Part shown: piece after piece, positions 1 through 63,147 of the stretch | Numbering within the stretch: position 1 is the stretch's first letter | Layout of the letters: the number at the start of each line of letters is the position of its first letter | From: Spirochaetota bacterium | GTDB taxonomy: Bacteria > Spirochaetota > UBA4802 > JAFGDQ01 | Assembly: GCA_043803405.1 (NCBI GenBank) | Contig: JAZDKB010000007.1 | Span: 1-63,147, forward strand | Direction of reading: 5' to 3' | Length of the DNA: 63,147 nt | Notes under the pieces: generated by a model | What the model was told of the DNA's origin: nothing | What the model saw: only the letters and a program-made list of their open reading frames with translations | The model's database searches: none | Made by a program: the position numbers and the translations under genes

Positions 1-1
1 A

Positions 2-217
2 GCCACCGGAAACGATCAAAATAGTTCCATTGCTAATCCAAATCTTATAAGTACTGATCCCAATAATGCAAATTTTGGTAAATTATCAGCAAGCATAGCA
101 GGTGAAGCTCTTCTTTACAACGCACTGGATTATTACGGGAACTTAAGAGGCAGCTCACACGATATTGGCGCTTGCGAATACATTGGCAGAAAAGTCAATA
201 AACGAATTAATAAATAA
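2..217 (+). CDS. 3' end of a gene entering from the left; C-terminal choice-of-anchor-Q-like motif (probable secreted beta-helix protein)
   Basis: Manual translation of frame 2 gives ...ALDYYGNLRGSSHDIGACEYIGRKVNKRINK* with stop at 215-217; the DxxGxxR...DIGAxE motif is typical of such C-termini. Confidence 0.65.
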   Translation, partial: ATGNDQNSSIANPNLISTDPNNANFGKLSASIAGEALLYNALDYYGNLRGSSHDIGACEYIGRKVNKRINK

Positions 218-327
218 TCATAGAATTTTCTGCTATTCATCAGGTGGCAAATTCCCTGTATCGTCTTGATTGACCTGGAAAACAAAAAAGGTCACCCAGT
301 TATATTGATCAGGTTTTTAGCGACGTT

Positions 328-1794
328 TCATCGCGTAATTGATTTTTTTCCTTCTAAAATCCGATATGCTATTGCTGAAATAGCGATAAAAATAACTCCG
401 GATATAACAGCAAATGGAATATTGTATAAATCTTCACTGTTTAAATAAGGACGAAGTAAAAAGTATACAATATAACAAAAGCAGGAAGTAATAACAGCCT
501 GAAGCCAGGTGTTAAGTATAATTTTTATTGAAAAATTCAATTTGAATTTCAACAGAATGCTTCCCGCAATTGATACAAAGACAAAAACTGAAGCTAAACA
601 GGCGGAACCACCGTTAAGACCTCCATAGCGAATAGAAAACGGAAGCAGAATAACAAGTAGCACTAAACCGCAGAATTTGGTGATTGTTTCCATGGCCGGA
701 CGTCCCGTGGCAATAAAATTTATTCCGGCAACTGCCGCTATTGTGCGAAAGATTCCGGCCAGTCCAATCCAATACATGGAAATATAAGAAAGCTGGTAAC
801 GAGGATCATACAAAAGTCGAATAATATCTTGAGCGAATAGGGAAAGAGACATTGAAAGCGGAACCATAATTGCGATGAGTAATGTTATTGTTCTGCGGTA
901 CATTTTCTGCACCCTCTGAATATCAGACTGAACCGAGCTAACAGCTGCAAAATACGATTGTAACAGCATTTGACTAACAAAAGCAATTAGTAAACCGCCA
1001 AAATTACTTCCAATATTATAAAATGATACATCCTCCATTCCCATAAGCTTGCCCATCATTAACACACCCATCTGTTCGAAAAGCACTGTTATCATCGTAT
1101 TTAAAATTATCTGCTTGCCGAAGCGTATCAATTCGCGCCCTGCTGTTTTGTTCCACTTGAATGAAGGCCTGTACTTAATAACCATGTATGATGCAACTAG
1201 TTTTAAGATATAAGAGACAACTTGGCCAATAGCCAATGCATACACTGATCGTATAGTTATGGATAAGACGATAGTAACAATCAGGCCGATTACTTGAGTA
1301 GTGATATTCATCACCACCTGTTTTTCAACCTGAAATTTTTTAACAAGTAAAGGTAAAGCCGGATTTAAGAAACCATTAAGAAGTGGACTTAAGGCCATTA
1401 TCAGCAAAATCCATGTTAGCTGAGGTTCCTTATAAAACAGGGACGCTGGCAAGGCAATTGCGGAAATCACTAACCATAAAATAATTCCACGAAAAATACT
1501 AACAATCCATGATGTATCTAAAAATTCCTTTTCAGCCCCACGGGGATTCTGAATGACAGAAATAGAAACACCCATATCAGCAAATAAAGCAACCACAGTG
1601 ACCACAACATTGGCAATTGCCATCATTCCGAATGCTTCAGGAAACAAAATTCGGGTAAGAATCAGATTCCCTGCGATTCTAATAACGTTCTCAGAACCTT
1701 TGCCGACAATACTCCAAAAAGCTGACCGAATAGTATTAAATTTCAGTGAATGTGTGTCGTATTTAAATAGTTTTTTCTTTATGTCCAGATACAT
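328..1794 (-). CDS. wzx: Wzx-type oligosaccharide flippase (PST/MOP family)
   Basis: 488 aa, many TM segments; N-terminal 'LILTRILFPEAFGMMAIA...FADMG' matches the PST flippase pattern. Confidence 0.9.
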   Translation of the reverse strand: MYLDIKKKLFKYDTHSLKFNTIRSAFWSIVGKGSENVIRIAGNLILTRILFPEAFGMMAIANVVVTVVALFADMGVSISVIQNPRGAEKEFLDTSWIVSIFRGIILWLVISAIALPASLFYKEPQLTWILLIMALSPLLNGFLNPALPLLVKKFQVEKQVVMNITTQVIGLIVTIVLSITIRSVYALAIGQVVSYILKLVASYMVIKYRPSFKWNKTAGRELIRFGKQIILNTMITVLFEQMGVLMMGKLMGMEDVSFYNIGSNFGGLLIAFVSQMLLQSYFAAVSSVQSDIQRVQKMYRRTITLLIAIMVPLSMSLSLFAQDIIRLLYDPRYQLSYISMYWIGLAGIFRTIAAVAGINFIATGRPAMETITKFCGLVLLVILLPFSIRYGGLNGGSACLASVFVFVSIAGSILLKFKLNFSIKIILNTWLQAVITSCFCYIVYFLLRPYLNSEDLYNIPFAVISGVIFIAISAIAYRILEGKKSITR

Positions 1795-2209
1795 TAGCCA
1801 GTCCGTTATTATTAAGGGTCAGGTGAAAATAATCAATTTATTGGAATTACCATAAAATAATTTTTAAATAAATCAAGGAATTTTATAATACTCAGCAGAT
1901 TCCGGGAAGTTTTTTTTGAAGCAGGATCTTTAAAACGATAACGCAGCACTGGACAGCACCGATAATTTAAAAAAGAGTTGCAAGCCTGAGGATACTGTCA
2001 ATAGTTGATCGTATTGCTCATTAGAAAATATTTAAAAAAGATATATTCACTCTTATGGACTGTTTTGGACAGCATAATTACCTATGTGTCAAGATTAAAT
2101 ATGTTATTATTGTAGCTATACGCCGCTTGGAATATAAATATTTAATTGACCTCCATTCGTTTTTTCATATTTTGGAATAATCAAGAGGCATATCTCCAGG
2201 GAGATAAAC

Positions 2210-2971
2210 ATGGCCATACATGCAGAAAAAAGAATAGGAATAATATCCTGTGTAAGTAATTATAAGTTGTATGAAGGATTACAAAAATCTCTTCACACAA
2301 ATAAACACATACAGTTGACACCTATCAATAATACCACGAACAGATATTCCATTCCATCTGCCTATAATACTGCATTAAATAATTGTGATGCTGATATATT
2401 AGTCTTTGTTCATCAGGATGTGATTTTTCCCTCTGAATGGCTTGAGAATCTTGATAACCAGATTAAGGAAATAGAGAAGTTTGATAAAAAATGGGGCGTA
2501 TTAGGGATAATGGGGAGGAAAAAAAACGGGAGCTATGCAGGTCATATCATAGATCCACATATAAATTACAGAATTGGAAGGGTTGGGCTACTTCCAACCC
2601 CGGTCTCAACATTAGATGAGGTGTGCCTGATTATTCGCAGATCAGGCGGTTTGTCTTTTGACAATGAATTGGGAGGATATCATCTATACGGAACCGATAT
2701 TTGTCTACAGGCTCAGAAAATAGGATTAAAATGCTATGCTATTGATGCATGTTTGACACATCTTTCTGCAGGTAATGTTGATGAGTCATACTATACTGTG
2801 CTTACAAAATTACAGGAAAAATGGAGCAGGCAAATTAAATGTCCTAATGTTATTCACACAACAGTTGGAACATGGCGCCTGAAGAGGGGGATAACTCCAG
2901 CTATTATTTTTTTTATATATCGTTTAAGGAGAAGCATGATTCGTTTAAGGAAAAAAATTGGGCTTTCCTAA
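2210..2971 (+). CDS. GT2-like glycosyltransferase
   Basis: 'AYNTAL...ILVFVHQDV' and 'YHLYGTDICLQA' motifs; SD GGGAG upstream. Confidence 0.8.
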   Translation: MAIHAEKRIGIISCVSNYKLYEGLQKSLHTNKHIQLTPINNTTNRYSIPSAYNTALNNCDADILVFVHQDVIFPSEWLENLDNQIKEIEKFDKKWGVLGIMGRKKNGSYAGHIIDPHINYRIGRVGLLPTPVSTLDEVCLIIRRSGGLSFDNELGGYHLYGTDICLQAQKIGLKCYAIDACLTHLSAGNVDESYYTVLTKLQEKWSRQIKCPNVIHTTVGTWRLKRGITPAIIFFIYRLRRSMIRLRKKIGLS

Positions 2972-3028
2972 AATAATAGACAGTCAGTTTAGCAGCTTAG
3001 ATAATTGCTTAAAATGAGTTGCATGAGG

Positions 3029-3100
3029 ATGAAAACGAAGAAGAAATTTACCGAAGAGTTAATGAAGGAAGCTTTTAAAAAGCTATACGTATTTAGATAA
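3029..3100 (+). pseudogene. Possible IS3-family OrfA N-terminal remnant
   Basis: MKTKKKFTEELMKEAF resembles the start of IS3 OrfA (K-Y/F-T-E-E-F-K-x-E-A-V); truncated after 23 aa. Confidence 0.3.
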
Positions 3101-3262
3101 AAGTAAGCGTCAAAGAAAGCCTGATTCACTATTCCAGTATTTTACGTTCTATTCTGCTCTTCTTGCTTTTTATATAGTATTCTCCTATGTTTATTTTTAC
3201 TGAGAATACTGTGTCCTCTTATTCATCGCAAGATGTGTTTAATTTGATGCTTATGGATAAAC

Positions 3263-4003
3263 CTATTTTTTTATAAGAACTTTAATTGTCTCTATAATTG
3301 TTTTCTTAAAAGGCATCTTGCTTTCGCCCCCTTTGAAGTCGTAACGCAGGCAAAATGGAACCTCAAAGAAAGTAGCTCCATGTTTAGCGCAAACAGTCAA
3401 CAGTTCTACCATGCAGGCGAAACTGCGTGCAGTAAGCTGTACTGGTCCTACTCGCTTAACTATCCTTGACGAATATGCCCTGAATCCGCAGGAATAATCC
3501 CGGATGTTATTAATTCTTCCAAACATCCTGAATAAAATAGCCATTCCGTATGAAAGCATTTGTCTAAATTTAGAAACACCCATAATAAGGCTTCCGGTTT
3601 GATAGCGGGACGCAACAACTACATCGTATCCTTCTCTTAGTTTTGAAAACATTGGGAAAAAAGTAAGCGGATTATGTGAGTTATCTCCATCAAGCAGTCC
3701 GATTCCTAATATATCTTTGTTATCCGCATATTTTTGCGCGTCGGAAAATGTTGTTTCCAGAACTCCAACCAGGCCTTTATTAGGGTTGTGTTTTATCATG
3801 GTTACAAATTTATGTGTTTTAATAAACGATTGCGCGCGTTCTGCTGTGTTATCTTTACTCTTATCGTCAACTACAATCGCATGTACATCAACGCCGATAT
3901 TTACAGAACAATTTCTCAGTTCTAGAATATTTTCAAGAAGAGGAATTATATTATCTTCCTCATTGTAACAGGGGATATAAATATAGAATTTTTTTGAGTT
4001 CAT
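3263..4003 (-). CDS. GT2 polyprenol-phosphate glycosyltransferase (DPM synthase-like)
   Basis: 'IPCYNEE', 'VVDDKSKD', 'DGDNSH', 'VVASRY', 'RDYSCGFRAY', 'GESKM' motifs. Confidence 0.88.
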   Translation of the reverse strand: MNSKKFYIYIPCYNEEDNIIPLLENILELRNCSVNIGVDVHAIVVDDKSKDNTAERAQSFIKTHKFVTMIKHNPNKGLVGVLETTFSDAQKYADNKDILGIGLLDGDNSHNPLTFFPMFSKLREGYDVVVASRYQTGSLIMGVSKFRQMLSYGMAILFRMFGRINNIRDYSCGFRAYSSRIVKRVGPVQLTARSFACMVELLTVCAKHGATFFEVPFCLRYDFKGGESKMPFKKTIIETIKVLIKK

Positions 4004-4050
4004 ATTTTTCTTCCTTTTGCTGCTGATATGAATAAATTTTTATTGAGATT

Positions 4051-5625
4051 TTATTTTTTTTCGTAAATTCTCATGTCTGTTTGAAAATAAGATACAAATA
4101 CCTGGGTTTCTTTTAAACGCCAGTTTCCGGATCTGTCCATTATTGCCTTTAAAACGCTGTCTTCAAGATGCATTTTCCCGTTTTTTATCCGGTTTGCTAT
4201 TTCCGGAGATCCTATTGCTTTTGTCCGAAGCAACATTATGTAACGTGTATTTATCGCTGAAATACCGGCTGGTGTTTTTAAATCGGGAAATCTTTTTAAT
4301 ATATACCGGGACTTTTCATCAGGCATTACCATAAACTGGTCAATCTTTGATCCATACGAGTATTGGATCGCGAAACATACTGCCGCATTTCCGTCGTGAA
4401 TTATTGTTATATTTTCAGGCTCGAGTTTTTGTATATATGCGTTGACCGATGAGAACCTGGAATGAGAAAAATAAGTGCCGTTTATAATGAACCTGGACGC
4501 GGAATAGACGTTAGCGCCCAAAAGCAGCAGAATTGCTACAGTCTTAATAATATTTGAAAAACGGAATGTAACAGCCAAAGAAGACGATAAAAGAACGCAA
4601 AGTCCCGGTAATATCCAGAGATTATAACGGGTTTCGGTTACAAGAGGCGATACCAGAAATCTGCCAATAACAATAACAACGAATCCCGCGATTAAAGCTG
4701 TTAAAATTGCGTCTCTTTGCTTATATCCAACGTCTTTTTTTATAATAGAGAGAATAACCAATGCTGAAAACCCAAGTGCTGCTGAAATAACGGCAACAAT
4801 CGAGACCGCTGTGGTTGGATGGGCAAACTGGCGGTAAAGGAGACGCATTATAGCAAGAATATTACCTTCATCTGATCCGCCGACTTTATTGCCGAGATGG
4901 CTAAACATCGCAATAAGAAATGGGACAAGACCTATAGCGGCAAATCCGGCTATAATAATTGCCAGTAATACAGGTTTAAGCGATCTTCCTTCTCTCCAGC
5001 TACCTAGAAGGGTTGCTGACAATAAGCTTCCTGCCATTAACACGCCAAAAAAATGGGAATATGTTGCAAGTATTGAAAATGCTACAATACCGATCAACCA
5101 CTTGTTTTGATTGCTTTCAGATTGTTCGAAAAATCGGACCAGGCAATAAAATCCGCAGGCAGATATTAATAATAAAATAGGATATACACGGATGTTGACA
5201 GCCTGTTCTATTACATTAGGAGATAAAGCAAATAAAAATCCTGCCAGTAATCCCGATGTGAATCCGAATGCCTTTCTTGCTGTCTCGTAAACTACTACAA
5301 CTGCTATGCCGACAACAAATAATGCAAAATATCGCAAAGATATCTCAGTTAATCCGAAGATAGATGACCATAACATTTGCAGCCAATAGCCTACTGGTGG
5401 CGCGTTATCCGGAGGAACATTAAAGTTGTGGAATTGACCAGACAACCAGCCAATAATTTCAATGGGGCCTAATGTCAAACCGCTGAGGACAGTTGTCTCG
5501 TCAGTCCATAATGATTCCTGGGGTAAAAACAGCAAAGCCGGGACTAAGAGAGCAATAAGTGGGGGAATAGCTCCTAAAATTGGGATCCGAAGAAAGATGG
5601 ATTGGAATGATGTTGTTTTATTCAT
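4051..5625 (-). CDS. GT-C fold membrane glycosyltransferase (PMT/ArnT-like, GT39/83)
   Basis: 'SLWTDE', 'APP..Y', 'EISLR', 'IRVYP', 'YSHFFG', 'RY' motifs; multi-TM. Confidence 0.85.
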   Translation of the reverse strand: MNKTTSFQSIFLRIPILGAIPPLIALLVPALLFLPQESLWTDETTVLSGLTLGPIEIIGWLSGQFHNFNVPPDNAPPVGYWLQMLWSSIFGLTEISLRYFALFVVGIAVVVVYETARKAFGFTSGLLAGFLFALSPNVIEQAVNIRVYPILLLISACGFYCLVRFFEQSESNQNKWLIGIVAFSILATYSHFFGVLMAGSLLSATLLGSWREGRSLKPVLLAIIIAGFAAIGLVPFLIAMFSHLGNKVGGSDEGNILAIMRLLYRQFAHPTTAVSIVAVISAALGFSALVILSIIKKDVGYKQRDAILTALIAGFVVIVIGRFLVSPLVTETRYNLWILPGLCVLLSSSLAVTFRFSNIIKTVAILLLLGANVYSASRFIINGTYFSHSRFSSVNAYIQKLEPENITIIHDGNAAVCFAIQYSYGSKIDQFMVMPDEKSRYILKRFPDLKTPAGISAINTRYIMLLRTKAIGSPEIANRIKNGKMHLEDSVLKAIMDRSGNWRLKETQVFVSYFQTDMRIYEKK

Positions 5626-5650
5626 AATTTTTAAAACAAAAAAATTGCAA

Positions 5651-6781
5651 TTATAAAGAACTTAGATCAGAAACAATAATATCTACAATGCGTTCACTTG
5701 CTTTCCCATCGCCATACGGATTAATCCCGTTTGCCATTGAAGCATATACGTTTGAATCAGTAAGCAGTCTATTCACTTCCAAGACAATATTATCACGGGA
5801 AGTTCCGACGAGTTTCGCGAGTCCGGATTCAACAGCCTCAGGACGTTCTGTTGTGTCGCGTGTCACCAGTACAGGCTTGTGAAGGGAAGGAGCTTCCTCC
5901 TGAATTCCGCCGGAGTCCGTGATAATCAATTCGCATTTATCCATTAGTGACACAAAGGACAAATATTCAATGGGGTCAATTAAAAAGATCCGGTCTTCAT
6001 TTTTCAGGATTCCATAAACAGGTTTTTGTACATTTGGATTCAGGTGAACTGGGTAAACAATAACTGCGTCATTATGAGCTCTGGTAATGTCCCTTAAAGC
6101 GAAGCAAAATTGTTCAAAAGGTTTACCAAAACTTTCCCGTCTGTGTCCAGTCACTAAAATTAGACGTTTGCCTTCGATATTACTTAAATTGAGTCCTTTT
6201 ATGGGGATTTTTTTATCCTTAATTTTCTCCCGGCTAAGTAATAAAGCGTCGATAATTGTATTGCCGGTTATATAAATATGAGATGCCGGTATTTTTTCTT
6301 CAATTAAATTTTTTGAGGCACGTTGTGTCGGAGCAAAACACCATTTGCAAATAGGATCGGTTAAGCGACGATTAATTTCTTCCGGCCATGGAGCATTAAA
6401 ATTATAAGTTCTAAGCCCGGCTTCAACATGACCAACAGGGATTTTTTCATAATTTGCAGCAAGAGCGGCAAATAAACATGTGGCCGTGTCTCCATGAACA
6501 AGAGCAACATCAGGTTTAACGCCGGCCAGAGCCTGCTGAACTTTGACAATTAATCGGGCAGACAATTCAGACAAAGTCTGGTTTGTTTGCATTATATCCA
6601 GATCTACATCCGGTTTAATGTTAAAAATAGCCAGTGTTTCGTCTAACATTTGGCGGTGTTGGGCAGTTGCTATAAGAATTGGTTCTATACGGCTATCTGC
6701 TTTCATTTTTAAATATACCGGCGCCATCTTGATCGCTTCAGGACGTGTTCCGATAATAATCGCAATTTTTATTGGATTCAT
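5651..6781 (-). CDS. wecB: UDP-N-acetylglucosamine 2-epimerase (non-hydrolysing)
   Basis: 'GTRPEAIKMAP', 'HVEAGLRT', 'PWPEEINR', 'TDSGGIQEEAP', 'NPYGDGKAS'. Confidence 0.97.
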   Translation of the reverse strand: MNPIKIAIIIGTRPEAIKMAPVYLKMKADSRIEPILIATAQHRQMLDETLAIFNIKPDVDLDIMQTNQTLSELSARLIVKVQQALAGVKPDVALVHGDTATCLFAALAANYEKIPVGHVEAGLRTYNFNAPWPEEINRRLTDPICKWCFAPTQRASKNLIEEKIPASHIYITGNTIIDALLLSREKIKDKKIPIKGLNLSNIEGKRLILVTGHRRESFGKPFEQFCFALRDITRAHNDAVIVYPVHLNPNVQKPVYGILKNEDRIFLIDPIEYLSFVSLMDKCELIITDSGGIQEEAPSLHKPVLVTRDTTERPEAVESGLAKLVGTSRDNIVLEVNRLLTDSNVYASMANGINPYGDGKASERIVDIIVSDLSSL

Positions 6782-6929
6782 ATTGAATATAAACTCCCTG
6801 CAAACATGTATCTTTGCTATATATAAGTTACTTAAATCTATAGCTCAAGCAGGTTTTTTCCATCTATTCCTGATTAAGAGTACAGAAGGTATCAATTCCA
6901 ATTAAATTTATTAACCAGTCAAGGGTTTT

Positions 6930-7868
6930 TTAAATTTCATTTTTAGTAATTTGCCGATTCTTATGAAATAATATAAAAACCGCTCCTATAAGACCCGGTA
7001 AAGCAATAAGAAAGATGTTGACTATTATTGACGCAGCCAATGCTTCCGATTTTGCCATGCCCATATCAGCAAACAGATAAATAATTAAAGCATCAGCTGA
7101 CCCTAAGCCGCTGATTGTAATTGGTATGGCGCGTACAATATTTATTAGTGGGGCGGTTGCAAATACATACCATGCGTCCGCAGCAGGACTAAAAGCAAGG
7201 CAGGCATAGTAATACATCAAATTAGTAAATCCCCAACCGATTAATGAGATTAATACACAGCCGAACATTGTTGCTGTATCCATTCGGAATGTAGCCAGTA
7301 ATTTATCAACATCCAAATTTTTCTTTACAATACGGTTGAACAGTTTAGAGAGGATATTCCATGGAAGACGCCAGGGAATGAAAAGCAATAAACCTAACGG
7401 AACAGTTAATATTGATGTAATCCAGACTATCTGATAGGTGCCTATGATTAATCCACATATAATCCCCAAGAGGCACAGAGTAAATAGTGCGACTGCTTTA
7501 TCGGAAACTGAGGTAGCCAGCATTGCTTCTTTATATCCATGGGATTGCCAGCCATAATAACTTCTCGCAATATCTCCTCCTCCTCCTGGGAGGAAAAGGT
7601 TGAGTGCCATACCAATGAAAGTCACCCGACACATAAGACCAATAGGGACGATAACTTTCTTTCTTCTTAGAATAAAATACCACCGCCATGCCCGTACTAA
7701 AACAGCAGGGAACATGGCAATGAATACAATTACTACTGCGCTTAGCTGCGCGTTTTTAAAAGCTTCTACCATAACTTCAAACTCGACAAATCTTGACAGC
7801 GCATAAAAGCAAAGGATTGAAATTAAGAATTGCAGAATAAATTTAAGTTTACTCATTATTGTACCCAA
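6930..7868 (-). CDS. Lysylphosphatidylglycerol-synthase TM / UPF0104 flippase-like membrane protein
   Basis: 'RAWRW', 'NLFLPGGGGDIAR', 'PITISGLG' motifs. Confidence 0.8.
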   Translation of the reverse strand: MGTIMSKLKFILQFLISILCFYALSRFVEFEVMVEAFKNAQLSAVVIVFIAMFPAVLVRAWRWYFILRRKKVIVPIGLMCRVTFIGMALNLFLPGGGGDIARSYYGWQSHGYKEAMLATSVSDKAVALFTLCLLGIICGLIIGTYQIVWITSILTVPLGLLLFIPWRLPWNILSKLFNRIVKKNLDVDKLLATFRMDTATMFGCVLISLIGWGFTNLMYYYACLAFSPAADAWYVFATAPLINIVRAIPITISGLGSADALIIYLFADMGMAKSEALAASIIVNIFLIALPGLIGAVFILFHKNRQITKNEI

Positions 7869-7986
7869 AAAGATTATTTTGTATCCGAAAAAGTATATTA
7901 GATATCATTACGGTATGTGTCAAGATTTAAATGGATATTGACGGTTACGATACAAAAAAATAATTTTTATGTAAAATAGCTTATCT

Positions 7987-9129
7987 TTACTGCCCTGTAC
8001 AAACGTCTCTTTTTAAAATAAATGCGTTATGCTCTGATGATTGAGGCGAGGATTTTGCTTTAATAGCTTCACGAATTTTCAAGACAGCCCGGAGAGCGCG
8101 GACAGTAAGAGTACTCAATATTGAGCCATTTGAACTATAAAAAATTCCAACGCTGACTGCGTCCGGATGCCAGCGATTTATCCAATCGACACCTGTAACA
8201 AAGCTTATTGTGTGCAAGCTCTTTTCCTGACAATAGCGCTCTATCAATTTATACAGAAGCAAAAAACCGGGGCTAAACTCGGAAAAATCTTCGCGAAATC
8301 CGATTTTAAGAAGGTAGAGTTTATTGCTAATCGCAATTCCAAATTGGGCGGCAATTGCTTCATCATTTAGCGTTAAAAGGTTGATCCGGCACAAACCAAG
8401 ACTGCTGAAGTGTTGCTTCAGATACATATAATAATTCAGTTTCCATGGTTGTTTTAAAATACTGGTGCCATCCTGTCCTTTCCATCCTGAATTTTCGACT
8501 TGAAGAAATTGGTTAAATGCTGCATCAAGATCCTTTCCCTCCTGTAGAATTCTTAATTCTAAATTCCCTTTTTCTTCGATTTTCCGCATTTTTTTTAATA
8601 AGTCTTTGCGGAATTTATTGCTGTACCGCTCTATAAAATCCTCATAGCCTTTGCTGAAATGCAAATACTTTGAATAATGAGTGTTGCGGAAAGATTTGTT
8701 TACGTCGAGCGCAGCAGCACATCCGTTTTCCATCAGACACTGCCAGCGCACAAATAAAAAAAACGGCAATGTTTTGCGGAGGGCTTTAGCAATATCGTTC
8801 CGGTAGGGGAAAAGTGAGGTGTTTGTTAAGACATCGTTAACACCCATCTCATTTGGGTAGTACAATTGCACAATAGGGAGTTTGAAAAATTTAATTTTAA
8901 TGGTTGTCCATTGAAACGGCAGAACAGCAAAAAGAGCCCCTTTTGTATCCGTTAGAGAAAGAAAATAAACATTATCTCCGCCGCTGTGTTGAAGTTCGGC
9001 TCCATACCAGGCGGGATAGTGTAGAAAATGTGTACCTGATACCTTTGCCAGATCGTTCCAGGCGCTTTCCAGTTCGTTAAATCCGGGTAATCCCCGATGC
9101 ACGGTTATTTGAATGCTCGAATTAGTCAT
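7987..9129 (-). CDS. GNAT-family protein of the CelD/BcsL (FemAB-like) type
   Basis: 'AWNDL', 'SGWKG', 'AIAAQFG', 'LKIGF..FSEFSPGFLL'. Start placed at the ATG at 9129, which overlaps the NRPS stop (ATGACTAA). Confidence 0.85.
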   Translation of the reverse strand: MTNSSIQITVHRGLPGFNELESAWNDLAKVSGTHFLHYPAWYGAELQHSGGDNVYFLSLTDTKGALFAVLPFQWTTIKIKFFKLPIVQLYYPNEMGVNDVLTNTSLFPYRNDIAKALRKTLPFFLFVRWQCLMENGCAAALDVNKSFRNTHYSKYLHFSKGYEDFIERYSNKFRKDLLKKMRKIEEKGNLELRILQEGKDLDAAFNQFLQVENSGWKGQDGTSILKQPWKLNYYMYLKQHFSSLGLCRINLLTLNDEAIAAQFGIAISNKLYLLKIGFREDFSEFSPGFLLLYKLIERYCQEKSLHTISFVTGVDWINRWHPDAVSVGIFYSSNGSILSTLTVRALRAVLKIREAIKAKSSPQSSEHNAFILKRDVCTGQ

Positions 9130-11680
9130 TTTCAATTGCGGACTCCGGTTCATATTGCTGCATGATTTCGAAGATGCTTGTAGCGCATACTCCAGCAAGC
9201 ATTTTTTCATGATCGGCTTTTACCTGGTGAATGTATAAATTTCCTTTAATATACTCCTTAAGCCGATAATCCTGATAAGGTCTGATGCCGAATCCGAAAT
9301 CCGTATCTGTGGCTTTCACCAGCACGCAATCAAACGGATAAGTATTTTTTGCTTCCATGAAAACACATGCTGCCTGGTCAAATGCTTCTTCACGCCCTTT
9401 TTGATTATAAGCTCTGTGTAGGGGAGGTTTTCTTCTTTTTGAATTTAAATGTCCCCTCATCATTTTTAAAGTGTACTTAATCATCTTTAAAGGGCCTTCG
9501 CTAAAGATATATTTAAGAGTATCTTCTGCTAAACCGCAGAATGAACGGTATGAGCTAATATCGGTATAGGAATCGAGCAGGTATATGTTGTGTACCACTA
9601 TGCCTTCCGTGGTTAATTTCCTGGCGACTTCGAGACACATAAGTCCGCCGAAAGATAATCCAACAAGAGTAAGCGCTTTGGATTTTCCCTGGCGTAGAAT
9701 TGCGCTTTTGTAGGTCTCTACTAAAGCATCCAGGGAAAAATCAATACTTTCGTTATTAGCTTCCGCATTCAGAAAACTTACTTCCTCAGATGCAAAGATG
9801 CCGTACACCGGTCTTAAGCCCTTATAGTGTTCAGCCAATTCAGCGTATATCTGAACTCCAGCCAAACAGAATATCGGGTCTCCATGTTTTGACTCGTTAA
9901 GTTTAATGACGCTCGATGCCCTTATTTCCGATTTACCTAAATGAGTACGAATTTGTCGAATTGTTGGAGTTTCGAAAAATACGGATATAGGAAAATCCAA
10001 TCCTGTGGCTTTTTTCATTTCTTTTCTTGCCTGTAAAGCCAGAAGAGAATGCCCTCCCAAACTAAAAAAGTTATCATCTATGCTTATTTTTTTTACACCA
10101 AGCAAAGAAGCCCATACAATCATCAAACTGCGGTCAAGGTCATCCCGCGCGTCCACAATATCGAATTTTTCAGGACATTTAAATCTTTCTATGGCTTCAT
10201 TTGCCAGTACTTTTCTGTCGATCTTATAGTTCGCCGTCAGCGGAAACTCTGTTACGCAAACGAAATGTTGCGGCACCATATATTCCGGTAAATATTGTTT
10301 ACAGAGATCACGCAATACAGTATTTTTATCTGGTATGCCGGCGTAAAAAGCAATTAATCGAACGTCGCCAGCATTGATTTCAGATGCTACTACCACGCTT
10401 TGCTGTACCAGATCGCTTTTTGCCAAAACCTGTTCAATTTCGGATGGTTCGATCCGAAATCCGCGTATTTTAAGCTGATTATCAATCCGGTTGATGTACT
10501 CAATATTTTTGTCGGGACTCATTTTAACGAGGTCTCCTGTGCGGTACACTCTGTCACCAGATTTAAGTGTGATAAATCGTTCCGCAGTTAATTTATCATT
10601 GTTATAGTAACCGAGCGCTACACCTTTTCCTCCAATCAGCAATTCTCCCGATGAACCTGCCGAAACAGGATCGAGTTTATCGTCGACAATGTAAACCTGA
10701 GTATTCCGGATCGGCTTCCCGATATAAATTGTATTGTCTTCTTCCACTTTAAAACAAGTTGACCATACGGTCGTCTCGGTAGGGCCGTACATATTCCAAA
10801 CTTCATTTGCCACATTGGTCAGAATGGTTTTTAAATCAATGGGAAAGGCTTCCCCACCTATTAAAATTTTTAATTTACGTTCAGGCTGCCAGCCATTTTC
10901 TAAGATTATGCGCCAGGTGGCCGGTGTTGCCTGAATTACACTAATGTGTCTACTATCGATTAGTTCACGCAACGCACTTTGCAAAATACTTTCTTCCCGC
11001 GTGGCTAAAATCAGATGCGCGCCGACGAACAGAGGCAGAAAGATTTCCAGGATGTGAATGTCAAACGAGATGGTCGTAATCGCTAATAAATTGTCTTTGT
11101 AATTCAGACCAGGTTCGACTGCCATTGATTCGATGAAATTGATTAAATTGGCCTGGCTTATGGCAACTCCCTTCGGATTTCCGGTTGAACCTGATGTGTA
11201 GATAATGTAAGCGATATCGCTTTCATCTATGGTGTCGCTTGCCAGGGTCACATCAGTCGAAACAGGCATTGTCGAAGCGGGTACAAGTAACTCGTTCAGC
11301 TTTACAACTGGACAGCCGAACTCCATTGGTGTGTTGTTGTGATCGCATATAGCTATTTTTGCATGCGAGTTCTCCAAAATATAAATTTGCCTTTGGACTG
11401 GAAAGGCTGGATCGACCGGTACATAGGCTGCTCGCAAAGACCATATTGCTAACAATAACGGGACAAGTGCTTCGTTACGGGAAACCCCAACAGCCACTTT
11501 GTCGCCCGCATCGATCCCGTAACTTTTCAGCGCCAGGGCAAACGATTTGGCTTTTAGTGCTAATTCCTGATAAGTATAAGTCAGAGTTTTGCTGGTTAAT
11601 GCATCTGCTGTTGGGGATTTCGCCACCTGCTGATCAAATCCATCAATATAACTTGCGATCTTAAGCGAAGTATTTATCAT
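9122..11680 (-). CDS. Stand-alone NRPS-like protein, A-PCP-TE architecture, glycine-type adenylation domain
   Basis: A-domain cores YTSGSTGNPKG, NMYGPTE, YRTGDL, KIRGFRIE, K in LTANYKIDRK; PCP FFSLGGHSL; TE GLSFGG; no condensation domain. Confidence 0.92.
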   Translation of the reverse strand: MINTSLKIASYIDGFDQQVAKSPTADALTSKTLTYTYQELALKAKSFALALKSYGIDAGDKVAVGVSRNEALVPLLLAIWSLRAAYVPVDPAFPVQRQIYILENSHAKIAICDHNNTPMEFGCPVVKLNELLVPASTMPVSTDVTLASDTIDESDIAYIIYTSGSTGNPKGVAISQANLINFIESMAVEPGLNYKDNLLAITTISFDIHILEIFLPLFVGAHLILATREESILQSALRELIDSRHISVIQATPATWRIILENGWQPERKLKILIGGEAFPIDLKTILTNVANEVWNMYGPTETTVWSTCFKVEEDNTIYIGKPIRNTQVYIVDDKLDPVSAGSSGELLIGGKGVALGYYNNDKLTAERFITLKSGDRVYRTGDLVKMSPDKNIEYINRIDNQLKIRGFRIEPSEIEQVLAKSDLVQQSVVVASEINAGDVRLIAFYAGIPDKNTVLRDLCKQYLPEYMVPQHFVCVTEFPLTANYKIDRKVLANEAIERFKCPEKFDIVDARDDLDRSLMIVWASLLGVKKISIDDNFFSLGGHSLLALQARKEMKKATGLDFPISVFFETPTIRQIRTHLGKSEIRASSVIKLNESKHGDPIFCLAGVQIYAELAEHYKGLRPVYGIFASEEVSFLNAEANNESIDFSLDALVETYKSAILRQGKSKALTLVGLSFGGLMCLEVARKLTTEGIVVHNIYLLDSYTDISSYRSFCGLAEDTLKYIFSEGPLKMIKYTLKMMRGHLNSKRRKPPLHRAYNQKGREEAFDQAACVFMEAKNTYPFDCVLVKATDTDFGFGIRPYQDYRLKEYIKGNLYIHQVKADHEKMLAGVCATSIFEIMQQYEPESAIEND

Positions 11681-11768
11681 TATTCTTATCCGTCACATAT
11701 AAATGGTACTGAAAATAACATACTGTCCAATTTTTACGGTCCAGTATATCCCTTCTGCGATTATGACT

Positions 11769-12638
11769 TTATATAATATATTTTGATAATTTTGGAAAAA
11801 AATTTTTAGTAATCCATATTAATATACTGCAAGTAATAAAAACTGCTAAAGGTAAAAAATACCCTAGATTTACATTAAACTTAAAAAAAACCATGTAAAT
11901 AAATGGATGTAATAAATAAATACCAAGTGTAAGTTCAGATATGTTACGAATATTAAAATTAAAATTTAACCATGGTGGAAAAAATATAATAGGAAAAAAC
12001 ATCAAAATTCCAATAGTATATGAAATACCAACACCAGTTATATTTATATTTATTACTGCTGCCAATAAGAATAATAGCATTATAAATTTGTGGAATTGGA
12101 ATATCGAAGTAAGTTTATTAAATGCCCAAAAATAAGCACCGACAAAAACAGCAGGGAGGGCATGAGAATACTGCGCCCATGGTGCTCCTAATGCATTGGT
12201 AAAATCCCTCCATAAAAAGACAGATAGAAGTGATATTAAGGCAATGCAAACTGCAGAATAACCAATTTTCAAGACTGTCGAATTTTTTTTTATTAAATCA
12301 AATAAAATCAAAATAAAAAACATAAATGGCAGATACCATAAATGGATCTTTGAACCTGCCAGTAAACCAGTTATAAATCCATTATCCGTATCAATAAATG
12401 GTTTATCAATGATAAAATTAACAAAACCGTAAAATAAAGACCAAGACAGCCATGGAAGCAATAAACTTTTTAAGCGCTGAATTACATTGTGACCATCACC
12501 CGAAAGATAAACTGAAAGGATTATAAAAAAAACAAGACCAGAATATCCTATATCTGCACCTTTAAGATGGGAATGAAACCATACAATGCCAAAAGCACTC
12601 AAAATTCTAAATAATTCAATATCTTGTCGATATTTCAT
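11769..12638 (-). CDS. Acyltransferase-3 (OafA-like) membrane O-acyltransferase
   Basis: 'IELFRILSAFGIVWFH', 'HLWYLP', 'GIYLLHP'. Confidence 0.85.
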   Translation of the reverse strand: MKYRQDIELFRILSAFGIVWFHSHLKGADIGYSGLVFFIILSVYLSGDGHNVIQRLKSLLLPWLSWSLFYGFVNFIIDKPFIDTDNGFITGLLAGSKIHLWYLPFMFFILILFDLIKKNSTVLKIGYSAVCIALISLLSVFLWRDFTNALGAPWAQYSHALPAVFVGAYFWAFNKLTSIFQFHKFIMLLFLLAAVININITGVGISYTIGILMFFPIIFFPPWLNFNFNIRNISELTLGIYLLHPFIYMVFFKFNVNLGYFLPLAVFITCSILIWITKNFFPKLSKYII

Positions 12639-12672
12639 GGAAAATCCAATGAAAGTAATGTTCTATAGCTGA

Positions 12673-13245
12673 TTAATCAATTTTTTTATCTTCAACAGGT
12701 TTATTTGCATCTGTTTTATTTCCTTCTTTTTGAACTTTTTTGTTTTCAACAGCAGAATACTTCCAGACCCTTGCAGGAACACCTATTGCTGTTGTATGAG
12801 GCGGTACATCCGTTATTACGAGTGAATTGGCAGCAATGGTTGCACCATCACCAATTGTAATGTTTCCTAATATTTTAGCCCCTGCGCCAATATAAACATC
12901 ATTTCCAATAACAGGCAAACCTGGACCAATATTCGTACCAATAAGGACATCCTGCTGAATACCGCATCTATCACCAATAACTGTTTGCGGATGTATTGAA
13001 GTATTACCTGAATGGATCAGATGGAAATCTTCACCAATTTGAGTTTCACAATATAAACGAATACCACTGGTTATTAATATTAAAAATAAATTAAATCCGT
13101 AAATTTTGCTTAATATCCATCGTAAGGGAGCAAATTTTATCCGCATGACTCTCCTGCCAAAACGATAATTACAAATTGCCCAGAAAGCAGGATTTAATAT
13201 GGATTTTTCATGCCTCCGGTAATCACTTCTTAATTGATTAAACAT
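12673..13245 (-). CDS. Hexapeptide-repeat O-acetyltransferase (serine-acetyltransferase/WcaB-like)
   Basis: 'PVIGNDVYIGAGAKILG..IGDGATIAANSLV..DVP...GVPAR' left-handed beta-helix. Confidence 0.88.
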   Translation of the reverse strand: MFNQLRSDYRRHEKSILNPAFWAICNYRFGRRVMRIKFAPLRWILSKIYGFNLFLILITSGIRLYCETQIGEDFHLIHSGNTSIHPQTVIGDRCGIQQDVLIGTNIGPGLPVIGNDVYIGAGAKILGNITIGDGATIAANSLVITDVPPHTTAIGVPARVWKYSAVENKKVQKEGNKTDANKPVEDKKID

Positions 13246-13496
13246 TATTTATTCCTTTTTAAATGAGAATTTATTTTAACAATAAGGCGGTTGAATTCAA
13301 TATTTTCCAATAAAAATTGTATTTTTTTCCAGGAAATATAGTTTGAAATAAATTACCTTATCCCTTTTATAGTTACAGAACGTAATTTAATAATTTACCC
13401 ATAATTATATACACAATTAGAAAATATAAAACGTATTGACCTGTTGAATGAATATCAAATATAATTTCTAAATCCTTAAGAACAAATAGAAACTAT

Positions 13497-14408
13497 TTAA
13501 CGCTCTGCTCCAATGCCTTTTTCTGTAATCAGTGCATTATAAAAACCGGCCATCCAAAACAATCCAGAAATAAATAGAGGCAAGCTAATAGCTAAGGTTT
13601 TCAGTTTTCCCGCAGGTGTCTGGTAAAGAAGATGTCTTATAATAATACGCCCGATTTTAATGATAGTAAGAACAGGTAAGGCTGCAATAAATGCTGCTTT
13701 TTTTAAAGAAGACATCGAGGCCGCATATCGAATGTAATAAACATTTTGACCGTTAATATAAATTTTTTTTAATACCCTGGAAAGAGATGAATCCTGCGTT
13801 TGAAAACCCAGAATGTCAGGAAAAAAATACAACCGATGGCCATGACTGCGTATGCGTTCAGTCAATTCCGTATCCTGCATCCTGGGTATATCTCTGAATC
13901 CGCCCTCATTTATAAAAATCTCTCTATCAATACATAAGAGAGCAGAACTTAAATTGTTCCGTTCACATGCCGGGCGGTTTTTTTGTGATTCGTGATTAAA
14001 GAAATAATGTTCGATATAAGATGTTAAACCGTTACTAACCTCAGTATTAAGTTCTAAAGAACCGCCAAATACCTGTTTGCTCTCCTGAAAATGGCGCCAT
14101 GCAGCCTGCAAAGACGTGGATTCAAGCAGTACATCGGCATCAACAAAAATGAGCAGTTCTCCCCGCGCTTCGTATGCACCAATATTTCTTCCTTCACCCG
14201 GATTAAATCGCTCCTGTTTATGAACATAGCGTAAGTTCGCGAATGTTTCTTTTGTGTGATTAACGATTTGTTTGACTTTGTTGTGCTCTGAGCAATCAAC
14301 CACAATAATTTCATAAGCAAAATTAATATTTTGCCGTACAAGATGAAGCAATGTATTCTCAATATAATCCTGTGTGTTATACGAAGGAATGATAATAGAG
14401 ATTATCAT
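13497..14408 (-). CDS. GT2 glycosyltransferase
   Basis: 'ISIIIPSYN', 'EIIVVD', 'RNIG', 'FVDAD', 'GGF'. Confidence 0.88.
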   Translation of the reverse strand: MIISIIIPSYNTQDYIENTLLHLVRQNINFAYEIIVVDCSEHNKVKQIVNHTKETFANLRYVHKQERFNPGEGRNIGAYEARGELLIFVDADVLLESTSLQAAWRHFQESKQVFGGSLELNTEVSNGLTSYIEHYFFNHESQKNRPACERNNLSSALLCIDREIFINEGGFRDIPRMQDTELTERIRSHGHRLYFFPDILGFQTQDSSLSRVLKKIYINGQNVYYIRYAASMSSLKKAAFIAALPVLTIIKIGRIIIRHLLYQTPAGKLKTLAISLPLFISGLFWMAGFYNALITEKGIGAER

Positions 14409-14901
14409 AATAGATTGCCGATGTCCTTGCGTTACATTTTACATACCGCTAATGTCAACATATACGGCTTAAAATTCAAATTTAGCCTCTATTTCCATAT
14501 GTATGTATGGATTTTCCTTGTCACTCTCCAGAATGATGAAGGAATAGAAAAGCACCAGGTCCACCTGATTGATACTTAAACAATCAATGCGTTTAAAGGT
14601 GGCTTTTTTAAGCGGTTACAAAAAATAGTATAATTCCTTTAACGAAGTATACCGGCCTCGATTTAGCAAGCATTTTTTAATAAAATCTCCAATGCAGGAC
14701 GCTTTGGCCACTTAATATACAAAAAAATTTAACTTGGTGATGAATTGCGGTTCCTTATTCTGTTTTTCTCAATAAAAAAAATAATTTCGTGTACTATTTT
14801 TTTTATTTCAAGGCATGTAAGCTTACATTTTCCCTTAAATAGTCTCTAAAATCAGAGTTAAGGCTTAACAATAAAAAAATTTAGATAAATTTAAGTGATA
14901 G

Positions 14902-14930
14902 TTGACAAATTAATAAAAAATGAATATTAT
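14902..14930 (+). promoter_or_regulatory. sigma70-type promoter upstream of the PEP-CTERM/exosortase operon
   Basis: TTGACA(14902-14907)-17 bp-TATTAT(14925-14930). Confidence 0.55.
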
Positions 14931-15124
14931 TAAATCAAAATAGTAATACATTTGTAATAAATTTATATATTTTGTCTGTTATGTCCTAATTTCTATTAAG
15001 ATATATTACAAATGTTTATCTCTCCAGAGAGAGTCTTTTATCTATTGTGCAAGAATTTAATGTTGGCAACGATTATAAAAATATAAAATCCGCTGTGTAT
15101 TTAATAAAATAAAGAGGAGGCGCT

Positions 15125-15340
15125 GTGAAAAAATATTTAATAATGACTCTTGTTTGTTTATTTTTAGGCTCATCAGTATATGCTATGGGACGTGATAATA
15201 ATCATGGTAATAACGGTACTCATAATGGTAGTAATGGTACTCATCCTGGTGGAAGCGGTACTCCGGAGCCGGCATCACTATTATTATTACTTGCCGGTGG
15301 TGCAGCAGCCTTTATAACAAAGAAGATAATTAAAAAATAA
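15125..15340 (+). CDS. Minimal PEP-CTERM sorting-signal protein (71 aa)
   Basis: Strong SD AGAGGAGG before GTG; signal peptide (..SVYA); Asn/Gly/His-rich linker; TPEP + hydrophobic helix + KKIIKK; directly upstream of the exosortase. Confidence 0.9.
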   Translation: MKKYLIMTLVCLFLGSSVYAMGRDNNHGNNGTHNGSNGTHPGGSGTPEPASLLLLLAGGAAAFITKKIIKK

Positions 15341-15372
15341 TTTAGGGTGAAGGATATAAGTTTATCTTCTCT

Positions 15373-16899
15373 ATGGCTGTGATAATGCGAGAATATGCCG
15401 CATATTTAAAAATTGCCGTATTTATTTCTCTTAACATTATATTTTTATTCAAAGGTTTCTGTATTTTTTATGATAAATGGTTTTGGTGGGGATCCTATTA
15501 CAGCCATAGTCCTCTTGTAGTAGCAGCTTTCATCTGGCTTCTGGTAAAAAGAGCAAAAGATTATAAGCCAGCTTTGGAGAAACATCCTTTTCATATATCC
15601 GGTATAGTAATAATATTTATTTCCATAGCAATGTATCTGTTTGGATTATGGAAAAATTTCCCTACATTTGTCACATGGGGAATGTTAGTATTTGTTATTG
15701 GAAATGCCGTATTATTTTTAAGCAAGAATTTTGTAATAAAGAATATCGGTATATTTATATACCTGCTGCTGGCAATCCCGGTCCCGCAAATAGCAATTGA
15801 CAGCCTTACATTTGAACTTCAATTATTCGCCTCATATCTTTCAGAAAATGTTATATCATTAATATATCCCTCAACATTTCGAAACGGTAACATACTTCAG
15901 GTTAACGGGCATTATATTTCAATCACATACGAATGCAGCGGACTTAGTAATCTTCTTAGCATGCTTTCGGCAGTATGGCTAATGGCGCTTTTTCAAACAA
16001 AAAAAATTATTACTGTAATTGATTATTTAATTTCAATTCCTGCTGCAATTATTTCGAATATTCTTAGAATTGTTATTGTAACGATTTTAGTTGTAAACGG
16101 CTATGAACAATTTGCATTGAATGACTGGCATTCAGAAATAGGAATAATAGTTTTTATTTTTATTGTTATACTTATAGTAATATTTAACGAGTTGCCTTTT
16201 AAAAAAGATGACTTTCATTTTAAGATTTCATTTACCGGACTGGTATCCCATATCAACAAAAATAATAAATTATTAAATATATATATTATATTTCTGATAA
16301 TACTATCTTTTGTAAGTTTTGTTATTCCGGATAAAAATAATTTCCATAATTCAGGTGCTGAAATACTTTTAAAAGATATAATCCCGGACTCTATCGGCAA
16401 TTGGAAATCGCGAAACGAGATACTTGGTGAAAATTACTTTAATGTATTGGGTACGAATGATTTACTTATGAGAGCGTTTTGGGAAAAAGGAAAGAGTCCG
16501 GAGAACAATAATGTGTATTTATATATTATTCGATCAAAAGATAATGCGGCTGCTTTTCATCGGCCGGAAGCATGTCTGCGCGGGGAAGGCTATGAATTAT
16601 CGGCTCATAATGAAGTAGATTTAATTTTAATAAATAAAAAAATAATTCCGGTTCATAGAACATTATTTGTTGATAAGGATAAAGGTTTATTGGTTTATTA
16701 TTGGTATTATATAAACGGTAAAAACATAAAAGATACTTTAAGGTATCAACTTGAATTTCTTTTCAACATGAACGATGATTCAAGCGGGAGTTTTATAAGA
16801 ATATCCAAACCGGTGAATTTGAATAAAATAACTCAGGAAGAGCAAAAAATGAAACAATTTGCAAATGAAATAATTCCTGAAATACTGAAATATCTTTAA
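15373..16899 (+). CDS. Exosortase (EpsH-like) fused to an EpsI-type periplasmic domain
   Basis: 'YYSH', catalytic 'ECSGL', 'NILRI', 'WH...G'; C-terminal 'HRPEACLRGEGY' and 'VYYWY' EpsI motifs. Confidence 0.92.
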   Translation: MAVIMREYAAYLKIAVFISLNIIFLFKGFCIFYDKWFWWGSYYSHSPLVVAAFIWLLVKRAKDYKPALEKHPFHISGIVIIFISIAMYLFGLWKNFPTFVTWGMLVFVIGNAVLFLSKNFVIKNIGIFIYLLLAIPVPQIAIDSLTFELQLFASYLSENVISLIYPSTFRNGNILQVNGHYISITYECSGLSNLLSMLSAVWLMALFQTKKIITVIDYLISIPAAIISNILRIVIVTILVVNGYEQFALNDWHSEIGIIVFIFIVILIVIFNELPFKKDDFHFKISFTGLVSHINKNNKLLNIYIIFLIILSFVSFVIPDKNNFHNSGAEILLKDIIPDSIGNWKSRNEILGENYFNVLGTNDLLMRAFWEKGKSPENNNVYLYIIRSKDNAAAFHRPEACLRGEGYELSAHNEVDLILINKKIIPVHRTLFVDKDKGLLVYYWYYINGKNIKDTLRYQLEFLFNMNDDSSGSFIRISKPVNLNKITQEEQKMKQFANEIIPEILKYL

Positions 16900-17345
16900 A
16901 CATTATTAAAAAAAGCATATTGAATTCAATATGCTTCCTTCTCGCATCCCATTTTTGGCAACAGCTATCTTTTATTCCTAATATAAAATTAATATCGATA
17001 GAAAGATAGGAATGACAATAGATTGTTTTCAGCAACAATCAGATCACTTCATTTTCAGTAAATTAATCTTGACCATTTAATGATGGTTTCTATAGTTTTA
17101 ATGCGTCAACGACATATTAATATTTATTAGATTATAATATCTTTATATCCAATATTTATGCTATGGGTAATAATATCTATAGAGCATTGCAATGAAATGC
17201 ATTGAAGCAATGAAACAGATAGAATTATTTGATATAATATAACTGCTTAACGCGGACATAGTTTAATTTAATGGAATTAGATTTTAACCATTACATTACG
17301 ATTTACAGGGACATTATTAAATTGAATATTCCGGATGCATATAAA

Positions 17346-17804
17346 ATGAAAAAAATTGCACTTGTTGCGTCTTCAGGGGGACATTTGTTTGAACTATTTA
17401 GCCTGAAAGAATTCTGGAAGGATAAAGATTATTTCTGGGTTAGTTTTAAAACAAAAGATGCGGAATATTTACTGGATATGGATGGGATTAATGTATATTG
17501 GGCATTTTATCCAACTAACAGGAATATTAAAAATTTAATAAAAAATTTTTTATTAGCTTTTAAAATATTAAAAAAAGAGAAACCGTACGCGCTTATGTCG
17601 ACTGGAGCGGGAGTTGCGGTGCCGTTTATCATTTGTGCTAAACTAATGAAAATAAAAACAGTTTATCTTGAATCCATTACCAGAATGAAAGAATTATCAT
17701 TAACAGGAAGACTTGTTTATCCTTTTGTTGATAAGCTTCTTGTTCAATGGCCGGAATTAGCAGATAAGTATAAAAAAGCTGAATTTGAAGGTAGAATATT
17801 ATGA
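17346..17804 (+). CDS. pssD: PssD/Cps14F (Alg14-like) glycosyltransferase subunit
   Basis: 'ASSGGHL', 'STGAGVAVP', 'YLESITR...SLTGRL', 'VQWPE'; start moved to MKKIALV. Confidence 0.9.
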   Translation: MKKIALVASSGGHLFELFSLKEFWKDKDYFWVSFKTKDAEYLLDMDGINVYWAFYPTNRNIKNLIKNFLLAFKILKKEKPYALMSTGAGVAVPFIICAKLMKIKTVYLESITRMKELSLTGRLVYPFVDKLLVQWPELADKYKKAEFEGRIL

Positions 17805-18283
17805 TGTTCGTTATTACAGGAACAGAAGCCTATCCATTTGATAACCTGATCAGGGAAATTGACCGTTTAAAGGGATGCGGGTGTATAAAGGATAATGTTT
17901 TTATTCAACTCGGTTCGTGCAATTATGTGCCCGAATATTGTTCTTATAGCAGATGGTTGCCCTTTAATGAAATGATAGATAATATAAACACAGCCTCTTT
18001 AATAATTTCGCACGCCGGAGCCGGTACAACTCTTCTGTGTTTAGAATTAGGAAAGAAGCCTGTTTTAGTAACACGAAAAAAAGAATACGGTGAACATCTT
18101 GATAACCATCAGATTTTATTTGCTGAAATGATGGAGAATCTGGGGCTTGCTATTGTCGCTTATGATGTTAAAGATCTGGAACAATGTATTGGAAAAAACA
18201 AAATTGTCACAAATGGGAAACAAATTTATAAAAAAAATAATTCAAAGCTTATAAATTATTTAAACAGTTGGATTATGGAGTGA
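17801..18283 (+). CDS. pssE: PssE/Cps14G (Alg13-like, GT28 C-terminal) glycosyltransferase subunit
   Basis: 'FVITGT', 'ISHAGAGT', 'GEHLDNHQ'; ATGA overlap with pssD. Confidence 0.9.
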   Translation: MMFVITGTEAYPFDNLIREIDRLKGCGCIKDNVFIQLGSCNYVPEYCSYSRWLPFNEMIDNINTASLIISHAGAGTTLLCLELGKKPVLVTRKKEYGEHLDNHQILFAEMMENLGLAIVAYDVKDLEQCIGKNKIVTNGKQIYKKNNSKLINYLNSWIME

Positions 18284-18477
18284 CAAAAAAATAATAATTC
18301 CTGTGCATCAGATTCAGTTGCTTTCTTAAAAAAGAAAGGAGGCATGCAAAAACCACTATGCGAACAGCAGCGCTGACAGAAGCGCTCTTTATCCGGAATT
18401 AAAAGTAAATTGATTAATAGCAGTTCTTCTGCCGCATACTGGCAAATAAATTTTTTTTCTGATTGCAGCCGAACATT

Positions 18478-19317
18478 TTATTTTATATGAGAAGCCAGGA
18501 ATGCAAGAAAATGATCAGCGGCAAATGATGCTCCTCTTTCATTTAAATGCCCTCCGTCATTAGTATATTCTTTTAAAAGAGAATGATGTTTTATGCCTCC
18601 TGTTGAGCTCTCCTTTAATATGCCATTTTGATCGGTTGATTCAATTTTTGCAATATCAAATAGATTATTACTGTACTCCGATCGCATAAGCTGGTTAAAT
18701 TCATGCCTAATAATATTATCATAAGCTTCTCCGGTTTTCCGGCCTGAAATTTTTTTAATATAATTTTTAGCAAACGTTACAATATCATCCTTTTCCATTC
18801 TTAAGGGTATGGTGAAATGTAAAAATTTTGTTTTTTTAAATTTTTTTTCAAGTTTTTTCATGGATTCTTTGTAGTTTTGAAATATTAATTTTACATCGGA
18901 ATTATAATTGAAATCCACATAGCAAAATTTAAAAAATGCAGCATCGGCTTTATCCCCGAGTCCGTTTTCCATTTTTTCTAAAAAAGATTTTATTTTTGAC
19001 ATTGGGTCCGCATTATTTCCATTTACAGAATGGGCAAAAACCGGTGAGTTAAAATCACCCTGTTTGCTGGTCTCAATAATATTTAGTTTAATATTTGGAT
19101 TATTTTTTATAATTTCCTTAATCCCATCAATGATATTATATCCTACAGACTGATGGCCAAAATATATCTTCTTCCCTGCAAGGTTTTTCCATTCAGGTTG
19201 AGAAATATTTGTAATTTCCATGCTGTATTTTTGAACGCTCATACGATCTCCTTTATTACATGAACTTATAAAAAAAATAATCAATGCTATATTTACAAAT
19301 TTTTGATAAATAGTCAT
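18478..19317 (-). CDS. Putative lipoprotein with an SGNH-hydrolase-like fold
   Basis: Lipobox-like FISSC; 'FGHQSVG' and C-terminal 'DGGHLN' (DxxH). Confidence 0.6.
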   Translation of the reverse strand: MTIYQKFVNIALIIFFISSCNKGDRMSVQKYSMEITNISQPEWKNLAGKKIYFGHQSVGYNIIDGIKEIIKNNPNIKLNIIETSKQGDFNSPVFAHSVNGNNADPMSKIKSFLEKMENGLGDKADAAFFKFCYVDFNYNSDVKLIFQNYKESMKKLEKKFKKTKFLHFTIPLRMEKDDIVTFAKNYIKKISGRKTGEAYDNIIRHEFNQLMRSEYSNNLFDIAKIESTDQNGILKESSTGGIKHHSLLKEYTNDGGHLNERGASFAADHFLAFLASHIK

Positions 19318-19614
19318 AATTCACTCCAATAAAGTTATTTTTCAGTTGGTTAGTGATTTTACATTTGTGCCTGCTCGGATATAATTTACTTTTATCGATT
19401 TATATTAGTTGTCAATACTTTTACAGAATCCTTAAACCCGGTTTGCCATAATTATTTTGAAGCGAGTTAATAAAATAATAGTCAATTATTATTTTAAGAT
19501 TACAATAGCATCTTTTTCAGGATAAACTTGGATAGGAAGGGAATTAATACAGTCAACAGCCATTCCCGGAATTTTATCACTTATTACTGCAATTCGGAAT
19601 CAATTTTTTTTATA

Positions 19615-20922
19615 TTATAAATCTGCTGCTTCTGTGACTTTATCATATTTAAGTTTTTCTGAAAAGCTTATCAAAGCGCCTGATGATAAAATAAAGACAG
19701 GATTTATCATTCCGTTTAAAAGAGTATCTATAATAAATAAGATTAAAACAAGGCTAATAACAGCAGCATCTATGGATGCGGTTCTGGACTTCATAACTTT
19801 CCACGGTCCCAGAAGCAAAACAGAATATAGGCTTAAAAGGCCTAAATAGCCTCTAACGCTGAAGACAGCCAGATATACCGAATCTATCATACTAATAGCA
19901 TTCTGTCCGGTTAATGGATTAATCGGCCATGCTCTTTCTATCCAGCCCCATCCTAAAAGAGGACGTTCCAGTGCCTTTATGCCGAACAACTCCTCCTGCT
20001 GTAATCGCGTTGAAAGCGACTCAATCCTTTCGGCATTAAATATTTTTGATAAATAGTCTATTATTGTATCAGCAGGAAGGATTCCGGATATCCTTAGAAG
20101 GATATATACTGGAATAATGATAATTAATATATTAAATATTCTTTTTGATTTTAGGTAATAACCAAGGGTTCCAAATATTAAATAGACAATTGCTGCCGAG
20201 CATTTGCAGAGTATTGTTGATATTAAAAGCAGAATAACTATTACGATCATTGGAATCTTTTTTATTTCAGTAATTTCCCTGGTACTTAATAACCAGAATG
20301 AGACTATATACGCTGTAGTCATCCACAGCGCGACCATTAGTCCGTGATCCATAAATACAATGGGTCTGAATCCTCCATACCTGATAAGCTCAGCAAAGCT
20401 GGTAGGGGTGAATCCATAAATAATCCTTGAAAGCTGCGGGCTCATCCTTACTTCAAAAAGCACAAGTGGAACATAAATAAGACCCCCTATTATTATCCCT
20501 CTGCATAACAAACGCAGAGCTTCTTTATCGGAAAAAAAGATTCGCCCTGCCATATAAAAAACTCCATAATCCAGGGAAGTTTGTACAACAGCGGCAACCG
20601 CATTATAAGTGCCTAAATCGTTTGCCAGAACAGATAAAAACGGGGACATGATGCACCATATAATTATCGGTATATCTAGCCACCCCGGACTGAAGGCCAT
20701 ATCCCTTATCTTTCCTGAAAAACCAATTCCGGAGAGCAGAGATACAGCTATTGCTGTGTTTTTTCCATAATATATCATCGGAATATCTAATTTTATAACA
20801 GGTAAAAAGAGAAGTCCGCCTATAACGGAAATCAGAATGGCCTTTTGAGGAGTAAATTTTCGAAAGAGGATAATGTTAATGGGTATCCATCCCCACGTCA
20901 TTACCAGTACAAGAAAGCTCAT
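19615..20922 (-). CDS. Wzy polymerase / O-antigen-ligase-like membrane protein
   Basis: Multi-TM; 'GFRPIVF..HGL', 'ERPLLGWG', 'DS.YL...G..G'; sits next to wzc. Confidence 0.75.
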   Translation of the reverse strand: MSFLVLVMTWGWIPINIILFRKFTPQKAILISVIGGLLFLPVIKLDIPMIYYGKNTAIAVSLLSGIGFSGKIRDMAFSPGWLDIPIIIWCIMSPFLSVLANDLGTYNAVAAVVQTSLDYGVFYMAGRIFFSDKEALRLLCRGIIIGGLIYVPLVLFEVRMSPQLSRIIYGFTPTSFAELIRYGGFRPIVFMDHGLMVALWMTTAYIVSFWLLSTREITEIKKIPMIVIVILLLISTILCKCSAAIVYLIFGTLGYYLKSKRIFNILIIIIPVYILLRISGILPADTIIDYLSKIFNAERIESLSTRLQQEELFGIKALERPLLGWGWIERAWPINPLTGQNAISMIDSVYLAVFSVRGYLGLLSLYSVLLLGPWKVMKSRTASIDAAVISLVLILFIIDTLLNGMINPVFILSSGALISFSEKLKYDKVTEAADL

Positions 20923-21121
20923 GCATACTCCATATTACTATCATTTATATTAGCAGAGAGTAAAGACATATTTGTTGTTCTTTCTGTTATAATTTTAAGA
21001 CTGGAATGTTTATGCAGCAAATATAATAAAATTGAAAATATGTTTTGGCAAAAAGTCCTTTCAATTATTCATTCATATTTTTAAGGATTTTGGTAAAATA
21101 ATAATTCAATATCTATATAAT

Positions 21122-22921
21122 CTATAACCACTTATATATTATTTCCGGAATCGGAAACCTCCTTTTGTTTAATATAATACCAAACGGATTTCCTTTTTTT
21201 TGTTTTATGTAAGAAATTGAATTTTTTACGATCTGACGTTTTTCTTTCCCGTCATTTAGTACCAGTACAATGCCATCTGAATGGGATGATAATATAGCGG
21301 TATCTTTAAATTCCTTTAGATTGGTACAGTCTATTATAACAGCATCGTAAATAGATTTAATAATCTTAAAAGTTGCATCTATCTTTGAATCGTTGAAAAG
21401 TGTAAATGGAGTCATAGATGAATTTCCGGCTTGCAATAGATCTAATCTGGGATCAACATGAATAATAATTTCATCCGTTTTTATCTTTAATTCACTATCA
21501 TATAATGATAATTCTTCTCTTGTGCTTTCTATTTTTTTCGCAATATTATTATTAGGTTCTGTGTTTACGTGTTTCTTAGTAATTTTATGTTTTGAATTCT
21601 CAACTATTTCCAAAATATTATTTCTAGGCTGATGTTCATTAGTAGAGCCAGTAATAATAGCATGATATTCTATTAATTTACTTTCTTCAAGCATATTGGA
21701 TAGCCCGGGGCCTTCTTTGATATTGAACAATTTATGCAGGGAAGGATTCCGGAAATTGGCATCAATAATAAGTGTTTTTATGTGCATTTTTTGCGCTAAA
21801 GTCAGACCAATATTAGCACAAATTGTTGAGGATCCTCCCTTGGGAAACGCGGAGGTGATTAAAATAGTCTTTAACTTATTTACTTTCATGTATATGAATA
21901 ATTGATCTGTAAGATCTTCGAAAAAATTTGAATAAAGCAGTTCCGATTTTGATGGATTAAATTTATTGATGTTAATTAGAACTTCATCTTTGTATTTTCT
22001 AATTGGAATAGAACCCAGTAAAGGAAGTCCGGTATGTTTTACAATCTCATTGGGTGATTTAAAAGTCTGATCGATATAGAAATCATAAAGAAATGCCAGT
22101 CCAATGCTGGCACATATACTTACCATAATAGCGATTAAAAAAGTTTGCGATCTTGACTTTCCAATTGGTATATTGTCTGATATAGCTTGCTCAATAACTT
22201 TAACGCTTGCCGTTCCGATAGCCTCGAGTTCTGGCAATTGTTCGCCTGATAGTTTCTCTGTCATACTAAATATATTATCTCTTTGCTGCTGTACAGATGG
22301 ATGCTGTGCCCCATATTTTTGAGTCAGTTCCGCATATTGTTGCTGAAGATCAAAAATGACAAACGATCGGCTGACAACATTTGCAGTTGCTATTGCATTT
22401 TCAGGACTATAATCTTTAATTATAATGAAAAAAATATCAGTTCCAGGAATTAATTCTGTCGATACATTGTCTCTTAAATCACTAATTGCATTGTTAATGC
22501 TTTCTTCTTTTAGTTTTTCAGGAGTTAAATATACGGGAATGTTCTGTATTTTTCTTATTCTATAATCGATTAACAATTTTTTTAAAGGATGGCAAAAATT
22601 TTTTTCATAATCGATAGGCCGTTTATCAAGTTTAAGGGCTATAACGGCACGTTTTAGAACAGAATTCGATTTAACTATTTCCATCTGTGTACGATGTATG
22701 GGTCTTGATCCCAAATCAAAATATGATGTTGCGCTAACCGCTGATCTTCCGACAATATGCATCTTAACTTTTGCTTCATAGATTGGTGTTTGAAAAATCA
22801 AAGCGATAAAAATTCCAACGATAATCGGGGGAGACAATAGTATTACTATTAATTTTTGCCGAAAAATAGCGCTTATTATATTACGCAAATTAATTTCGTT
22901 TGTTTGTTCTTGTTTTTCCAT
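21122..22921 (-). CDS. wzc: Wzc-like polysaccharide co-polymerase with a degenerate BY-kinase domain
   Basis: Wzz-like N-terminus ('EINLR', 'TPIYEA'), second TM, 'LPLLGSIP', Walker A' LIIDAN and Walker B VIIDC; Walker A reads PKGGSST. Confidence 0.85.
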   Translation of the reverse strand: MEKQEQTNEINLRNIISAIFRQKLIVILLSPPIIVGIFIALIFQTPIYEAKVKMHIVGRSAVSATSYFDLGSRPIHRTQMEIVKSNSVLKRAVIALKLDKRPIDYEKNFCHPLKKLLIDYRIRKIQNIPVYLTPEKLKEESINNAISDLRDNVSTELIPGTDIFFIIIKDYSPENAIATANVVSRSFVIFDLQQQYAELTQKYGAQHPSVQQQRDNIFSMTEKLSGEQLPELEAIGTASVKVIEQAISDNIPIGKSRSQTFLIAIMVSICASIGLAFLYDFYIDQTFKSPNEIVKHTGLPLLGSIPIRKYKDEVLININKFNPSKSELLYSNFFEDLTDQLFIYMKVNKLKTILITSAFPKGGSSTICANIGLTLAQKMHIKTLIIDANFRNPSLHKLFNIKEGPGLSNMLEESKLIEYHAIITGSTNEHQPRNNILEIVENSKHKITKKHVNTEPNNNIAKKIESTREELSLYDSELKIKTDEIIIHVDPRLDLLQAGNSSMTPFTLFNDSKIDATFKIIKSIYDAVIIDCTNLKEFKDTAILSSHSDGIVLVLNDGKEKRQIVKNSISYIKQKKGNPFGIILNKRRFPIPEIIYKWL

Positions 22922-22977
22922 TTTTTTGTCACATCTAAATTAATTTAATACTTTTATATAATTATTGAGATTAAATT

Positions 22978-23559
22978 TTAAAAAAAACTTTCTGATACAA
23001 CAACAATATCTCCCGGCTCAAGGACTAAATCCGCTCGCGCGTCTCCTTCAATTACCTTACCGACATCGATTTCAATTTTTGTGTAACCGGGCCTATCATT
23101 TCGTTGTCTGAGTACGCGAACTTTACTTTTTGATCCGAACCTTGTAAAACCTCCGGCAACGGAAATTGCCTTTAAGACTGTAGTGTTATCGCCTAAAGGA
23201 TAAGTTCCGGGCCTGACTATTTCCCCACTAATTGTAAAATTTCTGCTTCGTGATTCAATAAGAGAAACAGTAACAACCGGATATTTTAAATATCCGGTTG
23301 CCAGCCTCCATTGAATATTTTGCTGAATTTCTGTAATGGTTTTATCTTTTACTCTAACGCTACCTAAATACGCTACCGATATATCGCCGCTAGGAGAAAC
23401 CGTGACGCGGTCAACAGAAGGATCAGGTTTTAATATCCTGATTTCGATAATATCGCCGACTCCAACTTTATATTCTTCTGCAAGAAGAATATTTATAGGT
23501 AGTATTAAAAAAGCTATTAAAAATAATAAATGTTTTATTGATATTGTATATAATTTCAT
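22978..23559 (-). CDS. wza: Short OPX polysaccharide export protein (Poly_export + one SLBB)
   Basis: 'YKVGVGD', 'V.PSGDI...YLG.V', 'GEIVRPGTY', 'AISVAGG', 'LEPGDIVVV'; no lipobox, no C-terminal OM helix. Confidence 0.9.
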   Translation of the reverse strand: MKLYTISIKHLLFLIAFLILPINILLAEEYKVGVGDIIEIRILKPDPSVDRVTVSPSGDISVAYLGSVRVKDKTITEIQQNIQWRLATGYLKYPVVTVSLIESRSRNFTISGEIVRPGTYPLGDNTTVLKAISVAGGFTRFGSKSKVRVLRQRNDRPGYTKIEIDVGKVIEGDARADLVLEPGDIVVVSESFF

Positions 23560-23782
23560 TTTTCACTTTCCTGGAAATTTTATTTGTTATTTGTCTGAAT
23601 TATTTTAATGTACATAATCAATAATAAATTTATAAATTACATTATTAATAATGTAATAATAAAAATTCAATCAATTAAAAGAATTTTTTCATTTTTTTAT
23701 GGGGATTATAAATGACCTGACGTAAGAAGTTGATCTTTCTGCATGTAATATTCAATTAAAATAAAGAAAATATTTTATTATA

Positions 23783-24952
23783 TTAAAATTCCGCTCTAAG
23801 TCCTAATCTGATTTGATTTCTGTCATATTCTGTTTTAACATCTGTCGGTCTTGTCTGTTTTGTTATATTTTTTGTATAAATATATTCTATAAACGCTGTA
23901 ACATGTTCTGAAAAAATCCGGTAAGAAAGACCTGTTCTTACTCCGGTCAATTCACTTTTTGTTGTAGTAACATCGGAAACTGTATTCCCGTATTGATAAA
24001 AACCTGATAAAGAAAAATCTAAAAAATAGGATATTTCTCTTGTTAAAGTTATTGAAAAATTCCAGACATTGTAAGTCTGATTCGTAAGAGGTATTATTTC
24101 GTATCTCCGGGATAATGATATATTTAGATTATTCCTTTCATCTATCTGATCAATTAGTGATAAAGTACTAAAGTTATTATAATTTTTTTCTTCTTCTGTT
24201 ATTACGTATGCTAAACCACTTTGCAGACTAATGAAAAATTGTCTGGTAAAATGGAATTCATATCCAAGGGCGCAGTTATGCAATATAGTTTTTTCATTTC
24301 CTGTTGCATTCTCTGCCTCATCATAGTTTAAGGCTTTCCAGTACGTATAGTTATAAATAATGGAAAAAATATTGGAAGAATTAATTTCATATCTTGCGAT
24401 AAAACCGGCGCTGTGTGAAATAGAATCATTCTGTGTATCAGATTGATTAAGAATATTTGTATAAATATTAGTATATTGAATATCTGTTCGAAAATAGCTT
24501 GTAAACTCTTTTAAATACCTTGCTGTTGCGGTATTTGTATAATATCCGGTACGTCCTCCGGCTGAACCGAATTGCTCCTGGAAATTTTGCGCTTCAGGAT
24601 AATGAGCAAATCTGTCACTTACATTAATTCTATCTGTGCTTGTTAGCTCACTTGCGATACTTAATTCGGCAGACTGCGCGTTGTTGTTCAGTTCGCTTGT
24701 CTTGTAATAGATTTGTTGTGTGCTTTGGCCGAGTAAACGCCAGTTAGTTGCTCTTCCTTCATGTCTCAGACCCAATCCAAATATTATTTCAGTAATAAAA
24801 TCGGATTCTTTTTCTTCTGCAGCATTAATATTATCATCATACATTTCGCTTAAGCTTCCATTGATAATCCCTTCTATAGAATAAGCTTTTTTTTGCAGAA
24901 ATGATAATATTATAATTATGACGGATAAAAAACAGCCTATATTTTTTAGCAT
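23783..24952 (-). CDS. Outer-membrane beta-barrel associated with polysaccharide export (EpsX/VpsM/BBP2-like)
   Basis: Signal peptide, 'YDDNI...ESDFIT', alternating beta-strands, C-terminal 'YDRNQIRLGLRAEF'; immediately upstream of wza. Confidence 0.75.
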   Translation of the reverse strand: MLKNIGCFLSVIIIILSFLQKKAYSIEGIINGSLSEMYDDNINAAEEKESDFITEIIFGLGLRHEGRATNWRLLGQSTQQIYYKTSELNNNAQSAELSIASELTSTDRINVSDRFAHYPEAQNFQEQFGSAGGRTGYYTNTATARYLKEFTSYFRTDIQYTNIYTNILNQSDTQNDSISHSAGFIARYEINSSNIFSIIYNYTYWKALNYDEAENATGNEKTILHNCALGYEFHFTRQFFISLQSGLAYVITEEEKNYNNFSTLSLIDQIDERNNLNISLSRRYEIIPLTNQTYNVWNFSITLTREISYFLDFSLSGFYQYGNTVSDVTTTKSELTGVRTGLSYRIFSEHVTAFIEYIYTKNITKQTRPTDVKTEYDRNQIRLGLRAEF

Positions 24953-25165
24953 GATTTTAATTGATGTCTTTTATTTTAACGCCTTGAGAGATAATACTCA
25001 GCATCTTTTTAATTCTTTCACGTTAAATACATGTTCAATCTTCGGTTTTGTCAAGTGTATAAATCTTATCTGAATTATTAGTTTTTTACAATACTGCTTA
25101 AAAAAATACCGGATACGCAGGAAAGATAATATTGTTTTCATTTAAAATATTTTTTTTCATTTTTC

Positions 25166-25194
25166 TTGATTTTTTTAAATTGGTGTTTTATAAT
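25166..25194 (+). promoter_or_regulatory. sigma70-type promoter with no downstream ORF
   Basis: TTGATT(25166-25171)-17 bp-TATAAT(25189-25194). Confidence 0.65.
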
Positions 25195-25199
25195 AAGTT

Positions 25200-25270
25200 A
25201 TGCCGCAACGGCATAACTTTTCAATTTAATTACCTCCTAAGACCGACTATCCCAGTCGGTTTCTTTTTTT
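25200..25270 (+). ncRNA. Candidate ~70-nt sRNA with a 5' hairpin, exposed ACCTCCT and an intrinsic terminator
   Basis: TGCCG-CAA-CGGCA hairpin, TTACCTCCTAA, ACCGACT-ATCCC-AGTCGGT hairpin plus T-run; lies between a promoter and a convergent gene end. Confidence 0.5.
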
Positions 25271-25282
25271 AATTGCGTATTT

Positions 25283-25618
25283 CTATTCTGTTCTTCTGTC
25301 TTTGGTCCTTCGTTCTTCTTTTCTGCGATCTATTAATTCTTTATCTTTTAACTCGTCCTGAAATTCTCCCTTGTCGAAAAATCCTTTTCGTAAATAAAAG
25401 CCTCTGTTAAAAGTACGTCTGTCCAGAGTTCTGCGTTCGGATTTTCTTTTTTCTTTAAAGTTTTTTTGATAGGTTTCATTTTTGCTTGTTTTACTTGTTA
25501 ATTTTCTAATTATCCACCTGATAAATTTTGACAGAAATTTTATTATAAAATATAATGTGAGTACTATTAACAGGCTGAATAGAAATATAAAAACATATTC
25601 AAGTGGTGTAGTTTTCAT
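25283..25618 (-). CDS. Small single-TM protein with repeated (D/E)RR / RxxxR motifs
   Basis: N-terminal TM; KRKSERRTLDRR and DRRKEERRTKDRR. Confidence 0.7.
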   Translation of the reverse strand: MKTTPLEYVFIFLFSLLIVLTLYFIIKFLSKFIRWIIRKLTSKTSKNETYQKNFKEKRKSERRTLDRRTFNRGFYLRKGFFDKGEFQDELKDKELIDRRKEERRTKDRRTE

Positions 25619-25800
25619 AAGGATAATATAATGAAAAAATAAAAAGAATTAATAAGATAAACGGAAAAAACAAACAATATCTTCAGTTTTCAGGAAAATT
25701 TTTAAATAAAATTATTTTAATGTTGTAAGAATTAACTGAATCTATAATATTATTGATTATTATACTTGTCAATTTCAATTGATATATCAAACATAAATTT

Positions 25801-26982
25801 ATGCCCGGTCAAAGTCAAAAAGTAAGGATTAATATAGATTATCTTCGTCCGTATACAAAGATTGTTTACGCATTGTATTCGGTTGACAACCGGAAAATTA
25901 TCGATGAGCGGGTTATTCTTACTCCGCAGATGCTGGAATTAATCAAAAGCAAATTCGGTAACATAGTATATGCTTTGAAAGAGGATAAGAAAGGAATTAT
26001 TTCACAAAAGAATCTGGATGCGGCTATGGAGACATCCGTTGGAATAATCGATCAGATAACTAAAACCGAGAAGCTGACAAAGAGCGCGTTCAATGAAGCA
26101 GAGAAGGTAATTGACGGAATAATAAGCGATCTGGATTCTTCGGAGATGGAGGCTATCAATTTACTTAAAAATTTACAATCTTTCGAGGGATATATTTATC
26201 AGCATTCAGTTAATGTGGGAATTTTAGCTGCGGTTTTCGCGAAATTAAAAGGGAACCTGTCACCTGACCAGGTAAAATTTCTTACACTTGGAGCATATCT
26301 TCTGGATATCGGGCTGACGAAAATCGATCAGTATTTGCTTAAAAAAGACACGAAATATTCCGATGCCGACAGGCAAAAAATGAAGCAGCACCCGCAGTTC
26401 GGATATGAGATTTTAAAGAATATATCGGGCATTGATAAAATAGTTTTACAGACGATATTATTCCACCATGAAAAATTTAATTTAAAAGGATACTACCAGC
26501 TGCCTTATGATTTGCTGCCTGTGGCTCCTAAAATTGTATCTGTTTGCGATGTGTATGATGCGCTTACAACTCCGCGGCCTTACAGGAATTCCATAGCTCC
26601 TACCGATGCGCTGCGCTTCCTTGTGAATTCCATAGGGATTTATTTTGATTATAATTTAATCAGTGATTTTATAAATTATTTAGGTCCTTTGCTTAATAAT
26701 ACGCAATCGTTTTACGCGAAGAATGATTTTTGCGAACTCAATACCAGGGAACTGGCGATGGTAATGGATTTTAATCTGAAGGATTATTTAAAACCGCAGA
26801 TTATGGTGTTCTGTAAATTCCAGAAGAAAAGGAACCAGATTGCGGTAAAATTTTATGAAAATCCCGTTTATATAAATCTTGAAGATGATGATAAGCGTTT
26901 AATGACCAAGATCATTGATAATAAAAAGCACATAAATGCTATCAGGGCAAAATTAATAGACAAGGGGATGATAATTAAATAG
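25801..26982 (+). CDS. HD-GYP-family protein with a degenerate HD motif
   Basis: 'YQHSVNV', 'HPQFG', 'HHEKFNLKGYY', 'DVYDALT..RPYR'; the HD position reads YLLDIGL. Confidence 0.85.
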   Translation: MPGQSQKVRINIDYLRPYTKIVYALYSVDNRKIIDERVILTPQMLELIKSKFGNIVYALKEDKKGIISQKNLDAAMETSVGIIDQITKTEKLTKSAFNEAEKVIDGIISDLDSSEMEAINLLKNLQSFEGYIYQHSVNVGILAAVFAKLKGNLSPDQVKFLTLGAYLLDIGLTKIDQYLLKKDTKYSDADRQKMKQHPQFGYEILKNISGIDKIVLQTILFHHEKFNLKGYYQLPYDLLPVAPKIVSVCDVYDALTTPRPYRNSIAPTDALRFLVNSIGIYFDYNLISDFINYLGPLLNNTQSFYAKNDFCELNTRELAMVMDFNLKDYLKPQIMVFCKFQKKRNQIAVKFYENPVYINLEDDDKRLMTKIIDNKKHINAIRAKLIDKGMIIK

Positions 26983-26995
26983 AGAATAGTTTCTC

Positions 26996-29929
26996 CTATG
27001 TGCCCCAATTCGTTATGTTGTTCTCCCACCAGACAACGCCGTCACTTGCTGAAGAGCCGATAATATCCGGATCGCCATCGCCATCTACATCGGTTAAATA
27101 TACGGCTGTGCTCCCGTTAAATCCGGTATCAATAGTATATCTCGTGAATGTATCGTTGCCGTTATTCTTAAACCAGGCAACATCCAGATCGTTATTGTCT
27201 CCTCCGCCTCTTACTGCTGCTATATCGACCTTGTTGTCAAAATTAATATCAGCTGCATAGATAGATTGAATATTGGATAAAGTGGAATCAACCGTATGTT
27301 TTATCCAGCTTCCGTTGCTACCTACTGCCGGATTCTCCCACCATGCGATATAATCATTGCTTAACAGAGTGCTGCTGCAGATAACATCGATATCGCCGTC
27401 GTTATCCATATCGGCTGCCTGCAGGGAAGTCAATCTGTTAAAATCATTTGCTATTCTGTTCCTGCTGCTGAAATTTCCGTTGCCTTCATTCCTCCACCAT
27501 GCTATATCGTCTGCAGCGTAATTAACGTAGCTGGCGGATGCAAGAATATCAGGCTTCTGATCATTATCCAGATCGACAAGCATAATATTATTCGCGTAAT
27601 TAAAATCGTAATCTACAACGTTTATCGCGCTGACTGAACCGTTTCCCTGATTCTCCCACCATGCGATTTTCGGGTCTCCGGATGTACTTGATGCCATAGA
27701 GGCGAATATATCTTTGTCTCCGTCGGCATCTGTATCGCATGTTGTTATTGCGGAAATATATCTTAAATTATCTATTGTATAGCCGCCTGTGAAATTATTG
27801 TTCCCGTTGTTCTTCCACCATGCCAGCCCGCCGTTTGCGATTGTGCCGGAATATACTGCTCCAAATATATCGGGAATATTATCATTATCCAGATCCGAAA
27901 CATGAATATAAGAAGCATTCGTGAAGTCAGTTGTATTAATGATCCTTTCTGTCCAGTTTGTGTTTGCCTGCGCGTAGGGATTTTCCCAGTATATCAAATT
28001 ATTGTAATTTTTCGAAGCTCCGAAGATGTCCGGGTCGCCGTCATTGTTTATATCGTATGTATATATTGAATTTATACTCGTCATATTTTCGGATAACTGA
28101 TGTTTATACCATATATCGGAACGGAAATTATATGAGGCAATCGAATCCTTTCCGGCGCAGATTATTTCAGGATTGCCGTCTTTATCAAGATCAGCAGAAA
28201 AAAGGAATGCTGCTCCGGTAAGGTCAGTGTCTATCTCATGCTTTACAGTGAAAATCCCTGTACCGTTGTTCTCCCACCAGATAAGGTCGCCTGTGCTGCT
28301 TTTTGTAGCTGCCAGGTCTATGTCGCCGTCATTGTCTGCGTTAAAAGCTTTTACTGAATGATATATATTATAAAGGCTGTCATTGCCGACAGTCTGCATG
28401 TTGCCCATTACTCCGCTGCCGTTGTTTGCCCACCAACTTAAAGCATGGCCTTTGCAGGCAGCATATATATCCATATAACCGTCATTATTAATATCTGCAA
28501 CGCCTATTGACTGAGATAAATCGTCTGCCTGATCCAGTTCCTGTTTTATAAAGCCTTCGTTTGTATCGTTCAGCCACCATGACGCGCTGCCTTCGCCCGG
28601 TGTTCTGCCTGCGGCCAGTATTTCAGGGTAGGCATCATTGTTGATATATGCTGTAGTTACATAACTCGCTCCGGCAAAATGTTCATCTATAGGATTCATT
28701 CTGGTGAAAGATCCGCTTCCGTTGTTTTTCCACCATGCTATTTCGCCCAGCCCGGTTCCGGAACTGGCAGTCGCTATAATATCAATAGATCCGTCATTGT
28801 TAATATCCGCTACTGTGACTGAAGTCGCATAATTAAAAGCCGATTCGATTGCAGGCATTCTTGTGAAGCTGCCGTAGCCGTCATTCATCCACCATACAAT
28901 CTCGGGAAGGGCGGGGTTATCGCTGCTACTGTTGTACGCAGTCGCAATAATATCCGGATATGTATCTTTATTAATATCTGCCACAAAAACAGAGCTTGCT
29001 TTGTTAAAGTCCGAATCTATAATATTATAGGTCCATGCTGACGAATGTATGTTATTACCGGGATTTACTGCGCAGATAATATCCGCTTCATCTGACTGCG
29101 AGTTAAACGCGCTATATACTATGTCATTATATCCGTCTCCATTTACGTCAGCGGAATATATACTGATATCGTGAAGATTGCCGTTGATGTTTTCTGCGAT
29201 TATTGTCTTTTCGGGAGGGAAAACCCGGATATAGTTTGTCTTAACATTTAAATTTGTTCCTCCGGGGCCGGTTGTTGTCAGAACCACTGAGTATTCCCCG
29301 GTTTTTGAATACGTGCAGTAAGGACTTTGCTCTGTTGAATCCGTAATGCCGTCACCGTTAAAATCCCATTCATACGAAGTTATTTCTCCGCCGGATTTGT
29401 TTTCAAAGTGTACCGTCAATGATATAACCGCTTTTCTAAGCCGCGCCGTAAAATCCGGGATCGGTGTGCTTCTTCCTGTTATCGTGAATTCGTATACAGG
29501 TTCATCCGGGTCGTTGCTCTCGATAGTGATTATAGCGCTCTTTGTTTCCGCGTCCGCAGGAGCAAACACGACCGTAAACGGTTCGCTCGTCCCGCCCGCG
29601 ATTACGGAAAAAGGCTGCGTGATCCCGCCCTGCGGGAACGCGTCCGCGTCCTGGCCGCTTACTGCCACAATAGGATAGCCGGTCAGCATAAGGTCTTCGG
29701 AGCCGCGGTTCTCGATCGTGAAAACGACGTCTTTGCTTGTGCCTGCGTGCACTCCCGTAATCTCAGCAGTGCTGCCGCCGGACGGTATGCTATCCGATAT
29801 GAGTTTAATGTTTATATCGGGCACGCGCGCGTCCTGCGAGGAGTCTACTCCGTCCTGAACCATGTCGCTGTCGCATGAAATTAAAGTTAAAAGGAAAGCA
29901 AAAGATACTAAATATAATTTTATTTTCAT
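26996..29929 (-). CDS. Lipoprotein with Ig-like (ASH/choice-of-anchor D), PKD and FG-GAP/VCBS beta-propeller repeats
   Basis: SD GGAGG before MKIKL, lipobox LISC; 'WDFNGDG' PKD; many 'ADxxxDGxxDI...WWxN' repeats. Confidence 0.88.
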   Translation of the reverse strand: MKIKLYLVSFAFLLTLISCDSDMVQDGVDSSQDARVPDINIKLISDSIPSGGSTAEITGVHAGTSKDVVFTIENRGSEDLMLTGYPIVAVSGQDADAFPQGGITQPFSVIAGGTSEPFTVVFAPADAETKSAIITIESNDPDEPVYEFTITGRSTPIPDFTARLRKAVISLTVHFENKSGGEITSYEWDFNGDGITDSTEQSPYCTYSKTGEYSVVLTTTGPGGTNLNVKTNYIRVFPPEKTIIAENINGNLHDISIYSADVNGDGYNDIVYSAFNSQSDEADIICAVNPGNNIHSSAWTYNIIDSDFNKASSVFVADINKDTYPDIIATAYNSSSDNPALPEIVWWMNDGYGSFTRMPAIESAFNYATSVTVADINNDGSIDIIATASSGTGLGEIAWWKNNGSGSFTRMNPIDEHFAGASYVTTAYINNDAYPEILAAGRTPGEGSASWWLNDTNEGFIKQELDQADDLSQSIGVADINNDGYMDIYAACKGHALSWWANNGSGVMGNMQTVGNDSLYNIYHSVKAFNADNDGDIDLAATKSSTGDLIWWENNGTGIFTVKHEIDTDLTGAAFLFSADLDKDGNPEIICAGKDSIASYNFRSDIWYKHQLSENMTSINSIYTYDINNDGDPDIFGASKNYNNLIYWENPYAQANTNWTERIINTTDFTNASYIHVSDLDNDNIPDIFGAVYSGTIANGGLAWWKNNGNNNFTGGYTIDNLRYISAITTCDTDADGDKDIFASMASSTSGDPKIAWWENQGNGSVSAINVVDYDFNYANNIMLVDLDNDQKPDILASASYVNYAADDIAWWRNEGNGNFSSRNRIANDFNRLTSLQAADMDNDGDIDVICSSTLLSNDYIAWWENPAVGSNGSWIKHTVDSTLSNIQSIYAADINFDNKVDIAAVRGGGDNNDLDVAWFKNNGNDTFTRYTIDTGFNGSTAVYLTDVDGDGDPDIIGSSASDGVVWWENNITNWGT

Positions 29930-30287
29930 CTCAGGCCTCCGGCAAATTGTCTTTAATAAAAATAAGCAGCCTATTAACAATAGCCGCAAAGAGTATTATT
30001 ATTGTAGAAAATAGGTTCCTGCAATATATGCGTAAATAAAGGCAATTTTGACACAAATAAAATAATATTTTGATATAATATTTTTTTAATAAATAAATGC
30101 AATATGGCTCCACTGTAATTCAAATATACAGTAGGTCAAGAAAACTTTGTAAATTTATTAGGGAACTATTGTTTACAAATTAAATAACAATATTTAATAC
30201 TTTTTCAGGAAACCCTAGTTATTTCTTTTTTTCATATATTTACCTTCACTAATTGATGTTTTTTGCCGGATCTCTTAACACTATCAT

Positions 30288-30312
30288 GGCAGGCCGCCTT
30301 TGGAGGCCTGCC
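30288..30312 (-). terminator. GC-rich hairpin downstream of the 30329-31588 gene
   Basis: GGCAGGCC-gcctttgga-GGCCTGCC. Confidence 0.5.
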
Positions 30313-30328
30313 CAAGGGTTGCTTTTAG

Positions 30329-31588
30329 CTATCTCTTCATGACTAAGCCGTGACCAAGATAGCCGTCGGTGCTGTTTAACATTGTCCCATCCAGTAAGAG
30401 GCAATTGCCGTCAAGTACGATCTGGCCGTGTGTCGGGTTGACTGATGGATTTAGGATAAAATAACCACTGGAATCCACGGAATAAGGTATTGTTTCAGTT
30501 TTATTTTCCGTTATAACTGCGGATCCATCGGAGTAAGAGTGTCGATCCGGTCCGCTTGCCATAACCGAACCGGCCCCGTTAAAACTCATTGTCCCGGCAC
30601 CTTCTTTATAGGTCACGATTCCAGCTGACTCACTGTATATTTCTGTAAACATAAGCAGATAATCTCCGTTCAGGCTGGCATTGTTATATGTCGGTACTGT
30701 TCCAGAATTGACCCGTTTCATAGCAACTGCATGATTAAGATATAAAGTGCCGTCCCCACCAAGCTGTGTACCATCCAAAAGCAGGCTGCTACCGTCCAGT
30801 ACAATCTGTCCGTGGAGTGGTTTGCCGCCGGGTATTAAAAAACTCCCATCGGCATTCACGGTATAAGTAAACGGATCATTAGTAATTGTGGTTGTTAATC
30901 CGGTCTCAGAACTGCGCTTCGTACCGTTTGTATTTCCTGAGCCGGCTCCGCCAAAACTCATGGTACCTGAAATTTCATTATATACTACATGGTCTACGGA
31001 ATACAGTACCTCGATCATTGTGAACAGGTAATCTCCACTCAGGCTGGCGTTTGTATATGTTGGCGGCGTTCCGGAACTTACCCGTTTCATTGCAATACCG
31101 TGATTTAGATAATAATCTACAGAGTTTCCCTGCGAAGATCCGTCAAAAAGCAGGCTTTTGCCATTCATAGCGATCTGACCGTGAACGGGTTTGCCTCCAG
31201 AGGGATTTAGAATAAAGCTTCCGTCTGCATTCACGGAATAGGGAATCGTTTCAGTCTTTGTAGATGTAGTTGGAGTTGAACCATCCGAATAGGCGTCGCG
31301 GTCCGAGCCGCTTACTGTAACCGACCCTGCTCCGTTAAAACTAAATGTTCCGGCAGTTTCAGTGTATGTAATGGTTCCGGAAGGATTTTCTACCTCGGTC
31401 ATCATCACTAAATAATTTCCGTTCAAGCTTGCGTTGGTGTAGGCTGGCGATGCAGGTGGATTGTCATCTCCCCAGCATCCGACGAGCACGGAAATCATCG
31501 CAGTGACCGTAATATAAACTAAACTAAAAACAATTCCATTCCGCGCTCTACTTTTCGCTGTAATGTCTCTTCTAAACAATCTTTTCAT
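30329..31588 (-). CDS. Lipoprotein made of three ~125-aa beta-rich tandem domains
   Basis: Lipobox LVGC; 3x 'Y(T/N)NASL(N/S)G(N/D)YL...HGQI...H(G/A)..MKR'; SD AGGAGG. Confidence 0.8.
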   Translation of the reverse strand: MKRLFRRDITAKSRARNGIVFSLVYITVTAMISVLVGCWGDDNPPASPAYTNASLNGNYLVMMTEVENPSGTITYTETAGTFSFNGAGSVTVSGSDRDAYSDGSTPTTSTKTETIPYSVNADGSFILNPSGGKPVHGQIAMNGKSLLFDGSSQGNSVDYYLNHGIAMKRVSSGTPPTYTNASLSGDYLFTMIEVLYSVDHVVYNEISGTMSFGGAGSGNTNGTKRSSETGLTTTITNDPFTYTVNADGSFLIPGGKPLHGQIVLDGSSLLLDGTQLGGDGTLYLNHAVAMKRVNSGTVPTYNNASLNGDYLLMFTEIYSESAGIVTYKEGAGTMSFNGAGSVMASGPDRHSYSDGSAVITENKTETIPYSVDSSGYFILNPSVNPTHGQIVLDGNCLLLDGTMLNSTDGYLGHGLVMKR

Positions 31589-31696
31589 AAAAAAACCTCC
31601 TGATTTAGAAATTTTGCCTTTATAACGGCATTATTTGCTGCAAAATTATTTGAAAATTTTTTATGATCTTTTTCTAATATTGTTTCACATAATAAT

Positions 31697-31723
31697 AATT
31701 CTAATTTTGCCCGAATCATCACA
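31697..31723 (-). promoter_or_regulatory. Variant ECF-like promoter TGTGAT-N16-GAATT
   Basis: Minus strand TGTGATGATTCGGG..., upstream of the gene starting at 31588. Confidence 0.4.
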
Positions 31724-31752
31724 AATTTATTATTCATCTAATTCATTGCACT

Positions 31753-32865
31753 TTATGGTACAGCACATATTGCTAATGATTCCGGCATATCACCTGTATC
31801 AAAAGGACTGCCGGAAATCTCTGCTAAGATTCCGTTTGTAGAATTGTAAGTATAAGCATGGATTGTGTCATCGTTACTGCATGCGACGTATGAAAATTTC
31901 CCGGCAGGATCAAATTTAATTGATTCCGGAACCGAACCCGTACCGGGAGGGCTGGCTGATATTTCTGCTAATGTACCATCCATGTTTATTGTATAGGCTG
32001 CAATGCTATACGGTGAATTATGCGCGATATATAAATATTTTCCAGCTGGATCAGTTGTGATTGAACGGGGGCCACTAAGCGAAACAGGGAAACCCGGGAT
32101 TGCTTTTAGTGTCCCTGATGCGGCGTTGATCGTAAAACCTGAAAAATTATTTGAGTGATAATTGGCAGAGTAAAGAAATTTATTTGCAGGATCAATTGCC
32201 AATGCATAGGGAGGATAACCGATATCAAATGGGCTGCCTATAACCTGGAACAGAACCCCTGTCGCAGCATCAATAAAAAAGGCATATATCCTATTATTGT
32301 CAATATCGGCTCCATATAAAAACTGACCTTCTGAGTCAATTGCCATTGAAATTATTCTGGCGGTAATGTTAAACGGACTTCCGGTTATTTCGTTTAAGGC
32401 CCCGGTAGTTGAATCTATTATATAAGCGGAAATAGTATCTGAACCACCATTGGAAACATATAGAAAGCTTCCAGCTGGATAAATTATGGCCGAACACGGT
32501 GACGCGCCGGCAGCAAACGGACTGCCGTTGATTTTAGTTAAAGAGCCTGTTTCAGCGTTAACACTAAAGGCCGAAACATTACTTGTACTGTTATTTGCAA
32601 CATAAATGAATCTTCCAGACGGATCTGCTGCTATGGAGGAAGCCATAAAACCAGGGGCATTTGAAAACGGACTCCCGGAAATCTCTGTAAGCATACCAGT
32701 TTCCGAATTGATTGAATAAGCGGAGATATTGTTTGCTAACATGTTTGCAGTATAAAGAAAATATTTTTCGCCGGATCCGCTGCTTCTGCTGTCGCTGCCG
32801 CAGCCTGTTAAAGCAGCGGCAAGAAACAAAGTGAATATAACGCATAAATAAATATATCTTTTCAT
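31753..32865 (-). CDS. Lactonase-family (Pgl/YbhE-like) beta-propeller lipoprotein
   Basis: Lipobox LTGC; repeats 'DPxGKFLYxAN...ISAY.I...G.L..I.GSPF'; SD AGGAGG. Confidence 0.85.
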   Translation of the reverse strand: MKRYIYLCVIFTLFLAAALTGCGSDSRSSGSGEKYFLYTANMLANNISAYSINSETGMLTEISGSPFSNAPGFMASSIAADPSGRFIYVANNSTSNVSAFSVNAETGSLTKINGSPFAAGASPCSAIIYPAGSFLYVSNGGSDTISAYIIDSTTGALNEITGSPFNITARIISMAIDSEGQFLYGADIDNNRIYAFFIDAATGVLFQVIGSPFDIGYPPYALAIDPANKFLYSANYHSNNFSGFTINAASGTLKAIPGFPVSLSGPRSITTDPAGKYLYIAHNSPYSIAAYTINMDGTLAEISASPPGTGSVPESIKFDPAGKFSYVACSNDDTIHAYTYNSTNGILAEISGSPFDTGDMPESLAICAVP

Positions 32866-32956
32866 TGTAACCTCCTGAAATTTTCTATTATATTAAAACA
32901 TATTAAAAATTTTTGTTATTCATTGATTATTATCTCAGCTAATCCCTTCAAATTGT

Positions 32957-32983
32957 AGTTCCAGTTTTAGCTGAATCGTCACA
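32957..32983 (-). promoter_or_regulatory. Variant ECF-like promoter TGTGAC-N16-GAACT
   Basis: Minus strand TGTGACGATTCAG..., upstream of the gene starting at 32865. Confidence 0.5.
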
Positions 32984-33331
32984 ATTTTTTTCAAATTTTC
33001 TTACTAAAGGGGTTTTTATGTTTTGCTTATAAATCCCAGGAAATCAGTGCATATTTTATTCTTCTCTATATTGATGCTGCTCTTTTACTGGAATTTCATT
33101 TCAATTATCCGCTTAAGTCTGGTGCTTTTTTAATCCTGTTTTTCTGAAAAAATTTAAATCCGATACCTTGGATATGTTTTTATATATGAGTTATATGTAT
33201 AAATATACGAATTATAAAAAATGAATTTAATATACATATAACAAATAAACCAGCTTTTTATCAGTATAGCCGCTCATTTAAACTTATTAATTCAAACTTT
33301 TATCGGTTTTGTGAATAATGTTATAATTGTT

Positions 33332-33358
33332 TGTGACGTTTTTACGGTTTTTATCGCT
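33332..33358 (+). promoter_or_regulatory. ECF-like promoter TGTGAC-N16-TCGCT
   Basis: Exact motif with fixed 16-bp spacer, also at 34063, 37823, 41102 and (TGTGCC) 52593. Confidence 0.7.
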
Positions 33359-33405
33359 ATAAAAATAGAGGGAAGAATTAAATATCATTTAAGGAAACAT
33401 GGGTC

Positions 33406-34014
33406 ATGAAAAACACAATCAAAAGAAGCATATTTGCACTTATTGCACTGTTATCCGTGTGCATGGTCTCCTGTCGGGATTCCGGCAACAGAGGCGACAC
33501 CGGCGCTGATACGAATAATCCTGTTCCTATTACTCTTAGTAATGATTATACCGGAACTCTCACTCTGGAATATTCTCGCGATTTCCCCGGATTCAGCACT
33601 GCTGTCGAAATCGATGTTGATGTATACAAGTCAGGAGATGTGTTGCTGAGCCAGCCTGACCAGGCTACATATGACGCAACGGAGGAAGAGCCTGGACAGG
33701 TAAAAATACGCGAGTATGGAAGCGTTACAGTCACTTCATTGAGCGGGCTTGCTGTTGAGACTGGCGGTGAAAAATATATTCAGATAAGCGCCAATACCCT
33801 AATAACAGGCGTGCAGACTGTCTGGGGATGGACCGGCAGCGACTGGTATCAGGTAATGAATACTCCGTTTGATATTGAGAACCCTATTGAAAGTCCAATG
33901 AATTTCAATCTGGATGACGCAGTGTGGAGCGGAGCATCCATAGGAAAATCTATTCCTGCGTACGGCGGGACCCAGACTTTCAAATGGACACTCCTGCTGT
34001 CTGTAGTACCTTGA
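33406..34014 (+). CDS. Hypothetical lipoprotein
   Basis: Signal peptide with MVSC; beta-rich mature domain. Confidence 0.75.
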   Translation: MKNTIKRSIFALIALLSVCMVSCRDSGNRGDTGADTNNPVPITLSNDYTGTLTLEYSRDFPGFSTAVEIDVDVYKSGDVLLSQPDQATYDATEEEPGQVKIREYGSVTVTSLSGLAVETGGEKYIQISANTLITGVQTVWGWTGSDWYQVMNTPFDIENPIESPMNFNLDDAVWSGASIGKSIPAYGGTQTFKWTLLLSVVP

Positions 34015-34062
34015 AAAAAATGCGATTTTATATCAGTGATTATCACACTATATAAATTTTTT

Positions 34063-34089
34063 TGTGACGATCTGGTCAAGTTTATCGCT
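34063..34089 (+). promoter_or_regulatory. ECF-like promoter TGTGAC-N16-TCGCT
   Basis: TGTGAC 34063-34068, TCGCT 34085-34089. Confidence 0.7.
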
Positions 34090-34150
34090 TAATATACAGA
34101 TTATAAATTTTTTAACGCATCTTAAGACTAATATAATATGCGAGGTTATT

Positions 34151-36322
34151 ATGAGAAAAATAATTATACTCTTTATTCTTTTTACACTTGCCTTATTCAC
34201 CGCCTGCGGGAGCAGCGACAGCAGCAGCGGGACTACGCTGACACCTGCAGGCAACAGCACTACTGCTTCACGCGTGTATGGTCAGAGCGGGAATTTTCTA
34301 ACCAACAATACCGGTGCTGACGGCCTGAATATGCCCTGTACGATAACGGTTACTGCCGGCGGTGTGTATATAGCAGATACCTATAATCATCGCGTGCTTT
34401 ATTATGAGGGAGAGAACACAACAGCGAGTCGCGTCTACGGACAGGGAGGGAGTTTTACTACTAATATTGAAAATAAAGGCGGAGTGAGCGCAGATTCTCT
34501 GAACCAGCCTTCTGCAGTAGCGGTTGACACCGGCGGTGTGTATATAGCTGATAGTGAAAACAATCGGGTGTTGTATTATGCCGGCACAAGCACGACAGCA
34601 ACGCGTGTGTATGGCCAGGGTGGGAGTTTTAGCACCAATAGTGTAAATAACGGAGGTATCAGCGCAGACAGCCTGAATTATCCATACGGTGTTGCGGTTG
34701 ACGCAGGTGGTGTATATATTGCTGACAGATATAACCATCGCGTTATGTATTATACAGGCACAAGCACTACAGCAACGCGCGTATATGGACAGGGAGGCAG
34801 TTTCAGCGCCAATAGTGTAAATAACGGAGGTGTCAGCGCGGATTCTCTGAGCGGTCCTTCGGCAGTTACGGTTGACGCGAGCGGTGTCTATGTTGCCGAT
34901 TATAACAATCATCGCGTTATGTATTATGCCGGTACAGGCACTACAGCGACGCGCGTATATGGCCAGGGCGGGAGTTTTACAGCCAATACTCAGAATAACG
35001 GCGGAGTCAGCGCAGACAGCTTGTACAGGCCTTCTTCAGTTGCCGTGGACGCGGGCGGTGTATATGCAGCTGATTTTTACAACAATCGCGTGTTGTACTA
35101 TGCCGGTACAGGCACGACAGCAACGCGTGTGTACGGCCAGGGAGGGAGTTTTACAGCCAATTATCAGAATAACGGCGGGCTCAGCGAAAACAGTTTGTAC
35201 AGACCTTCCGGAGTTGCAGTTAGCACTGGCGGAGTTTATATAGTCGATCACTTTAACTATCGCGCGCTGTATTATGCCGGTACAAGCACAACAGCAACGC
35301 GCGTATACGGCCAGGAAGGCAGTTACAACACAAGAATTGAAAATTACGTCGAGATCAATGCAGACAGCCTGTATCAACCTACAGGAGCAGCGATTAACGA
35401 TAGCGGAATATATATAGCTGACAGATATAACCATCGCGTTATTTATTATGCAGGCACAAGCACAACGGCAAGTCGCGTGTACGGCCAGGGAGGGAGTTTT
35501 AATACAGGAAGTCCTAATAAAGGCGGAGTCAGTGCAGACAGCCTGAATTATTCTTCCGCAGTAGCCGCTGACGCGGACGGAGTATATATTGCCGACAGGG
35601 AGAACCATCGCGTATTGTATTATGCCGGCACAAGCACAACAGCAACGCGCGTATACGGCCAGGGAGGAAGCTTTAACACCAGGCTTCCAAATAAAGGCGG
35701 GATCAGTGCTGACAGCCTGAATATGCCTTATGCAGTAGCGATTGGTCCGGACGGTATATACATAGCTGATGCCTACAATCATCGCGTGCTGTATTATGAG
35801 GGAGAAAGCACAACAGCGACGCGCGTGTATGGCCAGGGAGGCAGTTTTGTTGCTAATATTGAAAATAACGGCGGGGTCAGCGCACACAGTCTGAACTATC
35901 CATACGGGGTTGCGGTTCAATCAGGCAATGTGTATATAGCTGATAGCAGTAACTATCGCGTGCTGTATTATGAGGGAGAAAGCACAACAGCGACCCGCGT
36001 CTATGGACAGGGGGGCAGTTTTAGCACCAATACTCTGAATAAAGGCGGACTCAGCGCAGACTGCTTATATTATACATATGGTGTGGCGGTTGATACCGGC
36101 GGTGTATATATAGCCGATACCTACAATCATCGCGTGCTTTATTATGAAGGAGAAAGCACGACAGCAACACGCGTGTATGGTCAGGGGGGGAGCTTTATTA
36201 CTGATACCATTAATAACGGCGGAATCAGCGCCGACAGTCTGTATTTCCCTTATAAAGTATCTGTGTATGCGGGCAGACTGTATATTGCTGATACATCTAA
36301 CAATCGGGTGCTGTATTATTGA
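34151..36322 (+). CDS. NHL-repeat lipoprotein (12 repeats of ~59 aa, probably two 6-bladed propellers)
   Basis: SD GAGG before MRKII, lipobox FTAC; 12x 'RVYGQ...SL..P..VAVD.GGVYIAD..NHRVLYY'. Confidence 0.9.
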   Translation: MRKIIILFILFTLALFTACGSSDSSSGTTLTPAGNSTTASRVYGQSGNFLTNNTGADGLNMPCTITVTAGGVYIADTYNHRVLYYEGENTTASRVYGQGGSFTTNIENKGGVSADSLNQPSAVAVDTGGVYIADSENNRVLYYAGTSTTATRVYGQGGSFSTNSVNNGGISADSLNYPYGVAVDAGGVYIADRYNHRVMYYTGTSTTATRVYGQGGSFSANSVNNGGVSADSLSGPSAVTVDASGVYVADYNNHRVMYYAGTGTTATRVYGQGGSFTANTQNNGGVSADSLYRPSSVAVDAGGVYAADFYNNRVLYYAGTGTTATRVYGQGGSFTANYQNNGGLSENSLYRPSGVAVSTGGVYIVDHFNYRALYYAGTSTTATRVYGQEGSYNTRIENYVEINADSLYQPTGAAINDSGIYIADRYNHRVIYYAGTSTTASRVYGQGGSFNTGSPNKGGVSADSLNYSSAVAADADGVYIADRENHRVLYYAGTSTTATRVYGQGGSFNTRLPNKGGISADSLNMPYAVAIGPDGIYIADAYNHRVLYYEGESTTATRVYGQGGSFVANIENNGGVSAHSLNYPYGVAVQSGNVYIADSSNYRVLYYEGESTTATRVYGQGGSFSTNTLNKGGLSADCLYYTYGVAVDTGGVYIADTYNHRVLYYEGESTTATRVYGQGGSFITDTINNGGISADSLYFPYKVSVYAGRLYIADTSNNRVLYY

Positions 36323-36329
36323 AAAGGCA

Positions 36330-36503
36330 CTAGTGCTTTGACCGCATTATTTTGAATTAAAAAGTATTTTAAATTTTGCCACAGAGACACAGAGAGACGG
36401 AGTTTTTTCTTAGTTTTTATTATAAAAATAATAAATTTGTCTTCTCTGTGACTCCGTGCCTCTGTGGCAAAATCAATTTGAATTTATCCGGTCGAGACAC
36501 GAG
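36330..36503. mobile_element. MITE-like repeat, copy 1
   Basis: Near-identical to 52840-53113; imperfect terminal IRs (CTAGTGCTTTGACC / GGTCGAGACACGAG) and an internal GCCACAGAG...CTCTGTGGC inverted repeat. Confidence 0.7.
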
Positions 36504-36595
36504 TAACTCTTAACAGGATGGCAACGCATTTTTTATGCCGGATAAAAGATCGCTTAAATTATGAATGAAAAAAAATATTTTCAGGAGCAAAGAAT

Positions 36596-37684
36596 ATGAA
36601 AACTAAATCATTATTGAATGTTATGTTTGGTTTTTTTGTGATAATTATTTTTAGTCTTACAGGCTGCGACTGGTTTTCGTCTGACAGCGATAATGGCGAC
36701 AGTGGAGGAGACAACACAGTAACTGACATTTTTGACGCAGCCAAAAATCCGGGTGATGTTGTAAACGTTACAGCAGGCAGCAAAAATTTTAACATGATTT
36801 ATGCCAATAACAAAAGCACTACAATCCCTACAGGTGTAGATGACGATGGAAGTGCGACATTAAACATTAATTATTTTATTGGCGAGACAGAAGTTACAAA
36901 TGCCCTAGCAGTTGAAGTGCTGCAGTGGGCTCACGATAACGGCAAATTCAGCGATACTGAAAGCGACCATAACGGTCTTTCATCTTCTACAGCCAAGTAC
37001 GGCAGCCGGCAGCTTATCGATCTTGATAATGCCTATAGTAGGGTCAATTACTCGGCAGGCAGTTTTACTGTTGATTCCGGATACGAGAATCACCCTGTTG
37101 TATGCGTCACGTGGTTTGGTGCAGTCATGATGTGCAACTGGCTGGCAGAGATGCAGGATGGTACAACGAACAATCTTGTATATTCAGGCATAGATACATC
37201 ATGGGAGTATAATGAAACCGTTGAAGATCCTTTAAAAAGCGGATATCGTTTGCCGTCCCTTGATGAATGGGAACTCGCGGCGCGTTATATTGACGGTACT
37301 GAATGGCTTTACGGCGATCACGCGAGCGGAGATGAATCCGGAGCTTGCTGGTGGGACGGATATGAGGGATCAATACTAGGAGGGCAATCGCTTTCAACGG
37401 TTTTCGGGGATTACGCCTGGTACAGGGACAATTCGGGGGAACTGACTCATGAAGTTAAACAAAAGCTTGGAAACGCCCTGGGTATTTACGACATGAGCGG
37501 AAACATCGGGGAATGGTGCTGGGCAAGGGCAGGTTCATTGTATGAGGGACAGTGCTGCTTTCGGAGCGGTAGCTGCTACGGATTACCTATGAGTCTTACT
37601 GTGGGTATCAGTTATAGTCCCGGTACAGATCCGACTTATCCATCACGTGCTGTGGGTTTACGGATAGCGAAGTCAAAGCCATGA
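36596..37684 (+). CDS. FGE-sulfatase (SUMF1/CLec-like) domain lipoprotein
   Basis: Lipobox LTGC; 'GETEVTN', 'HPVVCVTW', 'YRLPSLDEWELAAR', 'NALGIYDMSGNIGEWC', 'GLRI'. Confidence 0.9.
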   Translation: MKTKSLLNVMFGFFVIIIFSLTGCDWFSSDSDNGDSGGDNTVTDIFDAAKNPGDVVNVTAGSKNFNMIYANNKSTTIPTGVDDDGSATLNINYFIGETEVTNALAVEVLQWAHDNGKFSDTESDHNGLSSSTAKYGSRQLIDLDNAYSRVNYSAGSFTVDSGYENHPVVCVTWFGAVMMCNWLAEMQDGTTNNLVYSGIDTSWEYNETVEDPLKSGYRLPSLDEWELAARYIDGTEWLYGDHASGDESGACWWDGYEGSILGGQSLSTVFGDYAWYRDNSGELTHEVKQKLGNALGIYDMSGNIGEWCWARAGSLYEGQCCFRSGSCYGLPMSLTVGISYSPGTDPTYPSRAVGLRIAKSKP

Positions 37685-37822
37685 GGCATGTATCGATTTG
37701 TGCAAGGATGGCGGCATCATGTCATAGTGAAAAATATATTTATGAAATGCAGGATGTAATCTTATTGAGCACTTTTTCAAATGTTTGGGGAACAGGTTAT
37801 CATAAATATATAATAATTTTTT

Positions 37823-37849
37823 TGTGACGATTATGGATTCCGGATCGCT
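37823..37849 (+). promoter_or_regulatory. ECF-like promoter TGTGAC-N16-TCGCT
   Basis: TGTGAC 37823-37828, TCGCT 37845-37849. Confidence 0.7.
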
Positions 37850-37958
37850 ATTATGGTAGAGATGCAAATGGCAATAAATTGCTTTGCGGCTCATCAGGCG
37901 ATAATCCATGCGGAAATTCAGCCTTTTTCAAAATTCAATTATTTATGGAGGTTGCTTT

Positions 37959-39077
37959 ATGAAAACCGTTACAATTTTCTCTATCGCTGTAATGTATCTT
38001 GCAACAACCGCGATAATCAGCTGTTCAAGCGACAGTAGATCGGATTCGCATACACCGCTTGTTGGCAGCTTCGGTGACAGTCTAAGAACCAGCCTGCCAG
38101 AGGTTGAAGCTGCTAAAAAAAAGCTCAGCCCCACAGAGGCGCATTACCAGAGCTACGACACAGAAAAAGAATACGGCGGGATGTTCCAGCGCGTGCTGGG
38201 AGATGACCCTTTGTCGATATTCTTTATGGTGGATATTATGGACCAGGTATGCGGGGAAATTCTATACGCGGAAAACCCCGACATGACAATAGGCGAAGGA
38301 CAGACATTAACTCTTCCCTTCTTTGGTGACAGTATTGCGTTTACAAATACATTTAAATATAATGGAACGCATACCACATCTATTGAAATCAGCTATAATG
38401 ATCAAAGCGAAACAAAAACAGTTACAATTGATGACTTCCGGGGCGGATATACCGATCTTTCCATAACTATTTTCTGTCATTTAAATATTCCGGAAATTTC
38501 CGGAGAAACCATGACCCTCATTTATTATGCAGAAAAAGAAACCGGGAATAACATTCTTACCGTAAAATACGCAGATTTCGCCACTGAATTCCATGAAGAC
38601 GGGGAATTTTATTCAACAAACATGCATAATGTATCTTTTATGAAAAATACGTCAACCGATCCGTACACTTATAAGTCGGCAGTGAAGGACATAAGAACGG
38701 ACAATGGCGATACCGGCGTGTTCTCAATAATCATGGGTGGCGTGATCGATGAGTTCCTGATCAGAAGAAGAGCGCATTATAATGATGGAGCCGATATGTT
38801 CATAGACCAGCTTTTCGCGACAACGTATGACGCGTCAACGAACCATATCGCTGAAGATCCGCTGGAAGAGCAATCATCAACGAATCTTTTTGATATAGAC
38901 GGCGCAGGATTCACCGGCGGGGGGCTCGGCGATACAATTACACTTGTCGATCCGGACGCGACGCATCTTCAGGTTTACGCGGACCGCATTGCAGCGCACA
39001 ACATGATCGATTTCTCGGAAACGACCGATTTGCCGCAGAGCGAAGCTGAAGTTACACCGGAAGATTGGAATTTTTAA
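37959..39077 (+). CDS. Hypothetical acidic lipoprotein
   Basis: SD GGAGG before MKTVT; lipobox IISC. Confidence 0.75.
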   Translation: MKTVTIFSIAVMYLATTAIISCSSDSRSDSHTPLVGSFGDSLRTSLPEVEAAKKKLSPTEAHYQSYDTEKEYGGMFQRVLGDDPLSIFFMVDIMDQVCGEILYAENPDMTIGEGQTLTLPFFGDSIAFTNTFKYNGTHTTSIEISYNDQSETKTVTIDDFRGGYTDLSITIFCHLNIPEISGETMTLIYYAEKETGNNILTVKYADFATEFHEDGEFYSTNMHNVSFMKNTSTDPYTYKSAVKDIRTDNGDTGVFSIIMGGVIDEFLIRRRAHYNDGADMFIDQLFATTYDASTNHIAEDPLEEQSSTNLFDIDGAGFTGGGLGDTITLVDPDATHLQVYADRIAAHNMIDFSETTDLPQSEAEVTPEDWNF

Positions 39078-39111
39078 TACAGGCAAAAATATATTTGGAG
39101 GATTTAAGATC

Positions 39112-40590
39112 ATGAAAAGAAGTAAACTATTCAATATATTTTCAGCCAAAATTTTTGCGTTAATATTATTAATAACTATTAGCATGCCTGGCTGCGACTG
39201 GTTTTCATCGGGTTCGGATTCTGATGATGAAAACGGCGGGCAGCCGGACGAAGTAACAAAGACTGCGTGGTCAAAGACCTACGGTCACGGAGATACTTAT
39301 ACAGAGTACCATGCGTATGGATTCGATGCGACCGGCGACGGAGGATATGTATTCGCTTCCCAGAACGTGTATAACGGAGCAGGCGGATATGATTTCTGGA
39401 TCGTAAGGCTTAATTCGGAAGGCAGCCTGGTCTGGGAAAAGGGTTTCGGCGGGGAAAATGGAGAGGAGCCTTTTGTCGTACGGCAGACCAGCGACGGCGG
39501 ATTTATCGCAGCAGGAGAATCATGGTCATTTCGTACAGGCACCAGCTACTGCGACGCGTGGGTGATCAAGCTGAGCGTTTCAGGCGGCGTGGAATGGCAA
39601 CGTTCGTATGGCGGAACAGGTGTTGATGCTTTCAGTGATGTTAAAGAGACTTTTGACAGTAACGGTGATTCCACCGGTTTTTTACTTTGCGGGAATACAA
39701 ATTCCTTCGGAAGCGGCGGATATGATGCCTGGATTGTAAAGATAAATACCTCAGGTTTGATAACTCATGAAGAGGTAATCGGCGGATCGCAGAACGAATT
39801 CGGACGATCCGTAGCTCTTACTTCTGACGGCGGATGTATTTTGCTGGCAGATACGCAGTCGTTCGGTGCGGGTAACCGTGATGTATGGCTCGTCAAACTG
39901 GATAGCAGCTACAGTGTGGAATGGGAAAAGGCATACGGTGGAACAGACGTTGATTTTCCGCGCACTGTCGTATGCTCAGGCGACGGCGGATATGTAGTAG
40001 GCTCTTACACGGAGTCCTTTGGTGCAGGTGAGAATGATTACTGGATTTTAAAAGTTGATAGTGACGGCGACATTGTCTGGCAATATACTTACGGAGGAAC
40101 AGACGGCGACATCGCGTACGATCTGCAAAAGACAAATGACGGCGGATATATTATGACAGGCTGGACATATTCATTCGGTGCAGGCTTCAATGACGCGTGG
40201 CTGGTAAAGCTCAATGGTTCCGGCGTTATTCAATGGCAAAAGCGTTATAACATCACCTATACAGACGGCACGGACACATGGAGCGGTTCTGACTGGGCAT
40301 ATAGAGTGATCCAGACAGCAGATGGAGGGTATGCCATAGCCGGAGACAGCGACGATGTTGTAGCTGTACGCAATGGAGATGCATGGATATTCAGGGTTGA
40401 CTCTACAGGCACTCTCGGATGCGATATGGCAGCCGATACCGATGCGGTCGGCAACGGTACTGCAACCGTGACCGTTACAGACACTTCAGGTGACTCTGTA
40501 ATGAGCAGCACAAGCGCGAATGTGGATTCTACATCAGCTTCGGGATACAGTGCATCCCCTGAAGTGATAACCCAGTGTGATGTTCAATAG
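39112..40590 (+). CDS. Beta-propeller repeat lipoprotein
   Basis: Lipobox MPGC; repeats 'W.K.YGG...QT.DGGY...G...SFGAG..D.W..K'. Confidence 0.85.
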   Translation: MKRSKLFNIFSAKIFALILLITISMPGCDWFSSGSDSDDENGGQPDEVTKTAWSKTYGHGDTYTEYHAYGFDATGDGGYVFASQNVYNGAGGYDFWIVRLNSEGSLVWEKGFGGENGEEPFVVRQTSDGGFIAAGESWSFRTGTSYCDAWVIKLSVSGGVEWQRSYGGTGVDAFSDVKETFDSNGDSTGFLLCGNTNSFGSGGYDAWIVKINTSGLITHEEVIGGSQNEFGRSVALTSDGGCILLADTQSFGAGNRDVWLVKLDSSYSVEWEKAYGGTDVDFPRTVVCSGDGGYVVGSYTESFGAGENDYWILKVDSDGDIVWQYTYGGTDGDIAYDLQKTNDGGYIMTGWTYSFGAGFNDAWLVKLNGSGVIQWQKRYNITYTDGTDTWSGSDWAYRVIQTADGGYAIAGDSDDVVAVRNGDAWIFRVDSTGTLGCDMAADTDAVGNGTATVTVTDTSGDSVMSSTSANVDSTSASGYSASPEVITQCDVQ

Positions 40591-40648
40591 ATATAATATG
40601 TAAAACAAAATTAAAAGCCGTAAAAAAAATTTAATGAGGAATTCAATT

Positions 40649-41080
40649 ATGAAAAAACAATATATTATGATTTTCGCAGTGATGCTGGCAACAGGTTTGT
40701 TTCTTTCAGTGATGCCGGCAGTATCTTCAGCTGCCGGTTTTAAGGTTTATCCAGGAGCAAAGCTCGATGAGCGGGCAATGCGTGATTCAGATGAAATGGC
40801 CAAACAGATGAAGATGTCCGTTAAATCGAAGATCTATACAACCAACGATAGTTTTGAAAAGGTAGCCGCATTTTACAAGGGGATTGCGAGGGAATACATC
40901 ATGCCCGGGAACACTCAGAAAGGCATTAAAGCAAGGTTTTTCATTTTTGACAACGGGAAAGACCTTTCAGATTCAAAACTCTGGGCCAAGGTTCAGCGTC
41001 CGGCGCTTAGTCTGTATAAAGAGGACATTAAGACAATGAAAACGCGGGATATCACGGTGATCATACTTGTGGAAAAGTAG
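40649..41080 (+). CDS. Hypothetical secreted protein
   Basis: Signal peptide; 'VYPGAK', 'YTTNDSFEKVAAFYK'. Confidence 0.75.
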   Translation: MKKQYIMIFAVMLATGLFLSVMPAVSSAAGFKVYPGAKLDERAMRDSDEMAKQMKMSVKSKIYTTNDSFEKVAAFYKGIAREYIMPGNTQKGIKARFFIFDNGKDLSDSKLWAKVQRPALSLYKEDIKTMKTRDITVIILVEK

Positions 41081-41101
41081 GGTAGTTATGTACATATTTT
41101 T

Positions 41102-41128
41102 TGTGACGATTCGGATGATTTTGTCGCT
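41102..41128 (+). promoter_or_regulatory. ECF-like promoter TGTGAC-N16-TCGCT
   Basis: TGTGAC 41102-41107, TCGCT 41124-41128. Confidence 0.7.
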
Positions 41129-41185
41129 TAATAAATGAGAATAAAAAGATATTTAACTTTATTATCCGATTATCCGGAGGGGAAT

Positions 41186-41788
41186 ATGAAAAATTATTTT
41201 AAATACTTTGGCACTATAGCAATTATCACGATTATCTTTTTGCTTCCCGGATGCTGGTTCAGCAACGATGGCGGAAGTGATAGTGATGTCTTCGGTGTTG
41301 TGCCTGTCGTTCAACCCGTTAAAATATCCATAGACTGGGAAACTGACTCTGAAGGCGGCAACTATTGGGAGGGAAAAGCAAATATTGATCTTCTGCTTAA
41401 ATGCGGCGAAACAGGAGATATTAATCCGCAGATGTATACTCTGGTAGGTAGCACCGGTGGGGGCGTGCAATATGAGTGCAATGCTTATGTCGAGCCTCCC
41501 GATCAGGTTGGAAATATAAATGCACCTTCTTTCACTGTATCAGTTACATCCGGCTCTTTCATATACGGGACATATAGCTTCACTATTGCTTCCTATGATG
41601 CTGTGTTCAGCTTTGATTTATTTGATGAAAACGGTAAATATTACAGTACGGAGACTCCGGATGAACTTATATTTGTCCTTAACGACATTATTTTTGAATT
41701 GAGTAAGGAGGACGGCTACACCCAAATAATAATAGGTGAAACAATAGCCGGTACCACTTACAGCGCGACAGCAGAGTTTACTAAATAA
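41186..41788 (+). CDS. Hypothetical lipoprotein
   Basis: SD GGAGG before MKNYF; lipobox LPGC. Confidence 0.75.
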   Translation: MKNYFKYFGTIAIITIIFLLPGCWFSNDGGSDSDVFGVVPVVQPVKISIDWETDSEGGNYWEGKANIDLLLKCGETGDINPQMYTLVGSTGGGVQYECNAYVEPPDQVGNINAPSFTVSVTSGSFIYGTYSFTIASYDAVFSFDLFDENGKYYSTETPDELIFVLNDIIFELSKEDGYTQIIIGETIAGTTYSATAEFTK

Positions 41789-41854
41789 TGGGATAAAGAT
41801 GACAGGCAAGTTGTCTTATCCAAAAAAAAGAATATTATTCATGGAGATTTTAAA

Positions 41855-43672
41855 ATGAAAATAAGAAAGAATTATTTATTGTTATGTGTTTTATTTTTTA
41901 TCAGCATTATAACAGCCTGTTCCGATTCATCCGGGTCATCAGACTCGCCGGGAAACAGCGATACGACAGCGCCGGAATGGAATGCCGGCTATCCGAAAGC
42001 TATAGATATCGACGACAGGATTTACGTGAAAGCGAGCCTTAATGAGAACGGCAATGTTTACTGCGTACTAAGACGCGACGGCGATCCGGCCCCGAGCGTG
42101 CAGGATATAGCTAATGGGCTTGGTGAATTCGCAGTTAATGCAGAAGTAAGTGCGGATGCTGTTAATACGCTTATTTTTAAAGATTTGAGCTATTCAAACG
42201 CCTTTGATCTTTACTGTGTGGGCGTAGATGATTCAAACAATATGCAGGTGTCTGCGGTTAAGATAGATATTCTAACAAGTACCAGAAATACAGTATTCGT
42301 ATCCCAGATAGAAGGGAACGATATCAATATGGGATCAATTTCCTATCCGAAAAAGACGATTGCTTCCGCGCTGGCCTACGCTAAAGCCAATTGGCCTTTC
42401 ACGATGTCAAGAAAGATCTGCGTTTCGCAGGGTACATATGATGAAAGCGTTGAATTAACAGAAGGCATATCGCTTTTAGGCGGATACAGTTCGGCTGACT
42501 GGAGTGAGAGGAACAGCGCCCTGTATACATCAACAATTACCGGAGCAAGCGGGCAAAACTATGTACTTTCAATCACCGGAACCAATCAAAGTTCAGAAGA
42601 CTGGATTGTTGAAAGACTTTTAATTAACACTGATAAAAGCTCTGTTTTACAGGGAATAAAATGCAATGCAGAGTCGCTTGTACTGATCAGGAATAACGAG
42701 ATACACGGAGGATTTGCTGCAAATGAAGCAACCGCTGTGTATCTGTACGGCAATGCAAATACTGAAATTTTAACAAATAGCATTGTCGGCGGAATTTCGG
42801 AGACAGGAGATACATGCGGCATCATGGTGGAAACATCCGGCGATCAGCTTATAAAGGATAATTCAATTTTCGGTGGTGATGGTTACACAAATATGTCATG
42901 TGGAATAAAAATAACGCAGCCGGTTGATTACGATACAATAATCATAAATAATAATATTAATGCCGGAGTTGCTCATAATACTTGCGGTATTTATATAACT
43001 CATGATTCTGATAACGAAACCTCTATGCCGGTTATTTACGGGAATAGAATAACAGGAGGATCAGGCAATGATCAATATGTATTATATTTATTCGGTACTG
43101 CAGATACAAGGGCAGTATCGCCGGTTATATGTAATAATATAATCGAGAACGGTACAAGTCTTGCTCCAAGTGATGTATTTTCATTAGGTATCATTGCAAT
43201 AGACGGATATGCCTATTTGTATAACAATATAATTATTGGAAACAGTGATTCAGCGGGTGTTATAATTGCCGGAGATACGGGTCGCGAATCAAGACTTTCA
43301 GCTATAAATAATATCATCATTGGAATGGAATTAGCAATAGTTGAAACTGATTCTTTTTCTTTCTGCGATGTGTTAAAAAACAATGATCTTTATAATTGTA
43401 CGTATTTCTTGGAACCGTTTGGGGAACCTGGTATCAATTCTGTCAATGATCTAAACGCATTTCATACAGATTTTGGAAATAACATCTCAGTTGATGCCTT
43501 GCTCGACAGTCAGTGGAATTTCACCGCATCATCTCCGGCGTCTGTAACAGAAGGCGGACTTGATCTGTCGGCTTATCCTTATTTTCAGGAGAACGCGTCG
43601 GGACAGAAGATTGACATTACAGGCAAAGTCAGAACAGCTCCCTGGTCGATTGGTGCATACGAGAAGGAGTAA
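41855..43672 (+). CDS. Lipoprotein with an Fn3/Ig-like domain, DUF1565-like cap and right-handed beta-helix
   Basis: Lipobox ITAC; 'VFVS...GND.N.GS...PKKTI..A', 'SLLGGYS..DW..R', 'NN.I.GG' repeats; C-terminal 'DITGKVR..WSIGAYE'. Confidence 0.85.
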   Translation: MKIRKNYLLLCVLFFISIITACSDSSGSSDSPGNSDTTAPEWNAGYPKAIDIDDRIYVKASLNENGNVYCVLRRDGDPAPSVQDIANGLGEFAVNAEVSADAVNTLIFKDLSYSNAFDLYCVGVDDSNNMQVSAVKIDILTSTRNTVFVSQIEGNDINMGSISYPKKTIASALAYAKANWPFTMSRKICVSQGTYDESVELTEGISLLGGYSSADWSERNSALYTSTITGASGQNYVLSITGTNQSSEDWIVERLLINTDKSSVLQGIKCNAESLVLIRNNEIHGGFAANEATAVYLYGNANTEILTNSIVGGISETGDTCGIMVETSGDQLIKDNSIFGGDGYTNMSCGIKITQPVDYDTIIINNNINAGVAHNTCGIYITHDSDNETSMPVIYGNRITGGSGNDQYVLYLFGTADTRAVSPVICNNIIENGTSLAPSDVFSLGIIAIDGYAYLYNNIIIGNSDSAGVIIAGDTGRESRLSAINNIIIGMELAIVETDSFSFCDVLKNNDLYNCTYFLEPFGEPGINSVNDLNAFHTDFGNNISVDALLDSQWNFTASSPASVTEGGLDLSAYPYFQENASGQKIDITGKVRTAPWSIGAYEKE

Positions 43673-43725
43673 AGTATAATAGTAAATGGATCAGGTTAAA
43701 TAAAAAAACAAGGAGACTCTAAAGC

Positions 43726-43869
43726 ATGAAGAGACTGTTTATTCTGGTTATACTGGCATTTGCCCTGCTGACTGCATGTGGAGGCGACAGCGATCCGGCT
43801 TCCGGCGGGCCGGGAGATACAGGCGTATGGGACAGCTCAACGTGGGACAATAGCAGATGGGGTTCGTAA
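43726..43869 (+). CDS. 47-aa mini-lipoprotein with a C-terminal WDxxxWDxxxW motif (not in the ORF track)
   Basis: SD AAGGAG; MKRLFILVILAFALLTAC-GGDSDPASGGPGDTGV-WDSSTWDNSRWGS*. Confidence 0.85.
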   Translation: MKRLFILVILAFALLTACGGDSDPASGGPGDTGVWDSSTWDNSRWGS

Positions 43870-43939
43870 AGTTTCGTAATAAAACATACGGGATGTTTTA
43901 ATATAGCGGTTAAGAAAATAATTAACGCATTCCGCACTC

Positions 43940-43988
43940 TTCGACTCCGCTCAGGGTGCGGCATTTTCGATGGTTGAGCGGAGCCGAA
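43940..43988. repeat. REP-like inverted repeat pair
   Basis: TTCGACTCCGCTCA ... TTGAGCGGAGCCGAA. Confidence 0.65.
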
Positions 43989-44063
43989 ACCAGCGAAAGT
44001 GTGTTAATACAATCGTAAATTGCTATATGACCAATAATAATAATTTTTCAAATGGAGGATATT

Positions 44064-44657
44064 ATGAAATCTATAAATAAAGCAAGATTTACTTTAAGAC
44101 AGGTTGTAATAATGCTAACGATTATATTTTTAGGCATTGCAGTTATTTCTTACGGCGCGGTTACCATCCCGAACACGTTCAACGCCGGCCAAACCATCAG
44201 CTCCGGCGAAGTAAATGCCAATTTCACTGCTGTGGCAAACCAGATGCCTGCTGTGAAAACAGTTATTACCAACGATGTAACGCTCGGCAGTAATTATAAT
44301 GATATTTTGAGCATTACAATTTCAGCTCCCGGCGACGGGAATGTTTTTATAAGCGCCAACGGATATGTGCAAACAACAAATGTAACCACTACTATTCAGG
44401 ACAGCTGCATAGTTGGGGTTACAAATCAGTCCGATGGAACTCCTTTTGACGGGAACCTGGTTGATATGCACATAGGTAATAACTTTGATACGACGCATCC
44501 GATTTCATATTCAATTCCTTATCATGTGGAAACGATTTATACTGTTTCTAAAGGATCGCATACATTTTATTTGACCGGTCATAAAACCGGAGACGCTGTA
44601 ATGAGAGCACGGGGTAACCGGCTTACAGCCATGTTTATTCCAAACGCGTTACCGTAA
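44064..44657 (+). CDS. Secreted protein with a phage-fibre-like N-terminal motif and a probable C1q/BclA-like jelly-roll head
   Basis: SD GGAGG; signal peptide; 'VTIPNTFNAGQTISSGEVNANF', then a beta-rich domain ending 'GSHTFYL...LTAMFIP'. Confidence 0.7.
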   Translation: MKSINKARFTLRQVVIMLTIIFLGIAVISYGAVTIPNTFNAGQTISSGEVNANFTAVANQMPAVKTVITNDVTLGSNYNDILSITISAPGDGNVFISANGYVQTTNVTTTIQDSCIVGVTNQSDGTPFDGNLVDMHIGNNFDTTHPISYSIPYHVETIYTVSKGSHTFYLTGHKTGDAVMRARGNRLTAMFIPNALP

Positions 44658-44735
44658 AAAATTAATTGCAATCTATTAAATAACAATAAACTGAATACTA
44701 TGTTTTACGCTTATCTTATAAAAAGGAGTATTGCT

Positions 44736-45581
44736 ATGTGTAGATCATTAACAATCGTTTTTATGGCAGTTTTTACTTTAATATTCACACCTGCTTTTCT
44801 TTATGCAGCTTCCGATCCGGATGACGATAAAGGCAGCAAAGAACACCCTATGTTCTCGCGCTTGCCGGGTTTTTACATCGACAGCTATACAACAAAGCAG
44901 TTCGAACAATATGAATTTAAGGATAAGAAAGGGAATCCTGTCTCTGTTGAAGGCAATTTTTATGAAATTAGTCTGTGTGTTAAAAGAGGAGTAAAACCAC
45001 CGAGTGAACTTCAGATTATCCGTAACCATACAAATGCGATAAAAAAAATAGGCGGTGAAGTGGTATTTGAAAATAATAAGGAAGCTCATTGCATGTTAAA
45101 AAAAAGCGGGATGGAAACATGGGTAAAGATATATCCGTGGAATCAGGGAGAGTGCTACACTTTGTATATCATTGAGAAACAGGTAATGGTTCAGGATGTT
45201 ATGGCTGACGCCGCGCAGATGGCGCGGGATATAAAAGACACGGGCAAGGTCGCGCTATATGGAATTTATTTTGATACCAACAAGGCTGAAGTAAAAAAAG
45301 AATCGGAGCCGGCATTAAAAGAGATCGCGAAATTGTTAAAAGAAAATCCGACAATGAAAATATATGTCGTAGGCCATACGGACAGCGACGGCAATTTCGA
45401 TCATAATGATAAACTAAGCGAAGCAAGGGCTAAGTCGGTTGTAAAGGAGCTAACTGCAAAATATGGAATTGCGGCAAACCGCATGGCAGGATACGGTGTA
45501 GGCCCGCTATGCCCTGTTCAGAGCAATAAGTCAAAAGACGGCAAAGCAAAGAACAGGCGGGTCGAGCTTGTGGAGCAGTAA
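44736..45581 (+). CDS. OmpA-family peptidoglycan-binding protein (DUF4892-like N-terminus)
   Basis: 'GSKEHPMFSRLPG', 'GIYFDT', 'VVGHTD', 'LSEARA', 'KNRRVELV'. Confidence 0.92.
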   Translation: MCRSLTIVFMAVFTLIFTPAFLYAASDPDDDKGSKEHPMFSRLPGFYIDSYTTKQFEQYEFKDKKGNPVSVEGNFYEISLCVKRGVKPPSELQIIRNHTNAIKKIGGEVVFENNKEAHCMLKKSGMETWVKIYPWNQGECYTLYIIEKQVMVQDVMADAAQMARDIKDTGKVALYGIYFDTNKAEVKKESEPALKEIAKLLKENPTMKIYVVGHTDSDGNFDHNDKLSEARAKSVVKELTAKYGIAANRMAGYGVGPLCPVQSNKSKDGKAKNRRVELVEQ

Positions 45582-45700
45582 ATATAATTAAAAAGTTTTT
45601 GCATTTATCAGGAACTTGAGTTAATTATATATCGATATGTAAGAGAGTTCAGCACATTATACCGGGCTTTCATATAAAAGCAAATATTTGGAGCATTATT

Positions 45701-46816
45701 ATGAAACAGAAAGAAAAAATAATATTTATTATTTTCTTTTTTCTGACATCGCTTTTTACGGCAACGGCTTCTCACGCGAAAAAATCAATTCTGGATTATT
45801 ATAATTCAATTCCCCTGAACCAGTTGAATAATTTCAGGTACAAACTTCAGCAAAAAAACAATAAATGGATAACGCGGTCCAATGTTGGTTATGATTTTGA
45901 AGTAATTGTTGATATTAAGAATGGGTATTTAAATATCATGGATTCCGGAACCGGAGGAGGCACAGGGACACAGGAAGTCGCTTTGTACAGTACAAACGCG
46001 GGAAGTGATATTGTAGGCGTAAATTTGATCACCTTTGACGGCATCGACTCTGCCTGCACATTGAAATTTTTTAAACCGGATGATAAATGGAAGGATGTTA
46101 CGGACGATATACTTCCTAAAATCGATTTATTTTTATTTATGGATGGCAGCTATAAAGTAAATCATCAACGTAAAATGGACAGTTTTTTGGAATTCACTAA
46201 AGGAATAACACTGCTTTATCAGTTGCCCAGAGTCGGAACCACAATGAGCGTGAAAGTTGACCTTGACAGATTTATTATGGAGAACAGGCAGAAAGGGACT
46301 GGACATAATTTAAAATCAAATGCGTATGAAATAATCAAGTCAATCAAATACCGCGAAATAAAACTGACGTGGGACAGCAAAAGTAATAAATTCAATACAG
46401 GCGGCACAGCGTTATTTGTGCCTACGAGCGATCTTGAAAAACAGTATATACATATACCGCATAAAGAAAATATTGATTCAAACCAGCCGGCTAAGAATGA
46501 TCCGGAACGCAAGGCCATACTTGACACATTGCGAAAGAGGTGGCCGGATTCAAGTGTAGTGTTTGTGGTAAAGTATCTAAAGGTAGCCAAAGGATGGGCA
46601 TGGATTCATGTTGCACCGCAGTCGCGTGACGGACAAAGCCATGGTGAAGATGAGTCGTGGCTTTTGCAAAAAGTCAGTGGCCAATGGAAGACGGTGGAAG
46701 CTCGCGGGGCAGGGCTTGAATGTGAGGAAGATCCAGACTGTTCAGACAGTAAGAGATTTTTTAAAAAATGTAAATTAAAATATCCGTCTGTGCCGGAAAG
46801 TATTTTTTCGTATTGA
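45701..46816 (+). CDS. Hypothetical secreted two-domain protein
   Basis: Signal peptide ..ASHA; 'VDIKNGYL', 'YQLPRVGTT'; second domain 'DPERKAILDTLR...FVV..LKV..GWAW'. Confidence 0.75.
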   Translation: MKQKEKIIFIIFFFLTSLFTATASHAKKSILDYYNSIPLNQLNNFRYKLQQKNNKWITRSNVGYDFEVIVDIKNGYLNIMDSGTGGGTGTQEVALYSTNAGSDIVGVNLITFDGIDSACTLKFFKPDDKWKDVTDDILPKIDLFLFMDGSYKVNHQRKMDSFLEFTKGITLLYQLPRVGTTMSVKVDLDRFIMENRQKGTGHNLKSNAYEIIKSIKYREIKLTWDSKSNKFNTGGTALFVPTSDLEKQYIHIPHKENIDSNQPAKNDPERKAILDTLRKRWPDSSVVFVVKYLKVAKGWAWIHVAPQSRDGQSHGEDESWLLQKVSGQWKTVEARGAGLECEEDPDCSDSKRFFKKCKLKYPSVPESIFSY

Positions 46817-46857
46817 GGTCAACGCATTTTGAAATCGCATTCGAACCTCACTGAGGC

Positions 46858-46959
46858 GGCAAACGAACTGCGGTGAGATCGTTACTCTGCCTCACTGTCA
46901 TCGTATCTCTATGACCGTGAGGCAGCAGAGTGATACCGGAGGCCGTAAGTGAGTTAGCC
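46858..46959 (+). other. Long imperfect palindrome resembling an integron attC site
   Basis: GGCAAAC ... GTTAGCC ends enclosing CTGCCTCAC/GTGAGGCAG and GTCAT/ATGAC stems; about 102 bp. Confidence 0.35.
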
Positions 46960-47357
46960 TGAGACAGCAACCGAGATATACCGGTGTAGTGATCGAGTGA
47001 TACCGATAGGAAGGATAGAGTGATCATGAAGTTAGTAACAGGGTGATCATGATGGTTAAGATAGAAAAACTATAAAATTACAGTAAATTCATACGGAAAT
47101 TATGAAAATCTGATATGGGAGAGTATTCCTGTCATAATGAGGCAATATTTGAGTGCAAAGGCGTCATTTTAATGTTATTTGGCATTATTTTTAGAAATAT
47201 TAGAGCAATAAAAAATATTAAATATGATAATAATCCAAATACAGTCAGAAAAGCCGCATAACTTATTGGAAATTTGTATTCATATTTTTATAATGTGAAT
47301 ATAATGTCATAGAAATTTAATTTGATATCTGTGACCCGATAAATGACATAATATTTG

Positions 47358-47386
47358 TTGACAAATAAAAATACACTTTTCAAAAT
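47358..47386 (+). promoter_or_regulatory. Possible sigma70 promoter
   Basis: TTGACA-17 bp-CAAAAT upstream of 47482. Confidence 0.4.
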
Positions 47387-47481
47387 GCATTATCTGACAG
47401 ACTAGTTGTTTTATTATAATAATTAATAATATTACAATAAGTCTATAATAAAAAATAAATTTTTAAGGAGGAGGATGCATT

Positions 47482-48675
47482 ATGAAAATATTCTCAAGAT
47501 TTTTCTTAGCATCTCTATTATTAGCACTATTTTTAGTATCGGTTAGTAATCCTGCTTCTGCGGGTTATGCCCGCATGGAAGGTATGGGTGTGGAAGGCGA
47601 CAGCTACTGGGCAATTCAGAAAGACGAAACCTACATTTTTTATAACCCGGCTTATCTTTCCAAATTTACGCCACAGATTTATGCTGCCAGCAACTCAGGC
47701 AGCGGAACTTCAACAGCAGGCGATACAATGGGTGGATTGATTCTTAGCCCGGCAAATAATTTTAATTTATATTTCACAAGCGGCAGACCTATAGGATACT
47801 TAACTTATCCTTATGAGTCCACATTTGCTACAAGATATGGATTTCTGAATGACACTAATACACGCGCACCTCTGCATAACGAGCAGGGCAATTTGACAGC
47901 TTCATTTGATATGGGACGTTCAGCGTTCGGATTCAATACTTCCTATTCTGCTACTAAGGATAATGATGCTACAAATCAGTACGCCAGATCAGTTCTCAAT
48001 ACAAATTTTGGTTTTTTAATGGAATTCAGCCAGGGTATGAGTATGGATGCCTCCCTTGGAGTTACCAGGTGGCATATAGATCAGACACAATCGCATGATA
48101 CAGTATATGCAGCAGATACTTATGATTTCGATGCAATGGTCCGTTTCAATATGGCAATAAGCGAAATAAGCAGGCTACATATATTCGGTATTGCTGAAAA
48201 GCTGGACAGATCTGAAACGGAGAATCATGTTGAAGCCACTGATAAATACCGTATTATAAGACTGGGCATATCGGACGAAATGAACATTACAAAAACATCA
48301 CTTGTGTATGCAATGGCTTTAATCGGGTACCAGAGAGAAAGTTTACCCGGCGGGCCTACTAAAAACAGAGATGTGAAGGTTGGCGCAGGTGTAGAAACGA
48401 ATGTTTTTGAATGCCTTTCAGCCAGGTTCGGATTTAACCGTATGTGGTACCAATATCAGAAAACATCGTCACAAAACGATAAAAGTTTAGAAGATCAAGA
48501 CGGTGCTACATTTTCATTCGGCCTTGGTTTAAGACTTGGCAATGTTGTTCTCGACTGGAAGATTGCAAAAGCATTGCTGGCGGATGGCCCGTACTTTATT
48601 TCCGGTAACGGCGGAAATTATTCAACATGGTTTGAAGCACGCTATAATTTCGAAACAACAACAGCTAAACGTTAG
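47482..48675 (+). CDS. Putative outer-membrane beta-barrel/porin
   Basis: SD AAGGAGGAGG; signal peptide; 'ARMEGMG...IFYNPA' (FadL-like N-terminus), alternating strands, terminal 'FEARYNF'. Confidence 0.7.
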   Translation: MKIFSRFFLASLLLALFLVSVSNPASAGYARMEGMGVEGDSYWAIQKDETYIFYNPAYLSKFTPQIYAASNSGSGTSTAGDTMGGLILSPANNFNLYFTSGRPIGYLTYPYESTFATRYGFLNDTNTRAPLHNEQGNLTASFDMGRSAFGFNTSYSATKDNDATNQYARSVLNTNFGFLMEFSQGMSMDASLGVTRWHIDQTQSHDTVYAADTYDFDAMVRFNMAISEISRLHIFGIAEKLDRSETENHVEATDKYRIIRLGISDEMNITKTSLVYAMALIGYQRESLPGGPTKNRDVKVGAGVETNVFECLSARFGFNRMWYQYQKTSSQNDKSLEDQDGATFSFGLGLRLGNVVLDWKIAKALLADGPYFISGNGGNYSTWFEARYNFETTTAKR

Positions 48676-48701
48676 TTTTGCTGGTTAATAAGCTTTATAC
48701 G

Positions 48702-48729
48702 ATCAACCCTGCACAAAGCAGGGTTGATT
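48702..48729 (+). terminator. Intrinsic terminator
   Basis: ATCAACCCTGC-acaaa-GCAGGGTTGAT followed by a T-rich tail. Confidence 0.75.
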
Positions 48730-48829
48730 TGTATTATATGGATAATTCTCAGGTTTATAAATAATTGTTGAATTTCGAAAGTCTTTATATAGATAATGAG
48801 TAAAAAAAAACGGGTACAACATAAAATCA

Positions 48830-50134
48830 ATGAATCTATTAACAAATAAAACAATCAGAATAAAAATTCAGATAGCTTTGTTATTTACAACAAGTGCGTT
48901 TTTTATTTTCGGATGCTCTTCGGCCTCAATGTATGTAAGGGATGCTGTGCCTGTTGATAAGGAGAAAATAGTTATATCCGCTGATGTCAAATCCGGAAAT
49001 AATTTATTCAGCTACGGCGGCTCCGGGCTTGAAAAATTGATTAACGATCCTGGCTTTAAGAGCTTTCCTTCACCAGTTGTAAACTTATACCGGTATAAGG
49101 ATATTGTCGCAGCAGTTACAGATAGCGACGGGATATTCATCCCTGGTACAGCGGAGAGGAAAACCCTGCAAATACCTATTAATGCCCAGGGACTGCCTGA
49201 CCACAGGATACGCGATCTGTATTTTAAAACTGAGCCCGAAGGGTTTAAAATATTCATCACCTACTTTACTCCCGGAGGGGTTGGGGTTACAGAATGTAAT
49301 ATCAACAAGGATTTTCAGGTTGCATGCAAAACATATAATACTTTCAACTCGGAACTTAAAAGCAATTTTGTACACCAGATTGTATCGGATATTAAAGGCA
49401 ATATATGGTTCCGGTATTCAGATAGCGCGATGGCAGGAGTATCAAGACTTAATCCTGACGGGAAGTGGTATCATTTTGACAGGCGCAATTCGAATATAGG
49501 CGACAGCAGCGTAATGCTGATCCGTGCCGAAAGCGAGAATGAAGGCCTTAAAGGGGACAATGTGTGGTTTGTAACTGCCGGCGGATTATCAAAGCTTCAG
49601 TATGGCGAAGCAAAAGAAGAATGGTTCTTTTACGGAGATAAGCAGACGGTTGCAAATAAATTTATAAATGCCATAGGGCTGCAGCACTGGTTTACTGATG
49701 CGATTGTCGATATCAGGGATCTTGCCGTTCTGCCGGATTCGCTTATTATAGCGAACAAAGATGCGCTGTTTCATTTCACAGAGAACAACATTGAGCGCTT
49801 TGTGCCTGATGTAACCGGAGGGACGGATGCACTGCGCATTACAGAAATACAGTGCAGAAATAATAATATTTTTGTCAAGATCCGCCCTCATCGTGAGCCT
49901 GTACCGTCTATCAGGTACTTTATGCTTTTCCAGCGCGATCTAAGGAAATGGCAAAAGATTGATTACTGGCAATTCGAAAAAGAATACGCAAAGGAAATAC
50001 TACTTTTACCGTATAACGAGAATGAAGATATTCTCATTATTAATTATCCTTCGAAGAAGTCCAGAATTGCGTTTTTCTCTTATAAAGATTTGTCTTTAAG
50101 AACAGTTATTATTGGCGATGAGATCAATAAATGA
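48830..50134 (+). CDS. Hypothetical lipoprotein, probable beta-propeller
   Basis: Lipobox IFGC; 'NSELKSNFV..I..D..GNIWF', 'VWFVT.GGLS' resemble two-component-regulator propeller repeats. Confidence 0.7.
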   Translation: MNLLTNKTIRIKIQIALLFTTSAFFIFGCSSASMYVRDAVPVDKEKIVISADVKSGNNLFSYGGSGLEKLINDPGFKSFPSPVVNLYRYKDIVAAVTDSDGIFIPGTAERKTLQIPINAQGLPDHRIRDLYFKTEPEGFKIFITYFTPGGVGVTECNINKDFQVACKTYNTFNSELKSNFVHQIVSDIKGNIWFRYSDSAMAGVSRLNPDGKWYHFDRRNSNIGDSSVMLIRAESENEGLKGDNVWFVTAGGLSKLQYGEAKEEWFFYGDKQTVANKFINAIGLQHWFTDAIVDIRDLAVLPDSLIIANKDALFHFTENNIERFVPDVTGGTDALRITEIQCRNNNIFVKIRPHREPVPSIRYFMLFQRDLRKWQKIDYWQFEKEYAKEILLLPYNENEDILIINYPSKKSRIAFFSYKDLSLRTVIIGDEINK

Positions 50135-50165
50135 CAAGTTGCCGGTTTAAGCAAATCTCCGCATT

Positions 50166-51200
50166 TTAAAACAGCATCCGTACCCCTAAGTTAAGTCCGG
50201 CGATCTGGGGAGTATGGTTCTTCTCAAAAAAGATCGTATATGAAGGGCTTAACGAAATATGTATGTCGGAGAATAAAAGATAATCAATATCGCATTTTAC
50301 CGAAACAGCAGGATCAAAATAATACTCTTTTGAATAACTATAATTCCCGTAAGCATCTGCGCCGTTTTTGTCGTAGTTCATCATGCTTATCAGATACCCG
50401 CCTCCGATTGACGGGACCATCCTAATTTTATCCGACAATCTGTAGGTATATCCTGCGTAAATAAGCAGCGGTATTGTTATAAGCGAATCAATCGATTTAT
50501 ATTTGCCTTTGAAGGAATGAAGCCCGGTTGAGACCGAGGCGACCGTTTTATTAAAAAGAAGATTGTGTATATTGAAGCCGAGATTTATCCCGTACCCGTA
50601 ATCGGCTATTTTTTCAAAGTCTCCGGACCTGTATAAAAACCCGGCTGAAAAAGAGTAGCTGTAAAATATTTCGTTCTTAAAATCGTACAGCATAATATTT
50701 ACAAGTTCGCTTACAGCGTCTTCTATTGCGGATTCGTTATTGAACGATACCCTGTAGTCGCCCTCAACAGTGCCGTCTTCTACGTTAATTACTTTCATTA
50801 TAAGATAATATTTATCCAGCCTGTGAACCGAGCCTGCGAGTATTTTGCGCGCAGACAGCAGTTTGCCCATTTTTACTGCGGATTCGGATTCCGTATATTT
50901 TGTTTTCTGCAGCTCGATCTCTTTAAGCACTTTGTCGATCTGTTCCCTTTCAACAATCGTGAATATTTTTGCTTCGAATATTTTTGTGCTAATAAAGTCA
51001 GTGGCAACACGGGCGAGGGAAGCGCTGCAATTGTACGCTTTAAAGTCGAGTATTGCAGCTCTTTCGTTCCGGTCTGCGTATGCAACGGACGCGGATGCTA
51101 GGAAGATCAGGAATAATGCTGAATATTGTACCTTGCGCAGGCGGCTTTTACGCATCCTATAGATAATCGTACATAATTTAAAAAAAAGATTTAATTTCAT
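50166..51200 (-). CDS. CsgG/HfaB-like periplasmic domain fused to a C-terminal OM beta-barrel
   Basis: 'FTIVEREQIDKVLKE...AVKMGKLLSARKILAGSV'; beta-strand-rich C-terminus ending 'LGVRMLF'; ATGA overlap with the upstream gene. Confidence 0.75.
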   Translation of the reverse strand: MKLNLFFKLCTIIYRMRKSRLRKVQYSALFLIFLASASVAYADRNERAAILDFKAYNCSASLARVATDFISTKIFEAKIFTIVEREQIDKVLKEIELQKTKYTESESAVKMGKLLSARKILAGSVHRLDKYYLIMKVINVEDGTVEGDYRVSFNNESAIEDAVSELVNIMLYDFKNEIFYSYSFSAGFLYRSGDFEKIADYGYGINLGFNIHNLLFNKTVASVSTGLHSFKGKYKSIDSLITIPLLIYAGYTYRLSDKIRMVPSIGGGYLISMMNYDKNGADAYGNYSYSKEYYFDPAVSVKCDIDYLLFSDIHISLSPSYTIFFEKNHTPQIAGLNLGVRMLF

Positions 51201-52030
51201 TTCGCGGCTTTCCAGATGCTTTCTTCGTTGTTGAGCTCACCTGCAATCTGTTCTGCTGCGGCATTTAGTTTTTCGTTTTCTATACGGCTTAAAGTTTTAT
51301 CGAAAAGCCTTTTGCCGCTTTCACCTTCGACTACAGTGATCCTTAACACATAGCTGTCGCCCAGCCTGCTTATCCTGCCTACAAGCTGCCTGTTTACGTT
51401 CCTGTCAGATTTATCGAAAGCTTTATAAACAACCCTGTTTTCGCCTTTTAGTGAGCGGAGCTTTCTATATAATATTAAGGTCATATCCGACGTTATTCTT
51501 TCGTCAACATTGTTTGCTTCAAGCAGGTTTAGCCCCAGCCTTGTCTCGACCCCGGGTTCCATTTTTCCTGCCGGAGAACCGGGTACATCTCTTTTCTTTT
51601 CAACCGGATTATCAGTCATTTGCTGCTTATGGGCATTCGCGCCGGGCTGCTTTTCTTTCAGCTTTTCGTCCTCGAATGAAAAGGACTCTTTTATAACCGC
51701 GCTTTCATCGCTTGTTCCTTCAACATCGCTTATAAAAAATTTGTAAGATACTGCCGCGCCTGCCGAGATCGAAGCTCCGAGAAATAAAGCCGCAGCAGCA
51801 AGAATTATTTTGCTCTGGGTAATGGTTAACCCAATGCCGGATCTGCCGAGCGAGTAATATATTTTCAATATAAACCGGTAAAACAAAGAATACTCGCCGT
51901 AAGTCTTTAATGCGGAGATCAATGAATCTGATTTATTGTTTAATGCGAATCTTTTAATATCATCCGGAACAGGCTCCCTGAATTTTAACTTTTCGAGAAC
52001 TCTTTCGAATGTTTCCGTTGTTCTGCTCAT
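51197..52030 (-). CDS. Putative anti-sigma factor: cytoplasmic N-terminus, single TM, periplasmic CsgG-like domain
   Basis: ATGA overlap with the sigma gene; TM 'IILAAAALFLGASISAGAAV'; C-terminal 'GRISRLGDSYVLRITVVEGESG'. Confidence 0.65.
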   Translation of the reverse strand: MSRTTETFERVLEKLKFREPVPDDIKRFALNNKSDSLISALKTYGEYSLFYRFILKIYYSLGRSGIGLTITQSKIILAAAALFLGASISAGAAVSYKFFISDVEGTSDESAVIKESFSFEDEKLKEKQPGANAHKQQMTDNPVEKKRDVPGSPAGKMEPGVETRLGLNLLEANNVDERITSDMTLILYRKLRSLKGENRVVYKAFDKSDRNVNRQLVGRISRLGDSYVLRITVVEGESGKRLFDKTLSRIENEKLNAAAEQIAGELNNEESIWKAAK

Positions 52031-52548
52031 AAGAGATCCTCTATATTAGTTAATCCTTTCTTTTTAAGATAATCCAGTATGCTGTCGACTATCCTTCTGT
52101 ACCTGTATTCTACCATTCTTTTAGTCAAATGAAGCTCTTTTGCAGTTTCATTGTAGCTGTAATTATGGACTGCAATAAGATCGAATAGAACTTTATCATC
52201 CTCTCCGTCGAATAATTTCATGTTTTCAATTGCTTCGCTAATAACGATCCTTGCGTCCCTGAAACCGTTCATGAAAGTAAGGCTTACATCGTTAAATACT
52301 TCGTCAATATCCATGTCGCCTCTTTTCTTCCTGTAAAATTCGAATACGGACAACCGCATAGCGCCGAAAAGCCATTTCCTGTAATTTTCGATCTCCTCGA
52401 ATTTTTCAAAGAATTTTAAAAAGATTTCCTGGCACACGTCTGCGGCATCGTCCCTGCTCCCAACCTTAGTGTAAACAGCATTGAAAACAAGAGCGTAATA
52501 CCTGTTGTGTTCCTCGGTAAATCTGTCCCTTATCCTTTGCGGTTTAAT
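52027..52548 (-). CDS. ECF-type RNA polymerase sigma factor, probable ATT start
   Basis: Region 2 'FTEEHNRYYALVFNAV...DAADVCQEIFL...WL' extends upstream of the GTG at 52437; region 4 'YSYNETAKELHLTKRMV'; AGGAGG precedes the ATT at 52548. Confidence 0.85.
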   Translation of the reverse strand: MKPQRIRDRFTEEHNRYYALVFNAVYTKVGSRDDAADVCQEIFLKFFEKFEEIENYRKWLFGAMRLSVFEFYRKKRGDMDIDEVFNDVSLTFMNGFRDARIVISEAIENMKLFDGEDDKVLFDLIAVHNYSYNETAKELHLTKRMVEYRYRRIVDSILDYLKKKGLTNIEDLL

Positions 52549-52566
52549 GTTCCCTCCTATTATATA

Positions 52567-52593
52567 AGCGAAATAATTTCCCGAATCGGCACA
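52567..52593 (-). promoter_or_regulatory. Putative autoregulatory ECF promoter TGTGCC-N16-TCGCT
   Basis: Minus strand TGTGCCGATTCGGGAAATTATTTCGCT just upstream of the sigma SD. Confidence 0.7.
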
Positions 52594-52797
52594 AATAATA
52601 TAAGTTTAAATATTATTTTTAATAATACTTATATTTTATAAGATGTGAATAAATAAGTATTAAAAATATCATAAAGATATACTTTAATTTTAAATTCAAG
52701 AAGAAAATGATGCTAATGTTGCGGGTTTGAAAATTATTGTTCCAAAAATTAGTATGATATCTTTAGGTTTTGAGATGCACTCTGAATAAAGGGTGGA

Positions 52798-52823
52798 TAT
52801 TGCCGTCGTAATTGACGGCAATA
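52798..52823. terminator. Hairpin (possible terminator of the antiporter transcript)
   Basis: TATTGCCGTC-gtaatt-GACGGCAATA. Confidence 0.45.
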
Positions 52824-52839
52824 CGAATTTCCAAGAAAT

Positions 52840-53113
52840 TTAGTGCTTTGACCACATGATTTTGAATTAAAATGTATTTTATCTTTTGCCACAGAGTCAC
52901 AGAGACACCGATTTTTTTTCTGGTTTTTATTTCAAGGCTTTGAAACATAATGCCTTTGCTTTCGCGTCGGCTGATGCCGAAGGCGGAAACCGGTGCGAAA
53001 GCGCCGGGAGCTTGCCCCGGGGAATTTTATTATAATAATAATTAATTTATCTTCTCAGTGACTCCGTGCCTCTGTGGCAAAAACAATTTGAATTTATCCG
53101 GTCTGAATACTAG
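52840..53113. mobile_element. MITE-like repeat, copy 2, carrying a 100-bp nested insertion
   Basis: Aligns to 36330-36503 except for 52932-53031, which contains hairpins and GCCGGGAGCTTGCCCCGGGG. Confidence 0.7.
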
Positions 53114-54684
53114 ATAAAAAACAAAAAAGTGATCAGAATGAATGTCGGGATCAATACAGCCATTGAGTAAACCATGTAGCCGAAAAAGCTCGGCATTTTA
53201 ACACCGCGCTCCTCCGCTATGGATTTAACCATAAAGTTCGGCCCATTGCCTATATATGTGTTTGCTCCCATAAACACTGCGCCGCATGATATTGCCGCGA
53301 GCGCTGCGGAAGAAAGATGCCCGCCGTCGTTCAGCAGAAACCCAAGGTCATTCGGAAGATTAAGGCCTTTGGCAACAGACATAAAGGTAAGGTACGTGGG
53401 CGCGTTATCAAGAAAAGACGAGAGGCCTCCCGCAGCCCAGAAGAACTGCCACGGCTGGGTTACGCCCAGGGCTGCGCCGTTATGTTCCAGAATATAAAGG
53501 GCAGGGATCATTGAGGCAAAAATGCCGGCAAACAGAAAAGCTACTTCTTTTATAGGCCCGAACGTGAATGCGTTTCTTCTTCTGAGGTCGCCTTTGTAAG
53601 GAGTAACAACGAGCGAAAGAATAAGAAGAAGCGCCATGCCGCCTTCCTGGGGGCCGAAACTCGGCCACCATCCGAATTTTTTTACGAATAATCCCTGCAG
53701 AAAAACAATTAGTACTACTCCCGCCAGCAGGACAAGATTGATCCTGCCTTCAAGCCCGAGTTTCTCTTTCTTTGATCCCGCTGGAGAATATCCGCCGACT
53801 TGCTGCATAATGTTCGTCAGGTTGTCCCTGGCTTTTTGAAGCGACTTCATGCTTATCTTCTTTTCATTTTCCTTTGTTTCGACATCGAGCAGCCGGATTG
53901 TATCTGTTATTTTCCCGGCAATATCCGGCGAAGGTTTCGCACTTCCGGAAGAGGGGCTAAGACCTTCTTTTTTGTACATTATGGTATCTACTAAATAAAA
54001 AACACAAAGCACTATTATGCTGGCAACAGCCCATTGAGGAGCAAGGCGGAATGTCCATTCGAACGGGATTCCCTGCAGGTAGCCTAGAAATAACGGCGGG
54101 TCTCCCAGGGGAGTGAGCAGGCCGCCAATATTGCTTACAAGAAAAATAAAGAAAATGATAACATGCGCTTTTTTCTTTCTCTCTTCATTCGCCCTTATTA
54201 ATGGTCGTATGAGAAGCATTGAAGCGCCTGTAGTCCCTATAAAGCTCGCGATTATACTTCCAATAAATATGAATACTACATTGACTTTCGGAGTGCCTTC
54301 AATGGTTCCCTTTATCAGTATGCCGCCGGATATAACATAAAGAGAAGCTAAAAGTAATATAAAAGATATATATTCGAAAGCTTTTTCAATGGAAAGGTGG
54401 CGCAGCGTATCTCCCATAAATACCGAAAATATAACAGCCATAGGCACGCAGAATATACCCATCGAAATCCACCAGAGATTTTTTTCCCAGAAATGAGCGT
54501 TAATCAGAGGAATTACTGCTATGCAAAGTAAAATGGCAACGAAGGGTAATACCCATAAAACGGAAATTGACTCCGCGGGAGCAGCGTCCTTGTTTGCGAA
54601 CAGTGGAGTACAAATAGAAAAAAATGTGAAAGCAATAAAAGAACATAGCCTGATTACGTTTTTCATTTGCCGGTAATCCTCCAT
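53110..54684 (-). CDS. Putative sodium:proton antiporter (IT superfamily)
   Basis: 'GTTGASMLLIRP', 'VSNIGGLLTPLGDPPLFLG', 'LSSFLDNAPTYL', 'GANTYIGNGPNFMVK'. Confidence 0.9.
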   Translation of the reverse strand: MEDYRQMKNVIRLCSFIAFTFFSICTPLFANKDAAPAESISVLWVLPFVAILLCIAVIPLINAHFWEKNLWWISMGIFCVPMAVIFSVFMGDTLRHLSIEKAFEYISFILLLASLYVISGGILIKGTIEGTPKVNVVFIFIGSIIASFIGTTGASMLLIRPLIRANEERKKKAHVIIFFIFLVSNIGGLLTPLGDPPLFLGYLQGIPFEWTFRLAPQWAVASIIVLCVFYLVDTIMYKKEGLSPSSGSAKPSPDIAGKITDTIRLLDVETKENEKKISMKSLQKARDNLTNIMQQVGGYSPAGSKKEKLGLEGRINLVLLAGVVLIVFLQGLFVKKFGWWPSFGPQEGGMALLLILSLVVTPYKGDLRRRNAFTFGPIKEVAFLFAGIFASMIPALYILEHNGAALGVTQPWQFFWAAGGLSSFLDNAPTYLTFMSVAKGLNLPNDLGFLLNDGGHLSSAALAAISCGAVFMGANTYIGNGPNFMVKSIAEERGVKMPSFFGYMVYSMAVLIPTFILITFLFFI

Positions 54685-55116
54685 TGACTGTAAATGCGTG
54701 GAATAAATGATGAGATATAAATGATATTCTACTATCGATTAAAGATAAAGTAAATAAAAAATTAAATCTTCTCATGAATAATATTTTTTTATATTTGAGA
54801 CGTATTTTTTACTATCCGGATGAGTACATATACGGTTTTTCATTTTTTTCCCTTTCAAGGAATATAAGAATATTTGCGTTTCAGCTAACTTTCTATGTTT
54901 TTCCGGTCGATAAAATATATTAAGTTAGTTAATCAATTTAATTGACTTATTATATGAAATTATTCACAATTAACAGGATTCCAGCCAAAAAAGTATAATG
55001 TCAAGTTTTTGGAAATTATGCATATAATGCAAAACTTCAGTAATTATTATATTAAAACTCAATCGACATGAGTTAATTATACAAAATCAATAATAATACA
55101 TTTAAAGGATTACGAT

Positions 55117-56052
55117 ATGAAAAAGTATGTTCTATTGTTTGCATGCGTATTTTTATTTTTTTTATCGCCTCTTTCAGCTGCCGAGGATAAGATGAGGATC
55201 GCCATTGTGGACCTTCAGGGAAAGGGCGTTTCAAACATTGTGGCTGTAGGGGTATCAAATATTATACGTTCTTCAATGGTTGATACCGGATTGTTTACAG
55301 TGATTGAGAGAGGGCAGATGTCCGAAATACTCAAAGAGCAGGAACTCCAGATGACCGGATGCACAGACAGCGCATGCGCGGTACAGATAGGGAAATTGCT
55401 TTCGGCAAAGAAGATACTTCTTGGTGACATCACAAAATTAAGGACAGCGTATATAATAACCATCCGCGTTGTTGATGTGGAAAAAGGCGTAGCCGAGTTT
55501 TCCTCAATGGAAAAAGCGCTTAACGAAGACGCGCTCGACAAAGCTGCCTCGAACCTCACGATGAAACTGGTCGGCAGGATAACAGGCAAAACGCAGTCGC
55601 AGCTTCTTTCGGGACTTGAGACGAGAACTATGGGAGCCTACTGGAGAAGATGCATAATTCCCGGCTGGGGGCAGTTTTACGCGGACAGGGATATTGAAGG
55701 CTATATTTTCTCACTGGCGTTCGCCGCGGACGCGATCTTTGCAGGATGGAATTATTATAATTATCAGAAAAAGAAAAAGGATTACGAAGACCTGCCCAGG
55801 GGCTCTGCCGAATTCGACAGCAAATACGACAAGTATGAGTCGGCAGTTAAAATGTATAATATTTCATTATATGTCCTTGCAGGCATTTATGTGGCGCACT
55901 GGATAGACGCGGCATTTTTCGCAAGGCCGGACTTCGGCAAAAAGGAAACTGCTTACATTAAGGAAGGTCCGTACATGCGTTTTGTGCTGGATAACGGGCA
56001 AAACACGATGCCCGAGATGCGCATGGGTATGGGGTTCGGATACAGATTTTAG
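55117..56052 (+). CDS. CsgG/HfaB-like domain plus DUF5683-like membrane domain protein
   Basis: 'FTVIERGQMSEILKEQELQMTGCTDSACAVQIGKLL'; 'IIPGWGQFY'; ends 'FGYRF'. Confidence 0.8.
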   Translation: MKKYVLLFACVFLFFLSPLSAAEDKMRIAIVDLQGKGVSNIVAVGVSNIIRSSMVDTGLFTVIERGQMSEILKEQELQMTGCTDSACAVQIGKLLSAKKILLGDITKLRTAYIITIRVVDVEKGVAEFSSMEKALNEDALDKAASNLTMKLVGRITGKTQSQLLSGLETRTMGAYWRRCIIPGWGQFYADRDIEGYIFSLAFAADAIFAGWNYYNYQKKKKDYEDLPRGSAEFDSKYDKYESAVKMYNISLYVLAGIYVAHWIDAAFFARPDFGKKETAYIKEGPYMRFVLDNGQNTMPEMRMGMGFGYRF

Positions 56053-56132
56053 GGAATATGGATAGGCAGGGATGTAATAGCGTTCATAATGGATGGGTTA
56101 TAGATAGATAGAATACGGATAGACAGGTTTAT

Positions 56133-56164
56133 GGATAGGCAGGGATTTAAATTCCTGCCTATCC
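56133..56164. repeat. 32-bp REP-like palindrome, copy 1
   Basis: GGATAGGCAGGGATTT-AAATTCCTGCCTATCC. Confidence 0.85.
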
Positions 56165-56225
56165 GGAATGTAAATATGAACCATGTCTATCGGGAATGAG
56201 TTAAATATATTCTTGGAGATGTATT

Positions 56226-56612
56226 ATTAAAATTGGAAATAATCACACAAGGCTGGATTATCATATTGTTTTTACAACAAAGGACAGGCTTGGAATGATT
56301 GATTTTGACATGCTGGGTAAAATTCGTGATTATGCCGGTCATAAATCGCGCGAGATAGGATTTGTTGTTCATATTCTGAACGGTTACAAAGATCATATTC
56401 ATATTCTTTTATCTATTCCGCCGAAGTTTGCAGTTTCCGATATTGTTAAGCACATTAAAGGGTATTCTTCGAGAATGATTCCGGAGATTACATGGCAGGA
56501 GGGTTTTGGCGCGTATACGGTTGATAAAGATTCTTTTGACAGGATTTTTTATTATATTAAAAATCAATGGGAACACCATTCGGTTAATAATGGTTTAATT
56601 GATTTTGAATAG
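56226..56612 (+). CDS. tnpA: IS200/IS605-family HUH transposase (TnpA/RAYT-like); start uncertain
   Basis: 'YHIVFTTK' upstream of the ATG at 56295, HUH 'DHIHILL', 'KGYSS', 'WQEGFG', 'YIKNQ..HH'; only ATT codons follow the GGAG. Confidence 0.85.
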   Translation: MKIGNNHTRLDYHIVFTTKDRLGMIDFDMLGKIRDYAGHKSREIGFVVHILNGYKDHIHILLSIPPKFAVSDIVKHIKGYSSRMIPEITWQEGFGAYTVDKDSFDRIFYYIKNQWEHHSVNNGLIDFE

Positions 56613-56623
56613 GCAGGGATTAT

Positions 56624-56655
56624 GGATAGACAGGGATTTAAATCCCTGTCTATCC
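56624..56655. repeat. 32-bp REP-like palindrome, copy 2
   Basis: GGATAGACAGGGATTT-AAATCCCTGTCTATCC (perfect). Confidence 0.85.
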
Positions 56656-56661
56656 GGAATG

Positions 56662-56857
56662 CTCCGAGGCGGTCGGGAGAGCCTCCGAGGCGGTCGGGAG
56701 AGCCTCCGAGGCGGTCGGGAGAGCCTCCGAGGCGGTCGGGAGAGCCTCCGAGGCGGTCGGGAGAGCCTCCGAGATGGTCGGGAGAGCCTCCGAGATGGTC
56801 GGGAGAGCCTCCGAGATGGTCGGGAGAGCCTCCGAAGTGGTCGGGAGAGTCTCCGAG
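56662..56857. repeat. 21-bp tandem repeat, 9 full units plus a partial
   Basis: CTCCGAGGCGGTCGGGAGAGC x5, ...GATGG... x3, ...AGTGG... x1. Confidence 0.95.
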
Positions 56858-56894
56858 CGTTGATTATGGCAAGGCAAATATAATATGAATAATA

Positions 56895-57120
56895 TAGATA
56901 ATGGATAGATTATGCGCAGGCAGCAGGTTTATGGATAGGCAGCGAGGTTATAGATAGACAGCGGATAATGGATAGGTCATGCGCAGGCAGCATGTTTATG
57001 GATAGACAGCGGTGTAATAGATAGGTTATGCGTAGGTAGCATGTTTATGGATAGAGAGCGAGGTTATAGATAGACAGCGGATAATGGATAGATAGCGGTG
57101 TAATAGATAGACATGTTTAT
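56895..57120. repeat. Degenerate array of REP half-sites (GATAG-containing)
   Basis: Repeated ATGGATAG(G/A)CAG, ATAGATAGACAGCGG and GCAGGCAGCA.GTTT blocks. Confidence 0.7.
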
Positions 57121-57152
57121 GGATAGGCAGGGATTTAAATCCCTGCCTATCC
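57121..57152. repeat. 32-bp REP-like palindrome, copy 3
   Basis: GGATAGGCAGGGATTT-AAATCCCTGCCTATCC (perfect). Confidence 0.85.
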
Positions 57153-57275
57153 GGAAGGCAAATATGATTCCCTGCCTATCCGGAAACCATAACGTATGCG
57201 CGTATTCAATGATCGCCATATTCAAAACAATTCGTAATTATTTACAAATATAAGAAAATCAAAAGGAGGACTTTT

Positions 57276-58727
57276 ATGAAGATAAAGCATTTTGTTACAA
57301 CGGCAATTTTGTTTATTTCGTGCGCGCTTTTGTTCGCGTGCGCAAAAGCTGAAAGAAGCAATGAGAATGACCCGAAGAGCGACGATTTTCAGATTTCCAC
57401 GTCTATAAGACCGGTGTCGGGTTCAGTTATTGTGGGACATGAACCGATCAGGATTACTTTTGAGGATACAATGGATACTGCTAGTTCTCCGGTTTTTACC
57501 GGAACAATGAGCACTGCAGCTGATAACGCAACACTTGCATGGACGACTACTTCCAATACAAACGACACACTTACAATAAATCCCAACGTCGGCAATATTT
57601 ATCCTTCAGGCACTGGTGCTACCCTCACTGTAACCTGCAACAATATTTCGGGTGCTCCGATAACAGTGAGCCTTTCTTATACTGTTGAGTATGCGGTGTA
57701 TGTGAGAAAAACCGACAGTTCCAACAGTGATCCGGGAACAAGAGTTAAGCCCAGGACAGCTATCCAGGCTGGAATAATTCAAGCTGATGCTTTCTATTCG
57801 ACAGCAAGAGTAAATGTCGCCGGAGGGACGTATAGCTCTAACTATCGTTCAACGACATATCCTGTAATAGATATGGTAGAAAATATTTCTGTATACGGAG
57901 GATATTCGGACAACTTCAGTGAGCGTAATGTTACTACTTACGAAACTATAATTGAGGACACTAGTACAAGCTTAGGTTCCACAGCTTCCCCAAACAGAGT
58001 TGTTAACTGTTCAAATACTATTGATGGTAGCGCAGCAAATACTGTTATTGACGGATTTACGATTAAACTTGGGGGAGGAGAATGTAATGCCGGGATTTTT
58101 TGCCAGGGGAATATTACAATCAGCCATAATATAATTTCGGGAAAAACATCAACGACACTTGTAGTAACCGATGTACATGGTATCTCGATATTATCAACAT
58201 CGTCATTAACTGTATCGCCAATTATATCGTATAATACGATAGATCCCGGATATGGCAACTCGACTACTTCTAAAACCTATGGAATTTACAGCAGTGGTTA
58301 TGATGCAACTCATCTGGCAACAGCACAAATAGATTATAATATAATAACAGGGGGAAATGGAAGGTATACATATGGGATACAGGATATAAATTATTCAAAC
58401 TCCAGTATATTAAACAATACCAAAATAGATTGCGGTGTAGGTTCTGTTTTAGCTTACTGTATTAATATAGATACTAACTGCCACCCTGCAATTGAGTCTA
58501 ATACGTTTTCAAATGATTCTGGTTTAACAACAACTAGGTATGGAATTTGCGAGCAATCTTCATCCTCTAATCCTTCAAGAGTCAGAAATAATCATTTTGA
58601 TTTTTCCACTTCTAATTTAGAAGTATACTACTATGATGAAGGCATAGATCCTCCTGTTAAAGATTTTACAACTGCGGTTTCTACAGAAGAAGGAAGTCAA
58701 ACATTAACTTATTGGAGTAACTACTAG
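57276..58727 (+). CDS. Lipoprotein with an Ig-like domain and a DUF1565-like/right-handed beta-helix
   Basis: SD AGGAGG; lipobox LFAC; 'VYVR...PGT...P..AIQ.GI', 'SVYGGYS..F..R', 'IDGFTI'. Confidence 0.8.
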   Translation: MKIKHFVTTAILFISCALLFACAKAERSNENDPKSDDFQISTSIRPVSGSVIVGHEPIRITFEDTMDTASSPVFTGTMSTAADNATLAWTTTSNTNDTLTINPNVGNIYPSGTGATLTVTCNNISGAPITVSLSYTVEYAVYVRKTDSSNSDPGTRVKPRTAIQAGIIQADAFYSTARVNVAGGTYSSNYRSTTYPVIDMVENISVYGGYSDNFSERNVTTYETIIEDTSTSLGSTASPNRVVNCSNTIDGSAANTVIDGFTIKLGGGECNAGIFCQGNITISHNIISGKTSTTLVVTDVHGISILSTSSLTVSPIISYNTIDPGYGNSTTSKTYGIYSSGYDATHLATAQIDYNIITGGNGRYTYGIQDINYSNSSILNNTKIDCGVGSVLAYCINIDTNCHPAIESNTFSNDSGLTTTRYGICEQSSSSNPSRVRNNHFDFSTSNLEVYYYDEGIDPPVKDFTTAVSTEEGSQTLTYWSNY

Positions 58728-58770
58728 TTTTATTTTAATTGTAAATATTAAAATTTAAGGAAAGAACATT

Positions 58771-61700
58771 ATGTTAAAAATTGGAGATAAAGCAGTCGAT
58801 TTTTCACTTACTATTTATGGCGGTGGTGCATACAATTTCAACCAAGCAGGTTATCCAAATAAGACAACAATATTATCGTTTATTGATATCAATAATAGTT
58901 GGGACTGGATTTATTATTTATTAAGGTTTAGAGCAGAGTATAGTACAACAGATGTTGATATGATAGCAATAATATTTAATTCTGTTGGTAATATGAATTC
59001 TGGTTTGATAGATAATAAATTCCCTCCACCGGCAGGAGCAGGTACAGAACGAAGATTCACAAGAGCCAATCTTCAAAGTACTGCCGGTCTGACTGTTCTA
59101 ATCGATAATACTTGGGCAAGTAGTATTGCATCTGATTATCAAAATGGTTTTAGTTCAGTTAATGATCCTTCCTTTAATGGAAGCTCTGGAACATCTTCTT
59201 GGTCATACATCATTTCAAAAGAATTTTATATTACCGATAAGTGGAACACCAACTGTACAACCAACGGTGATCCTTTGTCATTCCTACGGTTTCAGTTATT
59301 TATATCACATTTGCAAATTGCAGGCACATTTGTCGCAGGCAACACCGCAAGAATCGCACTTGATCCACTAGGCCTTGCAGGGAATTACATTGACATAGCA
59401 TATAATGGAATTGTGTACACTTATACGGTTAGTTGTCCGGGCGTTACATCAGTAACGCCAACAAACGGGACTACTTCTTCCAGCCTTGTACCGATCGCAA
59501 TTCAGTTTGCGGCAGATACTCCTGCAGCAAATAATTCAGCTAATTATACACTCACTACCGAAGCAGGAGCAGCAATAGCCGGACTCGCAGTTACTTCGCT
59601 CAATTACGCGACAGCTTTTACAAGCGCGAGTGCCTATTCCGGTGTTGTACAACGGTATTTAAAACAGAGAATCGACAATCTTATTGCTGTACCGAGAGTT
59701 CTCCAGGTGATACCCCAGTTTGGTGGATATATTGAGAGTCTTCCAGGATCAAGAATCGATATAGTTTTATCGAAACCGGTAGGGGATATAAATGGTGCAG
59801 CCCCTGAAGCAATTCTTGATATAACTGATATTAAAAGAATAGCGAATTATGAGCTATATGAGCCTAATGGATTAACTCTTAGTTCTATTTTGTATGAAAA
59901 TTCAGGACTCCGTTCAGCGAACATTGATAATATTGGCAAGATTGAGAATGTAGTGACTCTGACTTTTACCGGATCGCTTGTTGAAGGGGCATTCGGAATA
60001 AGAGTAAATAATAATCCGACTGCAAACGAGAGGATACAGGATACGAATGGAGTTGACTACCTCGAGGGTAATAACGGCGATCCGTACTATACAATAGGAT
60101 ATACTGTAGACCTGACAGTCCCAGCAATCGAGAGCATCTCATCTACAACATTAAACGATACATACAAGGAATATGATACTATAGACATAGAAGTAAACTT
60201 TTCAGAAGCAGTAACCCTTGCCGGAGGCAATCTAAACGTGACTCTCGATACAGGCGCGGTAGTTTCCGTAAGCGCGGCAGTTTATCCCGCAACGCAGCTG
60301 GCAGGGACATATACCGTACAGGCAGGAGAGAACAGCACAGATTTAAACGTTACAGGCATAGCGCTCTCGGCAGGAACGCTTAAGGATAATGCCGGACATG
60401 ATGCTGATCTAACTTTGCCGGCAGGTGATAATCTCGCGGATAATTGCGACATTGTGATAGACACAACCGCTCCCGCAAACACAGCCGGTTACCCGGCTGC
60501 CGATACCGCAACAGCAACCGGCTTCACGGTGAAAGCAATGATAAACGAAAACGGAACGGCTTATTACGAGGTACTGGCAAACGGAGCAGGGGCGCCGTCA
60601 TCCGCACAGGTAAAGGCTGGCGTGGACGCATCCGGCTCAGCTGCGCTTAAGAGCGGCAGCATAGCACTGACTGCCGGAACTGAAGGAAGCTCGGCTGTTA
60701 CGGGATTATCCGGCAACACGGATTACGACGTGTTCGTAGTTGCTGAGGACAGCGTACAGAACATACAGGCTTCGCCTGTCAAGGTAGACATCAAGACTTT
60801 GTCAGTACTAAGCAGCGCCAAAGACATCACCGGCTTTGTAATAGACACTGTAAGCGGGACCATAGGCGCAAATACCATATCCCTGACCATGCCCGAAGGA
60901 ACTGATATAACAAACCTTGTACCTGCAATCACAGTATCCCCGGGAGCGAGCGTGAGCCCGGCAAGCGGAGCAGCAACGGACTTCACAAGCCCGGTCGCGT
61001 ACACTGTAACAGCGGAAGACGCAAGTACAAAGGTTTACACTGTCACAGTCAGGGCAGCATACGTCTTTATCCGCGACACGCTCTCCGACAACGGAACAGA
61101 AGCATATACTGCAAATGCGTGCCATAGCCCGGATATTATTATATGGGCGGACTCCACGGCCGATTCTTCAACATTCCCGCTTACAGGCAACACTTACGGC
61201 GGCAACATCATTGAAATTGGACAGCCGAATTATATTTATCTCAGGATATTAAACAGATCAAATACGGAATTGCCGGCGTCCACATTAAAGGCTAAATTAT
61301 GCTACGGCCCATTGATCACTTTGCTTTATCCCGGATCGCCTGATCCTGTAACATGGACAGATGTAACGACAGTTGACATTGATATTCCGGCCGTTCCGGC
61401 AGCGTCCGGCGTTACGCCAGGGTACGCAGTTTCATCTGTAATCGAGTGGACCCCGGATCCGGATGTTGTATCAGAGGGCTTTGATGCCTACTGCCTTATC
61501 GCAATGTTCAGGAAAACAACGGAGGATTTTCCGGATGAATATACTACAATCACAGACTGGACGGAATATCTGCAGTTCATCAATTCGCATAAAAACGTAG
61601 CGTTTAAAAACATAGCAACGCAGGATGCAATAATCCCGAATCCGTCGCCCATGCCCCTGCCTGGTTTTCATGTACAGGGCTTTAAGAAAAAGTTCAAATG

Positions 61701-62952
61701 GGACCTCGAACTCGATGTTAAGGATTTGCCTGCGGGCAGCGTTGTTTCCATAAATATTAATAATAAGATACTTGGCAAAAAACCGGAATTGATTAATATG
61801 AAGGAGTTGAATCTTAAAAAGAAGAGCACACAGCGCTGGTTCCGGGTCAATGAAAAAAAGGCAGGGGTGATGAAAAATCTGGAACTGCCGGATGATAAAA
61901 TACACAGATGCGACTTGAAGCTTCTGCTTCCAGCCAATGCACGTCATAAGAAAGAATATAACCTGCGCGTATCGCAGAGAGTTGGCAAGGAGATTCTCGG
62001 CAGCGTGAATTACGTCATAAGGGGCATTGAGTTTGATAAAGCAAAGTATATCGGTCTTCTGTCAAATCATCTTGTCCATAAAAGGGATTGCACCAGTCTT
62101 GCTAAAATGCCGAAGGACAACATGGTTCCGTTCGAGAGCCTTGCGGACGCACGTAAAAAAGGCTTTGACCCCGCGCTCGATTGCCTTAATAGTCCGTTTA
62201 AACTTCGCGATGTATCGGGCAGGCTACAGTATAAAATATTGCAATATCTCAACTCAGTAAAATCCGAAAAGGACCTGCAAAAAAGAATCGTTGATACTCT
62301 CGGCATTGGCTATTTTAGAGACAGGTACGGCATAACAGACAGAATGGGTATGGGTTTAACAGAATCGACAGCAAGGGAGATTATCAGGCAGAGAAACAGG
62401 CTGGGCAAGTTTACAAGGCTGGAACAGGTAGACAACATTGTCGGTGTGGGCAGAGACACATTAATTGATATTGTAAACTCGTTTAAAGACGGCGATGTTT
62501 CAGACGCAGGCAGACAGCCTGGTAAATTGTCGAAAGCGAAAAAGCCGGCAAAGGCTAAAAAACAGGCAAAACCAGTAAAAGCGGTCAAGACTACAAAGGC
62601 GAAAATGCCTGTTAAAGCAAAGAAACCTGTTAAAACGAAAACGCAAACGAAGCCCGTTAAAAAGCAGATAAAAGCAGTAAAACCGATTAAGGCAAAAATG
62701 GTGGTGAAGAAGGTGAAGGTATCAAAGCCTGCAAAGCTTAAAACGCAAACGAAGCAGGCAAAGACGGTAACGCAGACGAAAACAAAAAAGCCCGTTGTAA
62801 AAGCCGGCGGTTTAAACCGCGGGATTAAAAAGCAGACAAAAGCAGTAAAGCCAGTTAAGCCAAAAAAAGCAGTGAAGAAAGGCAAAGTGATAAAGCCGGT
62901 TAAACCTAAAAAAGCAATTAAAAAAGCAAAGGCTAAAAAGCCGGCAAAATAG
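58771..62952 (+). CDS. 1393-aa mosaic protein: AhpC/TSA-like N-terminus, Ig/Fn3-like domains, Ada-like metal-binding domain, helix-hairpin-helix, Lys/Ala/Pro-rich tail
   Basis: 'MLKIGDKAVDFSL'; 'YIG...VHKRDC...FESLADARKKGFDPALDC'; 'AREIIRQRNRLGKFTRLEQVDNIVGVG'; about 145-aa K/A/P/V tail. Confidence 0.85.
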   Translation: MLKIGDKAVDFSLTIYGGGAYNFNQAGYPNKTTILSFIDINNSWDWIYYLLRFRAEYSTTDVDMIAIIFNSVGNMNSGLIDNKFPPPAGAGTERRFTRANLQSTAGLTVLIDNTWASSIASDYQNGFSSVNDPSFNGSSGTSSWSYIISKEFYITDKWNTNCTTNGDPLSFLRFQLFISHLQIAGTFVAGNTARIALDPLGLAGNYIDIAYNGIVYTYTVSCPGVTSVTPTNGTTSSSLVPIAIQFAADTPAANNSANYTLTTEAGAAIAGLAVTSLNYATAFTSASAYSGVVQRYLKQRIDNLIAVPRVLQVIPQFGGYIESLPGSRIDIVLSKPVGDINGAAPEAILDITDIKRIANYELYEPNGLTLSSILYENSGLRSANIDNIGKIENVVTLTFTGSLVEGAFGIRVNNNPTANERIQDTNGVDYLEGNNGDPYYTIGYTVDLTVPAIESISSTTLNDTYKEYDTIDIEVNFSEAVTLAGGNLNVTLDTGAVVSVSAAVYPATQLAGTYTVQAGENSTDLNVTGIALSAGTLKDNAGHDADLTLPAGDNLADNCDIVIDTTAPANTAGYPAADTATATGFTVKAMINENGTAYYEVLANGAGAPSSAQVKAGVDASGSAALKSGSIALTAGTEGSSAVTGLSGNTDYDVFVVAEDSVQNIQASPVKVDIKTLSVLSSAKDITGFVIDTVSGTIGANTISLTMPEGTDITNLVPAITVSPGASVSPASGAATDFTSPVAYTVTAEDASTKVYTVTVRAAYVFIRDTLSDNGTEAYTANACHSPDIIIWADSTADSSTFPLTGNTYGGNIIEIGQPNYIYLRILNRSNTELPASTLKAKLCYGPLITLLYPGSPDPVTWTDVTTVDIDIPAVPAASGVTPGYAVSSVIEWTPDPDVVSEGFDAYCLIAMFRKTTEDFPDEYTTITDWTEYLQFINSHKNVAFKNIATQDAIIPNPSPMPLPGFHVQGFKKKFKWDLELDVKDLPAGSVVSININNKILGKKPELINMKELNLKKKSTQRWFRVNEKKAGVMKNLELPDDKIHRCDLKLLLPANARHKKEYNLRVSQRVGKEILGSVNYVIRGIEFDKAKYIGLLSNHLVHKRDCTSLAKMPKDNMVPFESLADARKKGFDPALDCLNSPFKLRDVSGRLQYKILQYLNSVKSEKDLQKRIVDTLGIGYFRDRYGITDRMGMGLTESTAREIIRQRNRLGKFTRLEQVDNIVGVGRDTLIDIVNSFKDGDVSDAGRQPGKLSKAKKPAKAKKQAKPVKAVKTTKAKMPVKAKKPVKTKTQTKPVKKQIKAVKPIKAKMVVKKVKVSKPAKLKTQTKQAKTVTQTKTKKPVVKAGGLNRGIKKQTKAVKPVKPKKAVKKGKVIKPVKPKKAIKKAKAKKPAK

Positions 62953-62966
62953 ATTTAAATCTGTTC

Positions 62967-62995
62967 AATGGCCCGGACATTCAGCGCCGGGCCAT
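62967..62995 (+). terminator. Hairpin after the large gene
   Basis: ATGGCCCGG-acattcagcg-CCGGGCCAT; no clear U-tract. Confidence 0.5.
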
Positions 62996-63049
62996 CGCAG
63001 GGCTGTCTCATGCTAAATATAACTTCTGAAATTCCTGCTCCGGATTAAA

Positions 63050-63140
63050 TCCTCCGGCTCGCTACGCTCGCCACCTCCTTTATTAAAGGAGGTTTGAAAG
63101 CTTTTTACCCCCTTTTTTTAAAGGGGGTTAGGGGGATTTT
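63050..63140. repeat. REP-like short palindromes at the window end
   Basis: ACCTCCTTT-att-AAAGGAGGT and a CCCCC-T-run/A-run-GGGGG hairpin followed by AGGGGGATTT. Confidence 0.55.
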
Positions 63141-63147
63141 CATCCCA

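Follow-up and report, generated by a model that had tools for sequence, protein, structure and literature searches.

The question raised by this locus is which task can be carried out by an NRPS-like protein composed of an adenylation (A) domain, a PCP and a thioesterase (TE) domain, when its gene overlaps that of a GNAT and both lie among genes for an exopolysaccharide (EPS); the enzymes attaching amino acids to exopolysaccharides are poorly known. In the Dlt system (DltA, DltC, DltB and DltD) and in the Vibrio proteins AlmE, AlmF and AlmG, an adenylation enzyme and a carrier protein give an amino acid (glycine in the case of Alm) to an envelope polymer. The window, namely the whole stretch of 63,147 nucleotides from a Spirochaetota bacterium that was analysed, carries the features collected in Table 1, and it is likely that the pair adds a side group based on glycine to a Wzx/Wzy exopolysaccharide.

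Table 1. Position of the pair and of the surrounding genes in the window.
Feature	Position	Strand	Basis
Stand-alone A-PCP-TE NRPS-like protein, 852 aa, C-less	9122..11680	-	ORF, Pfam and NCBIfam models
Adenylation domain (aa 15-497), pocket DILQLGMVWK, predicted glycine-specific	10190..11638	-	Motif anchors and solved structures
PCP (aa 522-580), Ser545 the predicted phosphopantetheine site	9941..10117	-	Pfam; Ser invariant in 36/36
Thioesterase domain (aa 590-852), triad Ser676-Asp703-His824	9125..9913	-	Pfam; triad invariant in 36/36
PF13480 (CelD/BcsL-type) double-GNAT, FemX-like fold; start 9153 or 9129	7987..9153	-	ORF open to 9210
ATGACTAA, NRPS stop overlapping the possible GNAT start	9122..9129	-	Junction letters; ATG not conserved in G354
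Acyl_transf_3 (AT3) membrane acyltransferase, just upstream of the NRPS	11769..12638	-	Pfam; 68% identical in G354
Hexapeptide-repeat acetyltransferase	12673..13245	-	Pfam and NCBIfam
GT2 glycosyltransferase; orthologue found together with the cassette in Cellvibrionaceae	13497..14408	-	Pfam and co-occurrence
Downstream block: flippase-like (LPG_synthase_TM), WecB, GT-C (PMT_2), GT2	3263..7868	-	Pfam; conserved in G354
Wzx flippase	328..1794	-	Pfam and NCBIfam
Exosortase-EpsI, PssD/PssE, SGNH-like protein, 10-TM Wzy candidate, Wzc, Wza, outer-membrane barrel	15373..24952	.	

The NRPS-like protein comprises, according to Pfam, AMP-binding (residues 15-359), AMP-binding_C (414-486), PP-binding (522-580) and Thioesterase (642-706) domains, and it also scores above the cut-off of TIGR01733; no condensation domain was detected in the Pfam scan, so that the C domain required of a canonical NRPS elongation or termination module is missing. 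The residues of the A-domain pocket were located via motif anchors and then compared with solved structures: positions 207, 208, 211, 250, 273, 275, 297, 305, 306 and 486 read DILQLGMVWK, and both the A-domain core motifs and a pocket of the form DILQLG(L/M/V)(I/V)WK are present. The closest solved pockets are those of AB3403 (4zxh; DILQLGVVW at the first nine positions by alignment) and of the 5u89 A domain (DILQLGLIW), both of which activate glycine; the structure alignments cover positions 1-9, the tenth residue (Lys) falling outside them, and 9/10 residues of the window pocket are as in AB3403. AB3403 is a C-A-PCP-TE protein, differing from the window enzyme in its C domain, and the 5u89 A domain belongs to a multimodular peptide synthetase; to our knowledge, neither is known for polysaccharide tailoring. 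The same ten residues recur in 18/20 family members, the remaining two being one Leu variant and one truncated protein. The architecture and the glycine-type code given in the first-pass annotation are thus confirmed, and activation of glycine by the A domain is predicted with high confidence.

The partner, described earlier as a BcsL-type GNAT, indeed matches PF13480 (Acetyltransf_6; E 8.6e-24, 84.7 bits, cut-off 22), and an Atlas search with it returned PF13480 clusters only; no plasmid match was found. The overlap of the NRPS stop with the GNAT start, also claimed previously, is present (9129..9122), the exact start being less firm: in genome G354 an ACG occupies the start position and an in-frame ATG is retained 24 nt upstream, at window position 9153, so that translation may begin there (388 aa, with a 32-nt overlap) and not at 9129 (380 aa). 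Whichever start is used the two genes overlap, and they are probably translationally coupled. A second PF13480 gene of the same genome (contig C33, FemAB_like, adjoining an aminotransferase) was discarded as the partner.

The structure model of the GNAT (pLDDT 92.4) has a double-GNAT fold, whose nearest solved relatives are aminoacyl-tRNA transferases: FemA (Z 18.9, rmsd 5.2, 285 aligned), FemX (Z 18.8-18.9), Sbb17 (Z 17.6) and MprF/L-PGS (Z 15-17). Sequence identity to FemA/FemX, Orf11/Sba18, Sbb17 and MprF is only about 7-13%, and neither the GNAT sequence nor its profile matched any PDB sequence. In common with these enzymes, the GNAT has the double-GNAT architecture (Z 15-19) and carries a basic helix (residues 171-185; 8 Lys/Arg within residues 169-188, numbered from 9129, the basic character being kept), which is probably equivalent to the FemX helix; it differs from them in its genetic linkage to an A-PCP-TE and in the apparent replacement of the catalytic Lys. 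In particular, the Lys of the helix motif is taken here to correspond to FemX Lys305, and the position equivalent to FemX K305 and DhpH-C K329, assigned by motif, is Ile317 in the GNAT and is never Lys in 215 homologues (77 close and 138 distant), which weakens a tRNA-donor step. Lys217 and Lys275 are nearly invariant among homologues; a "migrated" catalytic Lys was nevertheless dropped, both residues being found also in a canonical repeat of P0137 that still bears the helix Lys.

That both genes lie among sugar genes, as first annotated, holds for the Wzx, GT2, GT-C, WecB, flippase-like, AT3, hexapeptide acetyltransferase, exosortase, PssD/E, Wzc and Wza genes of Table 1, and by its gene content the region surrounding the pair is an exosortase-type Wzx/Wzy EPS locus. 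A scan for promoters and terminators gave no excess over shuffles (40 vs 45.9 and 11 vs 9.2). The likeness to Dlt and Alm lies in the use of an adenylation enzyme and a carrier protein, with an amino acid that would be destined for an envelope polymer. The differences are several: A domain, carrier and TE are fused, unlike the stand-alone DltA and DltC (the DltA equivalog model scores 255 vs a cut-off of 560); neither an MBOAT DltB nor a DltD was found among 22 ORFs scanned in 1-30000, AT3, a candidate route across the membrane, lying upstream of the ligase instead; the separate carrier and the lipid A acyltransferase-like AlmG of AlmEFG were likewise not found; and the partner is a FemX-fold GNAT rather than an MBOAT or AlmG-type enzyme, the likely target being a Wzx/Wzy EPS. 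In Myxococcus, the spore-coat proteins ExoG and ExoI are reportedly acyltransferases for glycine. For Vibrio cholerae VPS, the addition of glycine to this Wzx/Wzy exopolysaccharide, at a lipid-linked stage, was assigned to VpsH in 2026 (PMC13463779); the process resembles the one considered here, with the difference that systems of the VpsH type employ a CapK/PaaK-like ligase without a carrier, whereas the window enzyme joins an A domain for amino acids to a PCP and a TE.

The GNAT gene is present in 14/250 Cellvibrionaceae genomes, in all 14 of which the NRPS lies directly upstream (the adjacency in one, G427, being taken from separate searches); by this measure the pair is a conserved cassette, and its cultured carriers include Saccharophagus sp. 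K07, Halioxenophilus aromaticivorans and Marinibactrum halimedae. The pair is found within an EPS block in three genomes of two phyla, namely that of the window, G354, where ten genes of the block are retained at 66-89% identity, and G563, with the order Wza-chain-length protein-GT2-GT4-GT2-Wzx-WecG-NRPS-GNAT. Moreover, an orthologue of the window GT2 occurs in 10/14 GNAT-bearing Cellvibrionaceae vs 4/236 others, and a second EPS GT2 in 13/14 vs 58/236; the Fisher p of 4e-12 for GT2 co-occurrence overstates the association, since the co-occurring genomes are kin. The window GT2 orthologue is absent from the other four Cellvibrionaceae GNAT genomes and was not found in any of four myxobacterial ones. 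The polysaccharide link proposed at first sight therefore stands in cis in three genomes and by co-occurrence in Cellvibrionaceae, and fails locally for most pair loci: in the flanking DNA examined for 19 of these loci, Wzx was found in none and GT2 in one, and 16 were without any gene of a 34-protein polysaccharide panel. The pair thus lies, locally, mostly outside polysaccharide loci, which the first-pass annotation had named as grounds for refuting its own proposal.

That the cassette tailors a glycan, whatever the mechanism, is considered probable. How it would do so is more tentative, and the division of labour preferred here is given somewhat less than an even chance: the A domain would charge the PCP with glycine; the TE, as an off-loading transacylase, would pass the glycine to the Wzx/Wzy EPS glycan, either directly or via a membrane acyltransferase (AT3/MBOAT) or the exported esterase of relatives; and to the amine of the glycine the FemX-fold GNAT would add an extension or a cap, its donor most likely being an aminoacyl-tRNA. 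Such a donor would agree with the natural-product enzymes of FemX fold, which use aminoacyl-tRNA; in the pacidamycin pathway, PacB attaches Ala to a chain of NRPS origin (PMC12945691). Our inferences concern the acceptor (the glycan), the transferase (the TE) and the donor used by the GNAT.

The main competitor, which is the mechanism originally proposed, sees the GNAT in place of the C domain, transferring glycine from Gly-S-PCP to a nucleotide- or undecaprenyl-linked amino sugar, with the TE confined to proofreading. The strict adjacency to the NRPS in Cellvibrionaceae and the apparent loss of the FemX-type Lys speak for it, as do a DegT aminotransferase at the G354 locus (for which the window's genome has a 62% orthologue), a TE-less PKS/C-A(Gly)-PCP that precedes a related GNAT at locus L126, and FemX-fold Orf11, which places Gly on an amino sugar (PMC12945691). 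It is not favoured, remaining a live if unlikely rival, because the TE is fused to the loader and its triad, like the PCP serine, is unbroken in the window protein and invariant in all 36 homologues; because aminoacyl-tRNA transferases are the nearest folds of known structure, and five natural-product enzymes of FemX fold described in the same review all depend on aminoacyl-tRNA (PMC12945691); and because each partner occurs without the other. Indeed, sister GNATs lie in Wzx loci of three genomes (G418, G419 and G421) in which no NRPS was matched at E 1e-40 (genome completeness not given), and no sequence motif separates NRPS-linked GNATs from NRPS-free orthologues. As for loaders, in a 59-genome sample of the myxobacterial order an A-PCP-TE with a Cys-type TE occurs in 12 genomes, only 2/12 with the GNAT; at the loci checked, 9/10 have the glycine pocket, and several adjoin GT2, GT-C or SGNH homologues. 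Counting against the preferred division of labour, these GNAT-free myxobacterial loaders differ in their TE, which is of the Cys type (73-88 bits vs 223-396 for the window family). The Cys-TE type was rejected as the GNAT's obligate partner, 10/12 carriers being without it. A single Cellvibrionaceae genome (G564) has this Ser-TE glycine loader and no GNAT; its TE is split by a frameshift, and the loader could be decaying without the GNAT, which would likewise count against that division of labour. Off-loading by the TE is the stronger model.

Similarly unlikely is that the product is a small or lipid-linked molecule that has nothing to do with the EPS and is set free by the TE as an X-Gly dipeptide or an N-acyl-glycine, the position in the locus being incidental. 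Most pair copies are flanked by housekeeping genes (rph/yicC, gmk/spoT, mutS, der, ilvIH or pilY), and a third, self-contained gene, for a predicted exported esterase, follows the pair in 10/19 loci; livipeptin, in turn, is a small molecule made by a C-minus NRPS with a tRNA-utilising L/F-transferase (PMC10548850). The PacB and livipeptin systems, in which a tRNA-dependent transferase of GNAT fold cooperates with an NRPS pathway, both yield small-molecule peptides in Streptomyces, and differ from the window GNAT, a PF13480 member whose tRNA dependence is putative. Against a small molecule stand the three EPS blocks in two phyla, the strong GT2 co-occurrence and the repeated occurrence of related A-PCP-TEs in EPS loci.

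Transfer of the group to the glycan by the TE is retained, and a tRNA donor is not, if the GNAT is an N-acyltransferase dependent on acyl-CoA or acyl-ACP, forming for instance an N-acetylglycyl group, such as occurs on O-antigen sugars. This is improbable: the missing FemX-type Lys and the sole NCBIfam match, an acyltransferase model at 60.5 bits, far under its cut-off of 775, are in its favour, but the basic helix is retained, and other tandem GNATs reach at most Z 13.0, below the tRNA-dependent folds (15-19). Finally, it is very improbable that Gly-PCP supplies the 1893-aa second NRPS (C-A-KR-PCP-TE, contig C37), which carries the genome's only C domain and whose counterpart shares the contiguous locus in G354, since its KR-PCP-TE part was unmatched in 5/5 pair-bearing Cellvibrionaceae genomes searched and a terminal TE is atypical of a donor module.

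Beyond the preferred division of labour, a wider and more doubtful reading is that an unrecognised family of loader-carrier-TE glycan transacylases decorates the widespread exosortase-type EPS. An A(SIFHLGNCMK)-PCP-TE adjoins Wzx/PGT/MBOAT genes, and FkbH-PCP-TE, PKS-PCP-TE and C-A-KR-PCP-TE proteins occur in the same kind of locus, which speaks for the preferred division of labour as well; the family would accordingly span glycine A, Asp-less A, FkbH, PKS and C-A-KR loaders. In the present case the FemX-fold enzyme might build a tRNA-derived peptide on carrier-bound glycine, giving peptidoglycan-like EPS side chains by an NRPS-tRNA hybrid, or, equally new, the FemX fold might use aminoacyl-PCP in place of the tRNA donor.

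No report of an A-PCP-TE paired with PF13480, or of such proteins in EPS loci, was found in the literature searched, which included few subscription papers. The cassette offers a two-protein, soluble and testable candidate for EPS aminoacylation, for which cultured carriers exist. If the proposal is true, many of the "orphan NRPS" assignments made in Cellvibrionaceae and in myxobacteria would have to be changed to glycan tailoring, and a large branch of PF13480 would gain its first defined donor and acceptor.

The reading frames of the gene pair overlap (see the table). The Pfam domains of the upstream NRPS-like protein bear out the first-pass annotation, which had described an A-PCP-TE protein devoid of a C domain. 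The near-canonical glycine code that it had reported is likewise upheld: the pocket is DILQLGMVWK, and the best core matches of the A domain among solved structures are, by alignment, 5u89, 4zxh (AB3403, a C-A-PCP-TE protein) and 8www, of which 5u89 (DILQLGLIW) and AB3403 (DILQLGVVW), both of which we take to be glycine-specific, are nearly the same over the nine positions read off the structure alignments. The NRPS-GNAT junction, ATGACTAA, was confirmed in the window; its ATG reads ACG in G354, the pair-bearing relative from the same phylum, and an ATG 24 nt upstream is common to both, so that two possible starts are tabulated for the GNAT. The claimed sugar-gene setting proved to be an exosortase-associated Wzx/Wzy locus. 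The genome holds two PPTase matches and a single C domain, on contig C37, and the nearest named homologue of the NRPS is labelled Spirochaetae.

Coordinates of the gene pair in the window and of a further NRPS of the same genome
Feature	Position	Strand	Remarks
A-PCP-TE ORF	11680..9122	minus	852 aa; A, A-sub, PCP, TE domains (Pfam)
GNAT ORF	start 9153 or 9129, end 7987	minus	PF13480 (Pfam); overlaps NRPS end
C-A(DLPQLGMVWK)-KR-PCP-TE(Cys)	L175:3553-9231, G000 contig C37		71-73% identical in G354, same EPS locus as pair

An alignment of 43 GNAT sequences was used to scan genomes and metagenomes; of 158 loci, drawn from the best 80 of 102 genome relatives and the best 80 of 180 metagenome relatives, 38 contain a GNAT of the core clade (300 bits or more), several of them near-duplicates, and the same A-PCP-TE lies directly upstream in 19 and not in the other 19, two of which have fewer than 420 bases upstream. 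The pocket is exact in 18 of 20 members of the NRPS family, and the PCP serine and the TE triad (Ser676-Asp703-His824) are invariant in all 36 homologues. Ten of the 19 pair loci have a gene for a predicted exported esterase 3' of the GNAT; the product of this third cassette gene (L025:11120-11962 and ten other loci) belongs to PF00756, carries a signal or anchor at its N-terminus and has its nucleophile motif intact, and tblastn gave no match to it in the window's genome. The GNAT was not found among 60 relatives of that genome and occurs in one of 400 genomes of the phylum (G354), so that its distribution is patchy and it was probably acquired. In a quick 40-row tree, from an unfinished search and after removal of four near-duplicates, the sister group of the GNATs of the window and G354 is formed by myxobacterial GNATs free of an NRPS, nested among NRPS-linked ones. 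A frameshift splits the GNAT of G426 (L028:9953-11114), its NRPS being intact, and four proteins (P0118, P0137, P0193, P0247) carry the whole double-GNAT unit in two or three tandem copies.

The structure model of the GNAT (pLDDT 92.4) finds its best matches in FemA, FemX, Sbb17 and MprF by both structure-comparison methods, with Z of 15-19 as against at most 13.0 for other tandem GNATs; a basic helix, probably the counterpart of that in FemX, is retained, and the FemX-type Lys, sought at the motif-equivalent position, appears to be missing from this protein and from 215 homologues, NRPS-linked or not. Sister GNATs are found in Wzx loci with a carbamoyltransferase gene following them, and three of four such genomes have no NRPS match; if the assemblies are complete, this branch therefore cannot rely on a PCP donor. 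GNATs of the clade are often closely followed by a NodU/CmcH-type carbamoyltransferase (L030, L035, L037, L047, L100, L033; several in Wzx loci), with an additional DegT aminotransferase upstream in L036/L037; an AMP-binding protein lies 3' of the GNAT in L026 and L033, fused to Acyl_transf_3 in L026, a locus that further encodes a GT2 and an additional A-PCP-TE, with the pocket SIFHSGVCMK. An Akkermansiaceae/Luteolibacter-type cassette (L042, L044, L045, L046, L049, L124) combines a 510-aa unknown protein, a distant PF13480-like GNAT and an NRPS of 1280-1300 aa (pocket DAEDIGT(V/I)VK); five of these six loci have a 2H-phosphoesterase-like gene 5' of the cassette, and two have an aminotransferase gene 3' of it.

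Whether the pair usually lies outside polysaccharide loci, a point on which the first-pass annotation had staked its proposal, receives a divided answer. Locally the association for the most part does not hold: against a panel of 34 polysaccharide proteins, the 19 pair loci, three of them shorter than 8 kb, yielded no Wzx, a GT2 in one, a carbamoyltransferase in two and no panel gene in 16. The usual neighbours are housekeeping genes, and a small-molecule product independent of the EPS is a rather unlikely alternative; the polysaccharide link is restored by blocks in cis, by EPS loci elsewhere in the carriers and by co-occurrence with a GT2. In G354, of the same order as the window's genome and another family, the whole block around the pair is kept, and in G563 (Cellvibrionaceae) the pair directly follows Wza, chain-length, GT and Wzx-WecG genes. 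A homologous EPS locus is found elsewhere in the genome in four of five pair-bearing Cellvibrionaceae examined, two of these loci carrying a GT2 59% identical to that of window 13500-14408. Among 250 Cellvibrionaceae genomes, the GNAT occurs in 14, this GT2 in 14 and both in 10, with p values that overstate the co-occurrence, the genomes being kin and not independent; a second GT2 of the EPS system is present in 71 genomes, among them 13 of the 14 that have the GNAT. The first GT2 has no match in G563, nor in four myxobacterial GNAT genomes. Elsewhere in the window, a block of GT2, GT-C, WecB and flippase-like genes (3263-7868) resembles a polyprenol-phosphate sugar side-chain system and is a possible alternative acceptor; beside the exosortase locus, a run of large repeat or secreted-type proteins (26996-62952) includes FG-GAP/PKD, NHL, lactonase propeller, DUF1565, DUF5018 and CsgG-like members.

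Loaders, that is, proteins of the A-PCP-TE type, also occur without this GNAT. In a myxobacterial order (59 genomes) the GNAT is present in three and a Cys-TE loader in 12, only two sharing both; nine of ten Cys-TE loci checked have a glycine pocket, homologues of the window's GT2, GT-C and SGNH genes are among the genes around them, and all three GNAT genomes have a glycine-type loader somewhere. The myxobacterial gene order in G002 and G003 (L187, L188), AsnB, GT4, FkbH-like-PCP-TE, GT2, A(Gly)-PCP-TE(Cys), GT2, is likely that of a glyceryl and glycyl tailoring locus. The EPS loci of three Cellvibrionaceae (G575, G605, G622) encode A(SIFHLGNCMK)-PCP-TE proteins of about 900 aa (L248:12936-15665, L254, L255), with no GNAT within the surrounding DNA examined and, in G575, an MBOAT following; since Asp is absent from the pocket, their substrate is likely a non-amino acid. 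In G664 a PKS-PCP-TE with a related TE adjoins an AT3 homologue.

All these proteins, and the C-A-KR-PCP-TE of the window's own EPS system with them, have carrier and TE in common; off-loading is therefore most likely catalysed by the TE, and the GNAT would be an optional enzyme that modifies the amine of the glycine. The A domain is predicted to convert glycine and ATP into Gly-AMP and then Gly-S-PCP; the GNAT would attach a tRNA-derived aminoacyl group, or alternatively an acyl group, to the amine of the glycine, whether this is still carrier-bound or already transferred; and the TE would pass the group either to a membrane acyltransferase or to a hydroxyl or amine of a sugar within the lipid-linked repeat unit. 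The full combination, with the TE off-loading and the GNAT extending or capping from aminoacyl-tRNA, is proposed tentatively; the other TE type of the GNAT-free myxobacterial loaders and the frameshifted TE of G564, the only GNAT-free copy of the exact window loader type, count against this division of labour. That the GNAT replaces the missing C domain and moves glycine from the PCP to the sugar, as first put forward, is not favoured and seems improbable, given loaders without the GNAT and sister GNATs without an NRPS match. An acyl cap from acyl-CoA, added by the same GNAT, is less probable still. The window's genome has a 1893-aa C-A-KR-PCP-TE of its own beside two GT2s, contiguous with the locus of the pair in G354, its other neighbours being a hexapeptide acetyltransferase, a polysaccharide deacetylase and an alanine racemase; an A-KR module that retains the pocket Asp is unusual, and that Gly-PCP feeds this second NRPS is very improbable.

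The cassette has the same working logic as Dlt and Alm, but it belongs to neither, nor to the VpsH type. PacB and livipeptin are likewise cases in which an NRPS works together with a transferase of GNAT fold (PMC12945691; PMC10548850), glycine on EPS has a precedent in Vibrio VPS, via VpsH (PMC13463779), and glycine-rich bridges are considered possible in the Myxococcus spore coat (PMC12288465, a review); no description of an A-PCP-TE plus PF13480 GNAT cassette was found in the literature searched. The pair is a real, conserved cassette, and, by whatever mechanism, it probably tailors a glycan.

What the first reader, a model, noticed from the sequence alone, without database searches (positions are those of the whole stretch)
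15125..16899. A 26-residue PEP-CTERM 'sequon peptide' with its own exosortase inside an EPS locus: candidate covalent capsule anchor
Seen: after removing the signal peptide (..SVYA) and the PEP-TM-basic tail, the mature product is only about 26 aa (MGRDNNHGNNGTHNGSNGTHPGGSGT). It has no room for a folded domain but holds three N-x-S/T sequons (NGT, NGS, NGT) and three His. The exosortase-EpsI gene starts 32 bp after its stop. Established: exosortase/PEP-CTERM systems co-occur with EPS loci, and their usual substrates are larger proteins that are often proposed to be glycosylated. Inference: the peptide is a dedicated glycan acceptor that tethers the polysaccharide to the envelope, with the Wzy/O-ligase-like protein (19615-20922) or the GT-C (4051-5625) as transferase. 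Caveat: the sequons lack the D/E at -2 required by Campylobacter PglB, so linkage could be relaxed N-linked or O-linked on Ser/Thr.
Basis: partly seen in the sequence, partly recalled or inferred. Interest (0 to 1): 0.85.

Follow-up and report, generated by a model that had tools for sequence, protein, structure and literature searches.

The report
Private exosortase with one mini-peptide substrate
An uncultured Spirochaetota-related bacterium keeps one membrane sorting protease next to its only tagged target, a 71-residue protein predicted to be trimmed to a short glycine/histidine-rich surface peptide that likely helps hold exopolysaccharide on the cell; the sugar-attachment motifs that drew attention are missing from most relatives, so this is a new variant of a known kind of system and not a "sequon peptide".

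Summary
The gene pair is real; the sequon idea fails. Window 15125-15340 encodes a signal peptide, about 26 Gly/Asn/His-rich residues and a PEP-CTERM tail, 32 bp before an exosortase-EpsI fusion with an intact Cys/Arg/His triad. Each is the only one of its kind in the genome. In 122 genomes of the order, the same 13 carry both genes, always adjacent, so the pairing is dedicated. But 16 of 20 homologous peptides have no N-x-S/T sequon, and 7 sequons were seen where composition alone predicts 9.55. No PglB/STT3 was found, and the proposed GT-C and Wzy have homologues in only 2 of 13 cassette genomes; the other one has a sequon-free peptide. What is invariant is GG[GS]G-x-PEP (21 of 21). The cassette co-occurs with the Wza export module (11 of 13 versus 17 of 109) but often lies away from EPS genes. 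Best reading: exosortase cleaves the tail and likely transfers the peptide's C-terminus to an envelope acceptor, helping retain EPS. The enzyme subfamily is unnamed; tiny dedicated exosortase targets are already catalogued (XrtJ/PExPT-CTERM), and this scan has noted similar pairs on other DNA several times.

The parts
15125..15340 (+). Mini PEP-CTERM gene, 71 aa: signal peptide, Gly/Asn/His-rich passenger, PEP-CTERM tail
   Evidence: homologues directly upstream of the exosortase in all 13 cassette genomes; RNA-library contig 15066-15347, 100% identical
15125..15184 (+). Predicted Sec/SPase I signal peptide (20 aa, ends V-Y-A)
   Evidence: by inspection; same 20-24 aa pattern in 21 of 21 family members
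15185..15262 (+). Predicted mature passenger, 26 aa, low complexity; holds the three non-conserved sequons
   Evidence: family length 17-44 aa, 33% Gly, 13% Asn, 10% His
15242..15271 (+). Extended sorting motif H-x-G-G-[GS]-G-x-P-E-P
   Evidence: GG[GS]G-x-PEP in 21 of 21; His at -7 in 17 of 21 but only 7 of 30 further library proteins
15263..15340 (+). PEP, transmembrane helix and basic tail
   Evidence: TIGR02595 over cut-off; 11 synonymous and 0 non-synonymous codon differences in one close pair
15373..16899 (+). Exosortase (PF09721) fused to EpsI (PF11984/TIGR02914); unnamed subfamily; catalytic triad C188, R232, H253
   Evidence: model pLDDT 83.5; EpsI part resembles the PsbP/DcrB/Mog1 fold weakly (Z 6-7.5)
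14902..14930 (+). Sigma-70-like promoter match (11 of 12) upstream of the mini-gene
   Evidence: consensus match only, 3 found against 6.4 expected in shuffles
21122..24952 (-). Wzc-like, Wza-like and TIGR03016-like outer-membrane protein genes: the export module that co-occurs with the cassette
19615..20922 (-). Wzy-like membrane protein next to Wzc/Wza, likely the EPS polymerase; not tied to the cassette
4051..5625 (-). GT-C (PMT_2-like) beside a GT2; not tied to the cassette

Best explanation
The 71-residue gene and the exosortase behind it form a dedicated two-gene cassette in which the peptide is likely the enzyme's only substrate, predicted to be cut at both ends and likely joined by its new C-terminus to an envelope acceptor, giving a short flexible surface peptide that likely helps retain exported polysaccharide. 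Steps: (1, shown) the two genes are adjacent, co-occur strictly, and no other PEP-CTERM protein was found in 8 of 8 cassette genomes tested. (2, inferred from sequence) Sec export and signal peptidase I cleavage leave the peptide tethered by its C-terminal helix. (3, inferred from the intact C188/R232/H253 triad and family knowledge) the exosortase recognises GG[GS]G-x-PEP and removes the helix. (4, inferred by analogy with sortase, archaeosortase and rhombosortase) the acyl-enzyme is resolved by an amine acceptor, a lipid or an amine-bearing unit of the polysaccharide. (5, inferred from co-occurrence and from PEP-CTERM genetics in other bacteria) the product holds Wza-exported EPS near the cell. 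The passenger acts as a flexible spacer through its ends and bulk Gly/His/Asn chemistry, not through specific glycosylation sites.
For: Strict pairing: the same 13 of 122 order genomes have the exosortase subfamily (E 1e-150 or better) and a full-length peptide match (E 2e-21 or better). TIGR02595 finds only the adjacent mini-gene(s) in G000 and 7 other cassette genomes. Triad invariant in 24 of 24 aligned enzymes. GG[GS]G-x-PEP 21 of 21 while the passenger varies from 17 to 44 aa; in one close pair the tail has 11 synonymous/0 non-synonymous differences, the passenger 4/11 (ungapped comparison). Wza (PF02563) in 11 of 13 cassette genomes versus 17 of 109 others; within family f4, 8 of 10 versus 14 of 54; TIGR03016-like barrel 11 of 13 versus 13 of 109. 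An RNA-library contig covers exactly the mini-gene. PEP-CTERM/exosortase loss or gain changes EPS retention in Aquincola (PMC9850573, passages), Nostoc (PMC12188702, introduction and discussion) and Curvibacter (PMC13751637, passages).
Against: No cleavage, acceptor or EPS link was measured. Kin are not independent, so the co-occurrence counts overstate. Wza lies on the cassette's contig in only 2 of the 11 genomes that have both, and in G024, G330, G344, G432 and the G341/G434/G435/G436 clade the direct neighbours are not EPS genes. Wza occurs without the cassette in 17 genomes, including same-genus G002, so the cassette is dispensable for having the export module. G432's exosortase is split into two frames. 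The published EPS-retention cases concern much larger PEP-CTERM proteins.
Confidence: 0.55

Rival explanations
1. One reading: the peptide is a dedicated N-glycan acceptor whose N-x-S/T sequons receive the polysaccharide from the GT-C or the Wzy/O-ligase-like protein.
For: Three sequons in 26 aa in this one peptide (1.06 expected, 4.6% of shuffles); library protein P0041 also has three; the cassette lies inside an EPS locus here.
Against: 16 of 20 homologues have none; 7 seen versus 9.55 expected; 3 of 30 further motif-bearing proteins have any, 5 seen versus 7.6 expected; no STT3/PglB match; GT-C and Wzy homologues in 2 of 13 cassette genomes, and G349's peptide has no sequon.
Confidence: 0.07
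2. The peptide is glycosylated on side chains with relaxed specificity (Ser/Thr, or Asn outside sequons) and joins the EPS that way.
For: [quoted passage not shown]
Against: No Ser/Thr/Asn position in the passenger is invariant; L015 has no Ser/Thr, L003 and one L029 copy no Asn; the library member P0063 has about 11 residues with no Asn, His, or Ser/Thr other than the residue before PEP (its gene context is unknown); no transferase family follows the cassette among those tested.
Confidence: 0.13
3. The exosortase only hydrolyses the tail and releases a soluble His/Gly-rich peptide that binds metal ions or acidic polymer non-covalently, or serves as a signal.
For: His in 21 of 21 passengers, 10% of residues, up to 6-7 per peptide; sequence varies between species; cassette often stands apart from EPS genes.
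Against: 5 of 30 further motif-bearing proteins lack His; a secreted peptide would not need a membrane anchor and a private protease; no receptor or regulator family is conserved next to the cassette in the loci read.
Confidence: 0.15
4. The pair works apart from EPS (another envelope job) or is a reduced remnant of a larger PEP-CTERM system; the EPS neighbourhood here reflects co-transfer.
For: Patchy: 13 of 122 genomes, absent from 2 same-genus genomes at 90-93% completeness; non-EPS neighbours in most cassette genomes; split enzyme in G432.
Against: Tail under purifying selection, tandem duplication in G330, genome-level co-occurrence with Wza and the TIGR03016-like barrel, RNA contig on the mini-gene.
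Confidence: 0.1

Closest known systems
XrtJ with its PExPT-CTERM target (NCBIfam TIGR04199 / TIGR04200)
   Same: A database-curated dedicated exosortase whose target is tiny: the target model is 57 positions long.
   Different: Peptides here score 9-21 bits against a cut-off of 40; relatives of the enzyme score about 18 against 200; the tail here is plain PEP preceded by GG[GS]G.
XrtX / PID-CTERM of Bacteroidota (NF046080) and XrtE / VPEID-CTERM (TIGR04162)
   Same: Variant exosortases paired with short secreted low-complexity targets (target sizes recalled or taken from an earlier AI note, not read in a paper here).
   Different: PID-CTERM scores 7-13 bits against 26; exosortase E 17-31 against 150. 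Different motif and lineage.
XrtD (VPLPA-CTERM-specific, TIGR04152) and XrtW (NF038142)
   Same: Best-scoring named enzymes; same exosortase-EpsI fusion of about 490-510 aa.
   Different: 177 bits against 400 and 123 against 425; the family forms its own well-supported clade apart from the XrtD-like P0026 (quick tree); VPLPA motif absent.
XrtA/EpsH with PEP-CTERM proteins in EPS loci (Haft 2006, PMC1569441; PepA of Zoogloea/Aquincola)
   Same: PEP-TM-basic tail over the TIGR02595 cut-off, Cys/Arg/His triad, EpsI, link to Wza and TIGR03016-like genes.
   Different: Those genomes average more than 10 mostly large targets with sigma-54 control; here one target of about 26 residues, no sigma-54 pattern found upstream of 18 mini-genes, XrtA 69 bits against 208.

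Membership tests
PEP-CTERM sorting-domain proteins (TIGR02595) | PEP, hydrophobic helix, basic tail at the C-terminus, score over cut-off | tested here: met
   22.9 bits versus 16; 16 of 16 family peptides scanned are over cut-off
PEP-CTERM sorting-domain proteins (TIGR02595) | N-terminal signal peptide | tested here: met
   by inspection in 21 of 21; no predictor available
Exosortase/archaeosortase family (PF09721, TIGR04178) | Family score over cut-off and Cys/Arg/His triad | tested here: met
   PF09721 118.6 versus 25.7; TIGR04178 39.7 versus 23; C188, R232, H253 in 24 of 24
Exosortase/archaeosortase family (PF09721, TIGR04178) | Cleavage of the sorting signal and transfer to an acceptor | not testable with these tools
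   needs biochemistry
XrtD (TIGR04152) / VPLPA-CTERM | Enzyme over cut-off and VPLPA-type target | tested here: not met
   177 versus 400; VPLPA-CTERM at most 15.7 versus 25.35 for family peptides
XrtW (NF038142) | Enzyme over cut-off | tested here: not met
   123 versus 425; relatives 131 and 169
XrtA (TIGR03109) many-target EPS system | Enzyme over cut-off; many PEP-CTERM targets per genome | tested here: not met
   69 versus 208; 1 target in 7 genomes, 2 in one
XrtJ / PExPT-CTERM (TIGR04199, TIGR04200) | Target and enzyme over cut-off | tested here: not met
   target at most 21 versus 40; enzyme relative 17.5 versus 200
Dedicated one-to-one sorting systems (as defined in bioRxiv 10.1101/2023.06.07.544157) | Enzyme and target regularly encoded by consecutive genes | tested here: met
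   13 of 13 cassette genomes; definition read as a passage
PglB/STT3-type N-glycosylation substrate | Conserved sequons with D/E at -2 and an oligosaccharyltransferase in the genome | tested here: not met
   sequons absent from 16 of 20 homologues, extended sequon in 1 of 21; PF02516 not found in G000, 94% complete

The most novel reading that the evidence does not exclude
The peptide is a two-ended covalent staple: the exosortase joins its C-terminal GG[GS]G end to a membrane lipid while its free N-terminus (M/F/L-G/S-R-like in most members) is linked to the polysaccharide, making it a minimal, ribosomally encoded capsule anchor in uncultured Spirochaetota and the simplest natural system for finding what exosortases attach their substrates to.
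Probability: 0.12. Interest if true: 0.8.

Novelty: new variant of a known kind. Interest (0 to 1): 0.4.

Why it matters
What exosortases attach their targets to is an open question (stated as unresolved in the passages read of 10.1101/2023.06.07.544157 and PMC12188702). A one-enzyme, one-substrate pair whose product is only about 2.5 kDa makes any added lipid or sugar easy to see by intact mass, and the family alignment already points to GG[GS]G-x-PEP as the recognised element. It also extends exosortase systems to Spirochaetota-labelled genomes (no such paper found). The value is as a test system; the organisms are uncultured and similar mini-substrate pairs exist in other lineages, so this one is not unique.

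Tried and rejected
Sequon conservation: rejected. GT-C and Wzy as dedicated transferases: not found with single-protein queries in 11 of 13 cassette genomes; such diverse families can be missed, so this shows only that these particular genes do not follow the cassette. A conserved hairpin between mini-gene and exosortase: none (window z -0.14; 1 of 18 below z -2). Sigma-54 pattern upstream: 0 of 18. His at -7 as an invariant: 17 of 21 in the first set but 7 of 30 in the second. RNA: no contig on the exosortase gene or on window 17400-37300 in run X1, and none in runs X2 and X3; contigs cannot rank genes and the run was found with a stretch holding the mini-gene, so no expression ratio is claimed. 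Foldseek gave no match at E 0.001; VIA-align gave only middling Z for the EpsI part, and the domain was not folded alone. The careful tree did not finish; only the quick tree was read. Literature searches for named small-target systems (VPEID-, PID-, PExPT-, VPLPA-, VPDSG-CTERM, XrtW; XrtJ/X/Y/D/E; PEP-CTERM plus small protein; exosortase plus Spirochaet) returned no paper describing this cassette (listings only); Haft 2012 J Bacteriol, the likeliest place for dedicated small-target systems, was not held and was not read. Taxa and gene context of the library mini-proteins (P0041-P0132) stayed unknown. No complex prediction was run (enzyme with substrate; the pairing is already well supported).

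Full report
Observation. The sequence facts hold. Window 15125-15340 (+) encodes 71 aa from a GTG with a strong ribosome-binding site; it ends in PEP, a hydrophobic helix and a Lys-rich tail that scores over the TIGR02595 cut-off. With cleavage after V-Y-A, 26 residues precede PEP; they hold three N-x-S/T sequons without D/E at -2 and three His. The next gene, 15373-16899, starts 32 bp later and is an exosortase (PF09721) fused to EpsI. The surrounding 0.3-25 kb is a Wzx/Wzy-type polysaccharide locus: Wzx, several GT2s, a PMT_2-like GT-C, WecB, acyl- and acetyltransferases, an NRPS-like A-T-TE protein, PssD/PssE, a Wzy-like protein, Wzc, Wza and a TIGR03016-like outer-membrane protein. The closest named relatives of the enzyme (66% identity) are labelled Spirochaetota.

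A dedicated pair. The 94%-complete genome has one PEP-CTERM match and one exosortase match, these two (an independent regular-expression scan agreed). Among 122 genomes of the order, 13 hold this exosortase subfamily (a 14th, G003, has a different, distant exosortase) and the same 13 hold a full-length match to the peptide profile; six further weak hits cover only the signal peptide inside long frames. In all 13 the mini-gene lies directly upstream. In the 7 other cassette genomes scanned with TIGR02595 the mini-gene is again the only hit, with two tandem copies in G330; 5 cassette genomes were not scanned this way. In a 401-genome sample of the phylum strong matches occurred only within the order. 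The enzymes keep C188, R232 and H253 in 24 of 24 rows, form one well-supported clade in a quick tree, and reach no named subfamily's cut-off (best XrtD 177 of 400, XrtW 123 of 425).

The sequon test. I assembled 21 distinct peptides (18 from loci upstream of the enzyme, 3 from a protein search; identical ones counted once, some close kin kept). Passengers are 17-44 aa, 33% Gly, 13% Asn, 10% His. Sixteen of the 20 homologues have no sequon and four have one; over all 21 there are 7 sequons against 9.55 expected from shuffling each passenger. Two lack Asn, one lacks Ser/Thr. A profile search of 1.84 billion representatives gave 95 hits; of the 93 new ids 80 are 125 aa or shorter, and of 30 non-duplicate ones with the same motif 3 carry a sequon (5 seen, 7.6 expected). 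The window's three sequons are therefore a by-product of Asn/Gly/Thr-rich composition. No STT3/PglB was found in the genome. The window's GT-C has a homologue in 1 other of the 122 genomes and its Wzy-like protein in 2 others; G349 shares both (71% and 67%) and carries the cassette, yet its peptide has no sequon.

What is conserved. GG[GS]G-x-PEP is invariant (21 of 21), followed by a conserved helix. His at -7 from PEP is common (17 of 21) but less so in the wider set (7 of 30). In one close pair the tail shows 11 synonymous and 0 non-synonymous codon differences, the passenger 4 and 11. Selection acts on the export and sorting signals, not on the passenger's sequence.

Link to EPS. Wza is present in 11 of 13 cassette genomes against 17 of 109 others, and the TIGR03016-like barrel in 11 of 13 against 13 of 109; kin are not independent. 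EPS genes flank the cassette in G000, G349, G285, L015 and (a priming glycosyltransferase only) G006, but not in G024, G330, G344, G432 or the G341/G434/G435/G436 clade, and G442/L018 have an acyl-CoA ligase whose best NCBIfam match is the exosortase-A-associated TIGR03098, under cut-off (for G432, G434, G435 and G442 only 1.5 kb flanks were read). So the cassette is a self-standing unit that tracks the export module at genome level.

Expression. One groundwater metatranscriptome run holds a 283-base contig identical to 15066-15347, which spans the mini-gene almost exactly, and a low-depth contig at 17102-17310; nothing was laid on a 19.9-kb neighbouring stretch. This is one run of one study, as contigs, found with a stretch that includes the gene: it suggests transcription and no more.

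Mechanism. Shown: adjacency, strict co-occurrence, sole target, intact triad, conserved motif. Inferred: Sec export and SPase I cleavage; exosortase cleavage at the motif; transfer to an amine acceptor by analogy with sortase and with the lipid attachment reported for archaeosortase (10.1101/2023.06.07.544157, passages); a role in EPS retention by analogy with PepA in Aquincola (PMC9850573, passages), CrtB in Nostoc (PMC12188702, abstract, introduction, discussion) and EpsH in Curvibacter (PMC13751637, passages). The EpsI domain models as an alpha/beta fold with middling likeness to PsbP/DcrB/Mog1 proteins, a lead for a peptide-binding role only. I put this explanation at 0.55; side-chain glycosylation of any type at about 0.2 in all, soluble release at 0.15, an EPS-independent or remnant role at 0.1.

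Comparison and novelty. It is a member of the PEP-CTERM/exosortase family and works like the dedicated one-to-one systems; it is not a member of XrtA, XrtD, XrtW, XrtJ or XrtE by curated cut-offs. NCBIfam already models a 57-position target for XrtJ, so tiny dedicated targets are a known kind at database level. The classical systems have more than 10 targets per genome (PMC1569441, passages). Four paper searches found no description of this cassette (listings only); Haft 2012 could not be read, and bioRxiv supplements were closed, so a mention there is not excluded. Earlier notes of this scan describe similar exosortase plus mini-substrate pairs in myxobacteria, Aminicenantales and Bacteroidota (unchecked AI notes), none with look-alike sequence to this enzyme. 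Verdict: a real, cleanly paired, unnamed variant; the sequon-peptide reading is not supported; interest 0.4.

Noticed in passing
window 7987-12638 (-): NRPS-like A-T-TE protein, PF13480 GNAT and an acyltransferase-3 inside the EPS locus; G349's EPS locus also has an NRPS (L042:539-6181). Possible aminoacyl decoration of the polysaccharide and so a candidate source of an amine acceptor.
   Followed up: no
L029:3038-3769 (G330): Two tandem mini-genes upstream of the exosortase, one His/Gly-rich and one Pro/Ser-rich.
   Followed up: partly
L056/L057 (G432:C9:124924-126418): The exosortase-EpsI gene is in two overlapping frames (412 and 141 aa open frames); assembly error or a natural break.
   Followed up: no
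window 4051-5625 and 19615-20922; G349:C12: GT-C and Wzy-like genes are 71% and 67% identical to genes of G349, a different family, and the two exosortases fall in one clade: likely shared ancestry or transfer of the EPS locus across families.
   Followed up: partly
window 14902-15033: Near-consensus sigma-70 site followed by a terminator-like hairpin (15020-15033) in the long AT-rich leader of the mini-gene.
   Followed up: partly
window 26996-62952: A long run of probably secreted proteins (FG-GAP/PKD, lactonase and NHL propellers, FGE-sulfatase-like, CsgG-like, OmpA) with many lacking any Pfam match, plus an IS200 transposase fragment.
   Followed up: no
P0061-P0132: Dozens of other 60-125 aa proteins made of signal peptide, low-complexity spacer and PEP-CTERM, some with PLDGG/PIGDG-type tails: mini-targets look widespread beyond this family.
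   Followed up: partly
L002 (G003:C539): A different exosortase without EpsI fusion, followed by a probable GNAT-like gene, in a same-family genome where TIGR02595 found no target (fragmented assembly).
   Followed up: no
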